Below, one piece after another: positions 1 through 64,000 of a stretch of DNA of 64,000 nucleotides. Origin of the DNA: SAR202 cluster bacterium bin87 (lineage in GTDB: Bacteria; Chloroflexota; Dehalococcoidia; Lucifugimonadales; UBA3495). The notes beneath the pieces were generated by a model. The model was not told where the DNA came from. It ran no database searches and saw nothing but the letters and a program-made list of their open reading frames with translations. The stretch covers positions 51,180-115,179 of the forward strand of contig MPNC01000002.1 of the NCBI GenBank assembly GCA_002238825.1, read 5' to 3'. The first letter of the stretch is position 1. Every line of letters starts with the position of its first letter. A program made the translations under genes and the position numbers.

Positions 1-323
1 AACTGGACGCTATCGTGGGACCGGATGCCCGCGCGGAGGTTACGCCACAGCAAGTGCTGGGCAAGGTGGCGCGTCATTACGGGCTCGCGGCGGAACAGAT
101 CCTGAGCCGCAATCGCACGGCTGCGGTGGCCCTGGCCAGACAGGTGACGATGTACCTGCTGGTGTCTGAGCTCGGCATGAGCCCAACCGGCGCCGGGCGT
201 TTCCTGGCGGGTCGCAATCACAGCACGGTGATCCACGGCGTTGGACGGGTGCGACAGGCCATGGAAACTGACGCCAGGCTGAGGCATGCGGTCCTCGCCA
301 TCAACGAATCACTGACCGATTAG
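1..323 (+). CDS. dnaA: Chromosomal replication initiator DnaA, C-terminal part only (gene starts upstream of window)
   Basis: The frame is open to the window edge. RNRTAAVALARQVTMYLLVSELGMSPTGAGRFLAGRNHSTVIHGVGRV matches the DnaA domain IV signature (R..A.yL...l...S...IG..f.gR.HsTV.h). Confidence 0.8.
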   Translation, partial: LDAIVGPDARAEVTPQQVLGKVARHYGLAAEQILSRNRTAAVALARQVTMYLLVSELGMSPTGAGRFLAGRNHSTVIHGVGRVRQAMETDARLRHAVLAINESLTD

Positions 324-361
324 GCTCCCGGCATTCCATATAACCGCCCCAGGAGGCACAC

Positions 362-1396
362 ATGACAACAGCCAACAGCCAGACCATCCGAACCGTCGTG
401 GGCACCGGCGACGCGGGTTACAGCGGAGACGGCGGGCCAGCGGCGTCTGCCACCCTCCGTGAACCCTTCATGTGCACGTTCGACCTCGCGGGCAACATGT
501 TTTTCTGCGAGGCGAAAAATCACGTCGTCCGGCGGGTTGACGCGTCCACCGGGCACGTTACGACCGTGGCCGGCGCGGGTGAGGTGGGCTACACCGGCGA
601 TGGCGGCCCGGCGACAGCTGCCGCCATGAACGAGCCCTATTCCCTGGAAGTGGATGGCGACGGGAACATCTACGTCGTGGACCGCCTCAACGCCGTGGTG
701 CGTCGGGTCGACGGGATCACCGGGATCATCACAACGGTGGCCGGCACCGGCGAGCCTGGATATTCCGGGGACGGAGGTCCCGGCGACCAGGCCCAGTTGC
801 GCGAGCCAAACGACTGCTTCTTGGACGGGCGCGGTGGTCTGCTCATCGCGGACATCCAGGACCAGCGCATCCGCCGCCTGGACCTGGCGACGGGCATCAT
901 CGACACCTTCGCCGGCAACGGCGAAAAAACGCGTGGCGGCGACGGGATGCCGGCGCGGCAGGCGAGCATCCTGGGCTCGCGGGCGGTGTGCATGGACCAG
1001 CACGGCAACACGTACATCGCGGAGCGGGAAGGCAACGGCGTCAGGGTGGTCACCGCGGGTGGGATCATGGGAACCGTCGCCGGGGTATCGGCAGAACGGG
1101 GATATACCGGCGACGGTGGGTCGGCACTGACCGCAACTTGGGGAGCGCCCAAGGCGCTGCGGTGCGACGCCGCCGGCAACGTCATCGTAGTCGACACGGA
1201 GAATCACGCCATCCGGAAAATCGACGTCAACACCGGCGTGGTAACCACAATAGCCGGAGGCCAACTGGGTGGACACGGAGATGGTGGGCCGGCTACCGAT
1301 GCCGGAATGGACCGGCCGCACGGATGCGGCATTGCGGCTGACGGACAGATCTATGTCGCGGACAGCAACAACCACCGCATCAGAGTCGTGGGTTAA
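362..1396 (+). CDS. NHL-repeat (six-bladed beta-propeller) protein
   Basis: AGGAGG RBS upstream of the ATG. Six roughly 55-aa repeats each carry Y[ST]GDGGPA ... (L)REP ... N.hvVRrVD motifs, typical of NHL repeats. Confidence 0.85.
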   Translation: MTTANSQTIRTVVGTGDAGYSGDGGPAASATLREPFMCTFDLAGNMFFCEAKNHVVRRVDASTGHVTTVAGAGEVGYTGDGGPATAAAMNEPYSLEVDGDGNIYVVDRLNAVVRRVDGITGIITTVAGTGEPGYSGDGGPGDQAQLREPNDCFLDGRGGLLIADIQDQRIRRLDLATGIIDTFAGNGEKTRGGDGMPARQASILGSRAVCMDQHGNTYIAEREGNGVRVVTAGGIMGTVAGVSAERGYTGDGGSALTATWGAPKALRCDAAGNVIVVDTENHAIRKIDVNTGVVTTIAGGQLGGHGDGGPATDAGMDRPHGCGIAADGQIYVADSNNHRIRVVG

Positions 1397-1430
1397 GACA
1401 CCCGAGGTCGCTCCGAATCCGCATGGTTCC

Positions 1431-1460
1431 TTGACACTTACGGCACCGGTTGGCTAGGAT
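1431..1460 (+). promoter_or_regulatory. Candidate sigma70-type promoter of the tRNA-Ala/tRNA-Arg pair
   Basis: TTGACA (1431-1436), 18-nt spacer, TAGGAT (1455-1460), about 45 nt upstream of tRNA-Ala. Confidence 0.35.
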
Positions 1461-1506
1461 TGATGCACATTCGGCCGCGCGGTGGTCGCGGGCCGGTGGC
1501 AGAAGT

Positions 1507-1582
1507 GGGGATATAGCTCAACTGGGAGAGCGCGGCGTTCGCAATGCCGAGGTTGCGGGTTCGAGCCCCGCTATCTCCACCA
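1507..1582 (+). tRNA. tRNA-Ala (anticodon CGC), CCA encoded
   Basis: Hand-folded cloverleaf. Acceptor GGGGATA/TATCTCC with the G3:U70 alanine identity pair; D arm GCTC-AACTGGGA-GAGC; anticodon loop TTCGCAA; T arm GCGGG-TTCGAGC-CCCGC; ACCA end. Confidence 0.95.
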
Positions 1583-1592
1583 CTTCGTTTCT

Positions 1593-1669
1593 GCCCCTGT
1601 AGCTCAGTTGGATAGAGCGGCGGCGTCCTAAGTCGCGCGTCGGGGGTTCGAGTCCCTCCAGGGGTACCA
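1593..1669 (+). tRNA. tRNA-Arg (anticodon CCT), CCA encoded
   Basis: Cloverleaf. Acceptor GCCCCTG/CAGGGGT (G1-U72); D arm GCTC-AGTTGGATA-GAGC; anticodon stem GCGGC/GTCGC with loop GTCCTAA; T arm GGGGG-TTCGAGT-CCCTC; ACCA end. Confidence 0.92.
1655..1667 (+). repeat. attL core (13-bp direct repeat, within the 3' end of tRNA-Arg)
   Basis: CCTCCAGGGGTAC is identical to 11998-12010. It covers the T-stem 3' strand, the acceptor 3' strand, the discriminator and the first C of CCA. Confidence 0.8.
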
Positions 1670-1758
1670 TTTCCCACAATCCTAGAGTACAATGTTCCTA
1701 ACTGGCGGCGATAACGCGCCGGTAAAGTTGGAAAAAATTGTTGGCAAGGTGTGGGAAA

Positions 1759-2979
1759 ATGGCAAACCTAACAGCGCAGCAAATCAAGGAAATCAACCGG
1801 CCGGGCAAGTATTCAGATGGGCGTGGGTTGCTATTGGTGGTGTCGCCTGCCGGTACGAAATCGTGGGCGCAGCGGATCACGGTTGACGGCAAGCGCATTG
1901 ACCGAGGTTTGGGATCGTTCCCGAAAGTCAGTCTGTCCAGGGCGCGCGAGATTGCGGACCGTAACCGCGCCGCCGTCAAACAGGGGCGCAACCCGTGGGC
2001 TGAAACCCGACCGCCCAACGTCCTAACCGCACAACCGACGCCGGCCGTTCCGACCTTTGCGGATGCTGCCCGAACGGTGTACGGGCTGAACCTTGACGAA
2101 TGGGGCGACGCCACCGCCACCCGCTGGATTGCCCGTTTGGAGCGGCACATATTCCCAGAATTGGGCGATGCGCCGGTTGACGCCATTACCCGCGCCGAGG
2201 TTGCCGCCGTCATTGGGCCGTTGCGCCGCTCCAATTACGAAACCGCGCGCAAGGTGCGGCAGGCGATGGCTAAAGTATTCCGGTGGGTACGGGCCAACGA
2301 ATACCGCGCCGATGATCCGGCGGATGATGCACTCGGGGAATTGCTACCGAAAATCACGCCGCAGGTTGAACACAGGCAGGCTTTGCATCATTCGGAGGTA
2401 AAGGGTGCAATCCGCAAAATTCGCAATTCGGAGGCCAAGCGGGTAACGCGATTGATGTTTGAGTTTCTGATACTCACGGCGGCGCGAACATCGGAGGTGC
2501 GTTTTGCCGTTTGGGGCGAAATCGACGGCGATACATGGACCATCCCGGCAGGGCGAATGAAGGCCAAGCGGGATCATGTTGTGCCGTTGAGCGCTCAGGC
2601 GCAAGCGGTACTGCGGCAAGCGCGAGAATTGCGCCGCAACCTTGACGATGATAGCGAATACGATTGGCCGGTAGAGGTTTCGCCGGATGATTACATATTC
2701 CCGTATCCCGGCAAGGATAAGCCGCTATCCGAAAACACCCTGCTGGACCGCGCCAAGAAAGATAATTTGGGTTGTGTCCCTCACGGAATGAGATCGTCGT
2801 TCCGAGATTGGGCTGCGGAATGTTCCGGCGCAAGTTGGGAGGTTATCGAATTGAGCCTTGCCCACGCCGTGGGCACCAGTGTTTCGGAGGCGTATTTCCG
2901 ATCCGCGATGCTAGACCAACGCCGGCCGATGATGCAAGCCTGGGCGGATTACACCGACCCCACGCCGCCACCGTTCTAG
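1759..2979 (+). CDS. Tyrosine recombinase/integrase, P4-like (DUF4102-type N-terminal arm-binding domain)
   Basis: N-terminus LTAQQIKEINRPGKYSDGRGLLLVVSPAGTKSWAQRITVDGKR. Catalytic motifs TAARTSE, HGMRSSFRDW and ..EAYFRS (R, H-x-x-R, Y). ATG at 1759 sits behind AAGGTG; the ORF-track start at 1738 is TTG. Confidence 0.9.
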   Translation: MANLTAQQIKEINRPGKYSDGRGLLLVVSPAGTKSWAQRITVDGKRIDRGLGSFPKVSLSRAREIADRNRAAVKQGRNPWAETRPPNVLTAQPTPAVPTFADAARTVYGLNLDEWGDATATRWIARLERHIFPELGDAPVDAITRAEVAAVIGPLRRSNYETARKVRQAMAKVFRWVRANEYRADDPADDALGELLPKITPQVEHRQALHHSEVKGAIRKIRNSEAKRVTRLMFEFLILTAARTSEVRFAVWGEIDGDTWTIPAGRMKAKRDHVVPLSAQAQAVLRQARELRRNLDDDSEYDWPVEVSPDDYIFPYPGKDKPLSENTLLDRAKKDNLGCVPHGMRSSFRDWAAECSGASWEVIELSLAHAVGTSVSEAYFRSAMLDQRRPMMQAWADYTDPTPPPF

Positions 2980-3006
2980 ACCTGCTGCCCACATACCAGA
3001 CGGCAA

Positions 3007-3036
3007 ACAACCCCCCGTCGATACACGGGGGGTTGT
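3007..3036 (+). terminator. Intrinsic terminator-like hairpin after the integrase
   Basis: ACAACCCCCCG-tcgataca-CGGGGGGTTGT gives an 11-bp perfect stem, followed by TGTATTA. Confidence 0.6.
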
Positions 3037-3131
3037 TGTATTAGCATAGAGACAAAGAAAACGCCGCCCGGATTGTAGGGACCGAGCGGCAACATCAAAC
3101 CAACGGCGTGCGGGCACGGAGGTTATGGGCG

Positions 3132-4442
3132 ATGCAACGCAATGATAATTCAGCAACCCTAGACAATGCAACCGATCAGGAACTCCGACGGATAGACGAA
3201 TGGGCCGAACGGTGGGGCGCGCTTTCGCCCGATCCCGGCATACCCGATGCCTACCGCCAGTTTCACCAAGCGTGCGCGGACATACGCCGCAATGCCCTTG
3301 ACGATATCGCCGCCGTTGTCGAGCGCGACGAAATTGAGAACCTGAATGCACTACTCGCCGAGGCCGTCCGCGACGGGCTGATAGCTCAGTCTATACCGCA
3401 GCCTAGCGTATGCACCAATAGGCTAAAATCTCCATTAGCGGAAACAATCGGACACGGTATAGACCGGGCCGGGCATTGCCCACCGTTGCCGCCGTCCGGG
3501 TTGGTATGCCCTGACAAGGGTTGGGGCGGCGGGCAAACCCGATGCGCCAATGGGAGGCCGCAAATGTACGCCTTTGACTGCGGCATGGACGATTGCCCGG
3601 TCTGTCTCCCTGAATACCGCCGCGGCAAGGTCTGGCGGTATCGGCACGGCATGGGCAAGGATGAGCAAACCATCATTACCGTTGACTGCCCGGACGCCGC
3701 AACCGCCAGTGACGTGCGCCGGTACTTCACCAACAAATACCGCGTGCCGCACGTTTCGGTTGTGACGCCATATCCCGACGACGACGACGAGCGCGTTACC
3801 GTGACGTGCATTCTCGCCGATGCCTTGACCGATAGCCGTACCGAATTGGCCTATGCGCTTGCCGCCGACCGGTTCCCGTCGCTGCCCTTGTCGATTGACC
3901 AGGGGCGCTATGAACCATCGGAGTTTGCCGAACTGATTATCACGCAACACAAGGTCAATGGCGTGCTCAAACCCGTGTCGTTTGCGAGGTGGGTCAAGGT
4001 GCCGCCAACCGATCCCGATTACCAATTCGCGGACCCTGAAACGCTTACCGTGTTCGTTGAACCGATCAAAGAAAAGCAGCACCATTGCCCCGGCTGCGAT
4101 GCCACCCGCAAGCAATACCCGACGGGCAAGAACCTATCGCCGGCCACCCGCGCAATCAACCGTGAAAAGCGTAACGAGGTGTGGGCGAAACTCTGGTTAG
4201 ACGGCATGGCGATTGACTACCATGATATGACTGACCTGGCGAACGGCGACAAGGAAGCGTACAACCGCATACGGGTTGCATCGCACTACAGCGGGCCGCG
4301 CTCACTGATTGCGGACACGGCGAAAGCGATTGACTTTGACCCGAACTGTGCTAGTCCGCACAACCCACGCGGCGCATATCTCCCGCCAACCGCGTCACTC
4401 GCTATGCTACTGGTAATGCAACACGTCACCATCGGAGGTTAG
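3132..4442 (+). CDS. Hypothetical cysteine-rich protein (two C-x2-C pairs); candidate replication/regulation function, unassigned
   Basis: GGAGG lies 9 nt upstream of the ATG at 3132. Motifs CGMDDCPVCLPEY and HHCPGCDATRK are present. No Walker A motif and no recognisable family. Confidence 0.5.
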   Translation: MQRNDNSATLDNATDQELRRIDEWAERWGALSPDPGIPDAYRQFHQACADIRRNALDDIAAVVERDEIENLNALLAEAVRDGLIAQSIPQPSVCTNRLKSPLAETIGHGIDRAGHCPPLPPSGLVCPDKGWGGGQTRCANGRPQMYAFDCGMDDCPVCLPEYRRGKVWRYRHGMGKDEQTIITVDCPDAATASDVRRYFTNKYRVPHVSVVTPYPDDDDERVTVTCILADALTDSRTELAYALAADRFPSLPLSIDQGRYEPSEFAELIITQHKVNGVLKPVSFARWVKVPPTDPDYQFADPETLTVFVEPIKEKQHHCPGCDATRKQYPTGKNLSPATRAINREKRNEVWAKLWLDGMAIDYHDMTDLANGDKEAYNRIRVASHYSGPRSLIADTAKAIDFDPNCASPHNPRGAYLPPTASLAMLLVMQHVTIGG

Positions 4443-4446
4443 ATCA

Positions 4447-4671
4447 ATGCCACAACATCCTGCGTACCAATGCCCTACCATGATCCATGATGATGACGTG
4501 TTCAACGACTTCGTCACCGAGCCGTGTTGTGAGTACACAGCAGGCGCGGGGCGTGGTAGGGCTTTCACCATGCAACACATGGCGATGCGCATGGGCGGGC
4601 AAGAGGCTTGCCCCCACCCGTGCGATATGTGCGACCTGTACGACGCCATCGAACGGCAGGCGAGAACATAG
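4447..4671 (+). CDS. Hypothetical small Cys-rich protein (74 aa)
   Basis: GGAGG RBS inside the end of the upstream gene. It contains 8 Cys, including CPHPCDMCD. No family recognised. Confidence 0.4.
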   Translation: MPQHPAYQCPTMIHDDDVFNDFVTEPCCEYTAGAGRGRAFTMQHMAMRMGGQEACPHPCDMCDLYDAIERQART

Positions 4672-4739
4672 GGGCGGTATGGCACCGACCAAGCGCACCA
4701 CAGCGCACCACGGACCGAGCGTGTAAAAGGCATTGTTTC

Positions 4740-6176
4740 ATGGTGAGGCTGCTGCCCTTCCAGCGCGAATTTCTGGCCGCAGTCGAAAATCCGGCCTATG
4801 ACACCGTTGCGCTTTCGGGTCCGCGTGGGCTGAGTAAAACGTTCCTGGCGGCGCAAGTGCTTATTCGCTGCCTTACACCCGGCGATCCGTTGCACCAACC
4901 GGGTATGGAGTACGTGCTAGGCGCTGCGAGCTTGGAGCAGGCGCGTATGGCGTATTCGTTTATTCGTCTGGCGTTGGAAGGCACGGGTGAATATCGCTGG
5001 ATTGACAGCACAACGCGACTCGGCGCAACGCACAAAGAAAGCAACACCAAATTGCGGGCGATATCGTCAAACGGCAAAACGGCGTTCGGTCTAGTCAACG
5101 TTGGCGTGCTGGTGCTGGATGAACCGGGCGGGCTCGAAATTGCGGGCGGGCAGGTTCTCGCCGATGCGATTTTCACGGCGCAAGGCAAGGCAGGGTCAAA
5201 GCTGAAAGTAGTAATGATCGGCACGCTTGGGCCGATGGCGACGTATGCCGGGCATTGGTGGTACGACATGGTATCGGCCGGCACTAAGGGCAGCGTGTGG
5301 GTAAAGCACTTTCAAGGCGACCTGGACTCGTGGGATAACTGGCATACCATCCGCAAGGCTAACCCGTTGGTGAATGTTGACGCGGGCTTTCGCAAGAAAC
5401 TGCTATCGGAGCGCGACGAGGCGCGAAAAGACACGCGGTTGAAAGCGCGCTTTCTTACGTATCGCTTGAACATTCCATCAGGTGACGAGGTTCGCAAGTT
5501 GCTCACCGTTGACGATTACCAGTTGGCGTTGACCCGACCTGTCGGAGAACGTAGCGGCCGGCCGATAGTTGGTGCTGACATGGGCGCGGGGCGGGCGTGG
5601 TCGGCGGCGACGGCGATATACCCGTCCGGGCGCGTTGAATGTATCGCGGTTGCCCCTGGTATCCCGTCAATCTCCGATCAGGAACGGCGCGATCTTGTGC
5701 CGAAGGGTACATATCAACGCCTTGTCGACTCCGGGCGGTTGCTGACTGCCGAAGGCCTACGGGTTCAACCTGCCGCGATGCTGGCGGGTGCTATCCGTTC
5801 GGAGTGGGGCATACCGGCGCAAGTGCTGATAGACCGGTTCCGGTTCAACGAACTGCTAGACGTGGCAGGTGGGTTGCCGGTGGAGGCGCGGGTAACGAGG
5901 TGGAGCGAAAGCAGCGCAGACATTCGCAGTCTGCGGCGCATGGCGGCGGATGGGCCAATGTCGATAGACCCGGCAAGTCGGCTGCTGCTAGAGACATCGT
6001 TGACCGCGACGGATGTTGAAACCGATACCAGCGGCAACCATCGCCTGATAAAGAAGGGTTCGGCCAACACCGGCCGTGACGATACGAGCGCGGCACTGGT
6101 GCTGGCGGCGGGCGCGTGGGATAGGGCGCGCACGGCGGTTGCGCCACGGGCGCGCTTGCGCTCACGGGCGGCTTGA
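4740..6176 (+). CDS. Terminase large subunit
   Basis: LPFQREFL start, Walker A-like SGPRGLSKT, Walker B VLVLDE, and a C-terminal RNaseH-like nuclease part (IVGADMG ... GRDDTSAALVLA). The in-frame ATG at 4740 is preferred over the ORF-track start at 4608. Confidence 0.85.
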   Translation: MVRLLPFQREFLAAVENPAYDTVALSGPRGLSKTFLAAQVLIRCLTPGDPLHQPGMEYVLGAASLEQARMAYSFIRLALEGTGEYRWIDSTTRLGATHKESNTKLRAISSNGKTAFGLVNVGVLVLDEPGGLEIAGGQVLADAIFTAQGKAGSKLKVVMIGTLGPMATYAGHWWYDMVSAGTKGSVWVKHFQGDLDSWDNWHTIRKANPLVNVDAGFRKKLLSERDEARKDTRLKARFLTYRLNIPSGDEVRKLLTVDDYQLALTRPVGERSGRPIVGADMGAGRAWSAATAIYPSGRVECIAVAPGIPSISDQERRDLVPKGTYQRLVDSGRLLTAEGLRVQPAAMLAGAIRSEWGIPAQVLIDRFRFNELLDVAGGLPVEARVTRWSESSADIRSLRRMAADGPMSIDPASRLLLETSLTATDVETDTSGNHRLIKKGSANTGRDDTSAALVLAAGAWDRARTAVAPRARLRSRAA

Positions 6177-6230
6177 ACCGCGAGGGTTGTTGCATTAGCC
6201 TTATTCTTACGTAAGTACGAAGGGGCGATC

Positions 6231-6485
6231 ATGGCGAAAACCAACGCGGAACATCAAGCGGCATGGCGGGCGAAACGGGCGGATGCCTTACGTAAGGCAG
6301 AGGCGAGCAACGTCATCTTACGTAAGGAAGTCAAGCGGTTGCAACGGGAACTGGATTTGACTCAGGATGCGATGATCCGTTGGCGGGATATGTACCGCGC
6401 TGCCACCGGGCAGGTGACGGCGAGATCGCAGCAGGCACAACGGCTAGTCGATTGTCTGTCGTCCATTGCGCACCGGACGTGCTGA
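6231..6485 (+). CDS. Hypothetical coiled-coil protein (84 aa)
   Basis: Heptad-rich, basic N-terminus. Lies between TerL and HNH. No family recognised. Confidence 0.4.
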   Translation: MAKTNAEHQAAWRAKRADALRKAEASNVILRKEVKRLQRELDLTQDAMIRWRDMYRAATGQVTARSQQAQRLVDCLSSIAHRTC

Positions 6486-6512
6486 TATGCCTTTTCGCCC
6501 GTTCAACGCGCC

Positions 6513-6857
6513 GTGGGGCTCCCAGCGCATGAATTGGGGTATTCAGTGAACGGTTGGCGCAAGGGCCTGCGGTTGAACCGGGCGCGGTGGGAACGGGTGC
6601 GCAAGGCGGTGTTTCGCAGGGACGGGTATCTGTGCCGGAACTGTGGCCGAACCGGTCGACTCGAATGCGATCATCGGTTGCCCCTTCACCAATACCCCGA
6701 TCAGGACCCTTACGATATGGCCGGCCTGCAAACCCTTTGCCGCGAATGCCACCGGCGCAAGTCTGACCGCGAATTACGTAAGACACCGGAGGTTGACGGG
6801 CAAAAAGCGTGGGATGCGTTACTCGCCGATTCAGTGTGCACATTGCCGAAAGGGTAG
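6513..6857 (+). CDS. HNH endonuclease
   Basis: CRNCGRTGRLECDHRLPLHQ ... LQTLCRECHRRKS shows the C-x2-C / H-N-H / C-x2-H architecture. Confidence 0.85.
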   Translation: MGLPAHELGYSVNGWRKGLRLNRARWERVRKAVFRRDGYLCRNCGRTGRLECDHRLPLHQYPDQDPYDMAGLQTLCRECHRRKSDRELRKTPEVDGQKAWDALLADSVCTLPKG

Positions 6858-6890
6858 TCATGATAAAATGTATTCAATACCTTTTAGGCG

Positions 6891-8183
6891 GTGACTATCT
6901 TGGCATGGACTAAAATGCGCGAATACGAACTTTCAAAGGCAAAATCAGCCTTGAATGAACTCAACGCGCTTGACGAACTGAATAACGAGCAACGCGCCGA
7001 TATGGACCGCCTGACCCGTGAAGTCGAAAACCTGGAAATCGAGCACCGGGCGCATATCATGGCCGGCGGCGATGATGCCCTTGCCCTGGAGACCCGCACT
7101 GACACCCCCGACCGCGAAACGCGGGAACGGTTGGAATTGCGGGAGACTGCATCGCTTGGCCGCTATCTGATTGCGGCAGGTTCGGGGCGTTTGCCCAATG
7201 GCCGCGAACTCGAATTGATGCAGGCTGCAAACGTTCCCGATGGCACTATCCCGTTGGAACTGTTTGACGTGCCGCGACGTGAGCAACGCGCCGATACCCT
7301 TGCGCCGTTGACCGGAACTGGCGTCAATCTCGATCCGATACTCCCGGCCATTTTCGCCCGTGCGGTGGTGCCGAGGCTTGGCGTTGATATGCCCCGTGTC
7401 GAAAGCGGCGGTTACAGCACCATGACGATAACCCAATCAGTCACGGCTGCTGCTACGGCGGCGGGTGTTGCGTTCACGCCTACCGCCGGAACGTTGACGC
7501 CAAAGAATACCGATCCGCACCGGGTGACTGCCGGCCTATCCTTGCGTATCGAGGACATCGCACGGGTTGGGCAGGCCAACTTTGAAAGCATCCTACGGCA
7601 GAATACGACCCTTGCCATGTCTGCCCAATTGGACGCGCTCGGGTTGAACGGCGACAACGTTGCGCCAAACCCGCAAGGGCTCTATCCGCAGTTGACCGCA
7701 ACCGACCCCGTGCCGTCCGATGTTGCCGATTGGGAGGATTTTGTCTCGGCAATGGCATCCGGGATTGATAGCGGCCCGTGGGCGGAAAGTCTCGCGGAGG
7801 TGCGGTACGTGGTCAACAATGATGCGATGGTGTTGGCCGAGACGACTTTCCAAGTCGGCGGCGGCAACCAAGCAACGGCGGGCGAAATGAGCGCGGCGGC
7901 GTACCTGCGGGCGCAGTCTGCCGGGTTCTACAGCAGCAGCCGGATGCCTGATACCGCTAGCACCATCGCGGGCGGCATCATCTTCCGCGCTGGCACAATG
8001 GGCCTGGATGGGGTCAACGCCATGCGGACGGCGGTTTGCCCCGTGTGGGATTACATCGAAATTGATGACATCTATTCCGACGCCGGTTCGGGCATCCGCC
8101 ATTACTTCATGCACTCCCTGATTGGCGACGTGCTGATTACCCAAACCGACGCCTACAGCCGTGCGGACCTGAAAGTGGCCTAA
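6891..8183 (+). CDS. Major capsid protein, HK97 fold, with N-terminal coiled-coil (delta/scaffold-like) region
   Basis: N-terminal coiled coil EYELSKAKSALNELNALDELNNEQRADMDRLTREVENLEIEH, followed by a body typical of the HK97 MCP family. The start codon (GTG 6891 or ATG 6915) is uncertain. Confidence 0.8.
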   Translation: MTILAWTKMREYELSKAKSALNELNALDELNNEQRADMDRLTREVENLEIEHRAHIMAGGDDALALETRTDTPDRETRERLELRETASLGRYLIAAGSGRLPNGRELELMQAANVPDGTIPLELFDVPRREQRADTLAPLTGTGVNLDPILPAIFARAVVPRLGVDMPRVESGGYSTMTITQSVTAAATAAGVAFTPTAGTLTPKNTDPHRVTAGLSLRIEDIARVGQANFESILRQNTTLAMSAQLDALGLNGDNVAPNPQGLYPQLTATDPVPSDVADWEDFVSAMASGIDSGPWAESLAEVRYVVNNDAMVLAETTFQVGGGNQATAGEMSAAAYLRAQSAGFYSSSRMPDTASTIAGGIIFRAGTMGLDGVNAMRTAVCPVWDYIEIDDIYSDAGSGIRHYFMHSLIGDVLITQTDAYSRADLKVA

Positions 8184-8464
8184 TGGCGCAGCAGCCGCCA
8201 ATCACGCTCACTGACACGCCGGTTGACCTGGCGACGGTGTACACGACGCCGGGGCGGTATCTGGCGCAAGCTCGGTCCTTCGTTGACGCTAGGGGCGTGT
8301 TGTACGCAACCGCCGCAACCGCCCCGGCAACCGATGGCGGGTACTATCACGCGGTGGGCGAGTCGTATTTCACTTTCGTAATCGACGGCGTGACAAAGAC
8401 GTGGGCCAAGTCCGCGATCACCGGCTTGTCTGTCGATATGGCCGTCAACCGATATGCTGACTGA
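8183..8464 (+). CDS. Hypothetical head-module protein (93 aa)
   Basis: Start overlaps the MCP stop (TAATG). Lies between the capsid and protease genes. Confidence 0.45.
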   Translation: MAQQPPITLTDTPVDLATVYTTPGRYLAQARSFVDARGVLYATAATAPATDGGYYHAVGESYFTFVIDGVTKTWAKSAITGLSVDMAVNRYAD

Positions 8465-9182
8465 ATATCCCGCGTTTGCCGCGACGCTAGAGGTTCGGCA
8501 GGGTGAGAACGGCCGGCGTTCATTCACCGGATCATTCCCGTATGGCGTCACGGCGACGCGCTCGAATAGCGGGAGAACCCGCAAAGAACGGTTTGCATCC
8601 GGTTCGCTGGCGTGGCAGGTTGTCGAATTTCAGAAGTTGCAAGCGGAACTGTCTAAGGTGCTTGGCGAGACATTCGACGAATTTCAGCAGCAGGCGGTGT
8701 TACAGCAGCGCGCCGATATTCCCGACCTGAGCGGCGTTGAACCCGCACGGCGAGCGCGGATTGAAGAACTGTCGGATGCCATTGAAAAGCGCAACACCCA
8801 CTTGTTGACCGGCCATAGTTACGATCACGCACTCGCCGATATGCTTAGCGGCACACTGGCGGTTGAACATACGCCGGAACGTATCTTTTTGCGCGCCGAC
8901 CTGCCGCCAATCGAGGAGTCGCCAAGTTGGGTAAATGACGCCGTGTTGGGCATCAACGGCGGGCAGTTGCGCGGTATCTCGCCGGGCTTTCAAGTGCCTG
9001 CTGCCACGGGACGTGAGCGCCTGATACCCGAACCCGGCAACGCGGGCATTATGATCCGCGAAATTCAGGACGGCGTGGCATACGAATACAGCCTTGTCAG
9101 TCGCCCGACCTATCCGTTGACGGATATTGATATGCGTTCGGATGACCTGGTGTTGCCCCGTCGCCGGAGGTATTGGCTATGA
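8454..9182 (+). CDS. Prohead serine protease, HK97 (S78) family, with an internal insertion
   Basis: Family-like blocks: FTGSFPYGV...ERFASGSL, LLTGHSYDHALADMLSG (His block), LRGISPGFQV (Ser block) and EYSLVSRPTYP. About 50 aa of coiled-coil are inserted after the first block. Confidence 0.7.
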   Translation: MLTEYPAFAATLEVRQGENGRRSFTGSFPYGVTATRSNSGRTRKERFASGSLAWQVVEFQKLQAELSKVLGETFDEFQQQAVLQQRADIPDLSGVEPARRARIEELSDAIEKRNTHLLTGHSYDHALADMLSGTLAVEHTPERIFLRADLPPIEESPSWVNDAVLGINGGQLRGISPGFQVPAATGRERLIPEPGNAGIMIREIQDGVAYEYSLVSRPTYPLTDIDMRSDDLVLPRRRRYWL

Positions 9183-17727: not shown

Positions 17728-19098
17728 CTATTCTGTGGACAGCAGGGCTGCCAGCTCTCGCACATCCTCCATGTCGTCCAGCGATTCTATGGCAGCGATG
17801 ATTTGTTGCTGGCGTTCCGGGCTTATGACCGTTGAGGTAAGGACATCGAACTTCTCTTTCATTTCGGCCCACGACAGGGCATTCTCAGGGTCGCCCTTGG
17901 GGTATCGGATGTCACTGCGCAGGCGACGTCCGTCGGCGGTGGATACCTCAGCCCAGGCGCGAAACTCCCGGGGGAAGTGGGCGTCCAACTCCGGGTCTGT
18001 AACACACTTCACCCGAGACAGGATGCGGCTTATCTCCGGACGGTCCGGCACCCCGTCAGCGTATTCCTCCAGCGACGCGCGGCCATAGACCAGGGCTACC
18101 GCCGCGCCGAAGGGCATGGAAAACTGCATATCCACGACTGTCTTGGGGTTGACCTTGTCCGCTTCTGGAGACGCGATCACGTTGAAACCGCCGCTGAGTA
18201 CTCCGACGGTCACTTCTTCAACGTCATCAGCCTCCAGACCATGGGCGTTGCGGATGTCTATCAGGCAGTCTATGGGTCCCTGCTTGTAACGGCAGCAAGC
18301 ATGGGGCTTGATTCCCGTGCGGGTAATCAGGTATTCGTCCCCCAGGTCTTGCAGCACCAGCGACATGTCGGGGTTGCCGGAATAGGCTTGCAGGAAGCCG
18401 TCGCGCCCCTCCAGGATGGTGGTGGGGCCAGTGTAGCCCGAGCGGGCCAGCAGGGCTGCCCAGGAACCGCTGTGCGATGCCCAGCCGGGATGGAGTCGCT
18501 TGGTCCAGGCTCCCTGCGCCAGGTATTCCATGCTGCCGGCGGTCTGGCTGCCCGCGATCCCCAAGGCGTGGATGAAGTCGTCGCCCTGCAGCCCCAGCAG
18601 CCGCCCGGCCACCACCGCAGCGCCGAAAGCTCCGCAGGTGCCGGTGGGATGGAAGCCGCGCCCATAATGCTCGGCGGGTTGCAAAGCGCGGCCCAGCCGC
18701 ACGATGACGTCGTACCCCGCAACCACTGCGGCGATGAAGTCTTTGCCCGACACATGGGCCAGATCGGCCATCGAAAGGGCAGTGGGAAAGGCCACCACGC
18801 CCGGATGCAGCGACGCCTCGTTGTTCACGTCGTCCATCTCTATGCTGTGAAAGGCGACGCCGTTGGCCATCGAGGCGTACTCCGGCAGTACTCGATAGGG
18901 CGTACCGGCGACCACCGACGGCCCGGGGCGGTCCAGCCGCTGAAGCGCATCAACGACAGCGCGCGCCGAGCCGGTGGTGGAGCCGTTGAGCGTAACTGCG
19001 GCGAAGTCCAGGCACAGGTACTTGGCCCAGTCGATCACCTCCGGCGACAGATCCTCGTACTCGAGCCCTTGGGCGAAACTGCACAGGGCGCGGGTCAT
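17728..19098 (-). CDS. MmgE/PrpD-family protein (paralogue 1)
   Basis: Family-typical N-terminus (FAQGLEYEDLSPEVIDWAKYLCLDFAAV) and DD/H blocks. ATG at 19098 lies behind AAGGAA; the ORF-track start at 19164 was rejected. Confidence 0.85.
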   Translation of the reverse strand: MTRALCSFAQGLEYEDLSPEVIDWAKYLCLDFAAVTLNGSTTGSARAVVDALQRLDRPGPSVVAGTPYRVLPEYASMANGVAFHSIEMDDVNNEASLHPGVVAFPTALSMADLAHVSGKDFIAAVVAGYDVIVRLGRALQPAEHYGRGFHPTGTCGAFGAAVVAGRLLGLQGDDFIHALGIAGSQTAGSMEYLAQGAWTKRLHPGWASHSGSWAALLARSGYTGPTTILEGRDGFLQAYSGNPDMSLVLQDLGDEYLITRTGIKPHACCRYKQGPIDCLIDIRNAHGLEADDVEEVTVGVLSGGFNVIASPEADKVNPKTVVDMQFSMPFGAAVALVYGRASLEEYADGVPDRPEISRILSRVKCVTDPELDAHFPREFRAWAEVSTADGRRLRSDIRYPKGDPENALSWAEMKEKFDVLTSTVISPERQQQIIAAIESLDDMEDVRELAALLSTE

Positions 19099-19161
19099 GC
19101 CGGTTTCCTTGTTGTTCGGGACCATGGCTGAGGACCTCCATCCATTACTACGATGACGTAT

Positions 19162-19189
19162 CACAAAACACTGGTCGTGCCCGACCAGT
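19162..19189 (-). terminator. Rho-independent terminator after the acyl-CoA dehydrogenase gene
   Basis: On the - strand: ACTGGTCG-ggca-CGACCAGT followed by GTTTTGTG. Confidence 0.55.
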
Positions 19190-19225
19190 TCGAAAAAGGG
19201 AATACACTCGCCGAATCCAGCCCGC

Positions 19226-20404
19226 CTACAACCCCGACTCGTACAGGAAGTCGCCGGTGGGGTAGTTGTTGAGCAGTTGGCGGGCGATGACCAGGCGCTG
19301 AATCTCGTTGGTTCCCTCGCCGATCATCATCAGCGGGGCGTCGCGGAAGTGGCGCTCCACCGTCAGGTCCTGGGTGTAGCCGTAGCCGCCGTGGATGCGC
19401 ATGGCGTCGGTGGCAACCTGCAAACACATCTCGCTGGCGAACAGCTTGGCCATTCCTGCCTCCATGTCGGCGCGCTCGCCCCGGTCCTTCTTCTCGGCGG
19501 CGTGGAGCACCATCAGGTGGGCCGCCTGAATCTGGGTCGCCATGTTGGCCAGCATTATCTGCACGCTCTGGTGTTCTCCGATGGGTTTGCCGAAAGTTTC
19601 GCGCTGCCTGGCGTATCGCGTGGATTCTTCCAGCGCGGCCCGCGCCACACCCAGGCAGCGGGCGGCAACATTGATGCGGCCCAGCTCCAGGCCACTCATT
19701 ATCTGGTAGAACCCCTTTCCCTCCTCGCCGCTGACCAGATTCCCGCCGGATACGCGGTAGTCCTCGAAGGACAGCTCGCAGGTATCCACGCCCTTGTAGC
19801 CCAGCTTCGGTATGTCCCGCACCACGTTGAAGCCTGGCCCCTTCTCGGCGATGAAGATGCTGATGCCGCGCCGGGGCGGGTCGGCGTCCGGGTCGGTCTT
19901 GGTGACCAGGGCGAAGGTATTGCCGTGGCGCCCGTTGGTGATCAGGCTCTTGACCCCGTTTACCACGTATTCGTCGCCTTCGCGGACGGCGCGAGTCTCG
20001 ATGGCCTGGACGTCGCTGCCCGCGTTGGGCTCCGTGATGCAGATGCCGCCACGCTTCTCGCCGGTCGCCATCAGGGGCAGGAATCGCTCCTTCTGCTCCG
20101 GTGTTCCTTGGGTGGCGACCATGTAGGCCATGATGAGGTGGGAGTTCAGTATCCCGCTCAAGCTCATCCATCCCCGGCAGATTTCCTCGATAACGAGGGC
20201 GTAGGACGTGACATCCAGCTCAAGCCCGCCGTACTCTTCGGGGATCACCGCGCCGAACAGGCCCAGCTCCTTCATCCGTTCCACCAGTTCGAAGGGGTAC
20301 TCGTCGGCGTGTTCCATTGTCTGGGCGACAGGTTGGACTTCCCTGCGGACGAACTCTCTGATCGTGGCGACCATACCGCGCTGCGCTTCAGTCAATTGAG
20401 GCAA
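19226..20404 (-). CDS. Acyl-CoA dehydrogenase
   Basis: Typical ACAD blocks (CITEPNAGSD, YARQRETFGKPIGEHQ, GGYGYTQD..ERHFRDA...IGEGTNEIQ). TTG start at 20404 lies 5 nt after AGGAG; the long N-terminal extension of the ORF track was rejected. Confidence 0.9.
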   Translation of the reverse strand: MPQLTEAQRGMVATIREFVRREVQPVAQTMEHADEYPFELVERMKELGLFGAVIPEEYGGLELDVTSYALVIEEICRGWMSLSGILNSHLIMAYMVATQGTPEQKERFLPLMATGEKRGGICITEPNAGSDVQAIETRAVREGDEYVVNGVKSLITNGRHGNTFALVTKTDPDADPPRRGISIFIAEKGPGFNVVRDIPKLGYKGVDTCELSFEDYRVSGGNLVSGEEGKGFYQIMSGLELGRINVAARCLGVARAALEESTRYARQRETFGKPIGEHQSVQIMLANMATQIQAAHLMVLHAAEKKDRGERADMEAGMAKLFASEMCLQVATDAMRIHGGYGYTQDLTVERHFRDAPLMMIGEGTNEIQRLVIARQLLNNYPTGDFLYESGL

Positions 20405-20468
20405 AACCGCTCCTGAAACCGGGCTGATTTCGTGGCGGCATTTTAGCACGCGCCGGGCGCAGCCAAGT

Positions 20469-20497
20469 TTGACACCCCCAGGGCAGCGCACTAAACT
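20469..20497 (+). promoter_or_regulatory. Candidate promoter for the 20622-22197 gene pair
   Basis: TTGACA, 17-nt spacer, TAAACT. Confidence 0.4.
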
Positions 20498-20621
20498 CGC
20501 CGGCAACCGCGCTGCCCGACAATCATCGCCGGATGTCTTATTCGGCGGGTGTTTTGTTACGAAATGGTGGCAGCCGCGTCCGCTTTCGCCTTCCCAATAC
20601 GCAATACAGTGAGGTATCGCT

Positions 20622-21080
20622 ATGCCGGACAAGCCAGAATACCTAGACCTGCTCAACGACATTCGTCTGCAGGAGTACCGTGCAGGAGTCTACCTCAAGG
20701 CGTGGGCCGATAAGACCGGTCATCCGGGTCTGAAGGCCTGCCTTGCTCTGGTAGCCGAGCGCGAGACCAGCCACGGGGACATCTTCGACCGGCGCATTCG
20801 TGAGTTGGGCGGCGTACCCGAGGACAAGGATGACGCCTTGTTTACCGAGCGGCTGAGCGTGGCCGGCTCGGACATGACCGACAAAGAAAAGATCGTCTGG
20901 ATGCGCGAAGCCCAAAGTCGTGTAACCCTGCCCAATGTGCGCCAGCGCTATGAGGCCGCCTCAGCTGATGAGTCTGTCGATCAGCTGACCCGTTCTCTGA
21001 TCAAGTGGTTCACCGAGGTGGAGGACGACTCCGGCGCCTCCATGCGGGCGGTGTACGCGGAGATCGAGCAGGAGGACTGA
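20622..21080 (+). CDS. Hypothetical helical protein (possibly a ferritin-like four-helix bundle)
   Basis: 152 aa with a single ExxH (AERETSHG). Its stop lies 4 nt before the LLM gene start. Confidence 0.4.
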   Translation: MPDKPEYLDLLNDIRLQEYRAGVYLKAWADKTGHPGLKACLALVAERETSHGDIFDRRIRELGGVPEDKDDALFTERLSVAGSDMTDKEKIVWMREAQSRVTLPNVRQRYEAASADESVDQLTRSLIKWFTEVEDDSGASMRAVYAEIEQED

Positions 21081-21084
21081 CCGG

Positions 21085-22197
21085 ATGAAATTCGGAGCCT
21101 TCTTCGTGGGCCAGCGCCCCCTGCTGCACGAGCAATACGCCGATGAGAGCAAGGTCAATCCCAACCCGGTCAGCCGCACCGACGTCGAGGTCTACGAGGA
21201 CATTCTGCGCGGGGCGGAATTGGCGGAGGAAATGGGCTTCGACTCGGTGTGGATTGCCGAGCACGCTTTCAGCGAACACAGCATCATCAGCTCGCCCCAT
21301 AGCCTGCTGGCCGCCATCGCCGCCAGGACCAAGGAGGTCAAGGTGGGCGTGGCCTGCACCATAGTGCCGTGGCACGCTCCACTGCGGCTGGCGCAGGACC
21401 TGGCCACACTGGACATTATCAGCCAGGGACGTCTGATTGTCGGGGCCGGCCGCGGCTACCAGAAGCGGGAGTTCGACATCTATGGCCTGGACATCGCCGA
21501 ATCCCGCGACCGTTTCATCGAGGGCATGGACATCGCCGTCCGGTCGTGGACGGAGGACACCTTCTCCTACGACGGAGACTATTTCAGCTTCCCGGAAGTG
21601 CGGGTTATTCCCAAGCCGGTGCAGCAGCCGCATCCGCCCATATTCATGGCGGTCACTCACAGTCCGGAATCCGTAGAGATTGCCGTCCGCAACCGTTGGG
21701 GGTTGTTCACCGTGGGCAGCAGTTTCTTCCCTGCTTCGCCGGACTCTGACCAGAACCTGATTAACCTCTACCGCCGGCGGATGCTGGAAGAGGGGATGGC
21801 GCCCGATGACATCGAGGTCGCCGCCGTCCGCAACGTTTATGTGGCTCCCACCGACGAGGAAGCCATCGAACTGCTCGTGCCGCGCCTGGAATGGGCTGGC
21901 GACATGGGAGACTTCCTGCGCCGGCCGCTCTCCGACGTTGTGCGGGCCTCAGGGGTGCGTGGCTATGAGCACTACGTCCAGGACCCCTTTATCGAGCCGG
22001 AGCTGGTGGCCGAGCGGGGCAAGGAAGGCATGGCAGCCATCGGCAGCCCTGAGAAGGTCACGGCGGCCATCAAGGAACTGGAAGAAAACCACGTCACGCA
22101 CTTCATCAGCTACCTGGACGCCGGGGGCCTGTCCTACGACCAGGTGTCCAGCTCGCTGCGACTGTTCGCAGAAAAAGTGATGCCCAACTTCCGTTAA
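21085..22197 (+). CDS. LLM-class (luciferase-like) flavin-dependent oxidoreductase
   Basis: AGGAGG RBS. AEEMGFDSVWIAEHAFSEH and the PKPVQQPHPPIFMA block are typical of the family. Confidence 0.88.
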   Translation: MKFGAFFVGQRPLLHEQYADESKVNPNPVSRTDVEVYEDILRGAELAEEMGFDSVWIAEHAFSEHSIISSPHSLLAAIAARTKEVKVGVACTIVPWHAPLRLAQDLATLDIISQGRLIVGAGRGYQKREFDIYGLDIAESRDRFIEGMDIAVRSWTEDTFSYDGDYFSFPEVRVIPKPVQQPHPPIFMAVTHSPESVEIAVRNRWGLFTVGSSFFPASPDSDQNLINLYRRRMLEEGMAPDDIEVAAVRNVYVAPTDEEAIELLVPRLEWAGDMGDFLRRPLSDVVRASGVRGYEHYVQDPFIEPELVAERGKEGMAAIGSPEKVTAAIKELEENHVTHFISYLDAGGLSYDQVSSSLRLFAEKVMPNFR

Positions 22198-22296
22198 GCC
22201 CCAATCCACCGACAAGGTGAGCGAGGCGGTGTGGTGATGGGATGAGAAAAAGCTCCAGAATCAAGGAGCACCCGACAGCAACTGTCTGGAAAGTCA

Positions 22297-22640
22297 ACGG
22301 GCAAGGACGACGGCTGGCTCAATCTTATCGCCCCAAAGGCAATCATGTTTGAGCATGGCTATTAGCACGCCCAGCAGTTTGCGCATGGACGCGACCAGCG
22401 CCATTTATTCGGCTCTCCAGCTGCCAGCAGTCTCTGGTTAGAAATCCCGGATCGCGGGTTTGCGGCGGCTGCCTATCAACGCTCCCATGTAGAGGATGCC
22501 CCGCACCCGGGGAGCGTCCGCCTCAGACAGCGCGTTCTCCCTTCACGGTACCGCTGTCGCGGTTGTAGGGAGCCACGCCTACCAGGCCGGCGATCTGTCA
22601 GCGGTTGAGAGTGCCCAGTTCGGGCAGGTAGGCAGCAGGG
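22297..22640 (-). pseudogene. IS110-family transposase, C-terminal fragment with internal stops
   Basis: The - strand reads [29 protein letters not shown]...ILYMGALIGSRRKPAIRDF*...MALVASMRKLLGVLIAMLKH, which is the IS110 C-terminal domain pattern. Confidence 0.7.
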
Positions 22641-22665
22641 TAAGAGGGTGTGTGACAAATCAGGT

Positions 22666-23049
22666 TCAAACGGGTTGGAGGCGTTTGAGCATGAGGTTGA
22701 CCATGGCGATATGCACCCACGCCTCGCTGCTCTCGGTGCGTTCCTCATAGTCCTTGCTCAACCGTCGGCATCTGCTCAGCCAGGCCAGGGTGCGTTCCAC
22801 CACCCACCGTCTGGGCAAGGGTTCGAAGTGCTGGCTGTCCGGCTTGCGCCTGACTATGGTCATCATCCAGCCGCCGGTGGCCCAGGCCCACGCCACCAGT
22901 TGGCCAGCGTAGCCAGCATCGGCCCAGATCACCTGCAGTTGTGGGAATCGGCCCAACAGTTTTGCCAACACCAGATTGGCGCCGTCCCGGTCCTGAATGT
23001 TGGCGGCGTGAACCACCACCGCCAGCAGCAACCCCATGGTGTCCACCAC
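22666..23049 (-). CDS. IS5-family transposase orfB (DDE part; probably expressed by -1 frameshift from orfA)
   Basis: The -1 frame reads GYDAGKRVTGRKRHIVVDTMGLLLAVVVHAANIQDRDG...IWADAGYAG...RWVVERTLAWL. A GAAAAAGGGGGC run (23101-23110 on +) sits in the orfA/orfB overlap. Confidence 0.8.
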   Translation of the reverse strand: MVDTMGLLLAVVVHAANIQDRDGANLVLAKLLGRFPQLQVIWADAGYAGQLVAWAWATGGWMMTIVRRKPDSQHFEPLPRRWVVERTLAWLSRCRRLSKDYEERTESSEAWVHIAMVNLMLKRLQPV

Positions 23050-23069
23050 GATGTGCCGCTTGCGTCCCG

Positions 23070-23450
23070 TTACCCTTTTGCCAGCGTCGTAACCTCTGGG
23101 CCCCCTTTTTCCGTGGTCTTCGCCGACTCGCTGTCGATGATGGCTGCGCTGGGCGTAGCCGCTCGACCCGCAGACTCTCGAACCCGCGCCCGCAGGGTCG
23201 ACTCCACACGTTCCCAGGTGCCGTCATCCCGCCAGTTACGGAAGTACCACCACACCGTGCCCCAGGGTGGCAGGTCATGGGGCATCAGGCGCCAGGGTAT
23301 TCCACCCCGGAGCACGTACAGGATGCCGTTGACCACCTCCCGCAGGTCCGTGGTTCTGGGATGGCCCCTTTTGGTGTCAGGTGGCAGCAGGGCCGCCAAC
23401 TCCTCCCATTGGGCATCGGTCAAATCGCTGGGATAAGGTTTTCTACTCAC
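23070..23450 (-). CDS. IS5-family transposase orfA
   Basis: PYPSDLTDAQWEELAALLPP...GHPRTTDLREVVNGILYVLRGGIPWRLMPHDLPPWGTVWWYFRNWRDDGTW is a typical IS5/IS427 N-terminal domain. Confidence 0.85.
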   Translation of the reverse strand: MSRKPYPSDLTDAQWEELAALLPPDTKRGHPRTTDLREVVNGILYVLRGGIPWRLMPHDLPPWGTVWWYFRNWRDDGTWERVESTLRARVRESAGRAATPSAAIIDSESAKTTEKGGPEVTTLAKG

Positions 23451-23666
23451 GCCCCCAGCGTAACCAGTGCCCTCCTCTCACCCCGGGAAGAACCCGCGCA
23501 CCTTTGCGCCATTGTCACGCGCCCTCTAAGAAAACGGCGCAATAGAAGCGGCGTTACTCTTGTCGGTCTGGTTCCCGCAAGCTGCCACCCGAGAATCGAC
23601 CTGGAAGCGGTTTCGGGCCCCTGTACTCAACGGGGTTGCAACCAGAAGCGGCAGGACACCGCGACT

Positions 23667-25034
23667 TCAGCTTCGAAGCAGGTCCGCCAGACCGCTTACT
23701 GGTTCTCCCTCCTCCAGCATGTCCAGGCGCGCCAGGACTTCGGCCGTCGTCGCTTCCGACAGCGACTCAGCAGCACAGTCACGGAATTTGTCGCGGATGT
23801 CGTCCATCGTCACGCCGCGCAGGGCCCCGCTATTGGCGCGGTGAGCCTGCTGACGGAGCGTGCTGCCGTCCTTCATCTGGACGTCAACCTGATGGTACCC
23901 CTCAGTCCAGCTGGGCAGGCCCTCGTTGCCCGTGATGCGACGCATGTCGATGCGTGGGATGAGCGCCTGGGCTTCCGGACGCATCACCTGATCGTCGGTG
24001 AAGGACTGCAACCCGACCCGTCGGTCCAGCAGGGCGGCTGCCAGACAATACTGCAGGCTGAACTTGCCTTCCAGCGACGACACCGGGCGGGAGTGGATCA
24101 ACGAGCGGGGCGGGTCGAAGTCCACCATCACGTCGATACGGTCCACCGCGTCAGGGTCAATGGCGCCCTGGAACAGCAGGTCGAAGGTGGCATCCAGAGC
24201 CAGGTGCGCGCTGCCGCAGCAGGGGTACTTCTTGATCTCGATGCCCGACTCCACGAGGTAACACTTGCTTCCCAGGTTCTGTGCCACTTGCTCGCTGTCG
24301 AAACCCTGGCCTCCGGAGAAGGCCCGTATGAACCCGAACCGTCCTTCCAGCGCGTCCCCGCTGGCGGTGAAACCTTCCCGCACCAGCTTGGCCGCTACGA
24401 CCCCAGCGCGGGCGGCATCCCCGGCGTGGAATGGTTTGGTCATGGTGCCGAAGTTCTGTCGCAGCCCCGATGCCTGTGAAGCCGCCAGCGAGACGGCCAT
24501 GGCCGTTTGTTCAGGGTCCAGGGCCATGATCCTGCTGGCGGCCGCTGCCGCCCCCACCGCTCCCAGGGGGCCGGTGGGATGCCACCCCAGGTCATCGTAA
24601 TAGGCTTCGCTGAGGGCCTCGCCCACAGCGCAGGCGACTTCGAATCCGGACATATAACCCATCAACATATCCTTCCCGGAAGCGCCGAACTCCTCGGCAA
24701 CCGCAAGGGATGCGGGCAGCAAAACCGCGGTGGGATGGGTCTTGGTGATCTGGGTGATGTCGTCGTAATCGAGGGCATGGGCCATGGCCCCGTTGACGAG
24801 GGCAGCGTTGGCCGCCGAAGTGCGGAATCCGCGACCCACGACGCTGGCGGTGGGAGATGCGCCCTCGGCCGTAACGTACCGGCAAAGAATGTCCGCCAGA
24901 GATTCCCGCGAACCGGCCAGCGTACACGCCAGGCAGTCCATGATCGCTCCCTTGGCCGCTTCAATTGCATCGGGCGGGAAGTCCTCGATGTCAGTGGCGG
25001 TGATGTATTCAGCGATACGCCCGGTAATGATCAT
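23667..25034 (-). CDS. MmgE/PrpD-family protein (paralogue 2)
   Basis: ATG at 25034 lies 6 nt after AGGAGG. ITATDIEDFPPDAIEAAKGAIMDCLACTLAG and HALDYDD blocks are present. Confidence 0.85.
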   Translation of the reverse strand: MIITGRIAEYITATDIEDFPPDAIEAAKGAIMDCLACTLAGSRESLADILCRYVTAEGASPTASVVGRGFRTSAANAALVNGAMAHALDYDDITQITKTHPTAVLLPASLAVAEEFGASGKDMLMGYMSGFEVACAVGEALSEAYYDDLGWHPTGPLGAVGAAAAASRIMALDPEQTAMAVSLAASQASGLRQNFGTMTKPFHAGDAARAGVVAAKLVREGFTASGDALEGRFGFIRAFSGGQGFDSEQVAQNLGSKCYLVESGIEIKKYPCCGSAHLALDATFDLLFQGAIDPDAVDRIDVMVDFDPPRSLIHSRPVSSLEGKFSLQYCLAAALLDRRVGLQSFTDDQVMRPEAQALIPRIDMRRITGNEGLPSWTEGYHQVDVQMKDGSTLRQQAHRANSGALRGVTMDDIRDKFRDCAAESLSEATTAEVLARLDMLEEGEPVSGLADLLRS

Positions 25035-25117
25035 GGACGACCTCCTGGCGGTTGGGACCCGCCGCATTGCTATCACGTGTTGTCTCGTGACGCGAATGTA
25101 TGCCTTTTTGAAGCAGT

Positions 25118-25158
25118 GTCAAGTCTTGGGGCATCGGGTCAAGTCTTGGGGGCATCGA
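25118..25158. repeat. Tandem 20/21-bp direct repeat in the upstream region of MmgE/PrpD paralogue 2
   Basis: GTCAAGTCTTGGGGCATCGG / GTCAAGTCTTGGGGGCATCGA. On the - strand each unit contains CTTGAC. The proximal unit gives TTGACA-16 nt-TACATT. Confidence 0.7.
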
Positions 25159-25419
25159 AGCGTCAGGCCGACACGATCTGTTCCAGCCCAACCTAACGCC
25201 AGCGACTTGCTCCGTTGTTATGGATGACGAGTCGGCTTCGACCGACGGCATCGTGGGGCCGGCTACCCGGTTCGGCCGGCACATCACCGCCCAGCCGAGA
25301 CGCGCCATGTAGTCGACGTCCGGGGCGCTGGTCCACGCTCACCCCGAATCCCGACGCCGTCAGCATCCGACCCCGGCTCCAGATGGTGTCAGGCGGCGCC
25401 CAACTGCATTTTCGCCATC

Positions 25420-26010
25420 GCGGCGAGGTGAAACCACGGTCGCAATCGGAAGGTGGTGTCGCGCTGGTAACCGTAGCGGCCGCGGATCGGCCCGCTGCAT
25501 GGCGCTGGCCGACACTCGTGAGGGAGCGTAGGCCACCATCTTGGCCCGTACTCCCTCTGAGCAGGACGCGGTCGGTTCCGCATTTCGAGACCTGGGCCGC
25601 CATGCCCGCACGACCGACGCCGAACTGACCACCAGCCGGGGCGCCAACCGCGCCGTCAGGGAGACCATCGGCGAACTGGGACAGCCAGATTTCCTGATCA
25701 ACAACGCGGGCGCGTACCGTCTTTTCACCAATCACCTGACCCACGCAGTGACGGCGCTTGATATCACCGAAGGGGATTGACGGCGAGTGATGGGCTCGAA
25801 CCTGACGGCCACCTTCATATGCAAGGCCGTTCTGCTCCACACGATGGAGCGTGGCGGCGGGGTCATCATGGCCCTGACCAGGTCCACCGACGACGACTAC
25901 GACAAGGTGAACCAGCGCATGGGGTTGCCCGACGACATCGCCGAAGGCGTCGTGAGCATGGCCTTCCAGGCCACTGAGACCATGACCAGCCTGTTGGTCC
26001 CAGCCGCCGA
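25420..26010 (+). pseudogene. Short-chain dehydrogenase/reductase (SDR) remnant, multiply frameshifted with the catalytic region deleted
   Basis: Fragments lie in three frames: GGVALVTVAAADRPAAWRWPTLVRE (compare GKVALVTGAA.GIG.A.A..LA.eG), DFLINNAGAY (NNAG), SNLTATFICKAVLLHTMERGGGVI and GLPDDIAEGVVSMA. No YxxxK was found. Confidence 0.6.
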
Positions 26011-26328
26011 ATACGAACGGAGAACACGGCATCGAGCGGCTGCCGGCCTGCAATCAGCTCGACTCATCGCCTTCATGCCGGGAGGCAAATCCGAAGCACG
26101 CCCGGGCTGGGAACCAGGACGAAGCCTCGCAACGCTTTGTATCACGCCAACGCGATTTGCGGGTGGGTCAGGCGGCTCCGTTTGGTGATGGTACAGCCCG
26201 GCCCCGTCGGGTCGAGTGAAACGGATATGCTGCCCCGCGGGAAGCATCCATGCCTCCCGGTCGGCTATCTGCGCGTTGGCCGGCCCGCACCTCTGAGGTG
26301 ACAACCGGCCGCCGCCGGACCGTCGATC

Positions 26329-27471
26329 TCAGCCTTGCTGGTCTCCCAGCGTGAACGGGAGATGGTCCGCGATGTCAGCCTCCGTCCGGAACGGGCCCCA
26401 TTCGCGCGGGATGTTGAGCAGTCGCCCTTCCAGATCGTCCACACTGGTCTGGCCGCAATAGGCCATGGCGCGGTTGAACTCTTCGCGCAGCAGTTCCAGC
26501 ATGTGATGCACCCCGTCGGCGCCGTTCACCGCAAGGCCCCAGTAGAGGGGCCGCCCGACGGCGACGGCAGTGGCGCCCAGTGCCAGCGCCTTCAGCACAT
26601 CGCTGCCGCGCCGGACGCCGGAGTCGACGTACACCTCCACCCGTCCCCGGGTGGCAGCGACGATTTCGGGTACCATTTCGATGCTGGACATCGTATCGTC
26701 GAACCGGCGGCCTCCGTGGGTGGAAACCTGTATCGCGTTAACGCCGTGCTCCACGGCCATGCGCGCGTCTTCGGCAACCCGGACGCCCTTCAAAACCAGA
26801 GGCAGGTCGGTGAGGCTCCGCAACCAGTCTAACTCGCGCCACGTGATGGGTGGACCTTGCGGCGTGTCCCAGGCCGGCAGTTCGGCGGGCCCGCCGGCCG
26901 TGGCCGCGGGGTTTTCCTGTGCTCGGAAGTTGCCGTACTCCCCCGGGCGCTCATAGCGATTGCGCAAATCTCGCTCCTTGGGAGTGGGCAACGGAGCATC
27001 GACGGTGAGCACGATCGCCTTGAAACCCGCGGCTTCCGCTCGCTTCACCAGGTTCTCCGTGAGGTCGTAACCGCGATGAGAAAGCTGGAACCACAACGGT
27101 CCCGTTGCCGCTTCGGCAATTTCTTCCATGCTGCAGTTGGAAGACGTGCTGCACATCATCAGGGTGCCGGACCTACCCGCCCCGCGGACGGTGGCGCGCT
27201 CCGCCTCCGGATGCGCATTCAGGTGTGCGTCCGTGGGGGCGATCATCACCGGGAAACTGATGTCGGATCCGAGGACCGTAGTTGAAATCTTCCGCTCCGT
27301 GGTATCCCGCAGGAAACGCGGCCGCAGCGTGAGCGCTTCGAAAGCCGTGCGATTTCGGGCCGTGGTCCGTTCGTCCATCGCGCCGGCTTCGACGAACACC
27401 CAATTGTTGTGCGGCAGAATGTGGCGCGCGCGCGCCTCGTAGTCGTATAAGCTGATCGGATCCATTCGCAC
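26329..27471 (-). CDS. FMN-dependent alpha-hydroxy-acid dehydrogenase/oxidase (LldD / glycolate oxidase family)
   Basis: GTG start 7 nt after AAGGAG. SLYDYEARARHILP..., ...VLTVDAPL.. and the ..QVSTHGGRRFD.. block are typical of the family. Confidence 0.88.
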   Translation of the reverse strand: MRMDPISLYDYEARARHILPHNNWVFVEAGAMDERTTARNRTAFEALTLRPRFLRDTTERKISTTVLGSDISFPVMIAPTDAHLNAHPEAERATVRGAGRSGTLMMCSTSSNCSMEEIAEAATGPLWFQLSHRGYDLTENLVKRAEAAGFKAIVLTVDAPLPTPKERDLRNRYERPGEYGNFRAQENPAATAGGPAELPAWDTPQGPPITWRELDWLRSLTDLPLVLKGVRVAEDARMAVEHGVNAIQVSTHGGRRFDDTMSSIEMVPEIVAATRGRVEVYVDSGVRRGSDVLKALALGATAVAVGRPLYWGLAVNGADGVHHMLELLREEFNRAMAYCGQTSVDDLEGRLLNIPREWGPFRTEADIADHLPFTLGDQQG

Positions 27472-27771
27472 GGTTGGACTCCTTAGAACCTGGTCAGCGC
27501 TGCCGACCTGTTGCAGCGGCGAAACCAGCGTTACGGGCGGCAGACCTCGGAAACCTGGGGAGATCGAACGTTAGCATGTCGGTCAAAGGGTTTCAATGAA
27601 TACCAACCCATCGAAATCAACTCGCGGTCACGGGGCAACCTCGAGGAGCGCTATGTCCAACTTCCCGCACGGATTCAGTGGCCGGTAGTTCGCCCCAAAT
27701 GCGGACTGTCCACGTGCTATCATGGCCTCGCGTTCACCCCAACCTGCCGGATACCAAGGAGGGCATGGCAA

Positions 27772-28572
27772 ATGACAACAGGCACCCAGGCATGGACCGA
27801 ACAAACCGTGGAAGCCGCGGGAGTTCAACTGCAAATGGTCACGGGCGGCAGCGGCGCGCCCCTGCTCATCCTGCACGACGAATTCGGACACCACGGACAG
27901 CTCCGCTACCATGAGGCCCTCGCCCGCGACTTCAGCCTGTACATTCCTTCCCATCCCGGCTTCGGCGCGACCGAACGACAGGAATGGGTGATGAACATGC
28001 GGGATCTGGCGGGCTGGTACCTGGAAGCCCTGGACGACCTGGACCTCGGACCAGTGAACCTGATGGGGTTCTCCCTGGGTGGGTGGCTGGCCGCGGAAAT
28101 GGCGTCGATGTCTCCCGACCTCTTCCAAAAACTGGTGCTGGTTGCGCCGGCCGGCATCCGGCCTTCCACCGGAGAAATCTTCGATTTGTTCCTCGTGGTC
28201 GCCGAGGAATTTCTGACTGTAGGCTTCCACGATCCCGAAGCCGCTCCCGAATACCGGCAGGTTTGCCCCGAAGAGCCCTCCGCGGAACTTGCCGAGGCCT
28301 GGGCGGTGGCGCGGGAAGAGGCGTGCCGCCTCAGCTGGCGGCCCTACATGCACTCCCTGGGCCTTCCCCACCTGGTGCACCGGCTGAAGCGGGTGCCCAC
28401 CCAGATCATCTGGGGGCAGCAGGACAACATCGTCCCGGTGTCCGCCGGACAGGTCTACCACGAGTCCATCCCCGGCTCACGCCTGGACCTCTTTGACTCT
28501 TGCGGACATCGTCCCGAGTTGGAAAAGACGGACGAATTCGTGGCCCTGGTCAGGGAGTTTCTATCGTCTTAG
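27772..28572 (+). CDS. Alpha/beta hydrolase (meta-cleavage-product hydrolase-like)
   Basis: AAGGAGG upstream of the ATG at 27772. HG..G oxyanion region LLILHDEFG, nucleophile elbow GFSLGG and a C-terminal CGH are present. The 87-codon N-terminal extension of the ORF track was rejected. Confidence 0.8.
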   Translation: MTTGTQAWTEQTVEAAGVQLQMVTGGSGAPLLILHDEFGHHGQLRYHEALARDFSLYIPSHPGFGATERQEWVMNMRDLAGWYLEALDDLDLGPVNLMGFSLGGWLAAEMASMSPDLFQKLVLVAPAGIRPSTGEIFDLFLVVAEEFLTVGFHDPEAAPEYRQVCPEEPSAELAEAWAVAREEACRLSWRPYMHSLGLPHLVHRLKRVPTQIIWGQQDNIVPVSAGQVYHESIPGSRLDLFDSCGHRPELEKTDEFVALVREFLSS

Positions 28573-28586
28573 CGTTTCACGCGTTA

Positions 28587-28595
28587 TGGTAAAAT
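28587..28595 (+). promoter_or_regulatory. Candidate extended -10 promoter element (TGGTAAAAT) upstream of the LLM gene
   Basis: TGnTAAAAT lies 34 nt upstream of the ATG at 28629. No good -35 box. Confidence 0.35.
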
Positions 28596-28628
28596 CCGCG
28601 CGTAGCCGGACCCGGGAGGAAACTGCTC

Positions 28629-29918
28629 ATGTTCATTGGATATTTCACCGAAAGGCCTTACCAGGATCCCAAGTCAGGGTATTTTGGCGCCACCGGCAAA
28701 TCAATCATGGACCTGAACGTCAGCAACGAAATTTACGATGCTGAGTTGGGAGCCAGCCTCTACAATCGCTACCTCGACGAAAAAATCTACGCCGAGGAGA
28801 TGGGATTTGACGGCCTCATGCTCAACGAGCATCACAGCACCCCCTTCTGCATGGGCGGCGCGATGAACGTCGAGGCCTCGATTCTGGCCCGCATCACCGA
28901 CCGCGCCAAGATTGTCCTGTTGGGCAACATCCTGCCCCTGTGGGACGACCCCCTGTGGCTCGTCGAACAACTGTCCATGATCGACATGATCTCCCATGGC
29001 CGCCTTGTTTCGGGCTGGGTTCGGGGCACCGGCCGCGAGAGCGTCGCCCACAACATTGAGCCGCACTATAACTGGGAACGGTTCAAGGAAGCGCACGAAT
29101 TGATCGTCAAGGCCTGGACGACTCCGGGACCGTTCCGCTGGGAAGGCAAGCATTTCCACTACCGCCACGTGAACCCTTGGGTCAAGCCCTACCAGAAACC
29201 GCACCCGCCCATCTGGCTGCCCGGCGTGGTCTCCCGCGACTCCCTCATTTGGGCTGCCGAGCAGCGCATTCCGTACATCATGCTGGCCACCGAGATGGAA
29301 CCCACCAAGCAGGCCTTCCAGATCTACCACGATACGGCCGCAGAGTTGGGTTACGAGTCCGGCCCGCAGAATATCGGTTACCTGTGGAAGGTCCACGTCG
29401 ATGAGACCGAGGAGTTGGCGGAGCAGACCGGCCGCAAGTACGTGCAGGGGCCCAGCAATCCCTTCCTGGCCGGCAACGAGGGAACCACTAACCAGGCACT
29501 GCTGCATCTTCCCGGCCTGACCTCCCGGCGTCGGGTCCTGCCCACCACGTCGGTCGCCACGGCGGCCCGTGGCGGAAGCGCCGGTCCTGGCGGTGTGCTG
29601 TCGCGTCCGTACGAGCAGCAGGTCGAGGATTACACCATCATCTCCGGCACCCCCGACACCGTGATCCCCAAGATCCGGCACGTCCTGGAAACCATCCGCC
29701 CCGGCAGCATCTTCTTCTGGGACGGCGACGGAGCCATGACCCACGACGACGCCATGCGCAGCCTGCGCCTCATGGGCCAGGAAGTGCTGCCCGCCGTCCG
29801 CGAGATGGCCAAGGAACTGGACCTGCCCGGACCCTTCGAAGTGGATCCGGCCACCGGCCAGCCCTACGTGGCAGAGACGAACTCAGCGCAGCCCGCCGAG
29901 GTCACTGCCGACGACTAG
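28629..29918 (+). CDS. LLM-class flavin-dependent oxidoreductase (long form, 429 aa)
   Basis: AEEMGFDGLMLNEHHSTPF..., ISHGRLVSG and KPYQKPHPPIW blocks are present. Confidence 0.85.
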   Translation: MFIGYFTERPYQDPKSGYFGATGKSIMDLNVSNEIYDAELGASLYNRYLDEKIYAEEMGFDGLMLNEHHSTPFCMGGAMNVEASILARITDRAKIVLLGNILPLWDDPLWLVEQLSMIDMISHGRLVSGWVRGTGRESVAHNIEPHYNWERFKEAHELIVKAWTTPGPFRWEGKHFHYRHVNPWVKPYQKPHPPIWLPGVVSRDSLIWAAEQRIPYIMLATEMEPTKQAFQIYHDTAAELGYESGPQNIGYLWKVHVDETEELAEQTGRKYVQGPSNPFLAGNEGTTNQALLHLPGLTSRRRVLPTTSVATAARGGSAGPGGVLSRPYEQQVEDYTIISGTPDTVIPKIRHVLETIRPGSIFFWDGDGAMTHDDAMRSLRLMGQEVLPAVREMAKELDLPGPFEVDPATGQPYVAETNSAQPAEVTADD

Positions 29919-30020
29919 CGTCGAACCATACGCTTTGCATGCGCGCCTCTCCCGCACCAAGGGGGAGGCCGTTTGCTATCAACTGCCGATTCCCGTTCAT
30001 ACCGCACAAGGAGCGTGACC

Positions 30021-31037
30021 ATGCCTTACGGAGACAATGACTGGCTGGCCCTCACCGCCGAAACGTCCCTGGAACCAGACCTGCCCATATGCGACGCCCA
30101 CCATCACTTCTGGGACTTTCGCATGGATCGTGTCCCCTACCACCGCTACCTGCTGGATGAGCTGGCCGCGGACGTGAACAGTGGGCACAACGTGCGCTCC
30201 ACGGTATTCCTCGAAGCGCGGTCGATGTACCGTCCCGACGGGCCCGAAGAACTGCGGCCGGTGGGCGAGGTCGAATTCGTCCAGGGCATCGCCGCCGCCA
30301 GCGCCACGGGCCTCTACGGACCGACCAGGGCTGCCGCCGCCATCATCGGGCACGCGGACCTGGCCCTCGGTGGCGACGTAGCTCGAGTCCTCGATGCCCT
30401 CCAGGCCGCCAGTCCCAACCGGTTCCGTGGCATCCGGTACAACACCGGGTGGGATCCGCATCCCGAACTGGATAGCCGTTCGACCGAGCACAAGCTCGCC
30501 GACCCGCAGCTGCGCGCCGGGGCCAAAGTGCTGGCCGACCGCGGTCTGGTATACGAGAACGTGGTGTACTTCCCGCAGCTTTCGGACTTGGTTGATTTCG
30601 CCAACGCCCTTCCCGACTTGACCATCGTGTCCAACCACATCGGCGGACTGATCCGCGTCGGCCCCTACGGCAACCGGGACGACGAGGTGGTGCCGGCATG
30701 GCGCGAGGGCGTGGCCGCCCTGGCGCAGTGTCCCAACGTGGTGATGAAGCTCGGTGGGGTGGGCCAGACGCGGTACGGCTTCGACTGGCACACGCGGGCG
30801 ACGCCCATCGGCTCCGAGCAGTTGGCCGAGGAGATGGGGCCGCTCATCACCTACTGCATCGACCAGTTCGGACCCGACCGTTGCCTGTTCGAGAGCAACT
30901 TCCCGCCGGACAAGGTGTCCTTCTCGTACAACGTCATGTACAACGCCTTCAAGCGCATGACGTCAGGCTACTCCGCCAGCGAGCGCGCCGCCATGTTCCA
31001 CGACAACGCGGCCCGGATCTACAGCATCGAGTACTAG
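30021..31037 (+). CDS. Amidohydrolase-2 family metal-dependent hydrolase (TIM barrel)
   Basis: AAGGAG RBS. ICDAHHHFWD is a metal-binding motif typical of PF04909-type enzymes. Confidence 0.8.
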   Translation: MPYGDNDWLALTAETSLEPDLPICDAHHHFWDFRMDRVPYHRYLLDELAADVNSGHNVRSTVFLEARSMYRPDGPEELRPVGEVEFVQGIAAASATGLYGPTRAAAAIIGHADLALGGDVARVLDALQAASPNRFRGIRYNTGWDPHPELDSRSTEHKLADPQLRAGAKVLADRGLVYENVVYFPQLSDLVDFANALPDLTIVSNHIGGLIRVGPYGNRDDEVVPAWREGVAALAQCPNVVMKLGGVGQTRYGFDWHTRATPIGSEQLAEEMGPLITYCIDQFGPDRCLFESNFPPDKVSFSYNVMYNAFKRMTSGYSASERAAMFHDNAARIYSIEY

Positions 31038-31040
31038 CCG

Positions 31041-32396
31041 TTACGCAGTAGACAACAACGCGGTCAGTTCGCCCACATCCGACATCTGGTCCAGGCGGCT
31101 GACCGCTTCAACCACACGCTGCACTTTGCCATCGCCCAGGGTATCCCGCGAGAGCAGATCGAACTTGCCCAACAGTTCCTCCCGCCCGGCGGGGTTGGAG
31201 AAGTCTCCGCGCTGAGAGGTGACTTCTGCGTGGCGTATACGGCCGTCGGTGAGCCGCACGGCGACCCGCGCGCACGGGTAGTCGTACCGGCGGAGGTTCA
31301 TCTCCGGGTCGGCGTTCAGCGCAACACGCTTGGCCAGGTTACGGATGTCGGCGTCGTTTACCCGCTCGGGCAAAAACGCGGTCACGTCGGTGCGGCCGTA
31401 GCAGATTGCGGCGGCCACCGCGTAGGGAATCGAGAACTTGGCGGCCAGCATGTTCTCGGGGTGGGGGTCGTCCATGATCCCGGCGATGGGCGGCGCAGTA
31501 ACCGCAATGTTTTTCACGTCTGCTGGGGCGAAAGGCTCTTCGCGCAGGAGGTCCTGCACGGCGTCCAGTACGGGGTGGTTGTACAGGCAGCAGGCGTGCA
31601 GCTTGAAGTAGTTCTGCTGGATGCGCAGACTGCCGCTGGTTCCCAGGCCCTCGGTCACCGCTTCAGGGTCGAAGCCGTCACCGAGGAAAGTGCGGTACAG
31701 ATCAGCCGGCCCGTCGGCGATGGCCGTGTACCCGCACTGGCTGAGATGCGCGGCCATGACGCCCTGGAAACCGGACCGGCCGGGGTAGAGGTTGCGCACG
31801 GTGGCCCCTTCGATACAGGGAGTCCATGTGTTGGCCGGACTCATCGACATCGCCAGGTTCATCGCCTCTCGGGTCTGCGCCGCATCGAAGCCCATCAGTC
31901 GCGCCGTGGCGGCGGCGGTGCCGATGGTACCCCACGTCCCGTGCGAATGCACCTCCGCCTTGACGGTGGTCGCCGTGCCGATGCGCGAGATGACCTCGTA
32001 GCCAACGATAATGCTCGCCAGCACCTCGCTGCCGCTGCGTCCCAGGTCCTCGCCCACGGCGATGGCGCCTGGCGTCACGTGGATGGACGGGTGCCCGCCG
32101 CCCAGGCGGTTGCCCTCATCCATCTCCAGCGACACGCCGGCGGTGGCGTTCACCATGGTTGCCCAGACCGGCTGCACCCGATGGCCGTGACCCAGGATAG
32201 TCGCCTGGCCGGGTCCGCTCATGGTCGCGGCGAGCCCGGCGAAGTTGGCGTTTTCCGACAGGCGGCTGCCGGCCAGCATCGCGCCGATGGTGTCCAGCGC
32301 CACGTCTTTCGCGGCGGCGATGGCGGCGGGGTCAAAGTTCGCCCAACGCGTTTCCGCGACAAACTCGGCAAGTTGGTCCAGATAGTCTTGCTTCAT
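31041..32396 (-). CDS. MmgE/PrpD-family protein (paralogue 3)
   Basis: MKQDYLDQLAEFVAETRWANFDPAAIAAAKDVALDTIGAMLAG... Internal ATG at 32396 chosen. Confidence 0.85.
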   Translation of the reverse strand: MKQDYLDQLAEFVAETRWANFDPAAIAAAKDVALDTIGAMLAGSRLSENANFAGLAATMSGPGQATILGHGHRVQPVWATMVNATAGVSLEMDEGNRLGGGHPSIHVTPGAIAVGEDLGRSGSEVLASIIVGYEVISRIGTATTVKAEVHSHGTWGTIGTAAATARLMGFDAAQTREAMNLAMSMSPANTWTPCIEGATVRNLYPGRSGFQGVMAAHLSQCGYTAIADGPADLYRTFLGDGFDPEAVTEGLGTSGSLRIQQNYFKLHACCLYNHPVLDAVQDLLREEPFAPADVKNIAVTAPPIAGIMDDPHPENMLAAKFSIPYAVAAAICYGRTDVTAFLPERVNDADIRNLAKRVALNADPEMNLRRYDYPCARVAVRLTDGRIRHAEVTSQRGDFSNPAGREELLGKFDLLSRDTLGDGKVQRVVEAVSRLDQMSDVGELTALLSTA

Positions 32397-32419
32397 GATC
32401 CCCTCGGCGATGTCATCGT

Positions 32420-32519
32420 GAGCGCAGCGCGGCAATCTCGTCGGCGGAGTCAGCCGAGTTCACGTCACCGCCGGCAACACAACGAGATTGCTACGTCGCT
32501 ATCGCGTCTCGCAATGACA
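32420..32519. repeat. Conserved imperfect-palindrome intergenic element, copy A
   Basis: 5' arm GAGCGCAGCGCGGCAATCTCGT (32420-32441), 39-nt loop, 3' arm AACGAGATTGCTACGTCGCTATCGCGTCTC (32481-32510). The core GCAATCTCGT/ACGAGATTGC is a 10-bp perfect complement. About 80% identical to copy B in both arms. Confidence 0.75.
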
Positions 32520-32532
32520 GACTCGATACCGC

Positions 32533-33411
32533 CTACCTGGTGAAGAATTCGTGGAGGAGGCGATACGCGTCGTCGGGCAACTCCTCGGCGATGTAGTGGC
32601 CGGAGGGCAGCGACTGGCCTTCCACGTTGTTGGAATAGTTGCTCCACACTCCGAGGACGTCCTGGGTGCGGCCCACGTATCCGCGGTCGCTCCACAACGC
32701 CAGGTGGGGGCAGTTCACCTTGTTCTCGAAATCGGCCTCGTCGTGCTCCAGGTCGATGCTGGCGCCGGCGCGGTAGTCCTCGCACGCCCCGTGGATGGCA
32801 TCGGGGTTGCTGAAGCAGCGCACGTATTCGTCCACCGCCTCCTGCGGGAAGACCTCTTCGGCATTGCGCTCCCGCATGAACCGCGATCGGATGTAGTAGT
32901 CCGGGTCCGCGCCGATCACTCGCTCGGGGAAATCGTAGGGCTGGATCAGGAAGAACCAGTGGTAGGTGTTGGTCGCCATCTCCTTGTTCACGATGCTGAA
33001 CATGTGGCGCGTGGGCACGATGTCCAGCGTCGCCAGCCGCAACACGCGCTGCGGATGGTCCTTGGTCAACCGGTGCGCGACGCGGGCGCCCCGGTCGTGG
33101 CTCCCCAGGAAGAAGGTATCGAACCCCAGGTGGCTCATGGCGTCCACCAGGTCCTGCGCCTGGGCCCGCTTCGAGTGATTGAAGTGGTCGGGGCTGCCCT
33201 GGGGCTTGCCGCTGTCGCCGTAACCGCGCAGGTCCGCCGCGACCACCGTGAAATCTTCCGCCAGCCTCGGGGCGACCTTGTGCCACATGGTGTGCGTCTG
33301 CGGGTAACCGTGCAACAGCAGAAGCGGTGGTCCGCTCCCGCCCTTAACCAGGTTCACCGGCTCGCCGCTGGTCTCCACCAGCATGCGCTCAAATCCCTCG
33401 AAAAAAGCCAT
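32533..33411 (-). CDS. Alpha/beta hydrolase with Asp nucleophile (haloacetate dehalogenase / epoxide hydrolase-like)
   Basis: ATG at 33411 lies 6 nt after AAGGAG. LLLLHGYPQTHTMWHKV, DLRGYGDSGKP and GSHDRGARVAHR (HDRG nucleophile elbow) are present. Confidence 0.8.
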   Translation of the reverse strand: MAFFEGFERMLVETSGEPVNLVKGGSGPPLLLLHGYPQTHTMWHKVAPRLAEDFTVVAADLRGYGDSGKPQGSPDHFNHSKRAQAQDLVDAMSHLGFDTFFLGSHDRGARVAHRLTKDHPQRVLRLATLDIVPTRHMFSIVNKEMATNTYHWFFLIQPYDFPERVIGADPDYYIRSRFMRERNAEEVFPQEAVDEYVRCFSNPDAIHGACEDYRAGASIDLEHDEADFENKVNCPHLALWSDRGYVGRTQDVLGVWSNYSNNVEGQSLPSGHYIAEELPDDAYRLLHEFFTR

Positions 33412-33582
33412 CTTCCGCTCCTTGGCATCTGCTGAGTCAGTGCAAACCGTTTGCCCGCACGCTGCTACATAATGCGGCGGCGCGCCGATGATGTAAATAC
33501 CTTCGTCCGCGCCCTTTGACACCATATTCGCGCCCGTGTACCGTAGGCTTGAACCCGCCGGAACGGCACCTTGAGAGCGCAA

Positions 33583-34755
33583 ATGACCATCACCACGGTA
33601 CCGCACAACATCGCCCACTACCTGGACGCGGCTCAACCCTTCGTGGCTCGCGTCGACGAGGCCGCCGACTGGATCGACGCCGAACGGCAGATGCCACCCG
33701 ACCTCGCCGCGGACATGGCCGATGCCGGGTTTTTCCGCCTGCTACTGCCCCGAGAGCTGGGCGGAGCGGAGCTGGCACACCCCGACTTCCTCCAGATACT
33801 CGAGCAGTTCGCGGCCGCCGACGCCAGCGTCGCGTGGTGCCTGAACCAGAACAATGTCTTCTCGACCAGGTCCACGCGCATGACCATGTCAACCGCGCAA
33901 GAGATTTGGGGCGAGCAACGGGCAGTGGTGACGAACGGACCACCGGCCCGCGGGTCGAAATCGGTTCCAGTACCGGAGGGTTTCCGGCTGAGCGGGCATT
34001 GGAACTTCAGCAGCGGCAGCGACCACGCCACCTGGATCGCCGCGCTGGCGCCCGTCATACCGGAGAACGGCGCGGGAACCGATGGGCAACCGCCCCAGAT
34101 GCGCCTGCACCTGATGCCCATTGACCAGGTGCGAATGGTGGACCTGTGGCAGGTCGCCGGACTTCGCGGAACCGGCAGTTTCAGTTTCCAGGTGGACGAC
34201 CTGTTGGTTCCCGAGGAACGTTCTTTCGTGCAGGAAGGCCCGTCCTGGTGCGACCGCCCACTCTACGGGATACCCACCACGCTGCTTTTCGCCACCGGGT
34301 TCGCCACCGTCGCGCTCGGCGTCGCGCGCAAAAGCCTGGACATCGCCATCGAAGTGGGCGGCAGCAGGACGCCCTACCGCTCCGGCACCCTGCTTCGCGA
34401 CCACCAGACCACTCAACGCACCATCGGCGAGGCCCACGCGCAGCAGAGTTCGGCCAGGGCATTCCTGAAGGACGCACACGGTCGACTGTGGGAGTCGGCC
34501 TGCGCCCGTGGCGCTCTCACCACCGACGAGCGCATTCAACTTCGCGTGGCAGCGACCCATGCCATCCGCACGTCGGCGCAGGTGGTGGACGCCGCATACA
34601 CCCTGTGCGGCGCCAGCGGCATTTTCCAGACCAACCCGATCCAGCGCAGGTTCCAGGACATTCATGTGATCACGCAGCACGTGCAGGGGCACCATGTGCA
34701 CTACGAAACCGCCGGCCAATACCTGCTGGGGCTGGAACCACAGGGCGTTTTTTAG
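33583..34755 (+). CDS. Acyl-CoA dehydrogenase-fold flavoprotein (type-2 C-terminal domain; probable flavin-dependent monooxygenase)
   Basis: DAERQMPPDLAADMADAGFFRLLLPRELGGAEL and ..ASVAWCLNQ.. resemble the DszC/HpaH-C2-like group. Start is ATG 33583 (or TTG 33571). Confidence 0.7.
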   Translation: MTITTVPHNIAHYLDAAQPFVARVDEAADWIDAERQMPPDLAADMADAGFFRLLLPRELGGAELAHPDFLQILEQFAAADASVAWCLNQNNVFSTRSTRMTMSTAQEIWGEQRAVVTNGPPARGSKSVPVPEGFRLSGHWNFSSGSDHATWIAALAPVIPENGAGTDGQPPQMRLHLMPIDQVRMVDLWQVAGLRGTGSFSFQVDDLLVPEERSFVQEGPSWCDRPLYGIPTTLLFATGFATVALGVARKSLDIAIEVGGSRTPYRSGTLLRDHQTTQRTIGEAHAQQSSARAFLKDAHGRLWESACARGALTTDERIQLRVAATHAIRTSAQVVDAAYTLCGASGIFQTNPIQRRFQDIHVITQHVQGHHVHYETAGQYLLGLEPQGVF

Positions 34756-34774
34756 GATGGCTCACTGCCGTTGC

Positions 34775-34858
34775 GAGCGTAGCGGGGCAATCTCGTTGCT
34801 CCTGTAGAGTCTGCCGCAAGAACGAGGTTGCCACGTTGCTGCGCGCCTCTCAACGACA
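34775..34858. repeat. Conserved imperfect-palindrome intergenic element, copy B
   Basis: 5' arm GAGCGTAGCGGGGCAATCTCGT (34775-34796), 24-nt loop, 3' arm AACGAGGTTGCCACGTTGCTGCGCGCCTCTC (34821-34851). The stem GGCAATCTCGTT/AACGAGGTTGCC has one T-G pair, which is tolerated only in + sense RNA. Confidence 0.75.
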
Positions 34859-34886
34859 CGTAGCCGATTGCCAAGGAGGTCGCGTT

Positions 34887-36305
34887 ATGGCAGCTAATCA
34901 TGTGGATACCGTCATCGTGGGCGGGCAGATCGTAACCTCGTCGCAGGTGTACGAGAGTTCCATCGCCATCTCGGGCGAGAAGATCGTCGCGATCGGACCG
35001 GAGAACTACCTGCCCCCGGCCGACCGGTATATCGATGCCTCCGGCAAGTTCGTGCTGCCCGGCCTGATCGACAGCCACGTCCACCTGGACGGCCACGACG
35101 ACTATGCCTTGGGTTCGCTGGCCGCTGCCCACGCCGGCCTGACCACGCTCGTCCCCTTTGGCACCTACCAGCTGGAGGGCGACGAGACGCTGCCCCAGGC
35201 TGTCCACCGCACCCGCGAAACTGTAGAGAGAGCCGCTCTCACCGACTTTGCCTTCCACTTCATCCTGCAGAACCGGCCCAGCATCCTTGCCGGACTCCCT
35301 GATGCTGTCGATCTGGGCGTAAAGTCCTACAAGATGTTCATGACCTACAAGAAGCGCCCCGGGCGAATGTGCGACGACGACTACATCTGCGAGGCAATGG
35401 ACCTGGTGAGCCGCGGCGGGGGTGTCCTGCAACTTCACTGCGAGAGCGGCAACATCATCGAATACCTCGAAAACAAGCTTCTTGGAGAGGGCCACACGCA
35501 TCCGACGGACTTCCCTACGGCGTGTCCGGACTGGGCGGAAGAGGAGGCGATCAACCGCGCGGTGAAGATGTCGGCCGCAACCCGATGCCCCACCTACGTC
35601 GTGCACCTCAGCACTCAACTGGGTCTGGAACGGATCAAGCAGGCCCAGAGCCTCGGGCAGCGCGTGTGGACGGAAACCTGCCCGCAATACCTGTTGCTAT
35701 CCGACGCCCAGATGGCGGAGCGCGGCCCCCTGGCCAAGATCGGCCCGCCACTGCGCCCCGAAGACGGACCTGACCGCGACGCACTGTGGGATGGTCTGCG
35801 CCAGGGTCACGTTTCCATCGTGGCCAGCGACCATTCACCGCATCCCCAGGAACTGAAGCAGCCGGGTTGGGACAACATCTTCGTCGACGCCAACGGCATG
35901 TCCGTCCCCTTCGGCTCACCCGGCATCGAGACCATTGTGCCGCTGATGTACAGCGAGGGCGTGGTCCAGCGCGGCCTGCCCATCTGGTGGCTGGCCCGCG
36001 TCATGGCCGAAAATCCGGCCCGCATTTTCGGCATCTACCCGCGCAAGGGCGTCATCCAGGTGGGTTCCGACGCCGACTTTCTCATCCTGGACCCCAACGG
36101 CGACCGCATCGTCACCGCCAGCGACCATCACAGCAACGCGGGATACACCCTGTTCGAGGGCTGGCAGGTCAACGGTCGCCCCTGGATCACCATGCTGCGG
36201 GGCCAGGTCCTGCTGCAGGATGGCGAAATCCAGCAGAACCCGGGATACGGCACGTTCCTGGAGAGCGGCTCGCCGATTGCGCCACTCGGCGGGCCCGTCG
36301 AATAG
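34887..36305 (+). CDS. Cyclic amidohydrolase (D-hydantoinase / dihydropyrimidinase family)
   Basis: AAGGAGG RBS. GLIDSHVHLDG, SYKMFMTYK (carbamylated-Lys block), LQLHCESG, YVVHLST and VASDHSPH are present. The 247-codon N-terminal extension of ORF 34146..36305 was rejected. Confidence 0.88.
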   Translation: MAANHVDTVIVGGQIVTSSQVYESSIAISGEKIVAIGPENYLPPADRYIDASGKFVLPGLIDSHVHLDGHDDYALGSLAAAHAGLTTLVPFGTYQLEGDETLPQAVHRTRETVERAALTDFAFHFILQNRPSILAGLPDAVDLGVKSYKMFMTYKKRPGRMCDDDYICEAMDLVSRGGGVLQLHCESGNIIEYLENKLLGEGHTHPTDFPTACPDWAEEEAINRAVKMSAATRCPTYVVHLSTQLGLERIKQAQSLGQRVWTETCPQYLLLSDAQMAERGPLAKIGPPLRPEDGPDRDALWDGLRQGHVSIVASDHSPHPQELKQPGWDNIFVDANGMSVPFGSPGIETIVPLMYSEGVVQRGLPIWWLARVMAENPARIFGIYPRKGVIQVGSDADFLILDPNGDRIVTASDHHSNAGYTLFEGWQVNGRPWITMLRGQVLLQDGEIQQNPGYGTFLESGSPIAPLGGPVE

Positions 36306-37352
36306 ATGAAGATCACCGAAGTCCGCGCCGTCTACCCCAACTATCGGTACGTCGTCCCGTCCTGGCGCACCCACTTCTGGCAGATCGTCGTCAGGGTGGA
36401 GACGGACGTCGGAGCCGTCGGGCTGGGATACGGAGGCGGCGGGGTCGCCGGCGTCGAAATCGTCAACCGCCACTTTCGCGAGTTGTTGCTGGGCAGGGAG
36501 ATCAACAACCCGGCGGACATAGCTGACGCCTGGGATCACCTCTACGAACAGTCCCTGCCCTACGGGCGCAAGGGGCTGGCAATCATGGCGCTCAGCGGCG
36601 TGGACCTCGCCCTGTACGACCTGCTGGCCAAAGCCGAAAATATGCCGGTGTACCGGCTGCTGGGCGGCGTGCAGAAATCCAGTATTCTCGCCTACGCCAC
36701 CGGCCCCGATTCAGAAGCCTACCGCGAGCTTGGCTTTCGCGCCCACAAGTTTCCGCACCGTTGGGTCGGCAACGCCGACTACGAAACGGCCGCGGCGGCG
36801 GCGGCGAATGCCCGGCAACTCTATGGGCCGGATGCCCGCATCATGGTTGACTGCTACATGTCGTGGGATGCCGAGGTCACCGTCCGCATGGCGGACATCC
36901 TGTCCGAGTACAACCTCTACTGGTACGAGGACGTGCTGACACCGGACGATCTGGCAGGGCAGGCCGACCTGCGCGCGGTGGCGGCCCCGACCCTCATCGC
37001 CGGCGGCGAGCACGAGTTCACGCACTTCGGCTTCGCTGACATAGCCCGCGCCAATGCCCTGGGCCTGTGGCAGCCCGATATCACATGGTGCGGCGGGATC
37101 ACGGCCGGGCTTCGCATCATCGACCTGGCGCGAGATGCCGGAATACCGGTGTCGCCTCACCGTGGCGCTGAAGTTTGGGGTCTGCATCTCGTCGCCGCCT
37201 CCGACTGGGCCGATTTCGCCGAGTATCACTCTGACCACATCCGTTCGCCCCGGGACGTGCTCTGGCTCGACGAACCGGAGCCGGAGGACGGCTATATCGC
37301 CCCATCCGACCGCCCGGGGTTTGGCGTCACGCTGAATGAGGAGATGCTGTAA
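36306..37352 (+). CDS. Enolase-superfamily enzyme (mandelate racemase/muconate lactonizing family; acid-sugar dehydratase- or racemase-like)
   Basis: ALSGVDLALYDLLAKAENMPVYRLLGG, plus metal-ligand blocks VDCYMSWD, YWYEDV and GGEHEF. Confidence 0.85.
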   Translation: MKITEVRAVYPNYRYVVPSWRTHFWQIVVRVETDVGAVGLGYGGGGVAGVEIVNRHFRELLLGREINNPADIADAWDHLYEQSLPYGRKGLAIMALSGVDLALYDLLAKAENMPVYRLLGGVQKSSILAYATGPDSEAYRELGFRAHKFPHRWVGNADYETAAAAAANARQLYGPDARIMVDCYMSWDAEVTVRMADILSEYNLYWYEDVLTPDDLAGQADLRAVAAPTLIAGGEHEFTHFGFADIARANALGLWQPDITWCGGITAGLRIIDLARDAGIPVSPHRGAEVWGLHLVAASDWADFAEYHSDHIRSPRDVLWLDEPEPEDGYIAPSDRPGFGVTLNEEML

Positions 37353-37354
37353 CC

Positions 37355-38527
37355 ATGGCCGGCCCCCTGAACGCCTTCGTTCCCGATAGCAACGCCCACC
37401 TGGCCGGCACCGACGACGGACCGTTGTCCGGCCTCACCTTCGCGGCCAAGGACATTTTCGATATCGCGGGCCACGTGACCGGATGCGGGAACCCGCATTG
37501 GCTGGCCACTCACGGCCCCGCCCCGGCCAACGCCTGGGTGGTGCAACAACTGGTTGACGCCGGCGCGTCCATGGTTGGCAAGACCATCACTGACGAGCTG
37601 ACCCGCGGCATCTTCGGCGAGAACATGCACTATGGAACGCCGGTGAACCCGAATGCCCCCGGCCGGGTTCCAGGTGGGTCCTCCAGCGGGTCGGCGTCGG
37701 CCGTGGCCGGCCATTTGGTGGACTTCGCTCTTGGGTCCGATACCGGAGGCTCGGTGCGCGTGCCGTCGAGCTTCTGCGGGCTCTATGGATTGAGGCCCAC
37801 CCACGGGCGCATCCCGCTGGACGGCATGCTGCTCCAGGCTCCGTCCTTCGACACCATCGGCTGGTTCGCCCGGGACGGGGAGACCTTCGCCCGCGTGGGT
37901 TCCATCATCCTACCGCAGGGCCCCGCAACTCAGCGTCCGCAACGCCTGGTCATCGCGGAGGACGCCTTCGAACTTGCCGAGCCAGCAACTCGCGCGGCTT
38001 TGGAAGCGGTTCTCGCTACGGTACGCCCGCTGTTCACAGCGTCGTCAGCGCTGCGATTATCGCCGGTCAGCCTGGAGGAATGGTCGGGTCACCAACAGGC
38101 GCTGCAGAGCCGCGAGGCGTGGGAGTCGGCTCGGGACTGGATCGACGAAGTCAATCCGACATTCAGCTTCGAGGTTTCGGACCGCTACGCCATGGCTCGC
38201 TCGGTGACGGACGAGCAGATCGTCATCGCCCAGGCCGGTCGTGATGCCGTCATTGCGCGCATGAACGAGGTGTTCGACGGCGGGGATGTGGTGGTATGCC
38301 TGCCAACTACGGTTTCCCCGGCCCCGCTTATTGGCCAGCGCGTTTCAGAGCGCCATACGTTGCGCCTGCGCAATAGCGCCCTCACCTCGATAGCCGGTAA
38401 CACGGGCCGGCCACAGATCAGTTTGCCGCTGGCCGAAGTCGACGGTCTGCCCGTCGGCCTGTCGCTGCTGGGAGACTACGGGGCCGACGAGCGATTGATC
38501 GAGTTGGCGCAGGAAATCACCGGTTGA
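37355..38527 (+). CDS. Amidase-signature family amidase
   Basis: GGSSSGSASAVA...GSDTGGSVRVPSSFCGLYGLRPT is the AS signature. Confidence 0.9.
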   Translation: MAGPLNAFVPDSNAHLAGTDDGPLSGLTFAAKDIFDIAGHVTGCGNPHWLATHGPAPANAWVVQQLVDAGASMVGKTITDELTRGIFGENMHYGTPVNPNAPGRVPGGSSSGSASAVAGHLVDFALGSDTGGSVRVPSSFCGLYGLRPTHGRIPLDGMLLQAPSFDTIGWFARDGETFARVGSIILPQGPATQRPQRLVIAEDAFELAEPATRAALEAVLATVRPLFTASSALRLSPVSLEEWSGHQQALQSREAWESARDWIDEVNPTFSFEVSDRYAMARSVTDEQIVIAQAGRDAVIARMNEVFDGGDVVVCLPTTVSPAPLIGQRVSERHTLRLRNSALTSIAGNTGRPQISLPLAEVDGLPVGLSLLGDYGADERLIELAQEITG

Positions 38528-38531
38528 GACG

Positions 38532-40235
38532 TCACTTATTGAGGACGACGTCGATTAGCGCGATGCGCCCTTCGTTGACCGCAGCCAGGCCATTGCGCAG
38601 AGCCTGGGCCAGGTGGGCCGGGTCGTCGACCCGTTCGCCGTAGCCGCCGAAAGGCTCCACCAGCTTGGCGTAATCGGGCCCGGGGATATGCACGCCGTGC
38701 CAGATGTCAGAGCGCGCGGCTACGCCGTCGGGGTAGTACGCCAGGTGGTTGCCCCGCATCGCCTCATAGCACTCGTTGTTGAACAACACCGTCATAAAGG
38801 GCAGGTTGGCCTCGCCCGCGACGCCAAAACACTGCGTGACGGGGTTGTACAGGAAACCGCCGTCGCCCATGAGAGCAACCACGGGCTGATCGGGTTTCGC
38901 CAGCTTGACGCCCAACGCCAGTCCGAGTCCTTGTCCCAAGCCTCCGTTGGTCTTGTAGTAACTCTGGGGCCTGTCCCAGACGACGTGTCGGCCTATGGCG
39001 CCGCGGTGGGTGGTGACTTCCTCGGCGTAGACAACGTTGTCGGGCATGACCTCGCTCAGCACGGCGCATAGCCAGGCTGGATCGATGGGCCGGCTGCCGC
39101 TTGCCGCAGCCTCCGCCGCGTAGGTTTCCTCGGCCAACCGATCATGTTCCGCAGCCCAGCGCAGACGCCGCGCTTCAATCTCGTCCCGGCGACTGGCCAC
39201 GGCGGGTTGCAACGCCTCGACCAGCAGACCCAGCCCGATGGTGAGATCCCCTTCGACGTAGCGGTCGGCGAAGAGGTTCTGGTACACCATATATTCCTTG
39301 ACGGTGGTTTCTCCCATGGCGACAACGGTGGCATGTTGCGGGCCGGCCTGCGGAGGATACCAGGGCGCGCGGCTGCCAGCCAGAATCACCAGATCGGCGT
39401 GCTGGAGATAACGTTCCGGCTGGCCGCCCAGATACAGCGGGTGGCCCTTGGGGAAGTTGGCGTACAGCGCCGCGCTCTCCACCACCGGAATGGCGAACAG
39501 TTCGGCCAAGGCTACCAGGTTGTTGAACCCCTGGACTTCGCGCCCCGCACTGTCCGTGATTATCAGCGGCGACTTGCTTCCGGCAACCAGGTCGGCCAGT
39601 TCCGCGATGTCCTGGTCGGCCGGGCGGATTTTGGGCGCGGACGGGACGGCGCGCAGCTTTTCCGGCGGCGTCCAGGAATGCACCATGGTCTCAATGGGGA
39701 TATTCATGAAGGACGGTCCCTGGGGAACCCGCTGGGCGAGTTCACCCGCCCGCACCAGCTGCTCGTACACGGTGTGCGGGCTGGTGGCCCTTCCGCTCCA
39801 CTTGGTGAAGGCGTCGGCGAAACGGTCGGGCCCGCCCACCACGCTCAGGTTGCGGTACCACTGCCCCTGGGGGTCGATCTCCGGATCCTCGCCATAGCTG
39901 GTCGCTTCGCCGGAGCACACCAGCATCGGCACCTCGCCGATCATAGCGCCGTGCACGCCCATGCTGCCCTGCAGCAAGCCGACGCCGGCGTGCAGCAGTA
40001 CCGCCTGCATCCGGCCGGTGACCCGGGTGTACCCGCTGGCCATATTAACGGCCAGGGTCTCGTGCCAGCAGTTGATGTACTGCGGCCCGGGCGTTTCGTT
40101 GATCTTCTGGCGAGCCAGCGCTTCCCATACCGGCGCCCACTCCGAACCCGGTGATGAGATTATGTAATCTATGCCCAGGTTGCGGAAGGCTTCAAGGATT
40201 CCTTCGCCACAGTCCTTTGGGGTGGTGGTTGTCAT
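38532..40235 (-). CDS. Thiamine-diphosphate-dependent enzyme (acetolactate synthase large-subunit-like)
   Basis: N-terminal pyrimidine-binding domain and the TPP motif GDGGFLYN...(x)...LFNNECY. Confidence 0.88.
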   Translation of the reverse strand: MTTTTPKDCGEGILEAFRNLGIDYIISSPGSEWAPVWEALARQKINETPGPQYINCWHETLAVNMASGYTRVTGRMQAVLLHAGVGLLQGSMGVHGAMIGEVPMLVCSGEATSYGEDPEIDPQGQWYRNLSVVGGPDRFADAFTKWSGRATSPHTVYEQLVRAGELAQRVPQGPSFMNIPIETMVHSWTPPEKLRAVPSAPKIRPADQDIAELADLVAGSKSPLIITDSAGREVQGFNNLVALAELFAIPVVESAALYANFPKGHPLYLGGQPERYLQHADLVILAGSRAPWYPPQAGPQHATVVAMGETTVKEYMVYQNLFADRYVEGDLTIGLGLLVEALQPAVASRRDEIEARRLRWAAEHDRLAEETYAAEAAASGSRPIDPAWLCAVLSEVMPDNVVYAEEVTTHRGAIGRHVVWDRPQSYYKTNGGLGQGLGLALGVKLAKPDQPVVALMGDGGFLYNPVTQCFGVAGEANLPFMTVLFNNECYEAMRGNHLAYYPDGVAARSDIWHGVHIPGPDYAKLVEPFGGYGERVDDPAHLAQALRNGLAAVNEGRIALIDVVLNK

Positions 40236-40237
40236 AT

Positions 40238-41755
40238 TTAGTCCTCCTGTCCCTGGCTGGTGACCGGGCGCAAGGCCGGTTCCCGAGAAACGGGCGTCGG
40301 ACCGGCCTGTACCTCCCGGTGGGTGGGCACCGCCGACAAAATAAGCGCGACCGTCAGCGCCCCGATCATGGTGAAGAACGCGTATTTCATGCCGACGGTG
40401 AACGCGGTTCCTACGCCGCCGGCCGCGCCATGACGCACCGCGTCCAGGCTGGGCTCGTAACCCATGGAAGCCATGGTAGCAGTCACGATGGCGGTGGCGA
40501 CAGCGACGCTGACCACGTTGCCCGCGTTGCGAATGAGGTTGACCAACGCCGAAACGACGCCGTGGCTTTCCCTTTCAACCGCACTCAGAATGGAGCTTGA
40601 GTTGGGCGAGTAGAAGGTGCCCATTCCACTGGAGGTGAGCATCAGTCCGGGGATCACCTGGAACAGTGAAGAATCGGCATTCGCCTGGGAGAGAATCGTA
40701 ATGCCGGTGATGGAAAGCAGCATGCCCGTAACCGTGAATTTGCGCCAACCGTAACGGTCGGAAAGTCGGCCGCTGAGCGGCCCCAGGATCGCCATGCACA
40801 GCGCGCCCGGCACCACGCACAAACCCGCAACGGACGCGCTGTAACCCAGAACATTCTGCAGGTAGAACGGCGTCATGAACAAAATAGCCGAACTGCCGAC
40901 AAACATGAGGTGGTTTGCCGTCACGCCCAGGAAGAAGTTGCGTCGTCGGAACAACCGCAGGTTCAGCATGGGGCTGGCGATGCGGAGTTCCCACCAGATA
41001 AAACCGACCAGGAGAACCACGAAGGCAGCAGCCGCGCCCAGTATCGGCAGGGAAGTCCAGCCGCTCCGATGCCCATTGGTGATGCCCAGCAGCAACGCCA
41101 GCAGGGCGCTGGACGACAAAAATGCCCCCAGCCAGTCAAAACGACCGCGGTGCGGTCCACTAACCGGCCCAAGTTGGCTCGCGTTGCCCAGTACCGCCAC
41201 ACACAGGGCGATGCTGACAGCCACCATGGGAATGGTGGCGAAGAACACCGAGCGCCATCCGAAAGCGTCTACAAGAAACCCGCCCATGGCCGGGCCGGCA
41301 ACGGCCCCGGTGCCGACCATGGTCATGATCAGGCCGATTGCCTTGCCGCGTTCGTTGGGCGGAAACGCGCCGATCATGATGGCCATGCCGGTGCCCTGGG
41401 TCATGGCCGCGCCGGTGCCCTGGACGATACGCGATACGATGAGCACGCCCAGATCATCAGACGTACCGGCGGCGATGGAACCGGCAATGGTCACAACCGA
41501 ACCGATGATGTACACCCGTTTCGAGGTGATGATATCCGCCAGCCGGCCCATGGGCAGCAGCAGCGCGATGATCGTCATCGCGTATCCGATCACCAGCCAT
41601 TGCACGCTGGGAATGTCGGTCTGGAAATAGGTCGCGATCTGCGGCAGCGCCACGCCCACGCTACCATGGTCAACCACGGAGGCGAAGGTGCCTACCGCCA
41701 GGGTGGCGAAGGCGTACCACTTATAGTGGGCGCTTCGGGCCAGCGACGATATCAC
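40238..41755 (-). CDS. MFS transporter (14-TMS DHA2/EmrB-like)
   Basis: 505 aa and highly hydrophobic. MFS motif A-like GRLADIITSKR. The TPP-enzyme gene starts 3 nt after its stop. Confidence 0.85.
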   Translation of the reverse strand: MISSLARSAHYKWYAFATLAVGTFASVVDHGSVGVALPQIATYFQTDIPSVQWLVIGYAMTIIALLLPMGRLADIITSKRVYIIGSVVTIAGSIAAGTSDDLGVLIVSRIVQGTGAAMTQGTGMAIMIGAFPPNERGKAIGLIMTMVGTGAVAGPAMGGFLVDAFGWRSVFFATIPMVAVSIALCVAVLGNASQLGPVSGPHRGRFDWLGAFLSSSALLALLLGITNGHRSGWTSLPILGAAAAFVVLLVGFIWWELRIASPMLNLRLFRRRNFFLGVTANHLMFVGSSAILFMTPFYLQNVLGYSASVAGLCVVPGALCMAILGPLSGRLSDRYGWRKFTVTGMLLSITGITILSQANADSSLFQVIPGLMLTSSGMGTFYSPNSSSILSAVERESHGVVSALVNLIRNAGNVVSVAVATAIVTATMASMGYEPSLDAVRHGAAGGVGTAFTVGMKYAFFTMIGALTVALILSAVPTHREVQAGPTPVSREPALRPVTSQGQED

Positions 41756-41787
41756 GACTGTTTTACCGTAGGGTCCCGACTGCGGTG

Positions 41788-42747
41788 TTACTCGCCGGAG
41801 AAAAAGCGTCGGGCATTTTCCACGGTGATCTGGTGAATGTCCGCGTCGGACGCTCCCATTTCCCTCAGGCGGGGCAGCACGTAACGCGGAATGAAGTTAT
41901 AGCCGTCCGGGTTGGCCCGGCGGCGCTGCTCCTGCACCTCCGCGCCGTGACGAGCCTTGGGCACCGAGTAGTCATGCGAGAGGAATATACGGTGCGTGAA
42001 CCCGGCGTCCATCAGCGCCTTGGCCACTTCCGTCCGCTGCTCCCAGTCCGGAGTGCCGGGGCGGAACCCGCCCGGATAGCGGTCCAGGCCCAGCCACACA
42101 CCCTTGTTCAGCAAACCCAGCAGGTACTCCAGGTCGGTGTCGTCATTGCTGTGGCCGATGTACACGCGGTCCAGGTCGACGCCCTCTTCCTCTAGGATAC
42201 GCACCTGGGCGTCACCGATGCGTTCCGGCGACCAGGTGTGGGTCGAAATGGGCACGCCCGTGGCTTTCTGCGCGCGCGCCGCCGCCCGCAGCACATTCTC
42301 CTGCGGGGCGGTGATCCCGCCCTCGTCGCTGGCGACCTTGATGATGCCGGCCTTGATGCCAGTGCCCTCGATGCCCTCCTCGATTTCGCGAGCGTACAGC
42401 TCGGCGATTACGTCCGGAGAGATTTCCCCGAAGGGCCGGGGCACGGCCAGGTGGTTGCCCGTGGCGACCATCACCTGCATTTCGCTGCCCAACGCAACTT
42501 CTCGGATCAGCTGCACGTCCCGCCCCAGGTCGAAGGTGCTCACGTCGATGATGGTGCGGACACCGTCTTCCCTCACGGCGCGCATGGCGGCGATGGACTG
42601 TTCGCGGACGCCCTCACGGTCGATGATCTCCGGGTAGGTGTGGCGCAGGCCAGCGGCATTGGTTCCCACGTGCTCGTGGCTGAGGGTGAACCCCAGGTCG
42701 TCGGTGTCGATCGGCCCCGTCACGCTGTTCACGGTTGCCATTGCCAT
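41788..42747 (-). CDS. Phosphotriesterase-family hydrolase (PTE-like lactonase)
   Basis: TGPIDTDDLGFTLSHEHV (HxH), ...IKVASD.., ..STHTW.. and ..IGHSND.. blocks are typical of the PTE/PLL family. Confidence 0.88.
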   Translation of the reverse strand: MAMATVNSVTGPIDTDDLGFTLSHEHVGTNAAGLRHTYPEIIDREGVREQSIAAMRAVREDGVRTIIDVSTFDLGRDVQLIREVALGSEMQVMVATGNHLAVPRPFGEISPDVIAELYAREIEEGIEGTGIKAGIIKVASDEGGITAPQENVLRAAARAQKATGVPISTHTWSPERIGDAQVRILEEEGVDLDRVYIGHSNDDTDLEYLLGLLNKGVWLGLDRYPGGFRPGTPDWEQRTEVAKALMDAGFTHRIFLSHDYSVPKARHGAEVQEQRRRANPDGYNFIPRYVLPRLREMGASDADIHQITVENARRFFSGE

Positions 42748-42911
42748 CCCTCCTGGCCACGGGTGAATGCAGGTATTCTATTACGAATTCCGCCAAAACG
42801 ATATGAGGAATACGAACGGGGAGCGCAGGATCAGGCGCGCCTTGACGTGAACGAATCGGGTGCGGATCACGGAATCGCTTGCGTCGTGTGAGGCGCGCCA
42901 GGCGGCGCGAC

Positions 42912-42941
42912 TTGCTGCGCAATCATTCGCCAGTCTATATT
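42912..42941 (+). promoter_or_regulatory. Candidate promoter for the CMD-family gene
   Basis: TTGCTG, 18-nt spacer, TATATT, 25 nt upstream of the ATG at 42967. Confidence 0.35.
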
Positions 42942-42966
42942 GGCCCAAAAGCATTGGGAGGCCAAC

Positions 42967-43518
42967 ATGCGGACACCAATCTTGACCCGAGACCAGGTCC
43001 CGGAACAATTGCGAGAAGCCTTCGACCACGAGACCGCCGATTCCGGCGGAGTGGTTTCCAGCGGCCCCGGGTCCGCCATGATCAACAGTCCCGAAATGCG
43101 CCGGCGGGCCAACTATCTTGTCAACTACCTGCGGGACGAATCCTCGCTGCCCAAGCGAATCCAGGAACTGGCCATGATACTCACGGCGCGGAACATGGAC
43201 TGCCAGTACATCTGGCACGCTCATTCCGTCCGAGCCAAGGAGCAGGGCATCAGCGCGGAGTTCGTTGACAACCTGCGTGACCGCAAAGCATTGCCGCAAC
43301 TGCCGTCGGACGAGCAGGCCGTGGTGAACTACGCCACCGAGCTGTTCAACAACCACCGCGTCACCGAACCTACCTTCCAGGCCGCCATCGACCAGTTCGG
43401 CGCCCTGGGGTTGACCGAGCTGACCACGCTCTTCGGGTACTATTCGCTCCTGGCCTTCAACGCCAACGCGTTTGATATCGACGTGCCAGATGGCGCGGAG
43501 CCCAAACTCCCGATTTAG
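42967..43518 (+). CDS. Carboxymuconolactone decarboxylase (AhpD-like) family protein
   Basis: GGGAGG RBS. An all-helical 183-aa protein with CMD-like repeats (..ELAMILTARNMDCQYIWHAH..). Confidence 0.7.
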   Translation: MRTPILTRDQVPEQLREAFDHETADSGGVVSSGPGSAMINSPEMRRRANYLVNYLRDESSLPKRIQELAMILTARNMDCQYIWHAHSVRAKEQGISAEFVDNLRDRKALPQLPSDEQAVVNYATELFNNHRVTEPTFQAAIDQFGALGLTELTTLFGYYSLLAFNANAFDIDVPDGAEPKLPI

Positions 43519-43577
43519 AAGCGTTCCGGTCGCCGCCGCGGTTGGCCAGGTTTCGACATGGGCACAATCGGTCGAGG

Positions 43578-44663
43578 CTAACGCGGCAACCGGCTGAGCA
43601 CGCTGACGCACCACTGCAACAGTTGCACGACGAGGCCGCCCCGGTGATACAGGCGCGCCGGGGCGGACTTGGCTGGCAAACTGTTGGCCAGCAGGGGGGC
43701 CAGGACCCTTTGGCGGAACTGATCAACCAACGCGGGGTCTTCCGTGCAAAGCACAAGCTCCTGCTGCAAGTCGTAGGCCACGAGATCGAAATTGCAACTG
43801 CCCAAGATGAGTTGCGAGCCGTCGACCAGAATTGCTTTGACGTGGCACATTTCCGGCTGATACAAAAAGATTTCGAGGTTTGACCCGGAGGCCGCGCGGA
43901 ACAAAGCCTGTTGCAGGACGGCCTTGTTATTGTGGGCGGGATTGATAACCCGAACCCTGACCGATGGCGGCAATTCGGCGAGGCGCTGCAACAGAGGATC
44001 CGTAACGTAGGGCGTGACCACGTCGACCGATTCCCTGGCCCGACCTATGATGTCGAATAATGCGTCGTACTCGGAACGGCTGCGGCGGCCATCAAGGAAG
44101 AACAGCCTCCCCAACGGCGTGGACCGGGCATGCGAAGCGTTCACTCCGTCCAGCGTACGATAAAAGTCCTGAGCCAGGGCGTCCACCAGGGCACGGCAGT
44201 CGGTCCGCATCATCAGATCCTGCCACCTGAAATTGTGCTCGCTCAGGTTGATGCCGCCAAGAAAACCCTGGTCGTCAACGACCATCATTTTCTTGTGGTT
44301 GCGGAATGGGTACTTGCGCCACAGGCTGCCCATGGGGTTGGTGACGACAATGCGGACGCCGTCCAGTTTGGATTGGCGCAGCAGGCGCCGCGTTTCGCCT
44401 GCCTCCCGGCGGAAGTCCGGATCCAACACCCATCTGGGGCTGAAGACCAAATCGTCGCTGATTTTGGCGGTGGAGAATGCGTCCACACACAGGACCTTTT
44501 CTTCGGCTGGCGAGCGGACGAGCAGGTCCCAGAAATACCGCCCCACCGAATCCAGTTCGAAGGTCATCACCTGGAACAGCACACGGCGGCGCGCCTGCAA
44601 GATGGCCGGCTCAACAGCCGCCACAAACTCCGACGAATTTACCAGCAGCGAGGAATCGTGCAC
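43578..44663 (-). CDS. Phospholipase D-superfamily protein with two HKD motifs
   Basis: FRNHKKMMVVDDQGFLGGINLS and CHVKAILVDGSQLILGSCNFD. No TM segment seen. GTG start without a clear RBS. Confidence 0.8.
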   Translation of the reverse strand: MHDSSLLVNSSEFVAAVEPAILQARRRVLFQVMTFELDSVGRYFWDLLVRSPAEEKVLCVDAFSTAKISDDLVFSPRWVLDPDFRREAGETRRLLRQSKLDGVRIVVTNPMGSLWRKYPFRNHKKMMVVDDQGFLGGINLSEHNFRWQDLMMRTDCRALVDALAQDFYRTLDGVNASHARSTPLGRLFFLDGRRSRSEYDALFDIIGRARESVDVVTPYVTDPLLQRLAELPPSVRVRVINPAHNNKAVLQQALFRAASGSNLEIFLYQPEMCHVKAILVDGSQLILGSCNFDLVAYDLQQELVLCTEDPALVDQFRQRVLAPLLANSLPAKSAPARLYHRGGLVVQLLQWCVSVLSRLPR

Positions 44664-44676
44664 TGGCTGGAGCTAA

Positions 44677-45669
44677 TCAGCGGGACGGAAAACGCGCGGC
44701 AAGAACGTCGGCGATCAGTCGCGTGGCCACCTGTACGGTCAGGTCGGAAACGTCGTATGGCGGCGCGACCTCCACCACGTCAAACGCGACCAGGTTGGCG
44801 CGGGCCACCAGGGCAGTCAAACAACGGCGGCACTCCTCGTAGTACAGGCCGCCGACCTCCGGCGTACCGGTGCCGGGCGCCTGGGTTGGGTCCAGAACGT
44901 CCACATCGAACGTGATGTAGAGGTTGGAGCCGACGGGCAGACTCTGGGCTACGGCCTCCGGACCCAGGTCGCGGAACTGCCGGGTGGTCACGATGGTATT
45001 GCCGTGGGCCATGGCTTCCTCATAGGGCGTCCGCCGCACGCTGCGGATGCCCACCGACGATATTGAGCCCACATGCTCCAGCTCGTGGCAGCGGCGGATC
45101 GGGCTGCCGTGAGTCAGCAGCGTTCCCTGGTAGTCATGGGTGTAATCCAGGTGAGCGTCAAAGTGCACTATGTCCAACGGCGCGAACCGGCCCAGGCCGG
45201 CCACCGCCGGGAAGGTGATCGCATGGTCGCCGCCGAGGATCACGGGAAAAGCGCCACGCTCGGTGATCCGCGACACCACGCCGGCCAGCCGCTCGAAATT
45301 GTGCACCACGTCCGAAGGGTTCACGGTCACGTTGCCACAGTCGGCCATGGTGATGCCCCGCAGGAGTTCATCTCCGGTGTCCGCGTCGAAAAAGCCCTCC
45401 GCGTCCTGCCCCTGCCCGTAGGGATCCAGGTACGAATAGGCCCGTGGCGCGTCCCGCAGCGCATCCGGTCCGTAGCGGGCTCCCGGGCGGCCGAACGTAC
45501 CCTGGTCAAAGGGCATGCCCACGAACGCGATGTCCGTGTCCAGCTGATCTATATCCACACAGCGTGGCGACCGGAACATCGTTCGCGGCCTGCTGTCCAG
45601 GGGCGCAACATCGCCGGACGATGCATCGGGCAGGTACTGCGGGCCGATGTTGAAGTTCGATGGGCTCAT
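44677..45669 (-). CDS. Ureohydrolase (agmatinase / guanidino-acid hydrolase / arginase family)
   Basis: Mn-binding blocks ILGGDHAITFP, VHFDAHLD and ITFDVDVLDP. Confidence 0.9.
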   Translation of the reverse strand: MSPSNFNIGPQYLPDASSGDVAPLDSRPRTMFRSPRCVDIDQLDTDIAFVGMPFDQGTFGRPGARYGPDALRDAPRAYSYLDPYGQGQDAEGFFDADTGDELLRGITMADCGNVTVNPSDVVHNFERLAGVVSRITERGAFPVILGGDHAITFPAVAGLGRFAPLDIVHFDAHLDYTHDYQGTLLTHGSPIRRCHELEHVGSISSVGIRSVRRTPYEEAMAHGNTIVTTRQFRDLGPEAVAQSLPVGSNLYITFDVDVLDPTQAPGTGTPEVGGLYYEECRRCLTALVARANLVAFDVVEVAPPYDVSDLTVQVATRLIADVLAARFPSR

Positions 45670-45799
45670 ATCGTTTGATCCACTGCGGGTCGGATTGTCG
45701 GAACGGCGGCCAGGAGGGGAACGCGTTATCGCAACCCCCGCGCCCGCAGGAGTTGTTGATTATACTTGACCGCAAACGCTGAAAGAAAAGGAGTTCACC

Positions 45800-46570
45800 A
45801 TGGCACGGCTAGAGGACTACCAGGACCGGTTCCAATTCGCCAAATTTGAACGCGAGGACGGCGTCCTCCTGATGACGTTGCACAGCGACGGGGACACGCT
45901 GCAATGGGGCGCCGGCCCGCACACCGAACTGCCCGAGGTGTTTCACACCATCGGGACCGACCCGGAGAACAAGGTAATCATCATGACCGGCGCCGGCCAG
46001 GGGTTCACCGGTCCGGCCGGGAGCAGTGATACGGTGCCGCGCCGGACGCCGGAGCAGTGGGACGCCACCTACTGGGAAGGCAAGCACCTGCTGGGTAACC
46101 TGCTGAACATCGAGGTGCCGATCATCGCTGCCATCAATGGGCCCGCGTTGCGTCACTCGGAACTGCCGTTGCTCAGCGATATCGTCCTGGCCGCGCCGCA
46201 CACCACATTCCAGGATTCGGGCCACTTCATGAGCGGACTGACCCCCGGTGATGGAATGCACATCATCTATCCACTGCTATTGGGTCTGAACCGGGGTCGC
46301 TATTTCCTGCTCACCGGCCAGATGCTGGACGCGGAAAAGGCGCGGGAATTCGGGCTGGTCGCGGAAGTGTTGCCGGCGGATGAGTTGCTGCCACGGGCCT
46401 GGGAACTGGCCAGGCAACTCGCCCAGCAACCCCGCCTGGTGCTGCGCTATTCGCGCGTTCTCCTCACCCACCAGGTCAAGGGTGTCCTCCACGACATCCT
46501 GGGCTACGGGCTGGCGCTGGAGGGCCTCGGCTCCGCCCAGGATTACCTGGACCGCGGACAGGGGCGTTAG
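45800..46570 (+). CDS. Enoyl-CoA hydratase/isomerase (crotonase) family protein
   Basis: AAAGGAG RBS. VIIMTGAG..F and PIIAAINGPA blocks are present. Confidence 0.85.
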   Translation: MARLEDYQDRFQFAKFEREDGVLLMTLHSDGDTLQWGAGPHTELPEVFHTIGTDPENKVIIMTGAGQGFTGPAGSSDTVPRRTPEQWDATYWEGKHLLGNLLNIEVPIIAAINGPALRHSELPLLSDIVLAAPHTTFQDSGHFMSGLTPGDGMHIIYPLLLGLNRGRYFLLTGQMLDAEKAREFGLVAEVLPADELLPRAWELARQLAQQPRLVLRYSRVLLTHQVKGVLHDILGYGLALEGLGSAQDYLDRGQGR

Positions 46571-47868
46571 GCTCGCCTGCCGGTTTCGGCGGCATTCCGT
46601 TGCGGCGGCAACGCGGTCAGGATCAGCGCCGCGCTGCCGCCGTAGACCACCAGCAGCGTCCACCAGGCCAACACGTAAGACCCGGAGTAGTCGTGCAGAT
46701 AACCGACCAGCGGAGCGCCCAGACCGGCGGAAAGGAGATTGATCGGCATCACGATGCCCCGAATGGTTCCCAGGAAGGCGCGTCCGTAGTAGGCCGCGAA
46801 AATGTAGGTGTGCACGATCATCCCAACGCCCACGGAACACCCGAAAACGATGGTCGACAGGAACATCATTTGCGCCGATGACACATAGATCATCAACAGG
46901 ATGGCAACTATGAAGCCGGAAAACGAGACGGCGGCGAGAAACCGCGTGGGAATGCGGTCGGCCAGCCATCCGGCGACCAGGGACATTGCCGCGGCTCCCC
47001 CGGCGTCGGCAGCAAAGGACCAGGAAACCGTCAACGGATCGTAGGCTTTCTCCACAAAGTACGGGATCCGGTGAAAGCTGGCCCCACCCTGGGCCACTCC
47101 CGACAGGGCAAACACGGCAATCAGTTTCCACATTGTTCCGGTGTGGAAGGCCTCCCGCACCGTCCACACTGGCTCATCGTCGTCCGGGCGTCGCGGTGAA
47201 GCATTTGGGCCAGTCCCATCCGGCGCATCGGGGAGATCTCCGTCCACCCTCAGTCCCATGTCCTCGGGCTGACGGCGCAGGAACAAAGCCGACGCCGGAA
47301 CGGAGATTATCAGAAACAGCAGCGCCAGGATTCGCCACGTACCGCGCCAGCCGTAGGCGTCGATGAGCCACTGCGTCACGGGCAGAAAGACGATGCCACC
47401 GATCCCCAGCCCGGCGCCGGCCAACGCCAGGGCGCGCCCTCGCCGGCGGACGAACCACTTGGCGACGGGCACCGACGTCACGATGCCGTTGGGGGCGGCC
47501 AGGCCGGACGCCCCGATGAGGCCGAAGAACAGGATCAGCTGCCAGGCATGGCTGCTGAAACTTACCAGCAGCAGGCAGCCACAGATCAGGACCGCCGACA
47601 CCGGGATATACGCCCGCGGCCCGTAGCGGTCGATCAACCAGCCTACGGCGAAACTCAACGCGCCCGTGGCCAGACGCCGGGTGGTCTGCATCCAGCCGAA
47701 GGTCGCGCGCGACAGTGCCAGATCCCGCTGCATGGGCAGGACGAACAGGCCGTAGTTGAGGGTGCCGGTGCACATCGTCGAGAAGTTGATGGCAAACATG
47801 GCCGCGACGATGATCCAGCCATAGAAGATCCTCTCCCGGCGGGGAGCACGGTCGCCGGAGGCGGTCAT
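46567..47868 (-). CDS. MFS transporter (12-TMS)
   Basis: 433 aa and hydrophobic throughout. Its stop codon overlaps the crotonase stop by 4 nt (convergent genes). Confidence 0.85.
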   Translation of the reverse strand: MTASGDRAPRRERIFYGWIIVAAMFAINFSTMCTGTLNYGLFVLPMQRDLALSRATFGWMQTTRRLATGALSFAVGWLIDRYGPRAYIPVSAVLICGCLLLVSFSSHAWQLILFFGLIGASGLAAPNGIVTSVPVAKWFVRRRGRALALAGAGLGIGGIVFLPVTQWLIDAYGWRGTWRILALLFLIISVPASALFLRRQPEDMGLRVDGDLPDAPDGTGPNASPRRPDDDEPVWTVREAFHTGTMWKLIAVFALSGVAQGGASFHRIPYFVEKAYDPLTVSWSFAADAGGAAAMSLVAGWLADRIPTRFLAAVSFSGFIVAILLMIYVSSAQMMFLSTIVFGCSVGVGMIVHTYIFAAYYGRAFLGTIRGIVMPINLLSAGLGAPLVGYLHDYSGSYVLAWWTLLVVYGGSAALILTALPPQRNAAETGRRA

Positions 47869-47881
47869 TTCAAGGACAAAC

Positions 47882-47909
47882 GTAGGGGCGAATGATCATT
47901 CGCCCCTAC
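47882..47909 (-). terminator. Perfect 28-bp palindrome between the MBL hydrolase and MFS genes
   Basis: GTAGGGGCGAATGA/TCATTCGCCCCTAC. On the - strand it is followed by GTTTGTCC. Confidence 0.5.
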
Positions 47910-47947
47910 ACACAACAGTGACTCTGCGAATCTGCTTAAGGGATTCG

Positions 47948-48784
47948 TCAGATAGCCTGCCAGTAGCGTCGGCCCTGCAGCCGCACTATCTTGCCGAACC
48001 CGGGCGCGGGGAGATGCACCGCCGCCACCGGTATGCCCTCGGTCTCCAGGCGGTCCAGCACCGACTGCCGGGTGGAAATGGCCTGATCCGGGATGATGTC
48101 GGCGCGGGACGCCCAGTGGGTCTGCTGGATTTGCGAGGTGTTGTGCAGCACGTCGCCCAGCACCAGAGCACGCTCGCCACCGGAGTTGATCATGATGCTC
48201 ATGTGGCCCGGGGTGTGACCGGGAGTAGGCAACGTGGTCAGTTCGCCGGTGATGCTGTACTCGCCCTCCATCAATTCCACCAGGCCCATCTCGACCAGGG
48301 GCCACACGCAATCCGGCGCGTTGGGGAACCGGTCGGGTTGCAGAGCCGGGTCGTGGCTGGCGTCAAGGTCGACCTTGCTGAAGTAATACCGGGCGTTGGG
48401 GAAGGTCGGCTTCAGGTTGCCGCCATCGTCGCGAACGGTGTTCCAGCCCACGTGGTCGCGATGCAGGTGGGTCATCACCACCGCGTCGATTTCGTCCGCG
48501 GATACCCCGTTGCGGCCCATGTCGTCCAGCAGTTCGCCCCACGGGGTTTCGGGAGTATCCTTGGCTCCCAACCCGGTGTCGATGGCAATGTTCTTGCCCT
48601 CGGAGCGCACCAGGAAACAGGCCAGGTTGAAACTCACCTTGCGGTCGGGGGTCAGGTGATCGTGGAATGGCTCCCATTCCGAAGCCGGAATGTCGGGGAA
48701 GAAGTTGCAGATGTCAAACTCCAGTAGGCCGTCCGACAACGAAGCGATCTCCACGTTGCCGATGGTAATCTTGCTGGCAGCCAT
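47948..48784 (-). CDS. MBL-fold metallo-hydrolase
   Basis: ATG at 48784 follows GGAGGG. THLHRDHVGW (HxHxDH) is present. Confidence 0.88.
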   Translation of the reverse strand: MAASKITIGNVEIASLSDGLLEFDICNFFPDIPASEWEPFHDHLTPDRKVSFNLACFLVRSEGKNIAIDTGLGAKDTPETPWGELLDDMGRNGVSADEIDAVVMTHLHRDHVGWNTVRDDGGNLKPTFPNARYYFSKVDLDASHDPALQPDRFPNAPDCVWPLVEMGLVELMEGEYSITGELTTLPTPGHTPGHMSIMINSGGERALVLGDVLHNTSQIQQTHWASRADIIPDQAISTRQSVLDRLETEGIPVAAVHLPAPGFGKIVRLQGRRYWQAI

Positions 48785-48904
48785 TGTCCCTCCAGATGCC
48801 GTAGATTGCCGCATTCTACCACCAGCGGCCGTGCGGGACGCTCCGGCGGAGTTGCACATAGGATAGAATCGCAGGCCGCAAGTTCGGTTCGGATTGAGGC
48901 ACAA

Positions 48905-49387
48905 ATGGGCGCATATACCAGCTCACAGCTCTACACCAGGCTGATCGCGTTGGCCCTGGGACTCATTGGCGGCCTGTGCCAGACCGTGTGGGCGCAGGTT
49001 ATCGGCTTGAACTGCGGCGCGATCCAGATCGGCGAGTACGTCGTCCATACCGAGTGCCTAGCCTGGACGGATTTGTTTCTGCGGTACCCCCAGGAAGCAA
49101 CCGGCGCCATGGGCAGCGTGGTTCTGGGAGGCGCCATCGCCGGCTTCGTGGCCGGGTTCGGCAGCATGTGGCGACCCCGTTGGGCGGCGATCCTGTACGC
49201 GGCCCTCGCCCTGGCCAACCTGCTGATCATTTTTGGCGCGGCTGCCACCCAGGACCAATACGGCAAAGCTCTGGCATTGAGCGCGCTGGCGGTCGCGGCG
49301 CCGCTGGCCGCGGGCCTGCTCCTGTGGCAACGGGGCGAGTATCGCGCGCCGACCCCATCCGCGATGGTTGCTGACAGCGATCGATAG
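48905..49387 (+). CDS. Hypothetical integral membrane protein (about 4 TM)
   Basis: Internal ATG at 48905. Hydrophobic segments LIALALGLIGGL, VVLGGAIAGFVAGF, AAILYAALALANLLIIFGAA and ALSALAVAAPLAAGLLLW. Confidence 0.55.
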   Translation: MGAYTSSQLYTRLIALALGLIGGLCQTVWAQVIGLNCGAIQIGEYVVHTECLAWTDLFLRYPQEATGAMGSVVLGGAIAGFVAGFGSMWRPRWAAILYAALALANLLIIFGAAATQDQYGKALALSALAVAAPLAAGLLLWQRGEYRAPTPSAMVADSDR

Positions 49388-49432
49388 ACGGATGGAAACG
49401 GCGGATGGTACACCTGATTCAGGTTGCCACAG

Positions 49433-50749
49433 ATGAACGTCAACGACCCGCCAGAAGCGGATATCCGCCAAACACCGCCCGACCCCGACCCGCAAGAGAC
49501 GCTCCCGCCGATCACCGAAAAACAACTCGCGCGCCTCTGGCAACGAAGGGCGACGCGCAGCCGGGCGCTAAAAACGGAACGCGGTCACCGGATCCGGGTG
49601 TTGTACCCCGGGCGTCCGGGCGTCACGGCTGGACCCGACTTCCGGAACGCCCTGGTGCTGGTGGAAGACCAGGGCCTCGTGCAGGGCGATGTTGAAGTGC
49701 ATCTACGGCAGCAAGACTGGCGATCGCACGGTCACCACGAGGACCCCAACTACAATGGGGTGGCGCTGCACGTGGCGCTGGAAACGGCAGGAGCTCATTC
49801 GAACACGGCGAGCGGCCGGCAACCTCCATTGGTCGAATTGCAGGACCTGCTGGATGCTCCAGCCGATGAAGAGAGTCCGGATGAGGCCAGGGATACCCTC
49901 TGGCGGTTGCTGGAAAGACACGGCTACCGGCGGCCCGACACCGCAGAACGAATGGCCGCCCTGCTCAATCGTGCGGGAGACGAGCGGTTCCTTGCCAGAA
50001 GCCGCGTGCTGCAACAGTTGATGTCGGCGCAAGCTCCCACGCAAACCCTGTGGGAAGCCATCTGCGAGGCCCTGGGTTATCGACACAACCAGCATACCTT
50101 CCTGCAACTCGCGACCAGTGCCCCGATCGATGCGCTGGAAAGCATGGCGCGCCGGTTGCCCGCAAGGGTTCGCAGCGCAATGCTGGCCGACGCCCTGCTT
50201 GACGTCGCCGGATTTGCGGACAACCCACGACGGAGCCTAATCAACGGCGGCGGCGCGAAACTGGGCCCGCCACTGGACCCGGCGCAGTGGAAGTTGTTTC
50301 GGGTGCGTCCATCGAATCACCCGCGCCGCAGAGTGGCAGGAGCGGCTGAGTTGCTGGCCCGGTTTGCCGACGAGGGCATCCTGGGCGGCTTGACGAACGT
50401 GGCAATTTCGGACAATCCATCAACCTTGACCAGGGCGTTGAGCGTGGGCAGTGACGCTGCAGGGGGGCCGGCCCTGATCGGGCCCGGGCGGGCCGGAGAC
50501 ATTGCGGTGAACGCCGTGTTGCCTTTTTTGCACGGGTGGGCCGGGCTCTTAGGCGACGCGGTCAGATCGGCCGCGGCGCTGGAAATGTACCGCAAACAGG
50601 GGAGGCTGACGGAGAACGAAATCACCCGGGAACTGGCCGCGTCGTTGCAACCGCCGGATTGGGGACGTGTGGCCCGCACCGCGCGGCAACAGCAGGGGTT
50701 GATCCACCTGCAACGATTGTTGGCCGGCGCCGGTACCGCACAACGCTAA
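49433..50749 (+). CDS. DUF2851-family protein
   Basis: EKQLARLWQ...IRVLYPGRPGVTAGPDFRNALV...GDVEVHLRQQDWRSHGHHEDPNYNGVALHVAL matches the DUF2851 pattern as I recall it. Confidence 0.65.
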   Translation: MNVNDPPEADIRQTPPDPDPQETLPPITEKQLARLWQRRATRSRALKTERGHRIRVLYPGRPGVTAGPDFRNALVLVEDQGLVQGDVEVHLRQQDWRSHGHHEDPNYNGVALHVALETAGAHSNTASGRQPPLVELQDLLDAPADEESPDEARDTLWRLLERHGYRRPDTAERMAALLNRAGDERFLARSRVLQQLMSAQAPTQTLWEAICEALGYRHNQHTFLQLATSAPIDALESMARRLPARVRSAMLADALLDVAGFADNPRRSLINGGGAKLGPPLDPAQWKLFRVRPSNHPRRRVAGAAELLARFADEGILGGLTNVAISDNPSTLTRALSVGSDAAGGPALIGPGRAGDIAVNAVLPFLHGWAGLLGDAVRSAAALEMYRKQGRLTENEITRELAASLQPPDWGRVARTARQQQGLIHLQRLLAGAGTAQR

Positions 50750-50750
50750 C

Positions 50751-50775
50751 GGGGGCGATGCTGACATCACCCCCG
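50751..50775. terminator. Hairpin between convergent genes
   Basis: GGGGGCGAT-gctgac-ATCACCCCC (9-bp stem, 1 mismatch). Confidence 0.35.
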
Positions 50776-50798
50776 CTCACACGCCAAATCCGAATGGA

Positions 50799-51131
50799 TT
50801 ATTTCAAAGGAACAGCCAGTGACACCCGCGGTTCCTCCCCGACGTTGCGTATGATGTGCCCGTGGCCGGTAAGGTCCTCAGCGACCAGCACATCCCCAGG
50901 GCCGAACTGACGCTTGGCGCCGCTGGCCACCTCGATCTCGGCGCCGCCGGACAGGAAAACCACGTACTGATGCCTGGGCGCGGTGTGATAATCCTGCCAC
51001 CATCCGGCCGGACGCTGTCCAACCGTGAAGTCCCCGTCACCGACGTCGTTGGCGATGTCGGCAAACTGGTCGGCTGTCAGATCTTCGAAATGAGATTCGC
51101 CGTCGTCGCCGGCGTAGATACGGACAATCAT
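50799..51131 (-). CDS. Small cupin-domain protein (tandem paralogue 1)
   Basis: ATG at 51131 lies 9 nt after AGGAGG. MIVRIYAGDDGESHFEDL...GPGDVLVAEDLTGHGHIIRNVG. Confidence 0.75.
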   Translation of the reverse strand: MIVRIYAGDDGESHFEDLTADQFADIANDVGDGDFTVGQRPAGWWQDYHTAPRHQYVVFLSGGAEIEVASGAKRQFGPGDVLVAEDLTGHGHIIRNVGEEPRVSLAVPLK

Positions 51132-51159
51132 CGCGTCGTTCCTCCTGCTAACCTCTGAT

Positions 51160-51504
51160 TTAGCCTTCCGCAAGAGGAACAGCCAGGGAGACGCGGAAAT
51201 CGTCCCCGATGCTGCGGGCGATGTGTCCGTGACCGGTCAGGTCCTCGGCTACCAGTACGTCACCCGGGAACATCCGCACCTTGGTGCCGTCCGCAACCTC
51301 GAACTCGGCGATGCCGTTCATGTTGACGACGTACTGCCGGCGCGGCGCGTTGTGGTAGTCGGAGAAGCTGGGGGACTCCCGCCGGTTGACATTGATGTCG
51401 CCCGGGCCCACGTTGTTGGCAATCTCAGCGAACTGGTCCGGTGTAATTTCCTCGAAATGGCTCTCGCCATCGCTGCCAGTGTAAACGCGCACTATCTGTC
51501 CCAT
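51160..51504 (-). CDS. Small cupin-domain protein (tandem paralogue 2)
   Basis: ATG at 51504 lies 8 nt after AGGAGG. MGQIVRVYTGSDGESHFEEI...FPGDVLVAEDLTGHGHIARSIG. The long ORF-track N-terminus was rejected. Confidence 0.75.
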   Translation of the reverse strand: MGQIVRVYTGSDGESHFEEITPDQFAEIANNVGPGDINVNRRESPSFSDYHNAPRRQYVVNMNGIAEFEVADGTKVRMFPGDVLVAEDLTGHGHIARSIGDDFRVSLAVPLAEG

Positions 51505-51545
51505 GGGGGTAACCTCCTGTGTGCTGGGGTGAACGGGCTTTGGGA

Positions 51546-51884
51546 TCAACTGGCCAGGGGTATCACGGCCGTGAGACTGGGAACGTCGCCGATCACCCGG
51601 GTGGTGTGTCCCTGCCCCGTGGTGTCTTCCACCAGTCGCGCATCTCCAGGGCCGTAGCGGAACGTGGTCCCGTCGCCGAGGCCAATCTCGATCTCGCCGC
51701 GAAGGGAGATGATGTACTGTCGTCGGGGCGCCGGGTGCCAGTCGATAAAGTGTCCCGGAGGCCATTCCCGAAAGTTGATCGATTGGGCGGCCTGCGCGTC
51801 GCCCAATTCCGGATGGTCAGCCAGGCTGGTCTCTTCGATATGCGACTGGCCGTCGTCGCCGGCGTAGAGTCGGTAGATCGCCAT
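51546..51884 (-). CDS. Small cupin-domain protein (tandem paralogue 3, most divergent)
   Basis: MAIYRLYAGDDGQSHIEE...GPGDARLVEDTTGQGHTTRVIG. Confidence 0.75.
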   Translation of the reverse strand: MAIYRLYAGDDGQSHIEETSLADHPELGDAQAAQSINFREWPPGHFIDWHPAPRRQYIISLRGEIEIGLGDGTTFRYGPGDARLVEDTTGQGHTTRVIGDVPSLTAVIPLAS

Positions 51885-52193
51885 GGATTCACCTACGGTA
51901 CGGGCAGGGGTGCCCAGAGTGGGGCCATCTTACCCGTCAGTGGTATTGGGGGCAACCTGCGGGAATCGGGTTTCAAGTTGTCCAAAGACTGCAGCGCCGA
52001 ATGAGCCAGTGCGAAGATTCGCGGGTGTAACGAACCAACCCGTCGGCCTCGCACGTGACCGGTTTTGCTTGGAGACGCGGTTACGCGGGCTACCCGCTGG
52101 CGAAGGGCCAATGCCTGCATTGGAGAATCCCGGCGTGTTCGGGTAGTCTCACATCCGTACTACCCACCAGGCAATTGGATTGGAGGAGGCTGA

Positions 52194-53015
52194 ATGACCA
52201 ATACTGTTCCTGCAGATCATGAATACACCATGGGGTACAGTCCCGAGTTTTTGCAACTGCTGGACCGGCGCAACGTTGACACACACGCCGCCTATCTGCT
52301 TCCACAGCTACGCTCAGGTTTGCGATTGCTGGACTTCGGGTGCGGGCCCGGCACCATCACCGTGGGACTGGCCGCTGCGGTGGAACCGGGAGAAGTGCAC
52401 GGCGTAGACATGGAGGAGAGCCAGATTGAGATGGCCCGTGCCGCAGCCGCGGCCGGCGGGCACGACAACATCACGTTCCACGTGGGCAATGTGTACGAGT
52501 TGCCGTTCGAGGATGACTTTTTTGACGTCGCCCACTGCCACGCAGTGTTGATGCACGTGCCCGATACTCAGACTGCATTGCAGGAGGTGAAACGAGTGCT
52601 CAAGCCCGGCGGCATGTTGGCCAGCCGGGAGATGATCGGCGATTCATCCTTCATCGCGCCTGCCGGAGAACACATCCCCGAGGCGTGGGCCACCTTCTAC
52701 AGGTTGTTGGCCGCCAATGGTGGTCACCCTCAGATGGGGAAGGAACTCAAGAACGCGCTGCTCCAGGCGGGGTTTGCCGACGTCAAGGCCAACGGGTCTT
52801 TCGACTACTTCGACACGGTAGAGGAAATATCCTTTCTGCATGCATTCATCAGCGACTGGTTCTTTATGCCCGAAGTGGTTGCAGCGGCTACACAGAACGG
52901 CGTGGCGACCCGAGCTCAGTTTGATCAGTGGAGGGTTGAAATCGACCAGTGGAAGGACGAGGTCGGCGCCGTGGGAGCGCTTGCTTTAGGCGAGGCCATC
53001 GCCAGAAAACCCTGA
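52194..53015 (+). CDS. Class I SAM-dependent methyltransferase
   Basis: GGAGGAGG RBS. Motif I LLDFGCGPG and the post-I acidic residue are present. Confidence 0.88.
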   Translation: MTNTVPADHEYTMGYSPEFLQLLDRRNVDTHAAYLLPQLRSGLRLLDFGCGPGTITVGLAAAVEPGEVHGVDMEESQIEMARAAAAAGGHDNITFHVGNVYELPFEDDFFDVAHCHAVLMHVPDTQTALQEVKRVLKPGGMLASREMIGDSSFIAPAGEHIPEAWATFYRLLAANGGHPQMGKELKNALLQAGFADVKANGSFDYFDTVEEISFLHAFISDWFFMPEVVAAATQNGVATRAQFDQWRVEIDQWKDEVGAVGALALGEAIARKP

Positions 53016-53100
53016 GCGCGGTATGAGCGCATTTGCCGCCTTTACTATCCGGTGCTATGATTAACAGCCACGTCGCTAACGGTTAGCGGCGCATCAAAAT

Positions 53101-53456
53101 GGGGACGCGTAGGTTCGACAGGAGCGGTTTCTGACGGATTGCAGGCCGAGGTTGCTGCTGCCCTCGTTAAAACAGTGGCGAACAAACAACTGGCGAACGT
53201 GAATTCGCTCTAGCCGCCTAGTAGCGGCTACGTCTGTCACCAGTAAGTCCGGAAACTGGGAAGCGGACGTACAATAATTCCGGGATGCTACCCCAGGGAC
53301 ACCGATACTCGGGGCCATAGATTTTATCGGCTGGCGGTTGGGGCATCCTGTCGGCGGGAGTCCCCAGCAGCGAGACTAAATCGCCGAACACGCTTGTAGC
53401 ATATCCGATTAGGGGAGTTTCTGGACGGGGAGTGCGACTCTCCCCCGTCTCCACCA
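53101..53456 (+). ncRNA. ssrA: tmRNA (SsrA), one-piece, 356 nt including CCA
   Basis: 5' GGGGACGCGTAGGTTCGACAGG pairs with 3' CGTCTCCACCA (G3-U70). T arm GGGGAG-TGCGACT-CTCCCC. Internal tag frame GGC GAA CAA ACA ACT GGC GAA CGT GAA TTC GCT CTA GCC GCC TAG TAG (53177-53224) gives (G)EQTTGEREFALAA followed by a double stop. Confidence 0.92.
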
Positions 53457-54981
53457 TTCCCAGTTAAATGTCCGGTTTTGGCTGATCGCAGCGAAACATC
53501 GTTGCGTTCCGCCATCGCGAGCATGGTCTGGCAGTAGTCCGGTTTTGGGAGAACCCCGACGATCACTCGCTGATCAAGGTCCACGTACACGGCCTCGAGA
53601 AAGGTCCGCAAAATCCGGTTCCGGCGGCTGACGCACGACGAGTGCCATTCTGCGCCAAATTTCGCCAACTGATTGCCCGCATCGGTCGCTTCGTCGATTT
53701 CCGGGATGTGCGCGCCAACCATCTCAGCCTCGGCTCGGTTTTTCGTGACCGTATAGATTTTCCAGTCGATTTCCGCGGTCAAATAGAGGTGCCGGGCCCT
53801 GTCCACCTGTCCTTGAATGGCGTGTCGTTTTTGGATAGCGGCGGTGTGGTCCTGCCCCTTCACGTGGTGTTCGATGATCCAGTCCTCCCGCAGCCGGAAC
53901 CCCTCGAACAACCGCTCCACCTGCTCCTCAATCTGCCACCCCACGAACGCCTTCCCCCGGTGGCGACAGATCACGCTGAGGCCCCGGTACGGGCTCTTGT
54001 AGTACGTCTTGCCGCCCGCACCCTGGGTCTGGGACCACAACTCAGTCCCGCACTCGTGGCACCGCAACAGCCCGGTCAGCAGGTGAGGGTGCTCACTCTT
54101 CACGTTGCCCGATACCGAGCGCCGCGACCGGTTCTTCGCCTTCCGCTCCCGCACCGCCTCGAACAACTCCTCGTCGATCACCCCCTGGTGTCGGCCCGCA
54201 AAGTGCTCCTCCTTGTGCCTCACCTCTCCCAGGTAGAACCGATTCTTCAGCATATCCCGCACGCTGTAGTTGGTGAACCGTCGGCCGTCCCCTTCCACCA
54301 CCTCACCCATGATTACCTGGGGCTTCTTGCTCTTGGTCCGGAACCCCTGCTCGTTCAACCACCCCGCCAGCGTGCTCATCGACTCCACGCCCTTGGCGTA
54401 CCTCTGGAACATCTCCACCACCGCCTGGGCCTTCTCCCTCTCCACGTGGCACCGAGTGTGTCCCTCGTCAATCCCGTAGCACACCGCATCGCACCGCTCG
54501 TATCCGAAGGGCGGCTCCCCGTTGAACATTCCCTGCATAGCGCGCTCTCGCATCCCTTCCTGGTGTGGCCGGACAACGTGTCGGAGAAATACTGCGCAAA
54601 GGCCCCCGGCATGGTCATGAAGAGCCTGCCCTCGGGCGTGGTGTAGTCGATGTCCTGCGTGATGGACACATAGGTCACGTTGTTCTGGGAGAAGATTTGG
54701 AAGGTGTCGAGCATGACGCTGAAGTTCCGCGAAAACCTGTCCAGCGCATGGGTGATCACAACATCGAACACGTCCGACACGGCGTCTGCCAGGATTTGCC
54801 GGAAGGTTGGACGCTTTGCGGTGGATTCCCCCCACGCAGAGCGGCCTTCCTCGTCGTAGGTGCGCACCACTTCCCATCCTTTCTGAGCGCAGAACTCGTA
54901 GAAGGCGCGGCGTTGGGCGTCCAGCGAGTACCCTTCCAGCTGATCCTCGTCGCTAACTCGGAAGTATCCCGCTGCTCTCAT
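53324..54981 (-). pseudogene. Large serine recombinase, interrupted by a 1-nt frameshift; the ORF tail overlaps the tmRNA 3' end
   Basis: The N-terminal resolvase domain (AAGYFRVSDEDQ, ORF 54376..54981) joins the recombinase/zinc-ribbon/coiled-coil part (ORF 53324..54877; PPFGY, LLRCHECG) at TLSGHTRKG|MRERAMQG. One base appears to be missing in a G-run (CCC at 54554-54556 on +). The last ~44 codons are antisense to tmRNA (53327-53456). Confidence 0.85.
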
Positions 54982-55285
54982 CTACGTCCTCTTCTGCGTT
55001 AGTATCGACCGGCATTATAGATGGTGAGCGGCGTGATTCGAGGATCTCTCACACCACCTCGCCAGCCTCAAACAGGAAGCCCCGTATTTCCGGGGGAGGG
55101 TTCGGAATTGACTTTGTATGTCGGGCTTTGCGTGGTAATCGCTGCGTGGCCTCTGTTTACCTAAACGTAGCGAAACACCCGCCGGCTACGGACGAACCCA
55201 TTCCCACATGAGCGTCAGCAACGGTCCTGTTTGGTGAGACGTTACAGGTAAACCATCCTGACTTCCGCCTCCGTGAGAGGGTAAC

Positions 55286-55310
55286 GAAATAAAACCGCCT
55301 GTCCGACGGT
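55286..55310 (-). terminator. Candidate rho-independent terminator downstream of the beta-helix gene
   Basis: On the - strand: ACCGTC-ggaca-GGCGGT followed by TTTTATTTC. Confidence 0.4.
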
Positions 55311-55436
55311 CCTGAAAAATGCCTATGGAGGGCACGAATACGAGCTGTGGGCCCGTTTTCAGGGCTTCAAGGACCTAGAGTCATTGGGCCCTCAAAGTGG
55401 GTGTCAGAGCGGGTGTTTGCTTTGTGTGGGTTCCGG

Positions 55437-55877
55437 TCAGTCGCAGAGGTGGTGGTGACATTCACGGGCTTGGCCGAACACAGCACGCACTACTTCGACG
55501 CCGTCGTACAATTCGTCGGGATCCACGACACCGGTTTCACACACCACTGCGCGGTTTTCCACCGGTCCCGACGCGCGTGCATTTCCGCACACCACGGCAT
55601 GGCCTTTCACGCGCGTGCCGCACACCTCGGCGTCGCCGCACACTGTGGCGTTTTCTTCAACGAAGGCGCCGTCCCTGATTAGAGCGTCACCAGACACCCG
55701 GGGGTGTCCGCGCACCACAGCAGAATCGGTCACCGCAGCTTTGTCTGCCACGACCGCGTAGCCTCTGACTACGCCGCCCCTGGCGATCTGCGTGTCGTCC
55801 AACACCCTTGCATATCCCGACACCTCCGGGTCCGGGCCCACGCGAGCAGTCTGGGCAACATCGGCGGAGTCAGCCAC
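55437..55877 (-). CDS. Left-handed beta-helix (hexapeptide-repeat-like) protein, function unknown
   Basis: 146 aa with period-6 repeats of the a.V.g.A.V.d type (VSGYARVLDDTQIARGGVVRGYAVVADKAAVTDSAVVRGHPRVSGDALIRDGAFV...). Confidence 0.6.
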   Translation of the reverse strand: MADSADVAQTARVGPDPEVSGYARVLDDTQIARGGVVRGYAVVADKAAVTDSAVVRGHPRVSGDALIRDGAFVEENATVCGDAEVCGTRVKGHAVVCGNARASGPVENRAVVCETGVVDPDELYDGVEVVRAVFGQARECHHHLCD

Positions 55878-56322
55878 CCATCCTCCGCCGTTGGGGTGTT
55901 TGTGAGCAGGGACCGGACCCTCCGCTTCATAGAGTCTTGCGGCGTGACGTCGGCTGCGGGAATGTCATTTGTGTGTTTTGACACGAAACTGTTAGGGCTG
56001 TTGTGTGGGTATTAATGCGAGCTGTTTGCGGATGACTTCTGCGTGCCAACAACCCTGTTTGCGTTTTATCCGTTGAAGCGCGGGGCCCGGGTTGTCAAAG
56101 TGCGGTGCCTGTGGTCGGAAAACAAGCTTGCGCTCAGGTTCGATATGAACTACGGTGCCGTACTTTGTCGCTGCTGTGTGGAAATAATATGGCGATGCGC
56201 GAAAAGAGTGTGATAGTTTGTGTGCCAATTTATGGACACTCTTGGGTATAACGTGCCTTTGCCGGTCTTGCCGGCGCTGGTTGGCTTGGCTTTTGTGCAT
56301 AAACGAGAGCGGGGTTTTATCG

Positions 56323-58713
56323 ATGGCGGATATGGACGAGCGGGATTTGGAGATTGCGGGGTTGCGGGAGCGTCTGTCGCTGTTGAGCGAGGCGAGCCTG
56401 CGCATCAACGACAGCCTGGATTTCGACCGGGTTTTGCAGGAGGTCCTCGAGAGCGCGCGTTCGCTGACGAAGGCCCGCTACGGGGTGATGGTTCTGTTCG
56501 ATGACGCGCTGCAGATACAGGATTTCATGGCTTCGGGAATGTCGCTGGAGCAGGCGGGGATGCTTTGGAACATGCCGGACGGATTGCGTTTCTTTGGGCA
56601 TATCGGTGGGCTTTCCGGACCGGTGAGGCATCCCGATTTCCAGAGGTACGCGCGGGAGTTGGACCTGCCCGAGCTCGAGTTCCCGGCACCCGTGAACTCG
56701 CCGCTGCCGGTGCTGTTTGCCCCGATTACCCATCGTGGCCGGCCGTCGGGTGTCATATACCTGGGCGACACCGCGGATGGTCGGGAGTTCTCGTCCGAGG
56801 ACGAGGAAACGTTGTTGATGTTCACCTCGCAGGCGGCGCTGGTCATCGCCAATGCCAGTTATTACCGTGATGAGCGCAGGGCTCGGGCGGACCTCGAGGC
56901 ACTGGTTGAGACGGCGCCGGTGGGCGTGATTGTTTTCGACGCGAGGACCGGAGTGCCGGTGTCGATCAACCTGGAGACCCGCCGGGTTGGTCGGGAGTTT
57001 TTCTCCGAGTCGCTTTCGGTCGAGGAGATCTTGCAGTTGCTCACGGTGCGTCGTGCTGACGGGTCTGAGATGTCGATGCGCGAGTTGCCCATGGCAGTCG
57101 CGCTCAGCAGCGGCGAGACGGTGCGTGCGGAGGAGGTGGTGCTGAGCATCCCGGATGGCGGCAGCATCACGGCCATCGTCAATGCGACGCCGATTCGCGG
57201 GAATGACGGGGAGATTGAGTCGTTTGTGGTGACGATGCAGGACATGACCCCGCTGCAGGATCTGGAAAGGCTGCGCGCGGAGTTTCTGGGGATGGTGAGT
57301 CATGAGCTGAGGACGCCGTTGACCTCGATACGGGGTTCGGCGAATACGCTGCTGGATGAGGGGGCTATGCTGGACCCGGTGGAGATGCGTCAGTTCCACC
57401 GGATAATCTTCGAGCAGTCGGAGCGTATGCGCGGTCTCATCAGCGATCTTCTGGACGTGGCCCGCATTGAGTCCGGGAGCCTGTCGGTGACTCCGGCGCC
57501 GGTGGAGGTGTCCGCGCTGGTGGAGGAGGCGAAGGGGGTATTCCTGGCTGCGGGAGGCGAGAACAATATCCGGATTGGCCTGCCCCCGGATTTGCCTATG
57601 GTGATGGCGGACCGGCGGCGCGTGGTGCAGGTATTGAACAACCTGCTGTCGAATGCAGTGCGGCATTCACCGGAGTCGTCGGTGATACGCGTGGGTGCGG
57701 CATCTGACGCTGTGCAGGTAGCGGTGAGCGTTTCGGACCGGGGGCGGGGCATCCCCGCGGATTTGCTGCCACGTTTGTTCCGGAAATTCTCGCGGTCTGC
57801 GGATGAAGAGCAGGAGGACACCGGGCTCGGTCTGGCCATCTGCAAGGGGATAGTGGAGGCGCACGGCGGTCGCATATGGGCGGAAAGTGATGGCCCCGAT
57901 ACGGGCGCCCGGTTCACGTTCACCCTTCCGGTGGCGCAAGATGCTCCGGCAGGTCGTGTGGATGGCGCCAGCGGTAGCGCGGTGCGCGCTCCGCTGGTAG
58001 GGGCATCAGGGGAGCGTCCCCGGGTTCTGGTAGTTGATGATGACCCGCAGACCCTCCGGTACGTGAGGGATGTGCTTTCCAGGGCTGGTTGCGTTCCCAG
58101 TGTCGTGGCTGATCCGCGGGAGGTGCCTCGGCTGGTGGATGAAGTTGCCCCGCACCTGGTTCTGCTGGACCTGATGTTGCCGGGCGCCGATGGGATTGAG
58201 CTGATGACGAACGTCCGGGAACTGTCGGCGGTGCCGGTTATCTTTCTGTCCGCGTACGGTCAGGATGAGGTGATAGTGAGAGCATTCCAGGCGGGTGCGG
58301 CCGATTACGTAGTAAAGCCATTTTCGCCCAGTGAACTCATGGCGAGAATTCAGGCTGCTCTGCCTCGTGGCCAATCACCGGCGCCTGCTGAGGCTCCTCG
58401 TGAACCCTACGTGTTCGGCGATCTGGTCATCGACTATTCTCGCCGCGACGTTTCGCTAAGGGGTGAGCCGGTGTTCTTGACTGCCACCGAGTATCGACTC
58501 CTGGCCGAGCTTTCGGCCCATGCCGGCCGGGTGATGACCCATAACCAGCTGCTGAAGCGGGTGTGGGATTCCGATGATGCCAGCAATTCCGGCTCGGTTC
58601 GGACCGTAGTGAAGCGGTTGCGGCAGAAGTTGGGCGACGCCGCGGGTGAGCCGGCCTACGTGTTCACCAGGCGTGGTGCGGGCTATTGGATGGCGGGTCC
58701 CGGTCTCGAGTAA
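56323..58713 (+). CDS. Single-polypeptide two-component protein: GAF - PAS - HisKA/HATPase histidine kinase - REC - OmpR/PhoB-type winged-helix DNA-binding domain
   Basis: GAF-like N-terminus. H-box GMVSHELRTPLTSIRG, N/G boxes (NLLSNAVRHSP, DRGRGIP, GLGLAICKGIVEAHGG). REC (VLVVDDD...LLDLMLPGADG...KPFS). C-terminal wHTH (LTATEYRLLAELSAHAGRVMTHNQLLKRVW...VKRLRQKLG...RGAGYWM). No TM segment. ATG at 56323. Confidence 0.88.
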   Translation: MADMDERDLEIAGLRERLSLLSEASLRINDSLDFDRVLQEVLESARSLTKARYGVMVLFDDALQIQDFMASGMSLEQAGMLWNMPDGLRFFGHIGGLSGPVRHPDFQRYARELDLPELEFPAPVNSPLPVLFAPITHRGRPSGVIYLGDTADGREFSSEDEETLLMFTSQAALVIANASYYRDERRARADLEALVETAPVGVIVFDARTGVPVSINLETRRVGREFFSESLSVEEILQLLTVRRADGSEMSMRELPMAVALSSGETVRAEEVVLSIPDGGSITAIVNATPIRGNDGEIESFVVTMQDMTPLQDLERLRAEFLGMVSHELRTPLTSIRGSANTLLDEGAMLDPVEMRQFHRIIFEQSERMRGLISDLLDVARIESGSLSVTPAPVEVSALVEEAKGVFLAAGGENNIRIGLPPDLPMVMADRRRVVQVLNNLLSNAVRHSPESSVIRVGAASDAVQVAVSVSDRGRGIPADLLPRLFRKFSRSADEEQEDTGLGLAICKGIVEAHGGRIWAESDGPDTGARFTFTLPVAQDAPAGRVDGASGSAVRAPLVGASGERPRVLVVDDDPQTLRYVRDVLSRAGCVPSVVADPREVPRLVDEVAPHLVLLDLMLPGADGIELMTNVRELSAVPVIFLSAYGQDEVIVRAFQAGAADYVVKPFSPSELMARIQAALPRGQSPAPAEAPREPYVFGDLVIDYSRRDVSLRGEPVFLTATEYRLLAELSAHAGRVMTHNQLLKRVWDSDDASNSGSVRTVVKRLRQKLGDAAGEPAYVFTRRGAGYWMAGPGLE

Positions 58714-58746
58714 CGTTTGTTCCCGTTGCCTGCTCGGTCTTGGGGT

Positions 58747-61700
58747 CTATGGGCCGGATACCGTGAACTCCACGCGGTTGTAGTGCTTTCTGCCATCGCT
58801 GGTGCAGATTGCGTCGGAGGCGGCGCAGTCCGTGGTGGGCGGCAGTACGATGGTGACGTCGGCGTCGGAATCGGGCCTGACGTCGATTACCCAGTTCTGG
58901 TCCGAGCCCTTGGACTTTCGCTTGGCCTTGGTGACGGTGCCGTTGGTCACGTCGAAGGCCTCGTCGCGCAAGGTCCTGAAGCTCAGGTGGGGGTCCTCGG
59001 TGAACGAGAGGCCGAAGGTGATGAGGTTGTCGCCGTCGTGGTTGTCGGGGATGCTGTGGGCGAATGCGGCCGGCGGCGGCGCTGCTCTGGTTGGTAGGCC
59101 GCCGGAGTCCTCGTGGGGGATGATGCTGACCTGCACGGTGTCTCCAGCGTTCCAGTCCATTTCGTCGTCCAGAGCCCACCGGTAGCGCCCCTCGGCGCCG
59201 GTTGACGGCTTGGAGCTCTCGCTGGCCAGGAACTGCTGGTCGCCCACGGTCAGGGTGAAGTCGTTGGGTAGCTCGGAACGCATCATGTTAAGGAACAGGG
59301 CGTCGGCCAGCTGCAGCACGGTCATCACGCGGTACCGGGTTCCGTCAGCGGTGAAGTCGCTGCTGGAGATCGCGCCCATCCGGGTCCAGCGGGAGTAACC
59401 CGATGCTGGTGGGGCGTTGGTATCGTCCTCCACGCCGACCGTGAGGGTGGCTGACCATGCGGGAGACCGGGTTACCGTCACACCGTAAGTCAGCGTGGTG
59501 CTACCGTCCTCGGCCGTGACCGTGGCCTGGATCAGGTTCTCGCCCACATCCAGGTCGACCGTCGCCGCATTTGTCGTGGTCGTGTCGCCGCCCGCGATAA
59601 TGGATACCGTAGCGCTGGGGTGGTTGTGTGTGGCCGTCAATGTCACGGAGCCGACATTGTAACTGACCGACGCCGAGTATTCAGCAGTCGCCGCCGCAAA
59701 AGCCGGCGTAAGGGAGACGGCGCTCCCGTCATCATCCACCAGAGTCAGGGCGCCCAGTGTAGCGTCGCTGCTCGGGTCGTTGTCGATCACGCTGACAGTG
59801 GTGGCAGGGATGTCACCGGCGGTCACAGCATTCGGCAGCATGCCCAATCCGATGACGACGCTCTCGCCCTCATCGTCGATTGCGTCATCCATTGGCCTGA
59901 AGCCCCAGTTCACTGACGTTTCACCCGACTGGAATGTCACGCTCTCCCAAATCCGCGCGATGTCTGCGTCGGTGAATCCGTTTTGTCCCGTCCTGGTGAA
60001 GGGAATAACCACGTCACGCTGTGGGTCTGTGTCCAGGGTAATGGGGACCCGCAGCCCGCCGTCCTCGTTTACGTCGTAAGTTGCTGAGCCAAAACTGACC
60101 TTCACCTGCGGTGGATTCGGGTCGGTTATGGTCACGGTGGTCTCGGTAGTGGCGTCGAGGTCAACGCCGTCCGGCAGAGTTCCGAGTCCAATCAATACGC
60201 TCTCGTTGTCGTCGTACGGACTGTCGGCGGCAGCGTCGAAATTGAACGTCGCCGTCGTATCGCCAGCCGAGATGGTCACGCCCGCGGGGATGCCGGAGTA
60301 GTCTTCGCCGGTTGCGCCGGCCTGATCCACCGTCGTAATGGGGATGGTCACGGCTTCGGTCAAAGCGTTGTCGAGTGAAACGGTCACGACGACCGAGGAG
60401 TCTTCCGACACCGCGTAGCTCGCTGCTCCGAAACCGACCTTGGCCAACCCATCATCGTCGTCGGTGATCGATATGGCGGTTTCGGACGTCGCGCCGGCGC
60501 CGAAGCCGGAGGACATTGTGCCGAAGCCGATCGCTACGCTGTCGTTGTCATCGTCGATGGAGTCCTGCGTCGCGGAGAACGTGAAGGTTTTGGACGTTTC
60601 TCCCGAGTGGAAGGTCAAGCGTGAGGGGACGCCGGAGTAGTCATCGGCGGACGTGTTGCCCTGGGCGGCGGCGGTCAGCGGAACCGAGACCGTCTCACCG
60701 GGGTCTGCGCTCAGCGTAACCCCGACCTCAACCGTGGCGCCCTCGGCAACGGTGTAGGTGGCCTGCGCGAAGTTGACGCTGATCTGTTCAGGGATTTCGT
60801 ACCCGGCGGTGGGCGCTGTTGATAAGGTTGTGCCATCCGCAGTGCAGATGCCGCCAGTGGCGGAGTCGCAGGCCTTGTCCGTCAGCACGGTGAACGTGAT
60901 GTCACCACTTCCGTCGGGGACCAGCACGAATTTGTAGACGTGCGCGGCCGCTCCGGCCTGGCCGTGATAGTCAACACTCTCGATGGTGGCGCCGGTGACG
61001 CTCACCGATGGCGTGTCCTTGGTGAAGTCCACCACCGGCCGGTTGAACGAAAGCGCCACCGCTGGTCGATCCGTTGTGTCGGCGTAGGAGAACGCACTCT
61101 CCTCCGTGAGGAATTCAGCCGCCAGTGGCTCCGGCACATCCGTCAGCGCCACCGGGTCCAGTGAGATGGCGCGTACCTTGTGGGCCTGCCTGCAGCAACT
61201 TCTAATGCGGAGCGCCTTGAGAGACCACTTTTCGACCCCGGTATCCGGATCAACCTGGGTGGCGACTTCGTCGCGCGTGTCCCGACTGGGGATCAGTGAT
61301 CCGTCGCCCCAGGACACCAGCCAATCGCCGTTGCTGAGAAGATCGATGTGCCCGCCCGGGCCGGCCGGAATTGAACGAGTGCCATGCAGGGAGTGGTCGC
61401 GGACGAATACGGCTTCGCCATGTTCTTCGTCGATAGCGTATTCGACGCCCCGGCCGTAGATGTCCTTCTCTCGATTGAGATGCCCGGTCCACGGGTTGAT
61501 CAGGATTGGAGTGCCGTTGTCGAACAGGATGAGGCGGTTGCCTGGCAGCACCTGCGCGGCGTGCTGCCCCCCGAACTCTCCGGCGGGGTCGCCGATGAAG
61601 GTGAACGGCGCCGGACCTCTGCCCTTCGCTTCCCACTGCTCGTCCGTCATTGCGGTGGGGCCCACCCGCCACACGACTTTGTCCTCGTCCGGATCAATGC

Positions 61701-63675
61701 GCAGGATCTTGTGGCACCGTCGGAACGAAGCGACGATATCGCCGTCGTCCAGCATCTGCAGGGAGTTGACGTGGGCGTAGTCGTGGAGGACGGACCCCAC
61801 CACGTCGCAGTCCTCGAAGCCCATGTGGTCGTAGGAGTTCCACCTATAGACCTCCTCGCCTTCCGCGGTCCGGTGTTGGATCACGGAATCGCGGACGTCT
61901 TCTTCCGTGCCGTGATCTCCGACCGGCAGGAAGCTGAAGTCGCGGGTTGCCGGTTCGTAGGCCATCAACAGGTAATCGCCATTGGGCAGAACCAGGTAAT
62001 CGTGATAGTCGGTCTCTCTCAGCGGCGCCACGGTCTGCACGGTTTCCAGGACCTCGAAGTTCTGGTCCAGAACGACCATGCCCCAGGTTGGCACCACCCG
62101 GGTACCGTACCCGTAACGCCACTCGTCGCCCTCGTCAATCCGGAACCAGCGGAAGTACAGCCCGTCCTTGTATCCAAAGTCAGGGTCCCGGATAAACCTG
62201 GGCACGCCGTTGTTGTCAATGATCAAGAGGTTTGAGTCACCGTTCAGGTACTGCGGGAACATGATCAAGTCTTCAATGTAACCCGCATCCACACGTTTCA
62301 CCGTCGTCACCTCCAGCATCCAGTCCGGCATGCAGTGGACAACGTAGCTGGTGAGGCTGCCATCGCTGCCAGTGAGGGTGATGCGGACCTTGCTATCTCC
62401 CTCAACCGACTGCGAAACGGTCGTGGCAGTCTCCGCGCCGGGGTTTTCGATCTGCACCCCGTTCACTGCCATGCGCGCGTCGGCATCCTTAGCTGCCAGC
62501 GTCAATGACATCGTGTCAGAATTATTGCAGCCGACGGAGTAGTGCAGCGTGCCGGAATCGAAGGCCGGCCTGAACTGTCGCCAGTTCGCGCCGCCGTCGG
62601 AGTCGTCGGTGGCAGCCGTTAACGAATGCAGCAATTTCCCGACCACCACTTCCTTCGACGAAACCGTTGCCGACTGACCGGTTCCATGCCCGTCTTCATA
62701 ACTCACGGCAGCGCGCAGGAAGTGACCGGTTGCTCCGGCAGTTGGCGTGTAGCTGGCGGCGGTCGCTCCCGAAATCGTCACCCAGTCGCTGCGGCCGTCC
62801 GAGCGTTCCCAGGTGTAGGTGGGGGTTCCAACGACTCCGTCCTCGTCGGTCAGGCTCGCCGTCACCGCTTCTCCCTGCTGAGGCCGCGTCGTGGACAGGG
62901 TCAAATCCCCCGCCTCGTTCTGGTCGGTGATGGTCACTTCCACGTCAAGCGTGTGGCTGTCGCTACCGTCTGTGACCTGGACGGTGACTTTGTAAACGCC
63001 ATCCTCATCGTCGTCCGCTGGGTTTTCGTAGTCCGGCTGCTGCGCAAAAAGGTCTGGCGCAACGGGATCGATGTCGAAGCGCAGCGCCCCACCGGGTTCG
63101 TCGATGCTGAAGTGGCCGGCGTCGTCGCCGGACAAACTCCACCTTAGGGCGTGGGCATCGTCCTCCGACGAGGCGGAATAAGTCGCGACCCTGACCGCCT
63201 GGTTTTCTTCGTAATTCACCGTCGATGACCCGGCGAGCGCGGTCATCTCAATAACGTTCTCCAGGGTGATCACCAGGTCCGCCGAGTCGGTGTTGGCCCC
63301 GTCGCTGACCTCCACCGTGACCTGGTACGAGCCGTCGGTATCGTCATCATCAGGGTTCTCGAAGTCTTTCGCCGAGGCGAATGCGAGCACACCGGCCGAG
63401 CTGAGGTTGAACTTGTCCGCGTCCGCGCCCCCCGTTTTTGACCACGTGAGGTCTGAGGTAGCCGTATCGGTGTCGGTCGCCGTCAGAGTGGTCACTTCCG
63501 TTGCGCCCTCCGATACTCCGAAGGTATCAGCGCTGGTGATCGCCGGCGCCTCTGAAGCCTGCACGACGATAGGCGAGCCGATGCCGACCACAAGGGCGAG
63601 CGCCAAAGACGCCACGAGTCCTGCCCGCCTCTTCGAGAAGTACAACCTTTCCAAAGCGTGGTAACGGATGCCCAT
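58747..63675 (-). CDS. 1642-aa secreted multidomain protein: signal peptide, cadherin-like repeats, arylsulfotransferase (ASST)-type beta-propeller, 3 Calx-beta domains, cadherin-like beta-sandwich domains, conserved C-terminal module
   Basis: N-terminal signal (LVASLALALVVGIGSPIVVQASEA). Cadherin-type ..ITLENV../..VTITDQNEAGD.. repeats. ASST blocks (DYHDYLVLPNGDYLL, HVNSLQMLDDGDIVASFR, GQHAAQVLPGNRLILFDNG). Three repeats of ...DYSG[VI]P..(L/V)TF..GET...F.F....D...D..ESV.I.(L/F)G (Calx-beta). The C-terminus ends ...DCAASDAICTSDGRKHYNRVEFTVSGP. Confidence 0.85.
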   Translation of the reverse strand: MGIRYHALERLYFSKRRAGLVASLALALVVGIGSPIVVQASEAPAITSADTFGVSEGATEVTTLTATDTDTATSDLTWSKTGGADADKFNLSSAGVLAFASAKDFENPDDDDTDGSYQVTVEVSDGANTDSADLVITLENVIEMTALAGSSTVNYEENQAVRVATYSASSEDDAHALRWSLSGDDAGHFSIDEPGGALRFDIDPVAPDLFAQQPDYENPADDDEDGVYKVTVQVTDGSDSHTLDVEVTITDQNEAGDLTLSTTRPQQGEAVTASLTDEDGVVGTPTYTWERSDGRSDWVTISGATAASYTPTAGATGHFLRAAVSYEDGHGTGQSATVSSKEVVVGKLLHSLTAATDDSDGGANWRQFRPAFDSGTLHYSVGCNNSDTMSLTLAAKDADARMAVNGVQIENPGAETATTVSQSVEGDSKVRITLTGSDGSLTSYVVHCMPDWMLEVTTVKRVDAGYIEDLIMFPQYLNGDSNLLIIDNNGVPRFIRDPDFGYKDGLYFRWFRIDEGDEWRYGYGTRVVPTWGMVVLDQNFEVLETVQTVAPLRETDYHDYLVLPNGDYLLMAYEPATRDFSFLPVGDHGTEEDVRDSVIQHRTAEGEEVYRWNSYDHMGFEDCDVVGSVLHDYAHVNSLQMLDDGDIVASFRRCHKILRIDPDEDKVVWRVGPTAMTDEQWEAKGRGPAPFTFIGDPAGEFGGQHAAQVLPGNRLILFDNGTPILINPWTGHLNREKDIYGRGVEYAIDEEHGEAVFVRDHSLHGTRSIPAGPGGHIDLLSNGDWLVSWGDGSLIPSRDTRDEVATQVDPDTGVEKWSLKALRIRSCCRQAHKVRAISLDPVALTDVPEPLAAEFLTEESAFSYADTTDRPAVALSFNRPVVDFTKDTPSVSVTGATIESVDYHGQAGAAAHVYKFVLVPDGSGDITFTVLTDKACDSATGGICTADGTTLSTAPTAGYEIPEQISVNFAQATYTVAEGATVEVGVTLSADPGETVSVPLTAAAQGNTSADDYSGVPSRLTFHSGETSKTFTFSATQDSIDDDNDSVAIGFGTMSSGFGAGATSETAISITDDDDGLAKVGFGAASYAVSEDSSVVVTVSLDNALTEAVTIPITTVDQAGATGEDYSGIPAGVTISAGDTTATFNFDAAADSPYDDNESVLIGLGTLPDGVDLDATTETTVTITDPNPPQVKVSFGSATYDVNEDGGLRVPITLDTDPQRDVVIPFTRTGQNGFTDADIARIWESVTFQSGETSVNWGFRPMDDAIDDEGESVVIGLGMLPNAVTAGDIPATTVSVIDNDPSSDATLGALTLVDDDGSAVSLTPAFAAATAEYSASVSYNVGSVTLTATHNHPSATVSIIAGGDTTTTNAATVDLDVGENLIQATVTAEDGSTTLTYGVTVTRSPAWSATLTVGVEDDTNAPPASGYSRWTRMGAISSSDFTADGTRYRVMTVLQLADALFLNMMRSELPNDFTLTVGDQQFLASESSKPSTGAEGRYRWALDDEMDWNAGDTVQVSIIPHEDSGGLPTRAAPPPAAFAHSIPDNHDGDNLITFGLSFTEDPHLSFRTLRDEAFDVTNGTVTKAKRKSKGSDQNWVIDVRPDSDADVTIVLPPTTDCAASDAICTSDGRKHYNRVEFTVSGP

Positions 63676-64000
63676 TCGGCTATTCTCCTGTATCGGCCCC
63701 AGCCCAACGGTTCAGCATGAAACGACACCAACTCGGATAGCCAATACGCTGGATATCGCTGTTAATCAGTCCTGAAGCGCCTGCAGGGCTTCCCGCAGCG
63801 AGTCAACCCCGCCGTCGCTGTCACACTGGGGTAGTAGGGCTCAGACGCCCATCCTGTTCCTGTGCATCGCGGCGCGCCCTCGTGTAGTTTGTATTAAACC
63901 CAATAGAAATGTCGTGGTGACTTTATTAATCCCACTCAACCCCTCGTGCACGATGTGAGGGGACTCGACATTGCAGACGCGTGTGGTCTCCTGTGTCTGA

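Follow-up and report, generated by a model that had tools for sequence, protein, structure and literature searches.

The window, a 64-kb stretch of DNA, contains two copies of a palindromic element, here called copy A and copy B, and each occupies a short intercistronic spacer between two genes of the same strand. Copy A lies in the spacer that runs from the stop codon (32533) of a - strand alpha/beta hydrolase gene to the ATG (32396) of a - strand PrpD/MmgE gene, 13 nt after the former and 14 nt before the latter. Copy B lies between the stop codon (34755) of a + strand acyl-CoA dehydrogenase gene and the ATG (34878) of a + strand amidohydrolase gene, 10 nt after the stop and 19 nt before the ATG. 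These gene pairs are as the original prediction gave them, and the same-orientation element that it described in two intergenic regions is present in both, on the + strand. The sequences that flank A are unrelated to those that flank B. The limits first reported were too short, as the palindrome runs 9 nt further 5' and has the ends TGTCAT.../...ATGACA. The features are as follows; the limits of A come from a regular-expression parse and covariance model R2 (see below), those of B from model R2.

32411..32519, + strand: copy A, whole element, 109 nt, S>L orientation (short arm 5', long arm 3')
32411..32422, + strand: outer 5' box of A, TGTCATCGTGAG, two substitutions relative to the consensus TGTCATTGCGAG, TGTC tag present
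32423..32430, + strand: short-side middle segment of A, CGCAGCGC
32431..32441, + strand: inner 5' box of A, GGCAATCTCGT, exact consensus
32442..32481, + strand: loop of A, 40 nt
32482..32492, + strand: inner 3' box of A, ACGAGATTGCT, consensus ACGAGATTGCC
32493..32507, + strand: long-side middle segment of A, ACGTCGCTATCGCGT, source of the extra bulged bases, consensus ACGTCGCTGCGCTC
32508..32519, + strand: outer 3' box of A, CTCGCAATGACA, exact consensus
34766..34858, + strand: copy B, whole element, 93 nt, S>L orientation
34766..34777, + strand: outer 5' box of B, TGCCGTTGCGAG, two substitutions, tag degraded to TGCC
34778..34785, + strand: short-side middle segment of B, CGTAGCGG
34786..34796, + strand: inner 5' box of B, GGCAATCTCGT, exact consensus
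34797..34821, + strand: loop of B, 25 nt
34822..34832, + strand: inner 3' box of B, ACGAGGTTGCC, one substitution, giving a U-G wobble on the + strand
34833..34846, + strand: long-side middle segment of B, ACGTTGCTGCGCGC
34847..34858, + strand: outer 3' box of B, CTCTCAACGACA, two substitutions

Both copies follow one plan, in which TGTCATTGCGAG is followed by the short side, GGCAATCTCGT, the loop, ACGAGATTGCC, the long side with its two 3-nt bulges, and finally CTCGCAATGACA. The core GGCAATCTCGT is exact in A and B, its complement carries one mismatch in each. Copy A retains the tags TGTC and GACA, one tag of copy B is TGCC. Over 31 nt the 5' arms have 81% identity, and 30 of 38 aligned positions agree in the 3' arms. 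The arms are complementary with bulges on the 3' arm, as had been described, and each copy folds as a long imperfect hairpin, with predicted energies of -39 to -42 kcal/mol.

The loops are one nucleotide longer in each copy than the 39 and 24 nt first counted. They had also been called unrelated, a statement that needs qualifying because both loop lengths are on or next to modes of the repeat family described below, two of its three. The loop of A is one nucleotide below the large loop-size mode, and it is only weakly related to other loops of its size (alignment score 13, shuffle maximum 8). The loop of B is on the small mode, and no significant similarity to other family loops was found for it. 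Counted between the inner cores the loops measure 42 nt in A (family modes 43 and 42) and 27 nt in B (mode 27).

The only ortholog of copy A, in OZ247430.1, differs from it at 3 of 109 positions, and A together with its entire spacer is about 97% identical there; third codon positions of the flanking genes differ at about 19%. This low divergence relative to third codon positions is more in keeping with constraint on the element than with a passive relic. PrpD homologues from metagenomes (30–71% identical) gave no further ortholog and no empty site for comparison, the hydrolase gene does not adjoin them and no element is present in the 298 kb concerned. The contrast between 97% conservation in copy A and about 80% at synonymous sites is a possible cue for exaptation of this copy.

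A repeat family dispersed across phyla

The family to which A and B belong is a palindromic DNA repeat of about 100 bp that is present in many copies in several phyla. A covariance model built from A and B, a check that had been proposed with the original prediction, gave 118 matches in further Dehalococcoidia loci, counting both strands, and the non-orthologous Dehalococcoidia copies score 60–80 bits on their better strand. Model R2 was built from 31 copies of other genomes with the window left out. It finds copy A with 74.6 bits (E 8e-18) and copy B with 75.5 bits (E 4e-18) at exactly the limits listed above, and nothing else in the window better than E 0.01. With one genome per species scanned, at least 120 loci are found among the matches listed. 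Among the same matches, two closed Dehalococcoidia chromosomes contribute at least 12 loci each, and Mucilaginibacter isolates contribute many. Copies confirmed by the model are also found in about eight further lineages, which include Alphaproteobacteria, Nitrospirota, Zixibacteria, Sulfuricella, a 'Deltaproteobacteria' metagenome-assembled genome (MAG), Phycisphaerae, Campylobacter, and Komeilibacteria and Brocadiia MAGs. The arms are near-identical across phyla, and between Chloroflexota (Dehalococcoidia) and Bacteroidota (Mucilaginibacter) they are almost the same.

The architecture of the copies follows an arm rule, in which one short arm (9-nt middle) pairs with one long arm (middle of about 15 nt). 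Copies A and B conform to this rule, with middle segments that the parse for the rule gives as 9/16 nt in A and 9/15 nt in B. Most parsed family copies consist of an obligate short and long pair around a loop of 14–44 nt, with optional nested hairpin modules, and the loop lengths of the family fall into three modes. The consensus tag is TGTC, several copies have CGTC. The outer boxes pair as an 8-bp stem, ATTGCGAG/CTCGCAAT, that spans the whole element, and the tail after GCAAT is CTCG(T), which is paired with the partner arm. A single arm contains a 5-bp stem with 12–18 nt between the stem halves and the CTCG tail; single arms fold no better than shuffled sequences (-3.5 and -4.9 kcal/mol, z +0.3 to +0.5). 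The recurrent neighbours AAGTGGGTACGCGTGAG and ACCGAAAGGCCCTG are offset outer modules.

Orthologous sites may be empty, filled or differently filled, and short and long arms have been exchanged around a homologous loop. No direct repeat is seen in two comparisons of filled with empty sites, where the flanks have diverged, and no clean target-site signature was recovered. The immediate flanks are not inverted repeats of each other, as in Dehalococcoidia they match at 2.24 of 8 positions compared with 2.30 for shuffled partners. A phage vehicle was looked for in 2.9 million viral contigs with zero matches, unannotated 'bacteriophage sp.' contigs contain partial arm matches only. The one plasmid record that carries the family is a 1.8-Mb Halomonas replicon.

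The window holds only these two copies, separated by 2.3 kb and equally oriented, which is what a local segmental duplication would give, and a palindrome arisen by chance or a coding-sequence remnant common to both could also be imagined. Such an origin has practically no probability left. More than 100 copies with the same arms are found at unrelated loci and in different phyla, a model made from the family only matches both A and B with E of about 1e-17, and both copies are intergenic with unrelated flanks. The family-wide copies and the matches of R2 refute all three variants. The many dispersed copies thus remove the outcome that had been named as fatal to the original prediction, a local duplication without further copies.

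Repeated DNA or structured RNA

The original prediction likened the element to a repeat of REP/BIME or MITE type, or to a structured terminator or RNA-stability element. The REP/BIME-like reading is borne out, as the family is palindromic, intergenic, dispersed irrespective of orientation and present in many copies per genome. The terminator or RNA-stability reading is not supported by covariation, orientation bias relative to transcription, U-tracts or Rfam families. The family acts as repeated DNA, not as structured RNA. Stem pairs are 95% formed across the 31 copies, and the covariation score (0.051) is that of shuffles (0.050), so the compensatory substitutions that had been suggested as a check are absent from these copies beyond the shuffled level. 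Both strands of the elements fold equally well. In same-strand contexts the orientation relative to transcription is mixed, 28 versus 17, and spacers between divergent genes are also occupied. A replication-strand bias of the kind seen for IS200/IS605 or attC was likewise rejected, as orientations are mixed along four closed chromosomes without a replichore pattern.

Neither A nor B matched any Rfam family, whether at the gathering threshold or with E relaxed to 10, and intact copies from other loci gave only a sub-threshold chance match to an SAH family (E 0.58). Neither A nor B has a terminator-like site when searched for intrinsic terminators, and none of 70 Dehalococcoidia copies has a T-rich flank. 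T-rich 3' flanks are present in 27 of 37 Mucilaginibacter copies.

It is unlikely that A and B are cis-acting RNA hairpins selected in polycistronic mRNA, as a barrier to 3' exonucleases, an attenuator or a processing site, with their repetitiveness being secondary. The short same-strand spacers in which they lie and their stable predicted hairpins would suit such a role, and all five of the A/B differences that affect only one side of the stem leave G-U pairs in place on the + strand. In other bacteria REP-type repeats are known to have such roles, as discussed in PMC3733652, and the close identity of copy A and its spacer to the OZ247430.1 ortholog, set against the divergence of third codon positions, would also be expected. 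Against this, the 31 copies lack covariation and their two variable stem positions are unpaired in 12/31 and 9/31 of them. The elements are found in both orientations and between divergent genes, and copy A pairs better on the antisense strand. The fold z-scores of A and B are only about -1.9, there is neither a U-tract nor a terminator call, and no Rfam family matches even the intact copies.

The GIY-YIG partner and related repeat systems

In copy-rich genomes the family clusters around and brackets a gene for a single-domain GIY-YIG protein of about 100 amino acids. GIY-YIG open reading frames (ORFs) adjoin elements at three of the loci, L080, L053 and L031 (Pfam PF01541, E 1e-13 to 1e-16). 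Five loci (L163–L167, 35 kb in total) were fetched by protein identity alone, and these contain 16 elements. An element lies at most 135 nt from the GIY-YIG gene in 5/5 of them and elements lie on both sides of it in 3/5, these loci being partly syntenic and therefore not five independent observations. At a related variant locus, L171, the GIY-YIG gene is in the loop, between two-tier inverted arms. The partner gene encodes a lone GIY-YIG domain of about 94–100 amino acids with the spacing Y10, Y21 and E69. The proteins are 54–56% identical to Bradyrhizobium GIY-YIG proteins and have weak PDB matches to UPF0213 proteins. A Bradyrhizobium homologue (P0107, locus L168, 56% identity) is itself flanked by CGTC-type CGTCATTCC...GGAATCTCG dimers of the same plan. 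No small GIY-YIG nuclease gene was found in the 64-kb window by tblastn.

In 2025 tiny GIY-YIG single-strand nucleases (Ssn) were shown to be the partner of such repeats in Neisseria and some Proteobacteria (PMC11893778). The present family resembles the Ssn system in several respects. Its repeats are intergenic and multi-copy, have the head (C/T)GTCAT, a pairing that begins with AT and ends with AT, and a following C, and they are spread across phyla. Elsewhere in the family, though not in the window, they flank a lone GIY-YIG domain gene of the size given above, often on both sides, and the residues Y10, Y21 and E69 of its product are close to Y6, Y17 and E64 of SsnA. The protein is a putative member of the Ssn family, judged from its size, its one domain, the spacing of its motif residues and the arrangement of gene and repeats. 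The cognate hairpin repeats of the Ssn nucleases are known as NTS or Ssn-related motifs (SRMs). The search string published for them, HGTCWYN(0-2)YYVSBRHN(0-5)WNVSBRGN(0-2)RNCYNB (PMC11893778), is matched exactly neither by the consensus arms nor by any sequence of the window, and this motif therefore misses the family. The short arm is one substitution away from it (7 of 5000 shuffles are equally good), the long arm more than three; the left arm of A needs one substitution and that of B needs three. The family also differs in build. SRMs are defined by a compact hairpin, whereas the single arm here has a 5-bp stem and is not self-folding, and most copies are the obligate short and long pair with its 14–44-nt loop and optional nested modules. 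The main text of PMC11893778 does not mention Chloroflexota or Bacteroidota.

A second related group is the CGTC REP superfamily, which includes dRS3 of Neisseria and RPE-4 and RPE-6 of Rickettsia (Di Nocera, De Gregorio, Rocco 2013; PMC3733652). According to the text of that paper, its units have stems of 8–9 bp, loops of 4–5 nt and a CCA tail, and the terminal tag CGTC is 'changed to TGTC in many repeats', with CCTC as a further variant. The family shares this tag, a stem that starts with A-T then T-A, inverted dimers (often heterodimers) with spacers of 20–100 bp, an intergenic position near gene ends, the lack of a dedicated transposase and occasional nesting in other palindromes. It has a high copy number, an intergenic location, inverted dimers, variable spacers and, at the loci checked, no transposase, in common with the superfamily. 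A Rhodopseudomonas palustris CGTC-3 unit, which we reconstructed by back-translating the peptide VIAGLDPAIH from the part of the supplement that gives it, shares CGTCATTGC...GGCAATC with the family arm and folds at -10.9 kcal/mol (z -4.8). Unlike CGTC REPs, the family has arms with 5-bp stems whose halves are 12–18 nt apart, and its tail is CTCG instead of CCA; it lacks the compact single-unit hairpin, and its 8-bp stem spans the whole element. The text and part of the supplements of PMC3733652 report no CGTC repeats from Chloroflexi and do not contain the sequence TGTCATTGCGAG / GGCAATCTCGT. A literature search by repeat sequence or encoded peptide returned nothing relevant. The original prediction knew of no such family, a view that has to be revised, as in tag and plan the arms agree both with the CGTC/TGTC-tagged REP superfamily (PMC3733652) and with Ssn-related motifs (PMC11893778).

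The likeness to the BIMEs and RAYT-associated REPINs of Proteobacteria lies in two inverted REP unit types that differ by a bulge, variable spacer motifs, a long imperfect hairpin, a mosaic, intergenic and high-copy distribution and a partner gene flanked by its own repeats (the 'REPtron' logic). REPIN/RAYT pairs are generally lineage-specific, whereas the arms of this family are near-identical in different phyla. Its partner is a GIY-YIG nuclease and not a Y1/HUH transposase, it is without a GTAG tag and its arms are not self-folding. MITEs such as Correia, ERIC and Nezha are also non-coding, dispersed elements of about 100 bp with long terminal inverted repeats and are polymorphic between relatives. 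In contrast to these, no target-site duplication was seen at the sites compared and no parent insertion sequence that bears a transposase was found among the fetched loci, and the autonomous-looking form of the family bears the GIY-YIG nuclease between the arms. Integron attC sites, which have bulges on one arm and a variable loop, were rejected as no RYYYAAC / GTTRRRY core sites were seen at the ends by inspection; the window encodes a single tyrosine integrase, which is of phage type and lies 30 kb away.

That the elements are classical MITEs or REPINs, moved in trans either by a DDE transposase with the same terminal arms or by a RAYT (Y1/HUH), is improbable in our view. The long inverted arms with TGT...ACA termini, the presence/absence polymorphism and the high copy number would all be expected of such elements, the window holds DDE transposase genes or fragments, and an IS110 gene adjoins the GIY-YIG gene in L166. 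The original prediction had suggested a search for a RAYT, but Y1_Tnp has no match among 54 window ORFs (all but one at least 124 amino acids long), and the recurrent partner elsewhere is the GIY-YIG nuclease, the only gene repeatedly bracketed by arms. No RAYT or DDE parent was found in the window or next to solo arms, where the neighbouring ORFs are ordinary genes with no transposase at those checked, and no transposase-bearing parent is present in about 0.95 Mb of fetched loci from family-carrying genomes. Polymorphic sites, with their diverged flanks, show no target-site duplication, there is no GTAG tag, and the arms are not palindromic alone, unlike RAYT substrates. CGTC-type REPs have themselves been reported without an associated transposase in the text of PMC3733652.

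Proposed nature and behaviour of the repeats

We consider it likely that A and B are non-autonomous, degenerate members of a dispersed family of palindromic DNA repeats, each about 90–110 bp long and made of two tail-to-tail TGTC-tagged REP-like units. The family falls within an established class of selfish or domesticated repeats and is not a new RNA. By analogy with Ssn, when the DNA is single-stranded, in replication, in repair or in incoming DNA, a cognate GIY-YIG nuclease would recognise an arm, probably by its TGTCAT head, by the pairing of ATTGC...GCAAT and by the C after it. The nuclease would nick nearby, and nicking would in turn drive or modulate recombination and with it the spread and turnover of copies. 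Copies A and B themselves are probably passive relics that fill two intercistronic spacers, since no nuclease gene is present in the window and both tags of B and one arm of A are mutated. Once transcribed into mRNA they would fold into hairpins of about -40 kcal/mol, and any effect of these would be a by-product or a secondary exaptation.

A bolder proposal can be made only tentatively. The elements of about 100 bp may be non-autonomous derivatives of a self-propagating 'hairpin element' that carries an Ssn-type GIY-YIG nuclease as its only gene, in the loop, as in L171. Such an element would have spread through two phyla at the least, perhaps ten, with nearly unchanged arms. It would evolve by arm swaps and by taking up small hairpin modules, rather than by point mutation, with copies such as A being exapted.

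CGTC-type palindromic repeats have long been described as being without a dedicated enzyme. What is new here is the partnership of gene and repeat in Chloroflexota (Dehalococcoidia) and Bacteroidota (Mucilaginibacter), with a differently built repeat, and one related locus in which the nuclease gene is inside the repeat. The family offers candidate sequence-specific single-strand DNA nucleases together with their candidate substrates, and it makes testable the spread of such repeats as nuclease-driven mobile elements. For the window the outcome is two old repeat copies in operon spacers and no new regulatory RNA. The family also accounts for spurious small ORFs and strong hairpins that are met when metagenome-assembled genomes are annotated.

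Copies A and B and the family to which they belong

Both of the look-alike sequences named in the original prediction are present in the window as described. Their sites had been placed correctly and their ends drawn slightly short, the palindrome spanning TGTCAT... to ...ATGACA in each copy. The gene context that had been given is confirmed by Pfam.

Elements A and B and their neighbouring genes in the window (gene assignments from Pfam)
32411-32519 (109 nt), + strand: copy A, TGTCAT...ATGACA palindrome, R2 match
34766-34858 (93 nt), + strand: copy B, TGTCAT...ATGACA palindrome, R2 match
stop at 32533, - strand: alpha/beta hydrolase on one side of A
ATG at 32396, - strand: MmgE/PrpD gene on the other side of A, GAGGGG before the ATG
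stop at 34755, + strand: acyl-CoA dehydrogenase upstream of B
ATG at 34878, + strand: amidohydrolase downstream of B, AAGGAGG before the ATG

Each copy almost fills the short spacer of a same-strand gene pair, A being antisense to its neighbours and B sense. The 5' arms of the two are 81% identical over 31 nt, the 3' arms at 30 of 38 positions (alignment A2). Both copies contain GGCAATCTCGT unchanged, and each has the complement of it with one mismatch. Both fold as long imperfect hairpins (A -41.8, B -39 kcal/mol on the + strand, z about -1.9) with loops of 40 nt in A and 25 nt in B. RNAalifold finds 22 pairs common to the two, with five one-sided changes, all retaining G-U on the + strand.

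The pattern GGCAATCTCGT-N14-44-ACGAGRTTGC, searched in one genome per species, occurs at 120 or more loci, including at least 12 from each of the closed Dehalococcoidia chromosomes OZ253540.1 and OZ244795.1. The others lie in further closed Dehalococcoidia chromosomes, many Mucilaginibacter isolates and scattered other taxa. A covariance model made from A and B has 118 matches in Dehalococcoidia loci (both strands counted). R2, a model made from 31 copies of other genomes with the window left out, matches the window only at A (74.6 bits, E 8e-18) and B (75.5 bits, E 4e-18); the E-values are rough, the calibration having been shortened. A local pair was rejected as an explanation, A and B being members of a large dispersed family.

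R2 also confirmed copies in an Alphaproteobacteria MAG (89 bits), Mucilaginibacter (82), Nitrospirota (78), Zixibacteria (76), Sulfuricella (70), a 'Deltaproteobacteria' MAG (65), Phycisphaerae (54), Campylobacter sp. (51), Komeilibacteria (43) and Brocadiia (37); copies on single contigs may reflect MAG contamination. The family is secure in at least two phyla because closed Dehalococcoidia chromosomes and Mucilaginibacter isolates carry it. No copy occurs in 2.9 million viral contigs, and plasmids are essentially free of the family.

The full plan, read from the matches and their flanks, is TGTCATTGCGAG / CG[N]AGCG[T/C] / GGCAATCTCGT / loop / ACGAGATTGCC / ACGTCGCT[N]CGCTC / CTCGCAATGACA. 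The middle segment is 9 nt in the short arm and 15 nt in the long arm, where it may be lengthened by an inserted small hairpin module; only 2 of 125 parsed copies have two short sides. The consensus folds as DNA at -42.6 kcal/mol (z -9.6), the long arm forming two 3-nt bulges. Loop lengths between the inner cores have modes of 43, 27 and 30 nt, the values for A and B being 42 and 27. Both window copies are degenerate relative to this consensus: in A the outer 5' box carries two substitutions and the long side has diverged, and in B both outer boxes and one inner box carry substitutions.

Solo arms are also found, as are tandem arrays of half-units, in which TGTCATTGCGAG is joined to a fixed segment of 12-19 nt in up to about 13 copies (75-nt units in L053; L-numbers denote fetched loci of other genomes). 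These arrays adjoin the GIY-YIG gene described below or full elements, and are superficially CRISPR-like, but their 'spacers' are identical. Many Dehalococcoidia copies (e.g. in L056, L025, L085, L024 and L038) have a further, offset inverted-repeat layer, made of the recurrent outer modules AAGTGGGTACGCGTGAG and, at an 8-10-nt offset on one side, ACCGAAAGGCCCTG; these modules are not found at A or B.

Half-unit arrays
L163: about 3670-3940
L045: 7902-8000
L080: 5235-5300
L053: 5624-5954

Pairing, orientation and turnover

A structured terminator or RNA element had been offered as one reading of the palindrome, and pairing is indeed high, with 95.4% of 31 pairs formed in the 31-copy alignment. 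The cause is sequence conservation in both arms. The proposed test for compensatory substitutions was run on these copies and gave a covariation score of 0.051, against 0.050 +/- 0.004 in shuffles (reached by 197 of 500); of the 31 copies, 12 and 9 lack pairing at the two stem positions that vary. The two strands fold equally well (mean -54.10 vs -54.12 kcal/mol over 122 copies). By approximate counts from a home-made ORF caller, same-strand genes flank 45 copies, convergent genes 16 and divergent genes 13, and transcripts in same-strand contexts would run long-to-short in 28 cases and short-to-long in 17. Four closed chromosomes show no replichore pattern. No terminator-like tail is present at A or B or in 70 Dehalococcoidia copies; Mucilaginibacter copies, unlike these, often lie between A-rich and T-rich flanks. 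Neither the window copies nor intact copies match Rfam 15. The element does not carry the marks of selection as an RNA, and neither the RNA nor the terminator reading is supported.

The elements turn over. One orthologous spacer, bounded by the same two genes, is empty in OZ253540.1, holds an unrelated palindromic repeat in OZ244795.1 and a TGTC element in OY762251.1. At a second site one genome has the element and another lacks it, and at a third, three genomes each have an element with different inserted modules. No target-site duplication is visible at the polymorphic sites, where the flanks have diverged. At a fourth site (L065 7456-7549 vs L100 1789-1882) the flanks and loop are homologous and the short and long arms have swapped sides, which implies that the palindrome underwent template switching or conversion of its arms. 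The arms thus change through exchange or conversion between copies without the loop changing along with them, which accounts for stems that pair well yet lack covariation.

A second widespread palindromic repeat, ...GAGCCTGTCGAAGG... / ...CCTTCGACAGGCTC..., was seen in L099 (about 6700-6830, reverse strand). There it fills the orthologue of a spacer that in another genome holds the TGTC element, with a GGACGAGGAG direct repeat on its flanks. Repeats of this type are also found as inserts in L006, L076, L081, L108 and L113, and some TGTC elements have one as a module in the long arm.

The GIY-YIG gene and the relation to known repeats

The original prediction had looked to a RAYT, a REP-associated Y1 transposase. 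This expectation is not supported: no Y1 transposase was found among the 54 window ORFs scanned. Four small GIY-YIG ORFs were recognised in element-centred loci by motif scan and tblastn, and the three intact ones match PF01541 (E 1e-13 to 1e-16).

GIY-YIG ORFs in element-centred loci
L080, Chloroflexi MAG, 5305-5613: between elements 5125-5219 and 5692-5786
L053, Mucilaginibacter, 6130-6423: between elements 5954-6058 and 6498-6591
L031, Mucilaginibacter, 959-1276: adjoins element 1372-1499
L088, Mucilaginibacter: frameshifted copy, no adjacent element

Chloroflexi and Mucilaginibacter versions of the protein share 44% identity. The L080 protein has 176 matches, all of them lone GIY-YIG domains of 89-133 aa, several on contigs of chromosome size (3.4-4.4 Mb). 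Five loci were fetched by protein identity alone, which avoids the bias of loci selected by element. In these R2 finds 16 distinct elements in 35 kb, with an element no more than 135 nt from the GIY-YIG gene in all five and on both sides in three; the loci are partly syntenic and are not five independent observations. About 30 nt before the start codon they have a solo short arm and half-unit arrays.

Variant families show similar arrangements. In L171 the gene (2001-2339) is enclosed by two tiers of inverted arms, an outer TGTCATCCTGAGGAG / CTCCTCAGGATGACA and an inner ...GGATCTGCGGTTG / CAACCGCAGATCC..., and therefore occupies the loop. A Bradyrhizobium homologue (L168, 56% identity) is flanked by CGTCATTCC...GGAATCTCG / AGATTCC...GGAATGACA dimers, which share the plan of the present family but have arms that are true hairpins. 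In Patescibacteria (L169, L170) the homologue has TGTCATTCC... units at each end. Counting these variants, the loci fetched by protein identity and L080, L053 and L031, the physical association of gene and repeat recurs in five or more separate contexts. By tblastn, no homologue of the protein is encoded in the window. In three closed Dehalococcoidia chromosomes (L163, L165, L166, positions 1-3600) the gene adjoins phage portal and N6/N4 DNA methyltransferase genes, and in L166 an IS110 transposase lies directly upstream.

Di Nocera et al. (2013) defined a REP superfamily by a CGTC tag, 'changed to TGTC ... in many repeats', which includes Neisseria dRS3 and Rickettsia RPE-4 and RPE-6 and has no dedicated transposase. 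Its units have 8-9-bp stems starting with A-T pairs, 4-5-nt loops and a CCA tail, and frequently form inverted dimers, often heterodimers, with 20-100-bp spacers (PMC3733652). The supplement peptide VIAGLDPAIH belongs to R. palustris CGTC-3 (PMC3733652); our own back-translation reconstructs this as CGTCATTGCCGGGCTTGACCCGGCAATCCA, which has (C/T)GTCATTGC...GGCAATC in common with the arm of the present family. The reconstructed unit folds (z -4.8), whereas single arms of the present family do not (z +0.3 to +0.5) and therefore lack the stem, loop and tail of CGTC REPs.

The partner of dRS3-type repeats was identified in 2025 as the Ssn proteins, single-domain GIY-YIG proteins of about 94 aa (cd10448) that bind and cut the repeat solely as single-stranded DNA; their genes are flanked by repeats ('NTS-ssnA-NTS'), and in N. 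meningitidis Ssn modulates integration of transforming DNA (PMC11893778). The published degenerate string of the Ssn-related motif (PMC11893778) has no match in the consensus arms or anywhere in the window. The short arm is exactly one substitution from it (equalled by 7 of 5000 shuffles) and the long arm more than three.

The REP/BIME-like reading of the original prediction was right: the element is a variant of the CGTC/TGTC-tagged REPs and Ssn-related repeats. On the model of Ssn, the GIY-YIG nuclease would recognise one arm in single-stranded DNA, the likely determinants being TGTCAT, the ATTGC/GCAAT pairing and the C after it, the corresponding positions of which matter for SsnA (PMC11893778). 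The putative nuclease would nick nearby, and the nick could promote or modulate recombination as well as copy gain, loss and exchange. The family extends the nuclease-repeat partnership to Chloroflexota and Bacteroidota, in a form that the published motif misses, and a gene-in-loop arrangement is included.

Copy A and other features of the window

Both tags are mutated in B and A retains one intact arm. The most economical reading is that both are old copies, inactivated in part, whose presence in operon spacers is tolerated. The sole ortholog of A is in OZ247430.1 (L003), where the PrpD-element-hydrolase block is 91% identical over 2.3 kb (window 31161-33499, L003 2583-4921); beyond it the two are not syntenic on either side. 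Between the two genomes, 3 of 109 positions differ in the element and 4 of 136 in the spacer as a whole (about 97% identical), compared with 142 of about 733 third codon positions (19%) in the two flanking genes. In this one pair A, its private loop included (2 differences in 40 nt), is clearly conserved relative to the synonymous-site rate; as a 109-nt window it is not an outlier, 19% of windows being at least as similar. The conservation of this pair could reflect conversion, or constraint on a hairpin that ends 8 nt from the PrpD ribosome-binding site, and leaves room for a secondary role. Marine-metagenome PrpD homologues (30-71% identity, 42 loci, 298 kb) have neither the hydrolase neighbour nor the element.

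The catabolic genes around A and B form a dense run of paralogs (16495-50749), comprising three MmgE/PrpD proteins, two luciferase-like monooxygenases, two alpha/beta hydrolases, two acyl-CoA dehydrogenases, amidohydrolases, an enolase-superfamily protein, an amidase, a CoA-transferase III and MFS transporters. Such a repertoire is typical of SAR202-type Dehalococcoidia. An IS4/IS5-type transposase in two ORFs (DUF4096 and DDE_Tnp_1; 22666-23450, - strand) lies amid these genes.

The region from 1507 to about 15000 has the look of an island that inserted at a tRNA gene. Two tRNA genes (1507-1666) are directly followed by a tyrosine integrase with Arm-binding, central and catalytic domains (1738-2979), several large ORFs without a Pfam match and transposase fragments (Mutator family, 12147-12569; DDE_5, 13081-13563). 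A second integrated element is probably represented by a large serine recombinase at ssrA: the 3' part of the tmRNA gene (53101-53456, 124 bits) is overlapped by its ORF (53324-54877, - strand, a longest-ORF call). Three sets of in-frame tandem DNA repeats lie within coding regions.

In-frame tandem repeats in the window
382-780: 171-nt period, NHL-repeat protein
50808-51873: period of about 367-383 nt
59841-60564: 339-nt period, 1642-aa Calx-beta/cadherin/arylsulfotransferase-domain protein

What the first reader, a model, noticed from the sequence alone, without database searches (positions are those of the whole stretch)
53324..54981. Large serine recombinase abutting ssrA: the ORF runs antisense into the tmRNA and is broken by a single-base G-run frameshift
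tmRNA genes are classical targets of tyrosine integrases. Here the gene directly at the ssrA 3' end is a large serine recombinase, with a resolvase domain (catalytic RVS), a recombinase domain, a CHECG zinc ribbon and a coiled coil.

Two features stand out:
1. The reading frame does not stop before the tmRNA. It continues for about 44 codons antisense through tmRNA positions 53327-53456, so the C-terminus and stop codon are provided by host ssrA sequence. The protein tail would differ between integrated and excised states. Integration-dependent gene truncation is known for some mycobacteriophage immunity cassettes.
2. The gene is split at TLSGHTRKG|MRERAMQG by loss of one G in a GGG(G) run (54554-54556). 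This could be a sequencing error, an inactivating mutation that fixes the island, or a phase-variable switch.

The DNA to the right is more A/T-rich up to about 56.3 kb and carries unusual cargo (beta-helix protein, fused two-component protein, giant secreted protein). The right island boundary is not in the window.
Basis: partly seen in the sequence, partly recalled or inferred. Interest (0 to 1): 0.65.

Follow-up and report, generated by a model that had tools for sequence, protein, structure and literature searches.

The report
Decayed serine integrase beside tmRNA gene
This is a broken copy of a serine integrase of a kind already described in Dehalococcoides, which inserts mobile islands into the end of the tmRNA gene, so the arrangement is real but mostly ordinary and already known.

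Summary
All three observations hold. A full-length tmRNA gene lies at 53101-53456 (+). A large serine recombinase (LSR) gene converges on it at 54981->53324 (-) and reads 43 codons antisense into it. One G is missing at 54554-54556.

The arrangement is not new. The LSR is a homologue of DsiB, the Dehalococcoides ssrA-specific integrase (39% identity, E 2e-98). McMurdie 2011 described the same layout, including that dsiB never stops before attL or ssrA.

In 80 Chloroflexota genome loci, 42 have an antisense tmRNA right after the LSR. In 41 of 41 where the stop is known, the ORF runs into the tmRNA.

The frameshift is a real mutation. It is identical in four assemblies from four samples. The copy also has a 9-bp in-frame deletion, a dead upstream small ORF, a chimeric 5' third, and no repeat of the tmRNA 3' end within 20 kb. 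I read it as a recently inactivated, immobile remnant. The island's right edge and cargo are undetermined.

One possibly new point comes from relatives. Past the 17-nt att repeat, the island's far end carries an in-frame XRE helix-turn-helix. Excision may therefore rebuild an LSR-HTH fusion.

The parts
53101..53456 (+). tmRNA gene (ssrA), full length with encoded CCA. Its T-loop is UGCGACU rather than the usual UUCGANU.
   Evidence: Rfam RF00023, 124.3 bits, model positions 1-374 of 374. ARAGORN does not call it. The same T-loop variant occurs in L009-L011, L019-L022, L025 and L029.
53440..53456 (.). attL core: the 17-nt block CTCCCCCGTCTCCACCA. In relatives this block recurs as the direct repeat at island far ends and between tandem islands. 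The crossover is inferred to lie inside it.
   Evidence: Exact 17-mer repeats not followed by tmRNA occur in L006, L010, L012, L041 and others. L009 has a 14-nt version next to unrelated DNA that I take to be host flank.
53324..54981 (-). DsiB-like large serine recombinase pseudogene. It gives 552 aa if one G is restored.
   Evidence: Pfam Resolvase, Recombinase and sub-threshold zinc ribbon. 90% identity to the intact 555-aa P0001. 39% identity, E 1.9e-98, to P0086, whose cluster holds DhcVS_1292 'SsrA integrase'.
54554..54556 (-). Frameshift site: GGG where intact relatives have four bases (GGGG, GGGA or AGGG).
   Evidence: The sequence is identical in L002-L005, from four samples.
53324..53456 (-). 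The ORF tail encoded antisense to the tmRNA: 43 codons plus the TAA stop.
   Evidence: The homologous tails of P0001, P0004, P0014 and others follow the tmRNA sequence of their hosts.
53884..53885 (-). Junction of a 9-bp in-frame deletion. One copy of the GACTGGATC repeat is lost, which removes three residues (IDW, equivalently DWI) including a nearly invariant Trp.
54950..55138 (-). Remnant of a conserved 62-63-codon ORF that overlaps the LSR start in relatives. Here the ATG is TTA (55138-55136) and there is a premature TGA (55051-55049).
   Evidence: Alignment with L019-L025 and translations. No Pfam match.
54530..54981 (-). The divergent 5' third of the LSR. It differs at about 17% of sites from L001, L009 and L010, against about 2% for the rest of the gene, so the gene is a recombinant chimera.

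Best explanation
This is the attL end of a DsiB-type ssrA-specific integrative island of a Dehalococcoidia (Chloroflexota) bacterium, now decayed.

How the family is inferred to work:
- The LSR recombines an attP that lies at the 3' end of its own reading frame with an attB in the last 14-17 nt of the tmRNA gene.
- The island lands with the LSR gene converging on ssrA.
- The island supplies the terminal bases of the tmRNA, including CCA.
- The displaced native end becomes a direct repeat at the far boundary.
- Because attP sits before the natural stop codon, the integrated LSR always reads on into the antisense tmRNA until a chance stop.

In this window the system is dead. The LSR has a fixed 1-nt deletion and a 9-bp deletion. 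The small ORF upstream of it has lost its start and gained a stop. The gene is a chimera of two lineages, which could reflect recombination between LSR genes of tandem islands. No far-end repeat survives within 20 kb.

Shown here: the sequence anatomy, the homology, the family-wide pattern and the lesions. Inferred: the recombination chemistry, the crossover position and the history of decay.
For: - tmRNA and LSR domains.
- Homology to the DsiB cluster that contains DhcVS_1292.
- Published description of the same layout and the same overlap (PMC3146451).
- All 80 genome loci are Chloroflexota. 42 have an adjacent antisense tmRNA, and the ORF overlaps it in 41/41. The frame is kept open up to the att site non-randomly.
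- 17-nt repeats and tandem islands occur in relatives.
- Nucleotide homology to the intact relatives L001 and L010 covers exactly 53100-54983, the tmRNA plus the LSR. L009 also shares the left flank but nothing right of 54983.
- The frameshift is identical in four assemblies.
- Further lesions and the chimera.
- dN/dS against intact copies is 0.17-0.24, the same range as among intact copies (0.16-0.29), so the inactivation is recent.
Against: - No attR repeat, far-end HTH module or DsiA-like second recombinase lies in the window or the next 10 kb. The island's extent, and whether any cargo remains, are therefore unknown.
- No genome with an empty site was recovered.
- Nothing was tested experimentally.
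- L018 has the same two deletions but is closer to intact copies than to the window. The lesions are therefore either recurrent or spread by gene conversion. This weakens a simple picture of a single fixation.
Confidence: 0.85

Rival explanations
1. The missing G is a sequencing or assembly error. The integrase is intact and the island is still mobile.
For: It is a single-base change in a homopolymer, and the rest of the gene is open. dN/dS is low.
Against: - The sequence is identical in four assemblies from four samples (ENA ERZ27241798 and ERZ27241795; JGI 3300002222 and 3300027386), one of which differs from the window at 12 positions in the locus.
- 23 contigs carry the left flank and show no alternative arrangement.
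- The gene also has a 9-bp deletion that removes a nearly invariant Trp, and the upstream ORF is dead.
Confidence: 0.04
2. The G-run is a phase-variable or programmed-frameshift switch that turns the integrase on and off.
For: An independent relative (L018) has the same one-G loss at the same place, although it is closer to intact copies than to the window. This suggests a slippage-prone site.
Against: - The run is only 3-4 bases long.
- No length variation appears among the four assemblies checked.
- There is no canonical slippery heptamer.
- Intact relatives encode this stretch in one frame.
- L018 is plainly a pseudogene, with a further frameshift and a roughly 69-bp deletion.
Confidence: 0.05
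3. The genes to the right (hexapeptide-repeat protein, fused sensor kinase/response regulator, giant cadherin-like proteins) are cargo of a large island whose far end lies beyond 73.7 kb. They are not host genes left beside a stranded integrase.
For: - The region right of ssrA is unrelated in relatives that share the left flank (L009, L011, L021).
- The array reaches about 202 kb in one relative.
- Other members carry large cargo, such as conjugation genes in L008 and defence genes in L001.
Against: - No repeat of the tmRNA end was found in 20 kb.
- G+C beyond 56.4 kb is typical of the genome.
- Giant repeat proteins similar at the domain level also lie beyond the islands in L010, which hints at host genes.
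Confidence: 0.35

Closest known systems
DsiB and the ssrA-specific genomic islands of Dehalococcoides mccartyi (McMurdie et al. 2011, PMC3146451)
   Same: - A large serine recombinase on the reverse strand directly at the ssrA 3' end.
- Tandem islands bounded by a repeat of the tmRNA end.
- An ORF that never stops before attL or ssrA.
- Clear homology (39% identity, E 1.9e-98, to the cluster holding DhcVS_1292).
   Different: - The host is a different, high-G+C Dehalococcoidia lineage with a roughly 4-Mb genome.
- The repeat is 17 nt here against 20 bp there.
- I found none of the module genes I looked for: no DsiA-like second serine recombinase, and no module-gene family among the neighbours scanned. 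I did not screen all of them.
- This copy is a pseudogene.
- In this subfamily the far end carries an in-frame HTH, which the passages of that paper I read do not mention.
CcrB of staphylococcal SCCmec
   Same: A large serine recombinase that inserts a non-replicating island at the 3' end of a single-copy essential gene. McMurdie et al. use it as their mechanistic model.
   Different: About 22% identity to DsiB, as reported in that paper. The target is different. CcrB works with CcrA, and no second recombinase is present here.
SSV-type 'suicidal' tyrosine integrases of archaeal viruses (PMC7253208)
   Same: The attachment site lies inside the integrase reading frame, so integration splits or alters the integrase gene.
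   Different: They are tyrosine recombinases of archaea and are unrelated in sequence. There the catalytic gene is cut in two. Here only the extreme C-terminus changes.
Integration-dependent immunity of mycobacteriophage BPs and relatives (PMC4557955)
   Same: attP lies within a coding region, so the C-terminus of a protein differs between the integrated and free states.
   Different: There the gene is the repressor, the integrase is a tyrosine recombinase and the element is a phage. Here I found only two relatives (39% identity) of this family among viral contigs.

Membership tests
Large serine recombinases | N-terminal resolvase catalytic domain with the nucleophile Ser in an R-V-S context | tested here: met
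   Pfam PF00239, 110.8 bits, residues 3-151. R8, V9 and S10 are invariant in the 17-sequence alignment.
Large serine recombinases | Recombinase domain followed by a zinc-ribbon domain with an embedded coiled coil | tested here: inconclusive
   PF07508 scores 61.6 bits, above threshold. PF13408 scores 24.1 bits, just under its 25.3 cut-off. C308, C311 and C339 are nearly invariant. I did not test the coiled coil.
DsiB / ssrA-specific island integrases | Sequence homology to Dehalococcoides DsiB | tested here: met
   39% identity over 87% of the query, E 1.9e-98, to P0086. That cluster contains ACZ62392.1 = DhcVS_1292, 'SsrA integrase', which is the first dsiB named in PMC3146451.
DsiB / ssrA-specific island integrases | The gene lies on the opposite strand immediately at the ssrA 3' end, and its ORF overlaps attL or ssrA | tested here: met
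   The same holds in 42 of 80 related genome loci, with ORF overlap in 41/41.
DsiB / ssrA-specific island integrases | [quoted passage not shown] | tested here: not met
   No match to the 21-mer at up to 5 mismatches, nor to a 13-mer at up to 2, between the LSR and window-equivalent 73.7 kb. Repeats are present in relatives.
DsiB / ssrA-specific island integrases | An accompanying integration module (DsiA small serine recombinase, RecF-like, ParB, Mom, embedded tRNA-like locus) | tested here: not met
   No second resolvase-domain sequence in the window plus 10 kb. The neighbours scanned are a hexapeptide-repeat protein and a fused sensor kinase/regulator. I did not search individually for the other module genes.
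DsiB / ssrA-specific island integrases | Catalytic competence and mobility | not testable with these tools
   The sequence predicts an inactive product, given the frameshift and the 9-bp deletion.
Phase-variable contingency locus | A long homopolymer or repeat tract whose length varies within a population | tested here: not met
   The tract is GGG and is identical in four assemblies. I could not inspect raw reads.

The most novel reading that the evidence does not exclude
In this LSR subfamily the complete integrase gene may exist only on the excised circle. The reading frame would cross attP and continue into an XRE-type helix-turn-helix domain of about 80 aa at the island's far end. Integration at ssrA would then cut off the HTH and replace it with an antisense-tmRNA tail. 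Excision, or a tandem neighbour, would restore an LSR-HTH fusion. That would be a built-in state sensor that could bias directionality or expression.

Support:
- In four divergent lineages (five sequences scanned: L009, L012, L041, P0042, P0062) the DNA after a non-tmRNA repeat is open in the LSR frame for 85-102 codons and matches Pfam HTH_3 above threshold.
- No ATG is conserved ahead of the HTH.
- The linker length varies only by whole codons.
- The LSR frame is kept open up to the att site.

The window's own copy has lost this partner.
Probability: 0.4. Interest if true: 0.55.

Novelty: new member of a known kind. Interest (0 to 1): 0.3.

Why it matters
For this locus, little: it is a dead integrase marking an old insertion hot spot.

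For the family, three points are useful.
- DsiB-type ssrA integration is not confined to organohalide-respiring Dehalococcoides. Every one of the 80 loci recovered from 185,579 species genomes is from Chloroflexota.
- The islands carry conjugation and defence cargo, and the arrays reach roughly 200 kb.
- The stop codon is systematically placed beyond attP.

If the in-frame HTH is really translated, it would be a serine-integrase counterpart of the split-gene logic known for SSV integrases and for BPs-type immunity. It would also be a candidate directionality control that needs no separate excision factor.

Tried and rejected
- I searched for the displaced tmRNA 3' fragment with a 34-mer, a 21-mer and a 13-mer at up to 5 mismatches, in the window and 10 kb beyond. 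Nothing was found.
- I searched for the far-end HTH module in the window by tblastn. Nothing scored below E = 0.1.
- Two exact-pattern scans of metagenome contigs for this clade's tmRNA 3' end, meant to find empty sites or other junctions, returned nothing. The collection evidently lacks these contigs.
- I looked for alternative arrangements through the left-flank methyltransferase. All 23 contigs agree with the window. The breaks in some assemblies are plain overlaps, not variants.
- I looked for right-flank synteny with L009, L011 and L021 by tblastx. None was found, so the right boundary stays open.
- A codon-position test of whether the linker between the repeat and the HTH is translated had too few substitutions to decide.
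- I considered that the element might supply the odd tmRNA T-loop (UGCGACU). I rejected this because the variant lies 5' of the 17-nt block and is shared by loci with unrelated LSR lineages, three of which also share the window's left flank.
- I considered a phage origin. The viral-contig scan found only two relatives, at 39% identity.

Full report
**What is there**

Rfam places a full-length tmRNA at 53101-53456 on the plus strand (124 bits, model positions 1-374 of 374, CCA encoded). ARAGORN does not call it, probably because the T-loop reads UGCGACU.

A recombinase gene runs on the minus strand from ATG 54981. The first frame carries the catalytic YFRVSDEDQ motif and ends in ...SGHTRKG. The rest of the protein continues in another frame from MRERAMQGMFNGEPPFGY. 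Restoring one G at 54554-54556 gives a 552-aa protein. Pfam finds Resolvase (110.8 bits), Recombinase (61.6 bits) and a near-threshold recombinase zinc ribbon (24.1 bits against 25.3).

The frame has no stop before the tmRNA. It reads 43 codons on the antisense strand and ends at TAA 53324-53326.

**It is a known kind of system**

The best database relatives are uncharacterised Chloroflexota proteins. At 39% identity (E 1.9e-98) the query matches P0086. That 90%-identity cluster contains ACZ62392.1 = DhcVS_1292, 'SsrA integrase' of Dehalococcoides mccartyi VS.

McMurdie et al. 2011 (PMC3146451) named this protein DsiB. They described:
- tandem islands downstream of ssrA, bounded by a 20-bp repeat of the tmRNA end;
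- insertion in the T-loop;
- dsiB on the reverse strand next to attL;

They also speculated that dsiB may be complete only on the circle or next to a neighbouring island.

**The pattern across the family**

A scan of one genome per species returned 80 loci, all from Chloroflexota and mostly Dehalococcoidia MAGs.
- A tmRNA profile finds a full antisense tmRNA within 133 nt of the conserved LSR end in 42 of them.
- In all 41 where the stop is known, the ORF overlaps the tmRNA, by 23 to 426 nt and in different frames.
- Among the few metagenome loci I fetched separately, one member (P0027, locus L007) has a stop 7 nt before the tmRNA.
- The stretch between the last conserved residue and the tmRNA is open in the LSR frame in 41/41 loci, against 46/82 in the other frames. 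For stretches of at least 45 nt the counts are 19/19 against 13/38.

The missing stop is therefore a maintained property of the family. The tail itself varies with the host tmRNA and with the frame, which argues against a conserved function for the antisense-encoded peptide.

**The att site**

In relatives the 17-mer TGGTGGAGACGGGGGAG recurs without a tmRNA behind it. This is the antisense form. The sense form, CTCCCCCGTCTCCACCA, is window 53440-53456. It recurs at island far ends and between tandem islands (L006, L010, L012, L041 and others).

In L009 only 14 nt are shared, next to unrelated DNA that I take to be host flank. I therefore infer that the crossover lies within these 14-17 nt and that the island supplies the last bases of the tmRNA, including CCA. 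The unusual T-loop lies 5' of this block. It is shared by loci with unrelated LSR lineages, three of which (L009, L011, L021) also share the window's left flank, so it is a host trait.

**Island or not**

Nucleotide homology to L001 and L010, which carry intact 555-aa copies about 90% identical in protein to the window's, covers exactly 53100-54983, the tmRNA plus the LSR.

L009, a 3.94-Mb Dehalococcoidia MAG chromosome, also has an intact copy. It is syntenic with the window on the left of the tmRNA (80-92% nucleotide identity) but unrelated to the right of 54983. L011 and L021 share the left flank too, yet carry other LSR lineages (81% and 54% protein identity). The right side of ssrA is thus a hypervariable insertion region, as in Dehalococcoides.

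Cargo elsewhere includes conjugation genes (L008) and defence genes (L001). In one genome an LSR-repeat junction lies about 202 kb from the tmRNA, in the orientation expected for a tandem array.

**The window copy is dead**

- The frameshift context is identical in four assemblies from four samples. One of them differs from the window at 12 positions in the locus.
- 23 contigs carrying the left flank show no other arrangement.
- The gene has lost 9 bp, one copy of a GACTGGATC tandem repeat, which removes a nearly invariant Trp.
- A conserved 62-63-codon ORF overlaps the LSR start in relatives. Here its ATG is TTA and it has a premature TGA.
- The gene is a chimera. Its first 453 nt differ at about 17% of sites from L001, L009 and L010, and the rest at about 2%. 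Its upstream region resembles other lineages.
- No tmRNA-end repeat, far-end module or second recombinase lies in the window or the next 10 kb.
- dN/dS against intact copies is 0.17-0.24, as among intact copies, so the inactivation is recent.

One oddity remains. L018 carries the same two deletions, yet it is closer to intact copies than to the window. This points to recurrent slippage or gene conversion.

**A possibly new detail**

In this subfamily the island's far end, directly after the repeat, is open in the LSR frame for 85-102 codons. It encodes an XRE-type HTH (Pfam HTH_3, 24.9-40 bits, all above the 23-bit cut-off) in four divergent lineages. No ATG is conserved ahead of it, and the linker length differs only by whole codons.

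In L009 and L010 the whole island is only about 3.1 kb: repeat, HTH, about 1.3 kb containing an ORF just upstream of the LSR, LSR, tmRNA. On the circle the LSR frame would therefore run into the HTH. Whether that fusion is translated is not established. The more distant DsiB-like subfamily lacks this feature.

**Verdict**

This locus is a recently inactivated member of the DsiB family, with an undetermined right boundary.

Noticed in passing
window 53432-53438 (tmRNA T-loop): The T-loop reads UGCGACU, with G where tRNA-like T-loops almost always have U55. The variant is shared by L009-L011, L019-L022, L025 and L029, while other hosts of the family have UUCGACU. ARAGORN fails on this tmRNA.
   Followed up: partly
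L018 10001-11555 (OX638345.1): A second LSR pseudogene has exactly the same one-G loss and the same 9-bp deletion as the window. By synonymous divergence it is closer to intact copies (0.17-0.20) than to the window (0.38). This suggests recurrent slippage at both sites, or gene conversion.
   Followed up: partly
window 54530-55190: The LSR is a mosaic. The upstream region and the first roughly 453 nt come from a lineage about 17-27% divergent from L001, L009 and L010, and the remainder is 93-99% identical to L009. The switch lies 30-100 nt 3' of the frameshift.
   Followed up: partly
window 54950-55138; L019-L025 just upstream of their LSR genes: A conserved 62-63-aa ORF (MPRKT..PPPEIRGFLAEVGEVVREYLE...) overlaps the LSR start. 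It has no Pfam match. It might be an accessory or directionality factor. It is dead in the window.
   Followed up: partly
L009 8454-11536; L010 8452-11536: Minimal islands of only about 3.1 kb: tmRNA-end repeat, HTH ORF, about 1.3 kb containing an ORF just upstream of the LSR, and the LSR abutting the tmRNA.
   Followed up: partly
L012 6278-9002 (CBDCPE010000004.1): A 444-aa transposase-like ORF is inserted into an outer LSR, whose remainder reads through the repeat into an HTH. I did not scan it against any family; it resembles IS66 TnpC from memory only. The locus lies about 202 kb from the tmRNA of the same contig, in array orientation.
   Followed up: no
L006 6216-7742 (P0002); L012 10001-11527 (P0003): A 508-aa LSR variant keeps high similarity to P0001 over roughly the first 400 residues but has a different C-terminal stretch of about 100 residues and its own stop codon. 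No tmRNA or repeat follows directly. It sits at the repeat-distal... rather, next to the HTH end of its island.
   Followed up: no
L008 82-6615; L001 1-8035: Cargo of related islands. L008 carries conjugation genes (TraC/VirB4-like, TraG-like, relaxase), so it looks like an integrative conjugative element. L001 carries defence-type genes (nSTAND3, OLD-like TOPRIM ATPase, N6 methyltransferase).
   Followed up: no
L037, L038, L054, L059 and others (the 36-40% subfamily): Around the repeat, an imperfect inverted repeat CGTGTTC ... GAACACG flanks the core about 40 nt apart. It looks like attP half-sites, centred near position 16-17 of the repeat.
   Followed up: no
window 53411-53509: Two contigs of JGI sample 3300027386 end here with a 99-nt overlap, and an ENA contig (L005) ends at 53449. 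That contig's 12 mismatches to the window all lie in 53528-53806. This suggests assembly-graph branching caused by a similar LSR 3' end elsewhere in the community.
   Followed up: partly
window 55437-55877 (-) and 56218-58713 (+): The neighbours are a 146-aa hexapeptide-repeat protein and an 831-aa protein that fuses GAF, PAS, histidine kinase, receiver and OmpR-type DNA-binding domains in one chain.
   Followed up: partly
window 1507-1669: Adjacent tRNA-Ala(CGC) and tRNA-Arg(CCU) genes.
   Followed up: no
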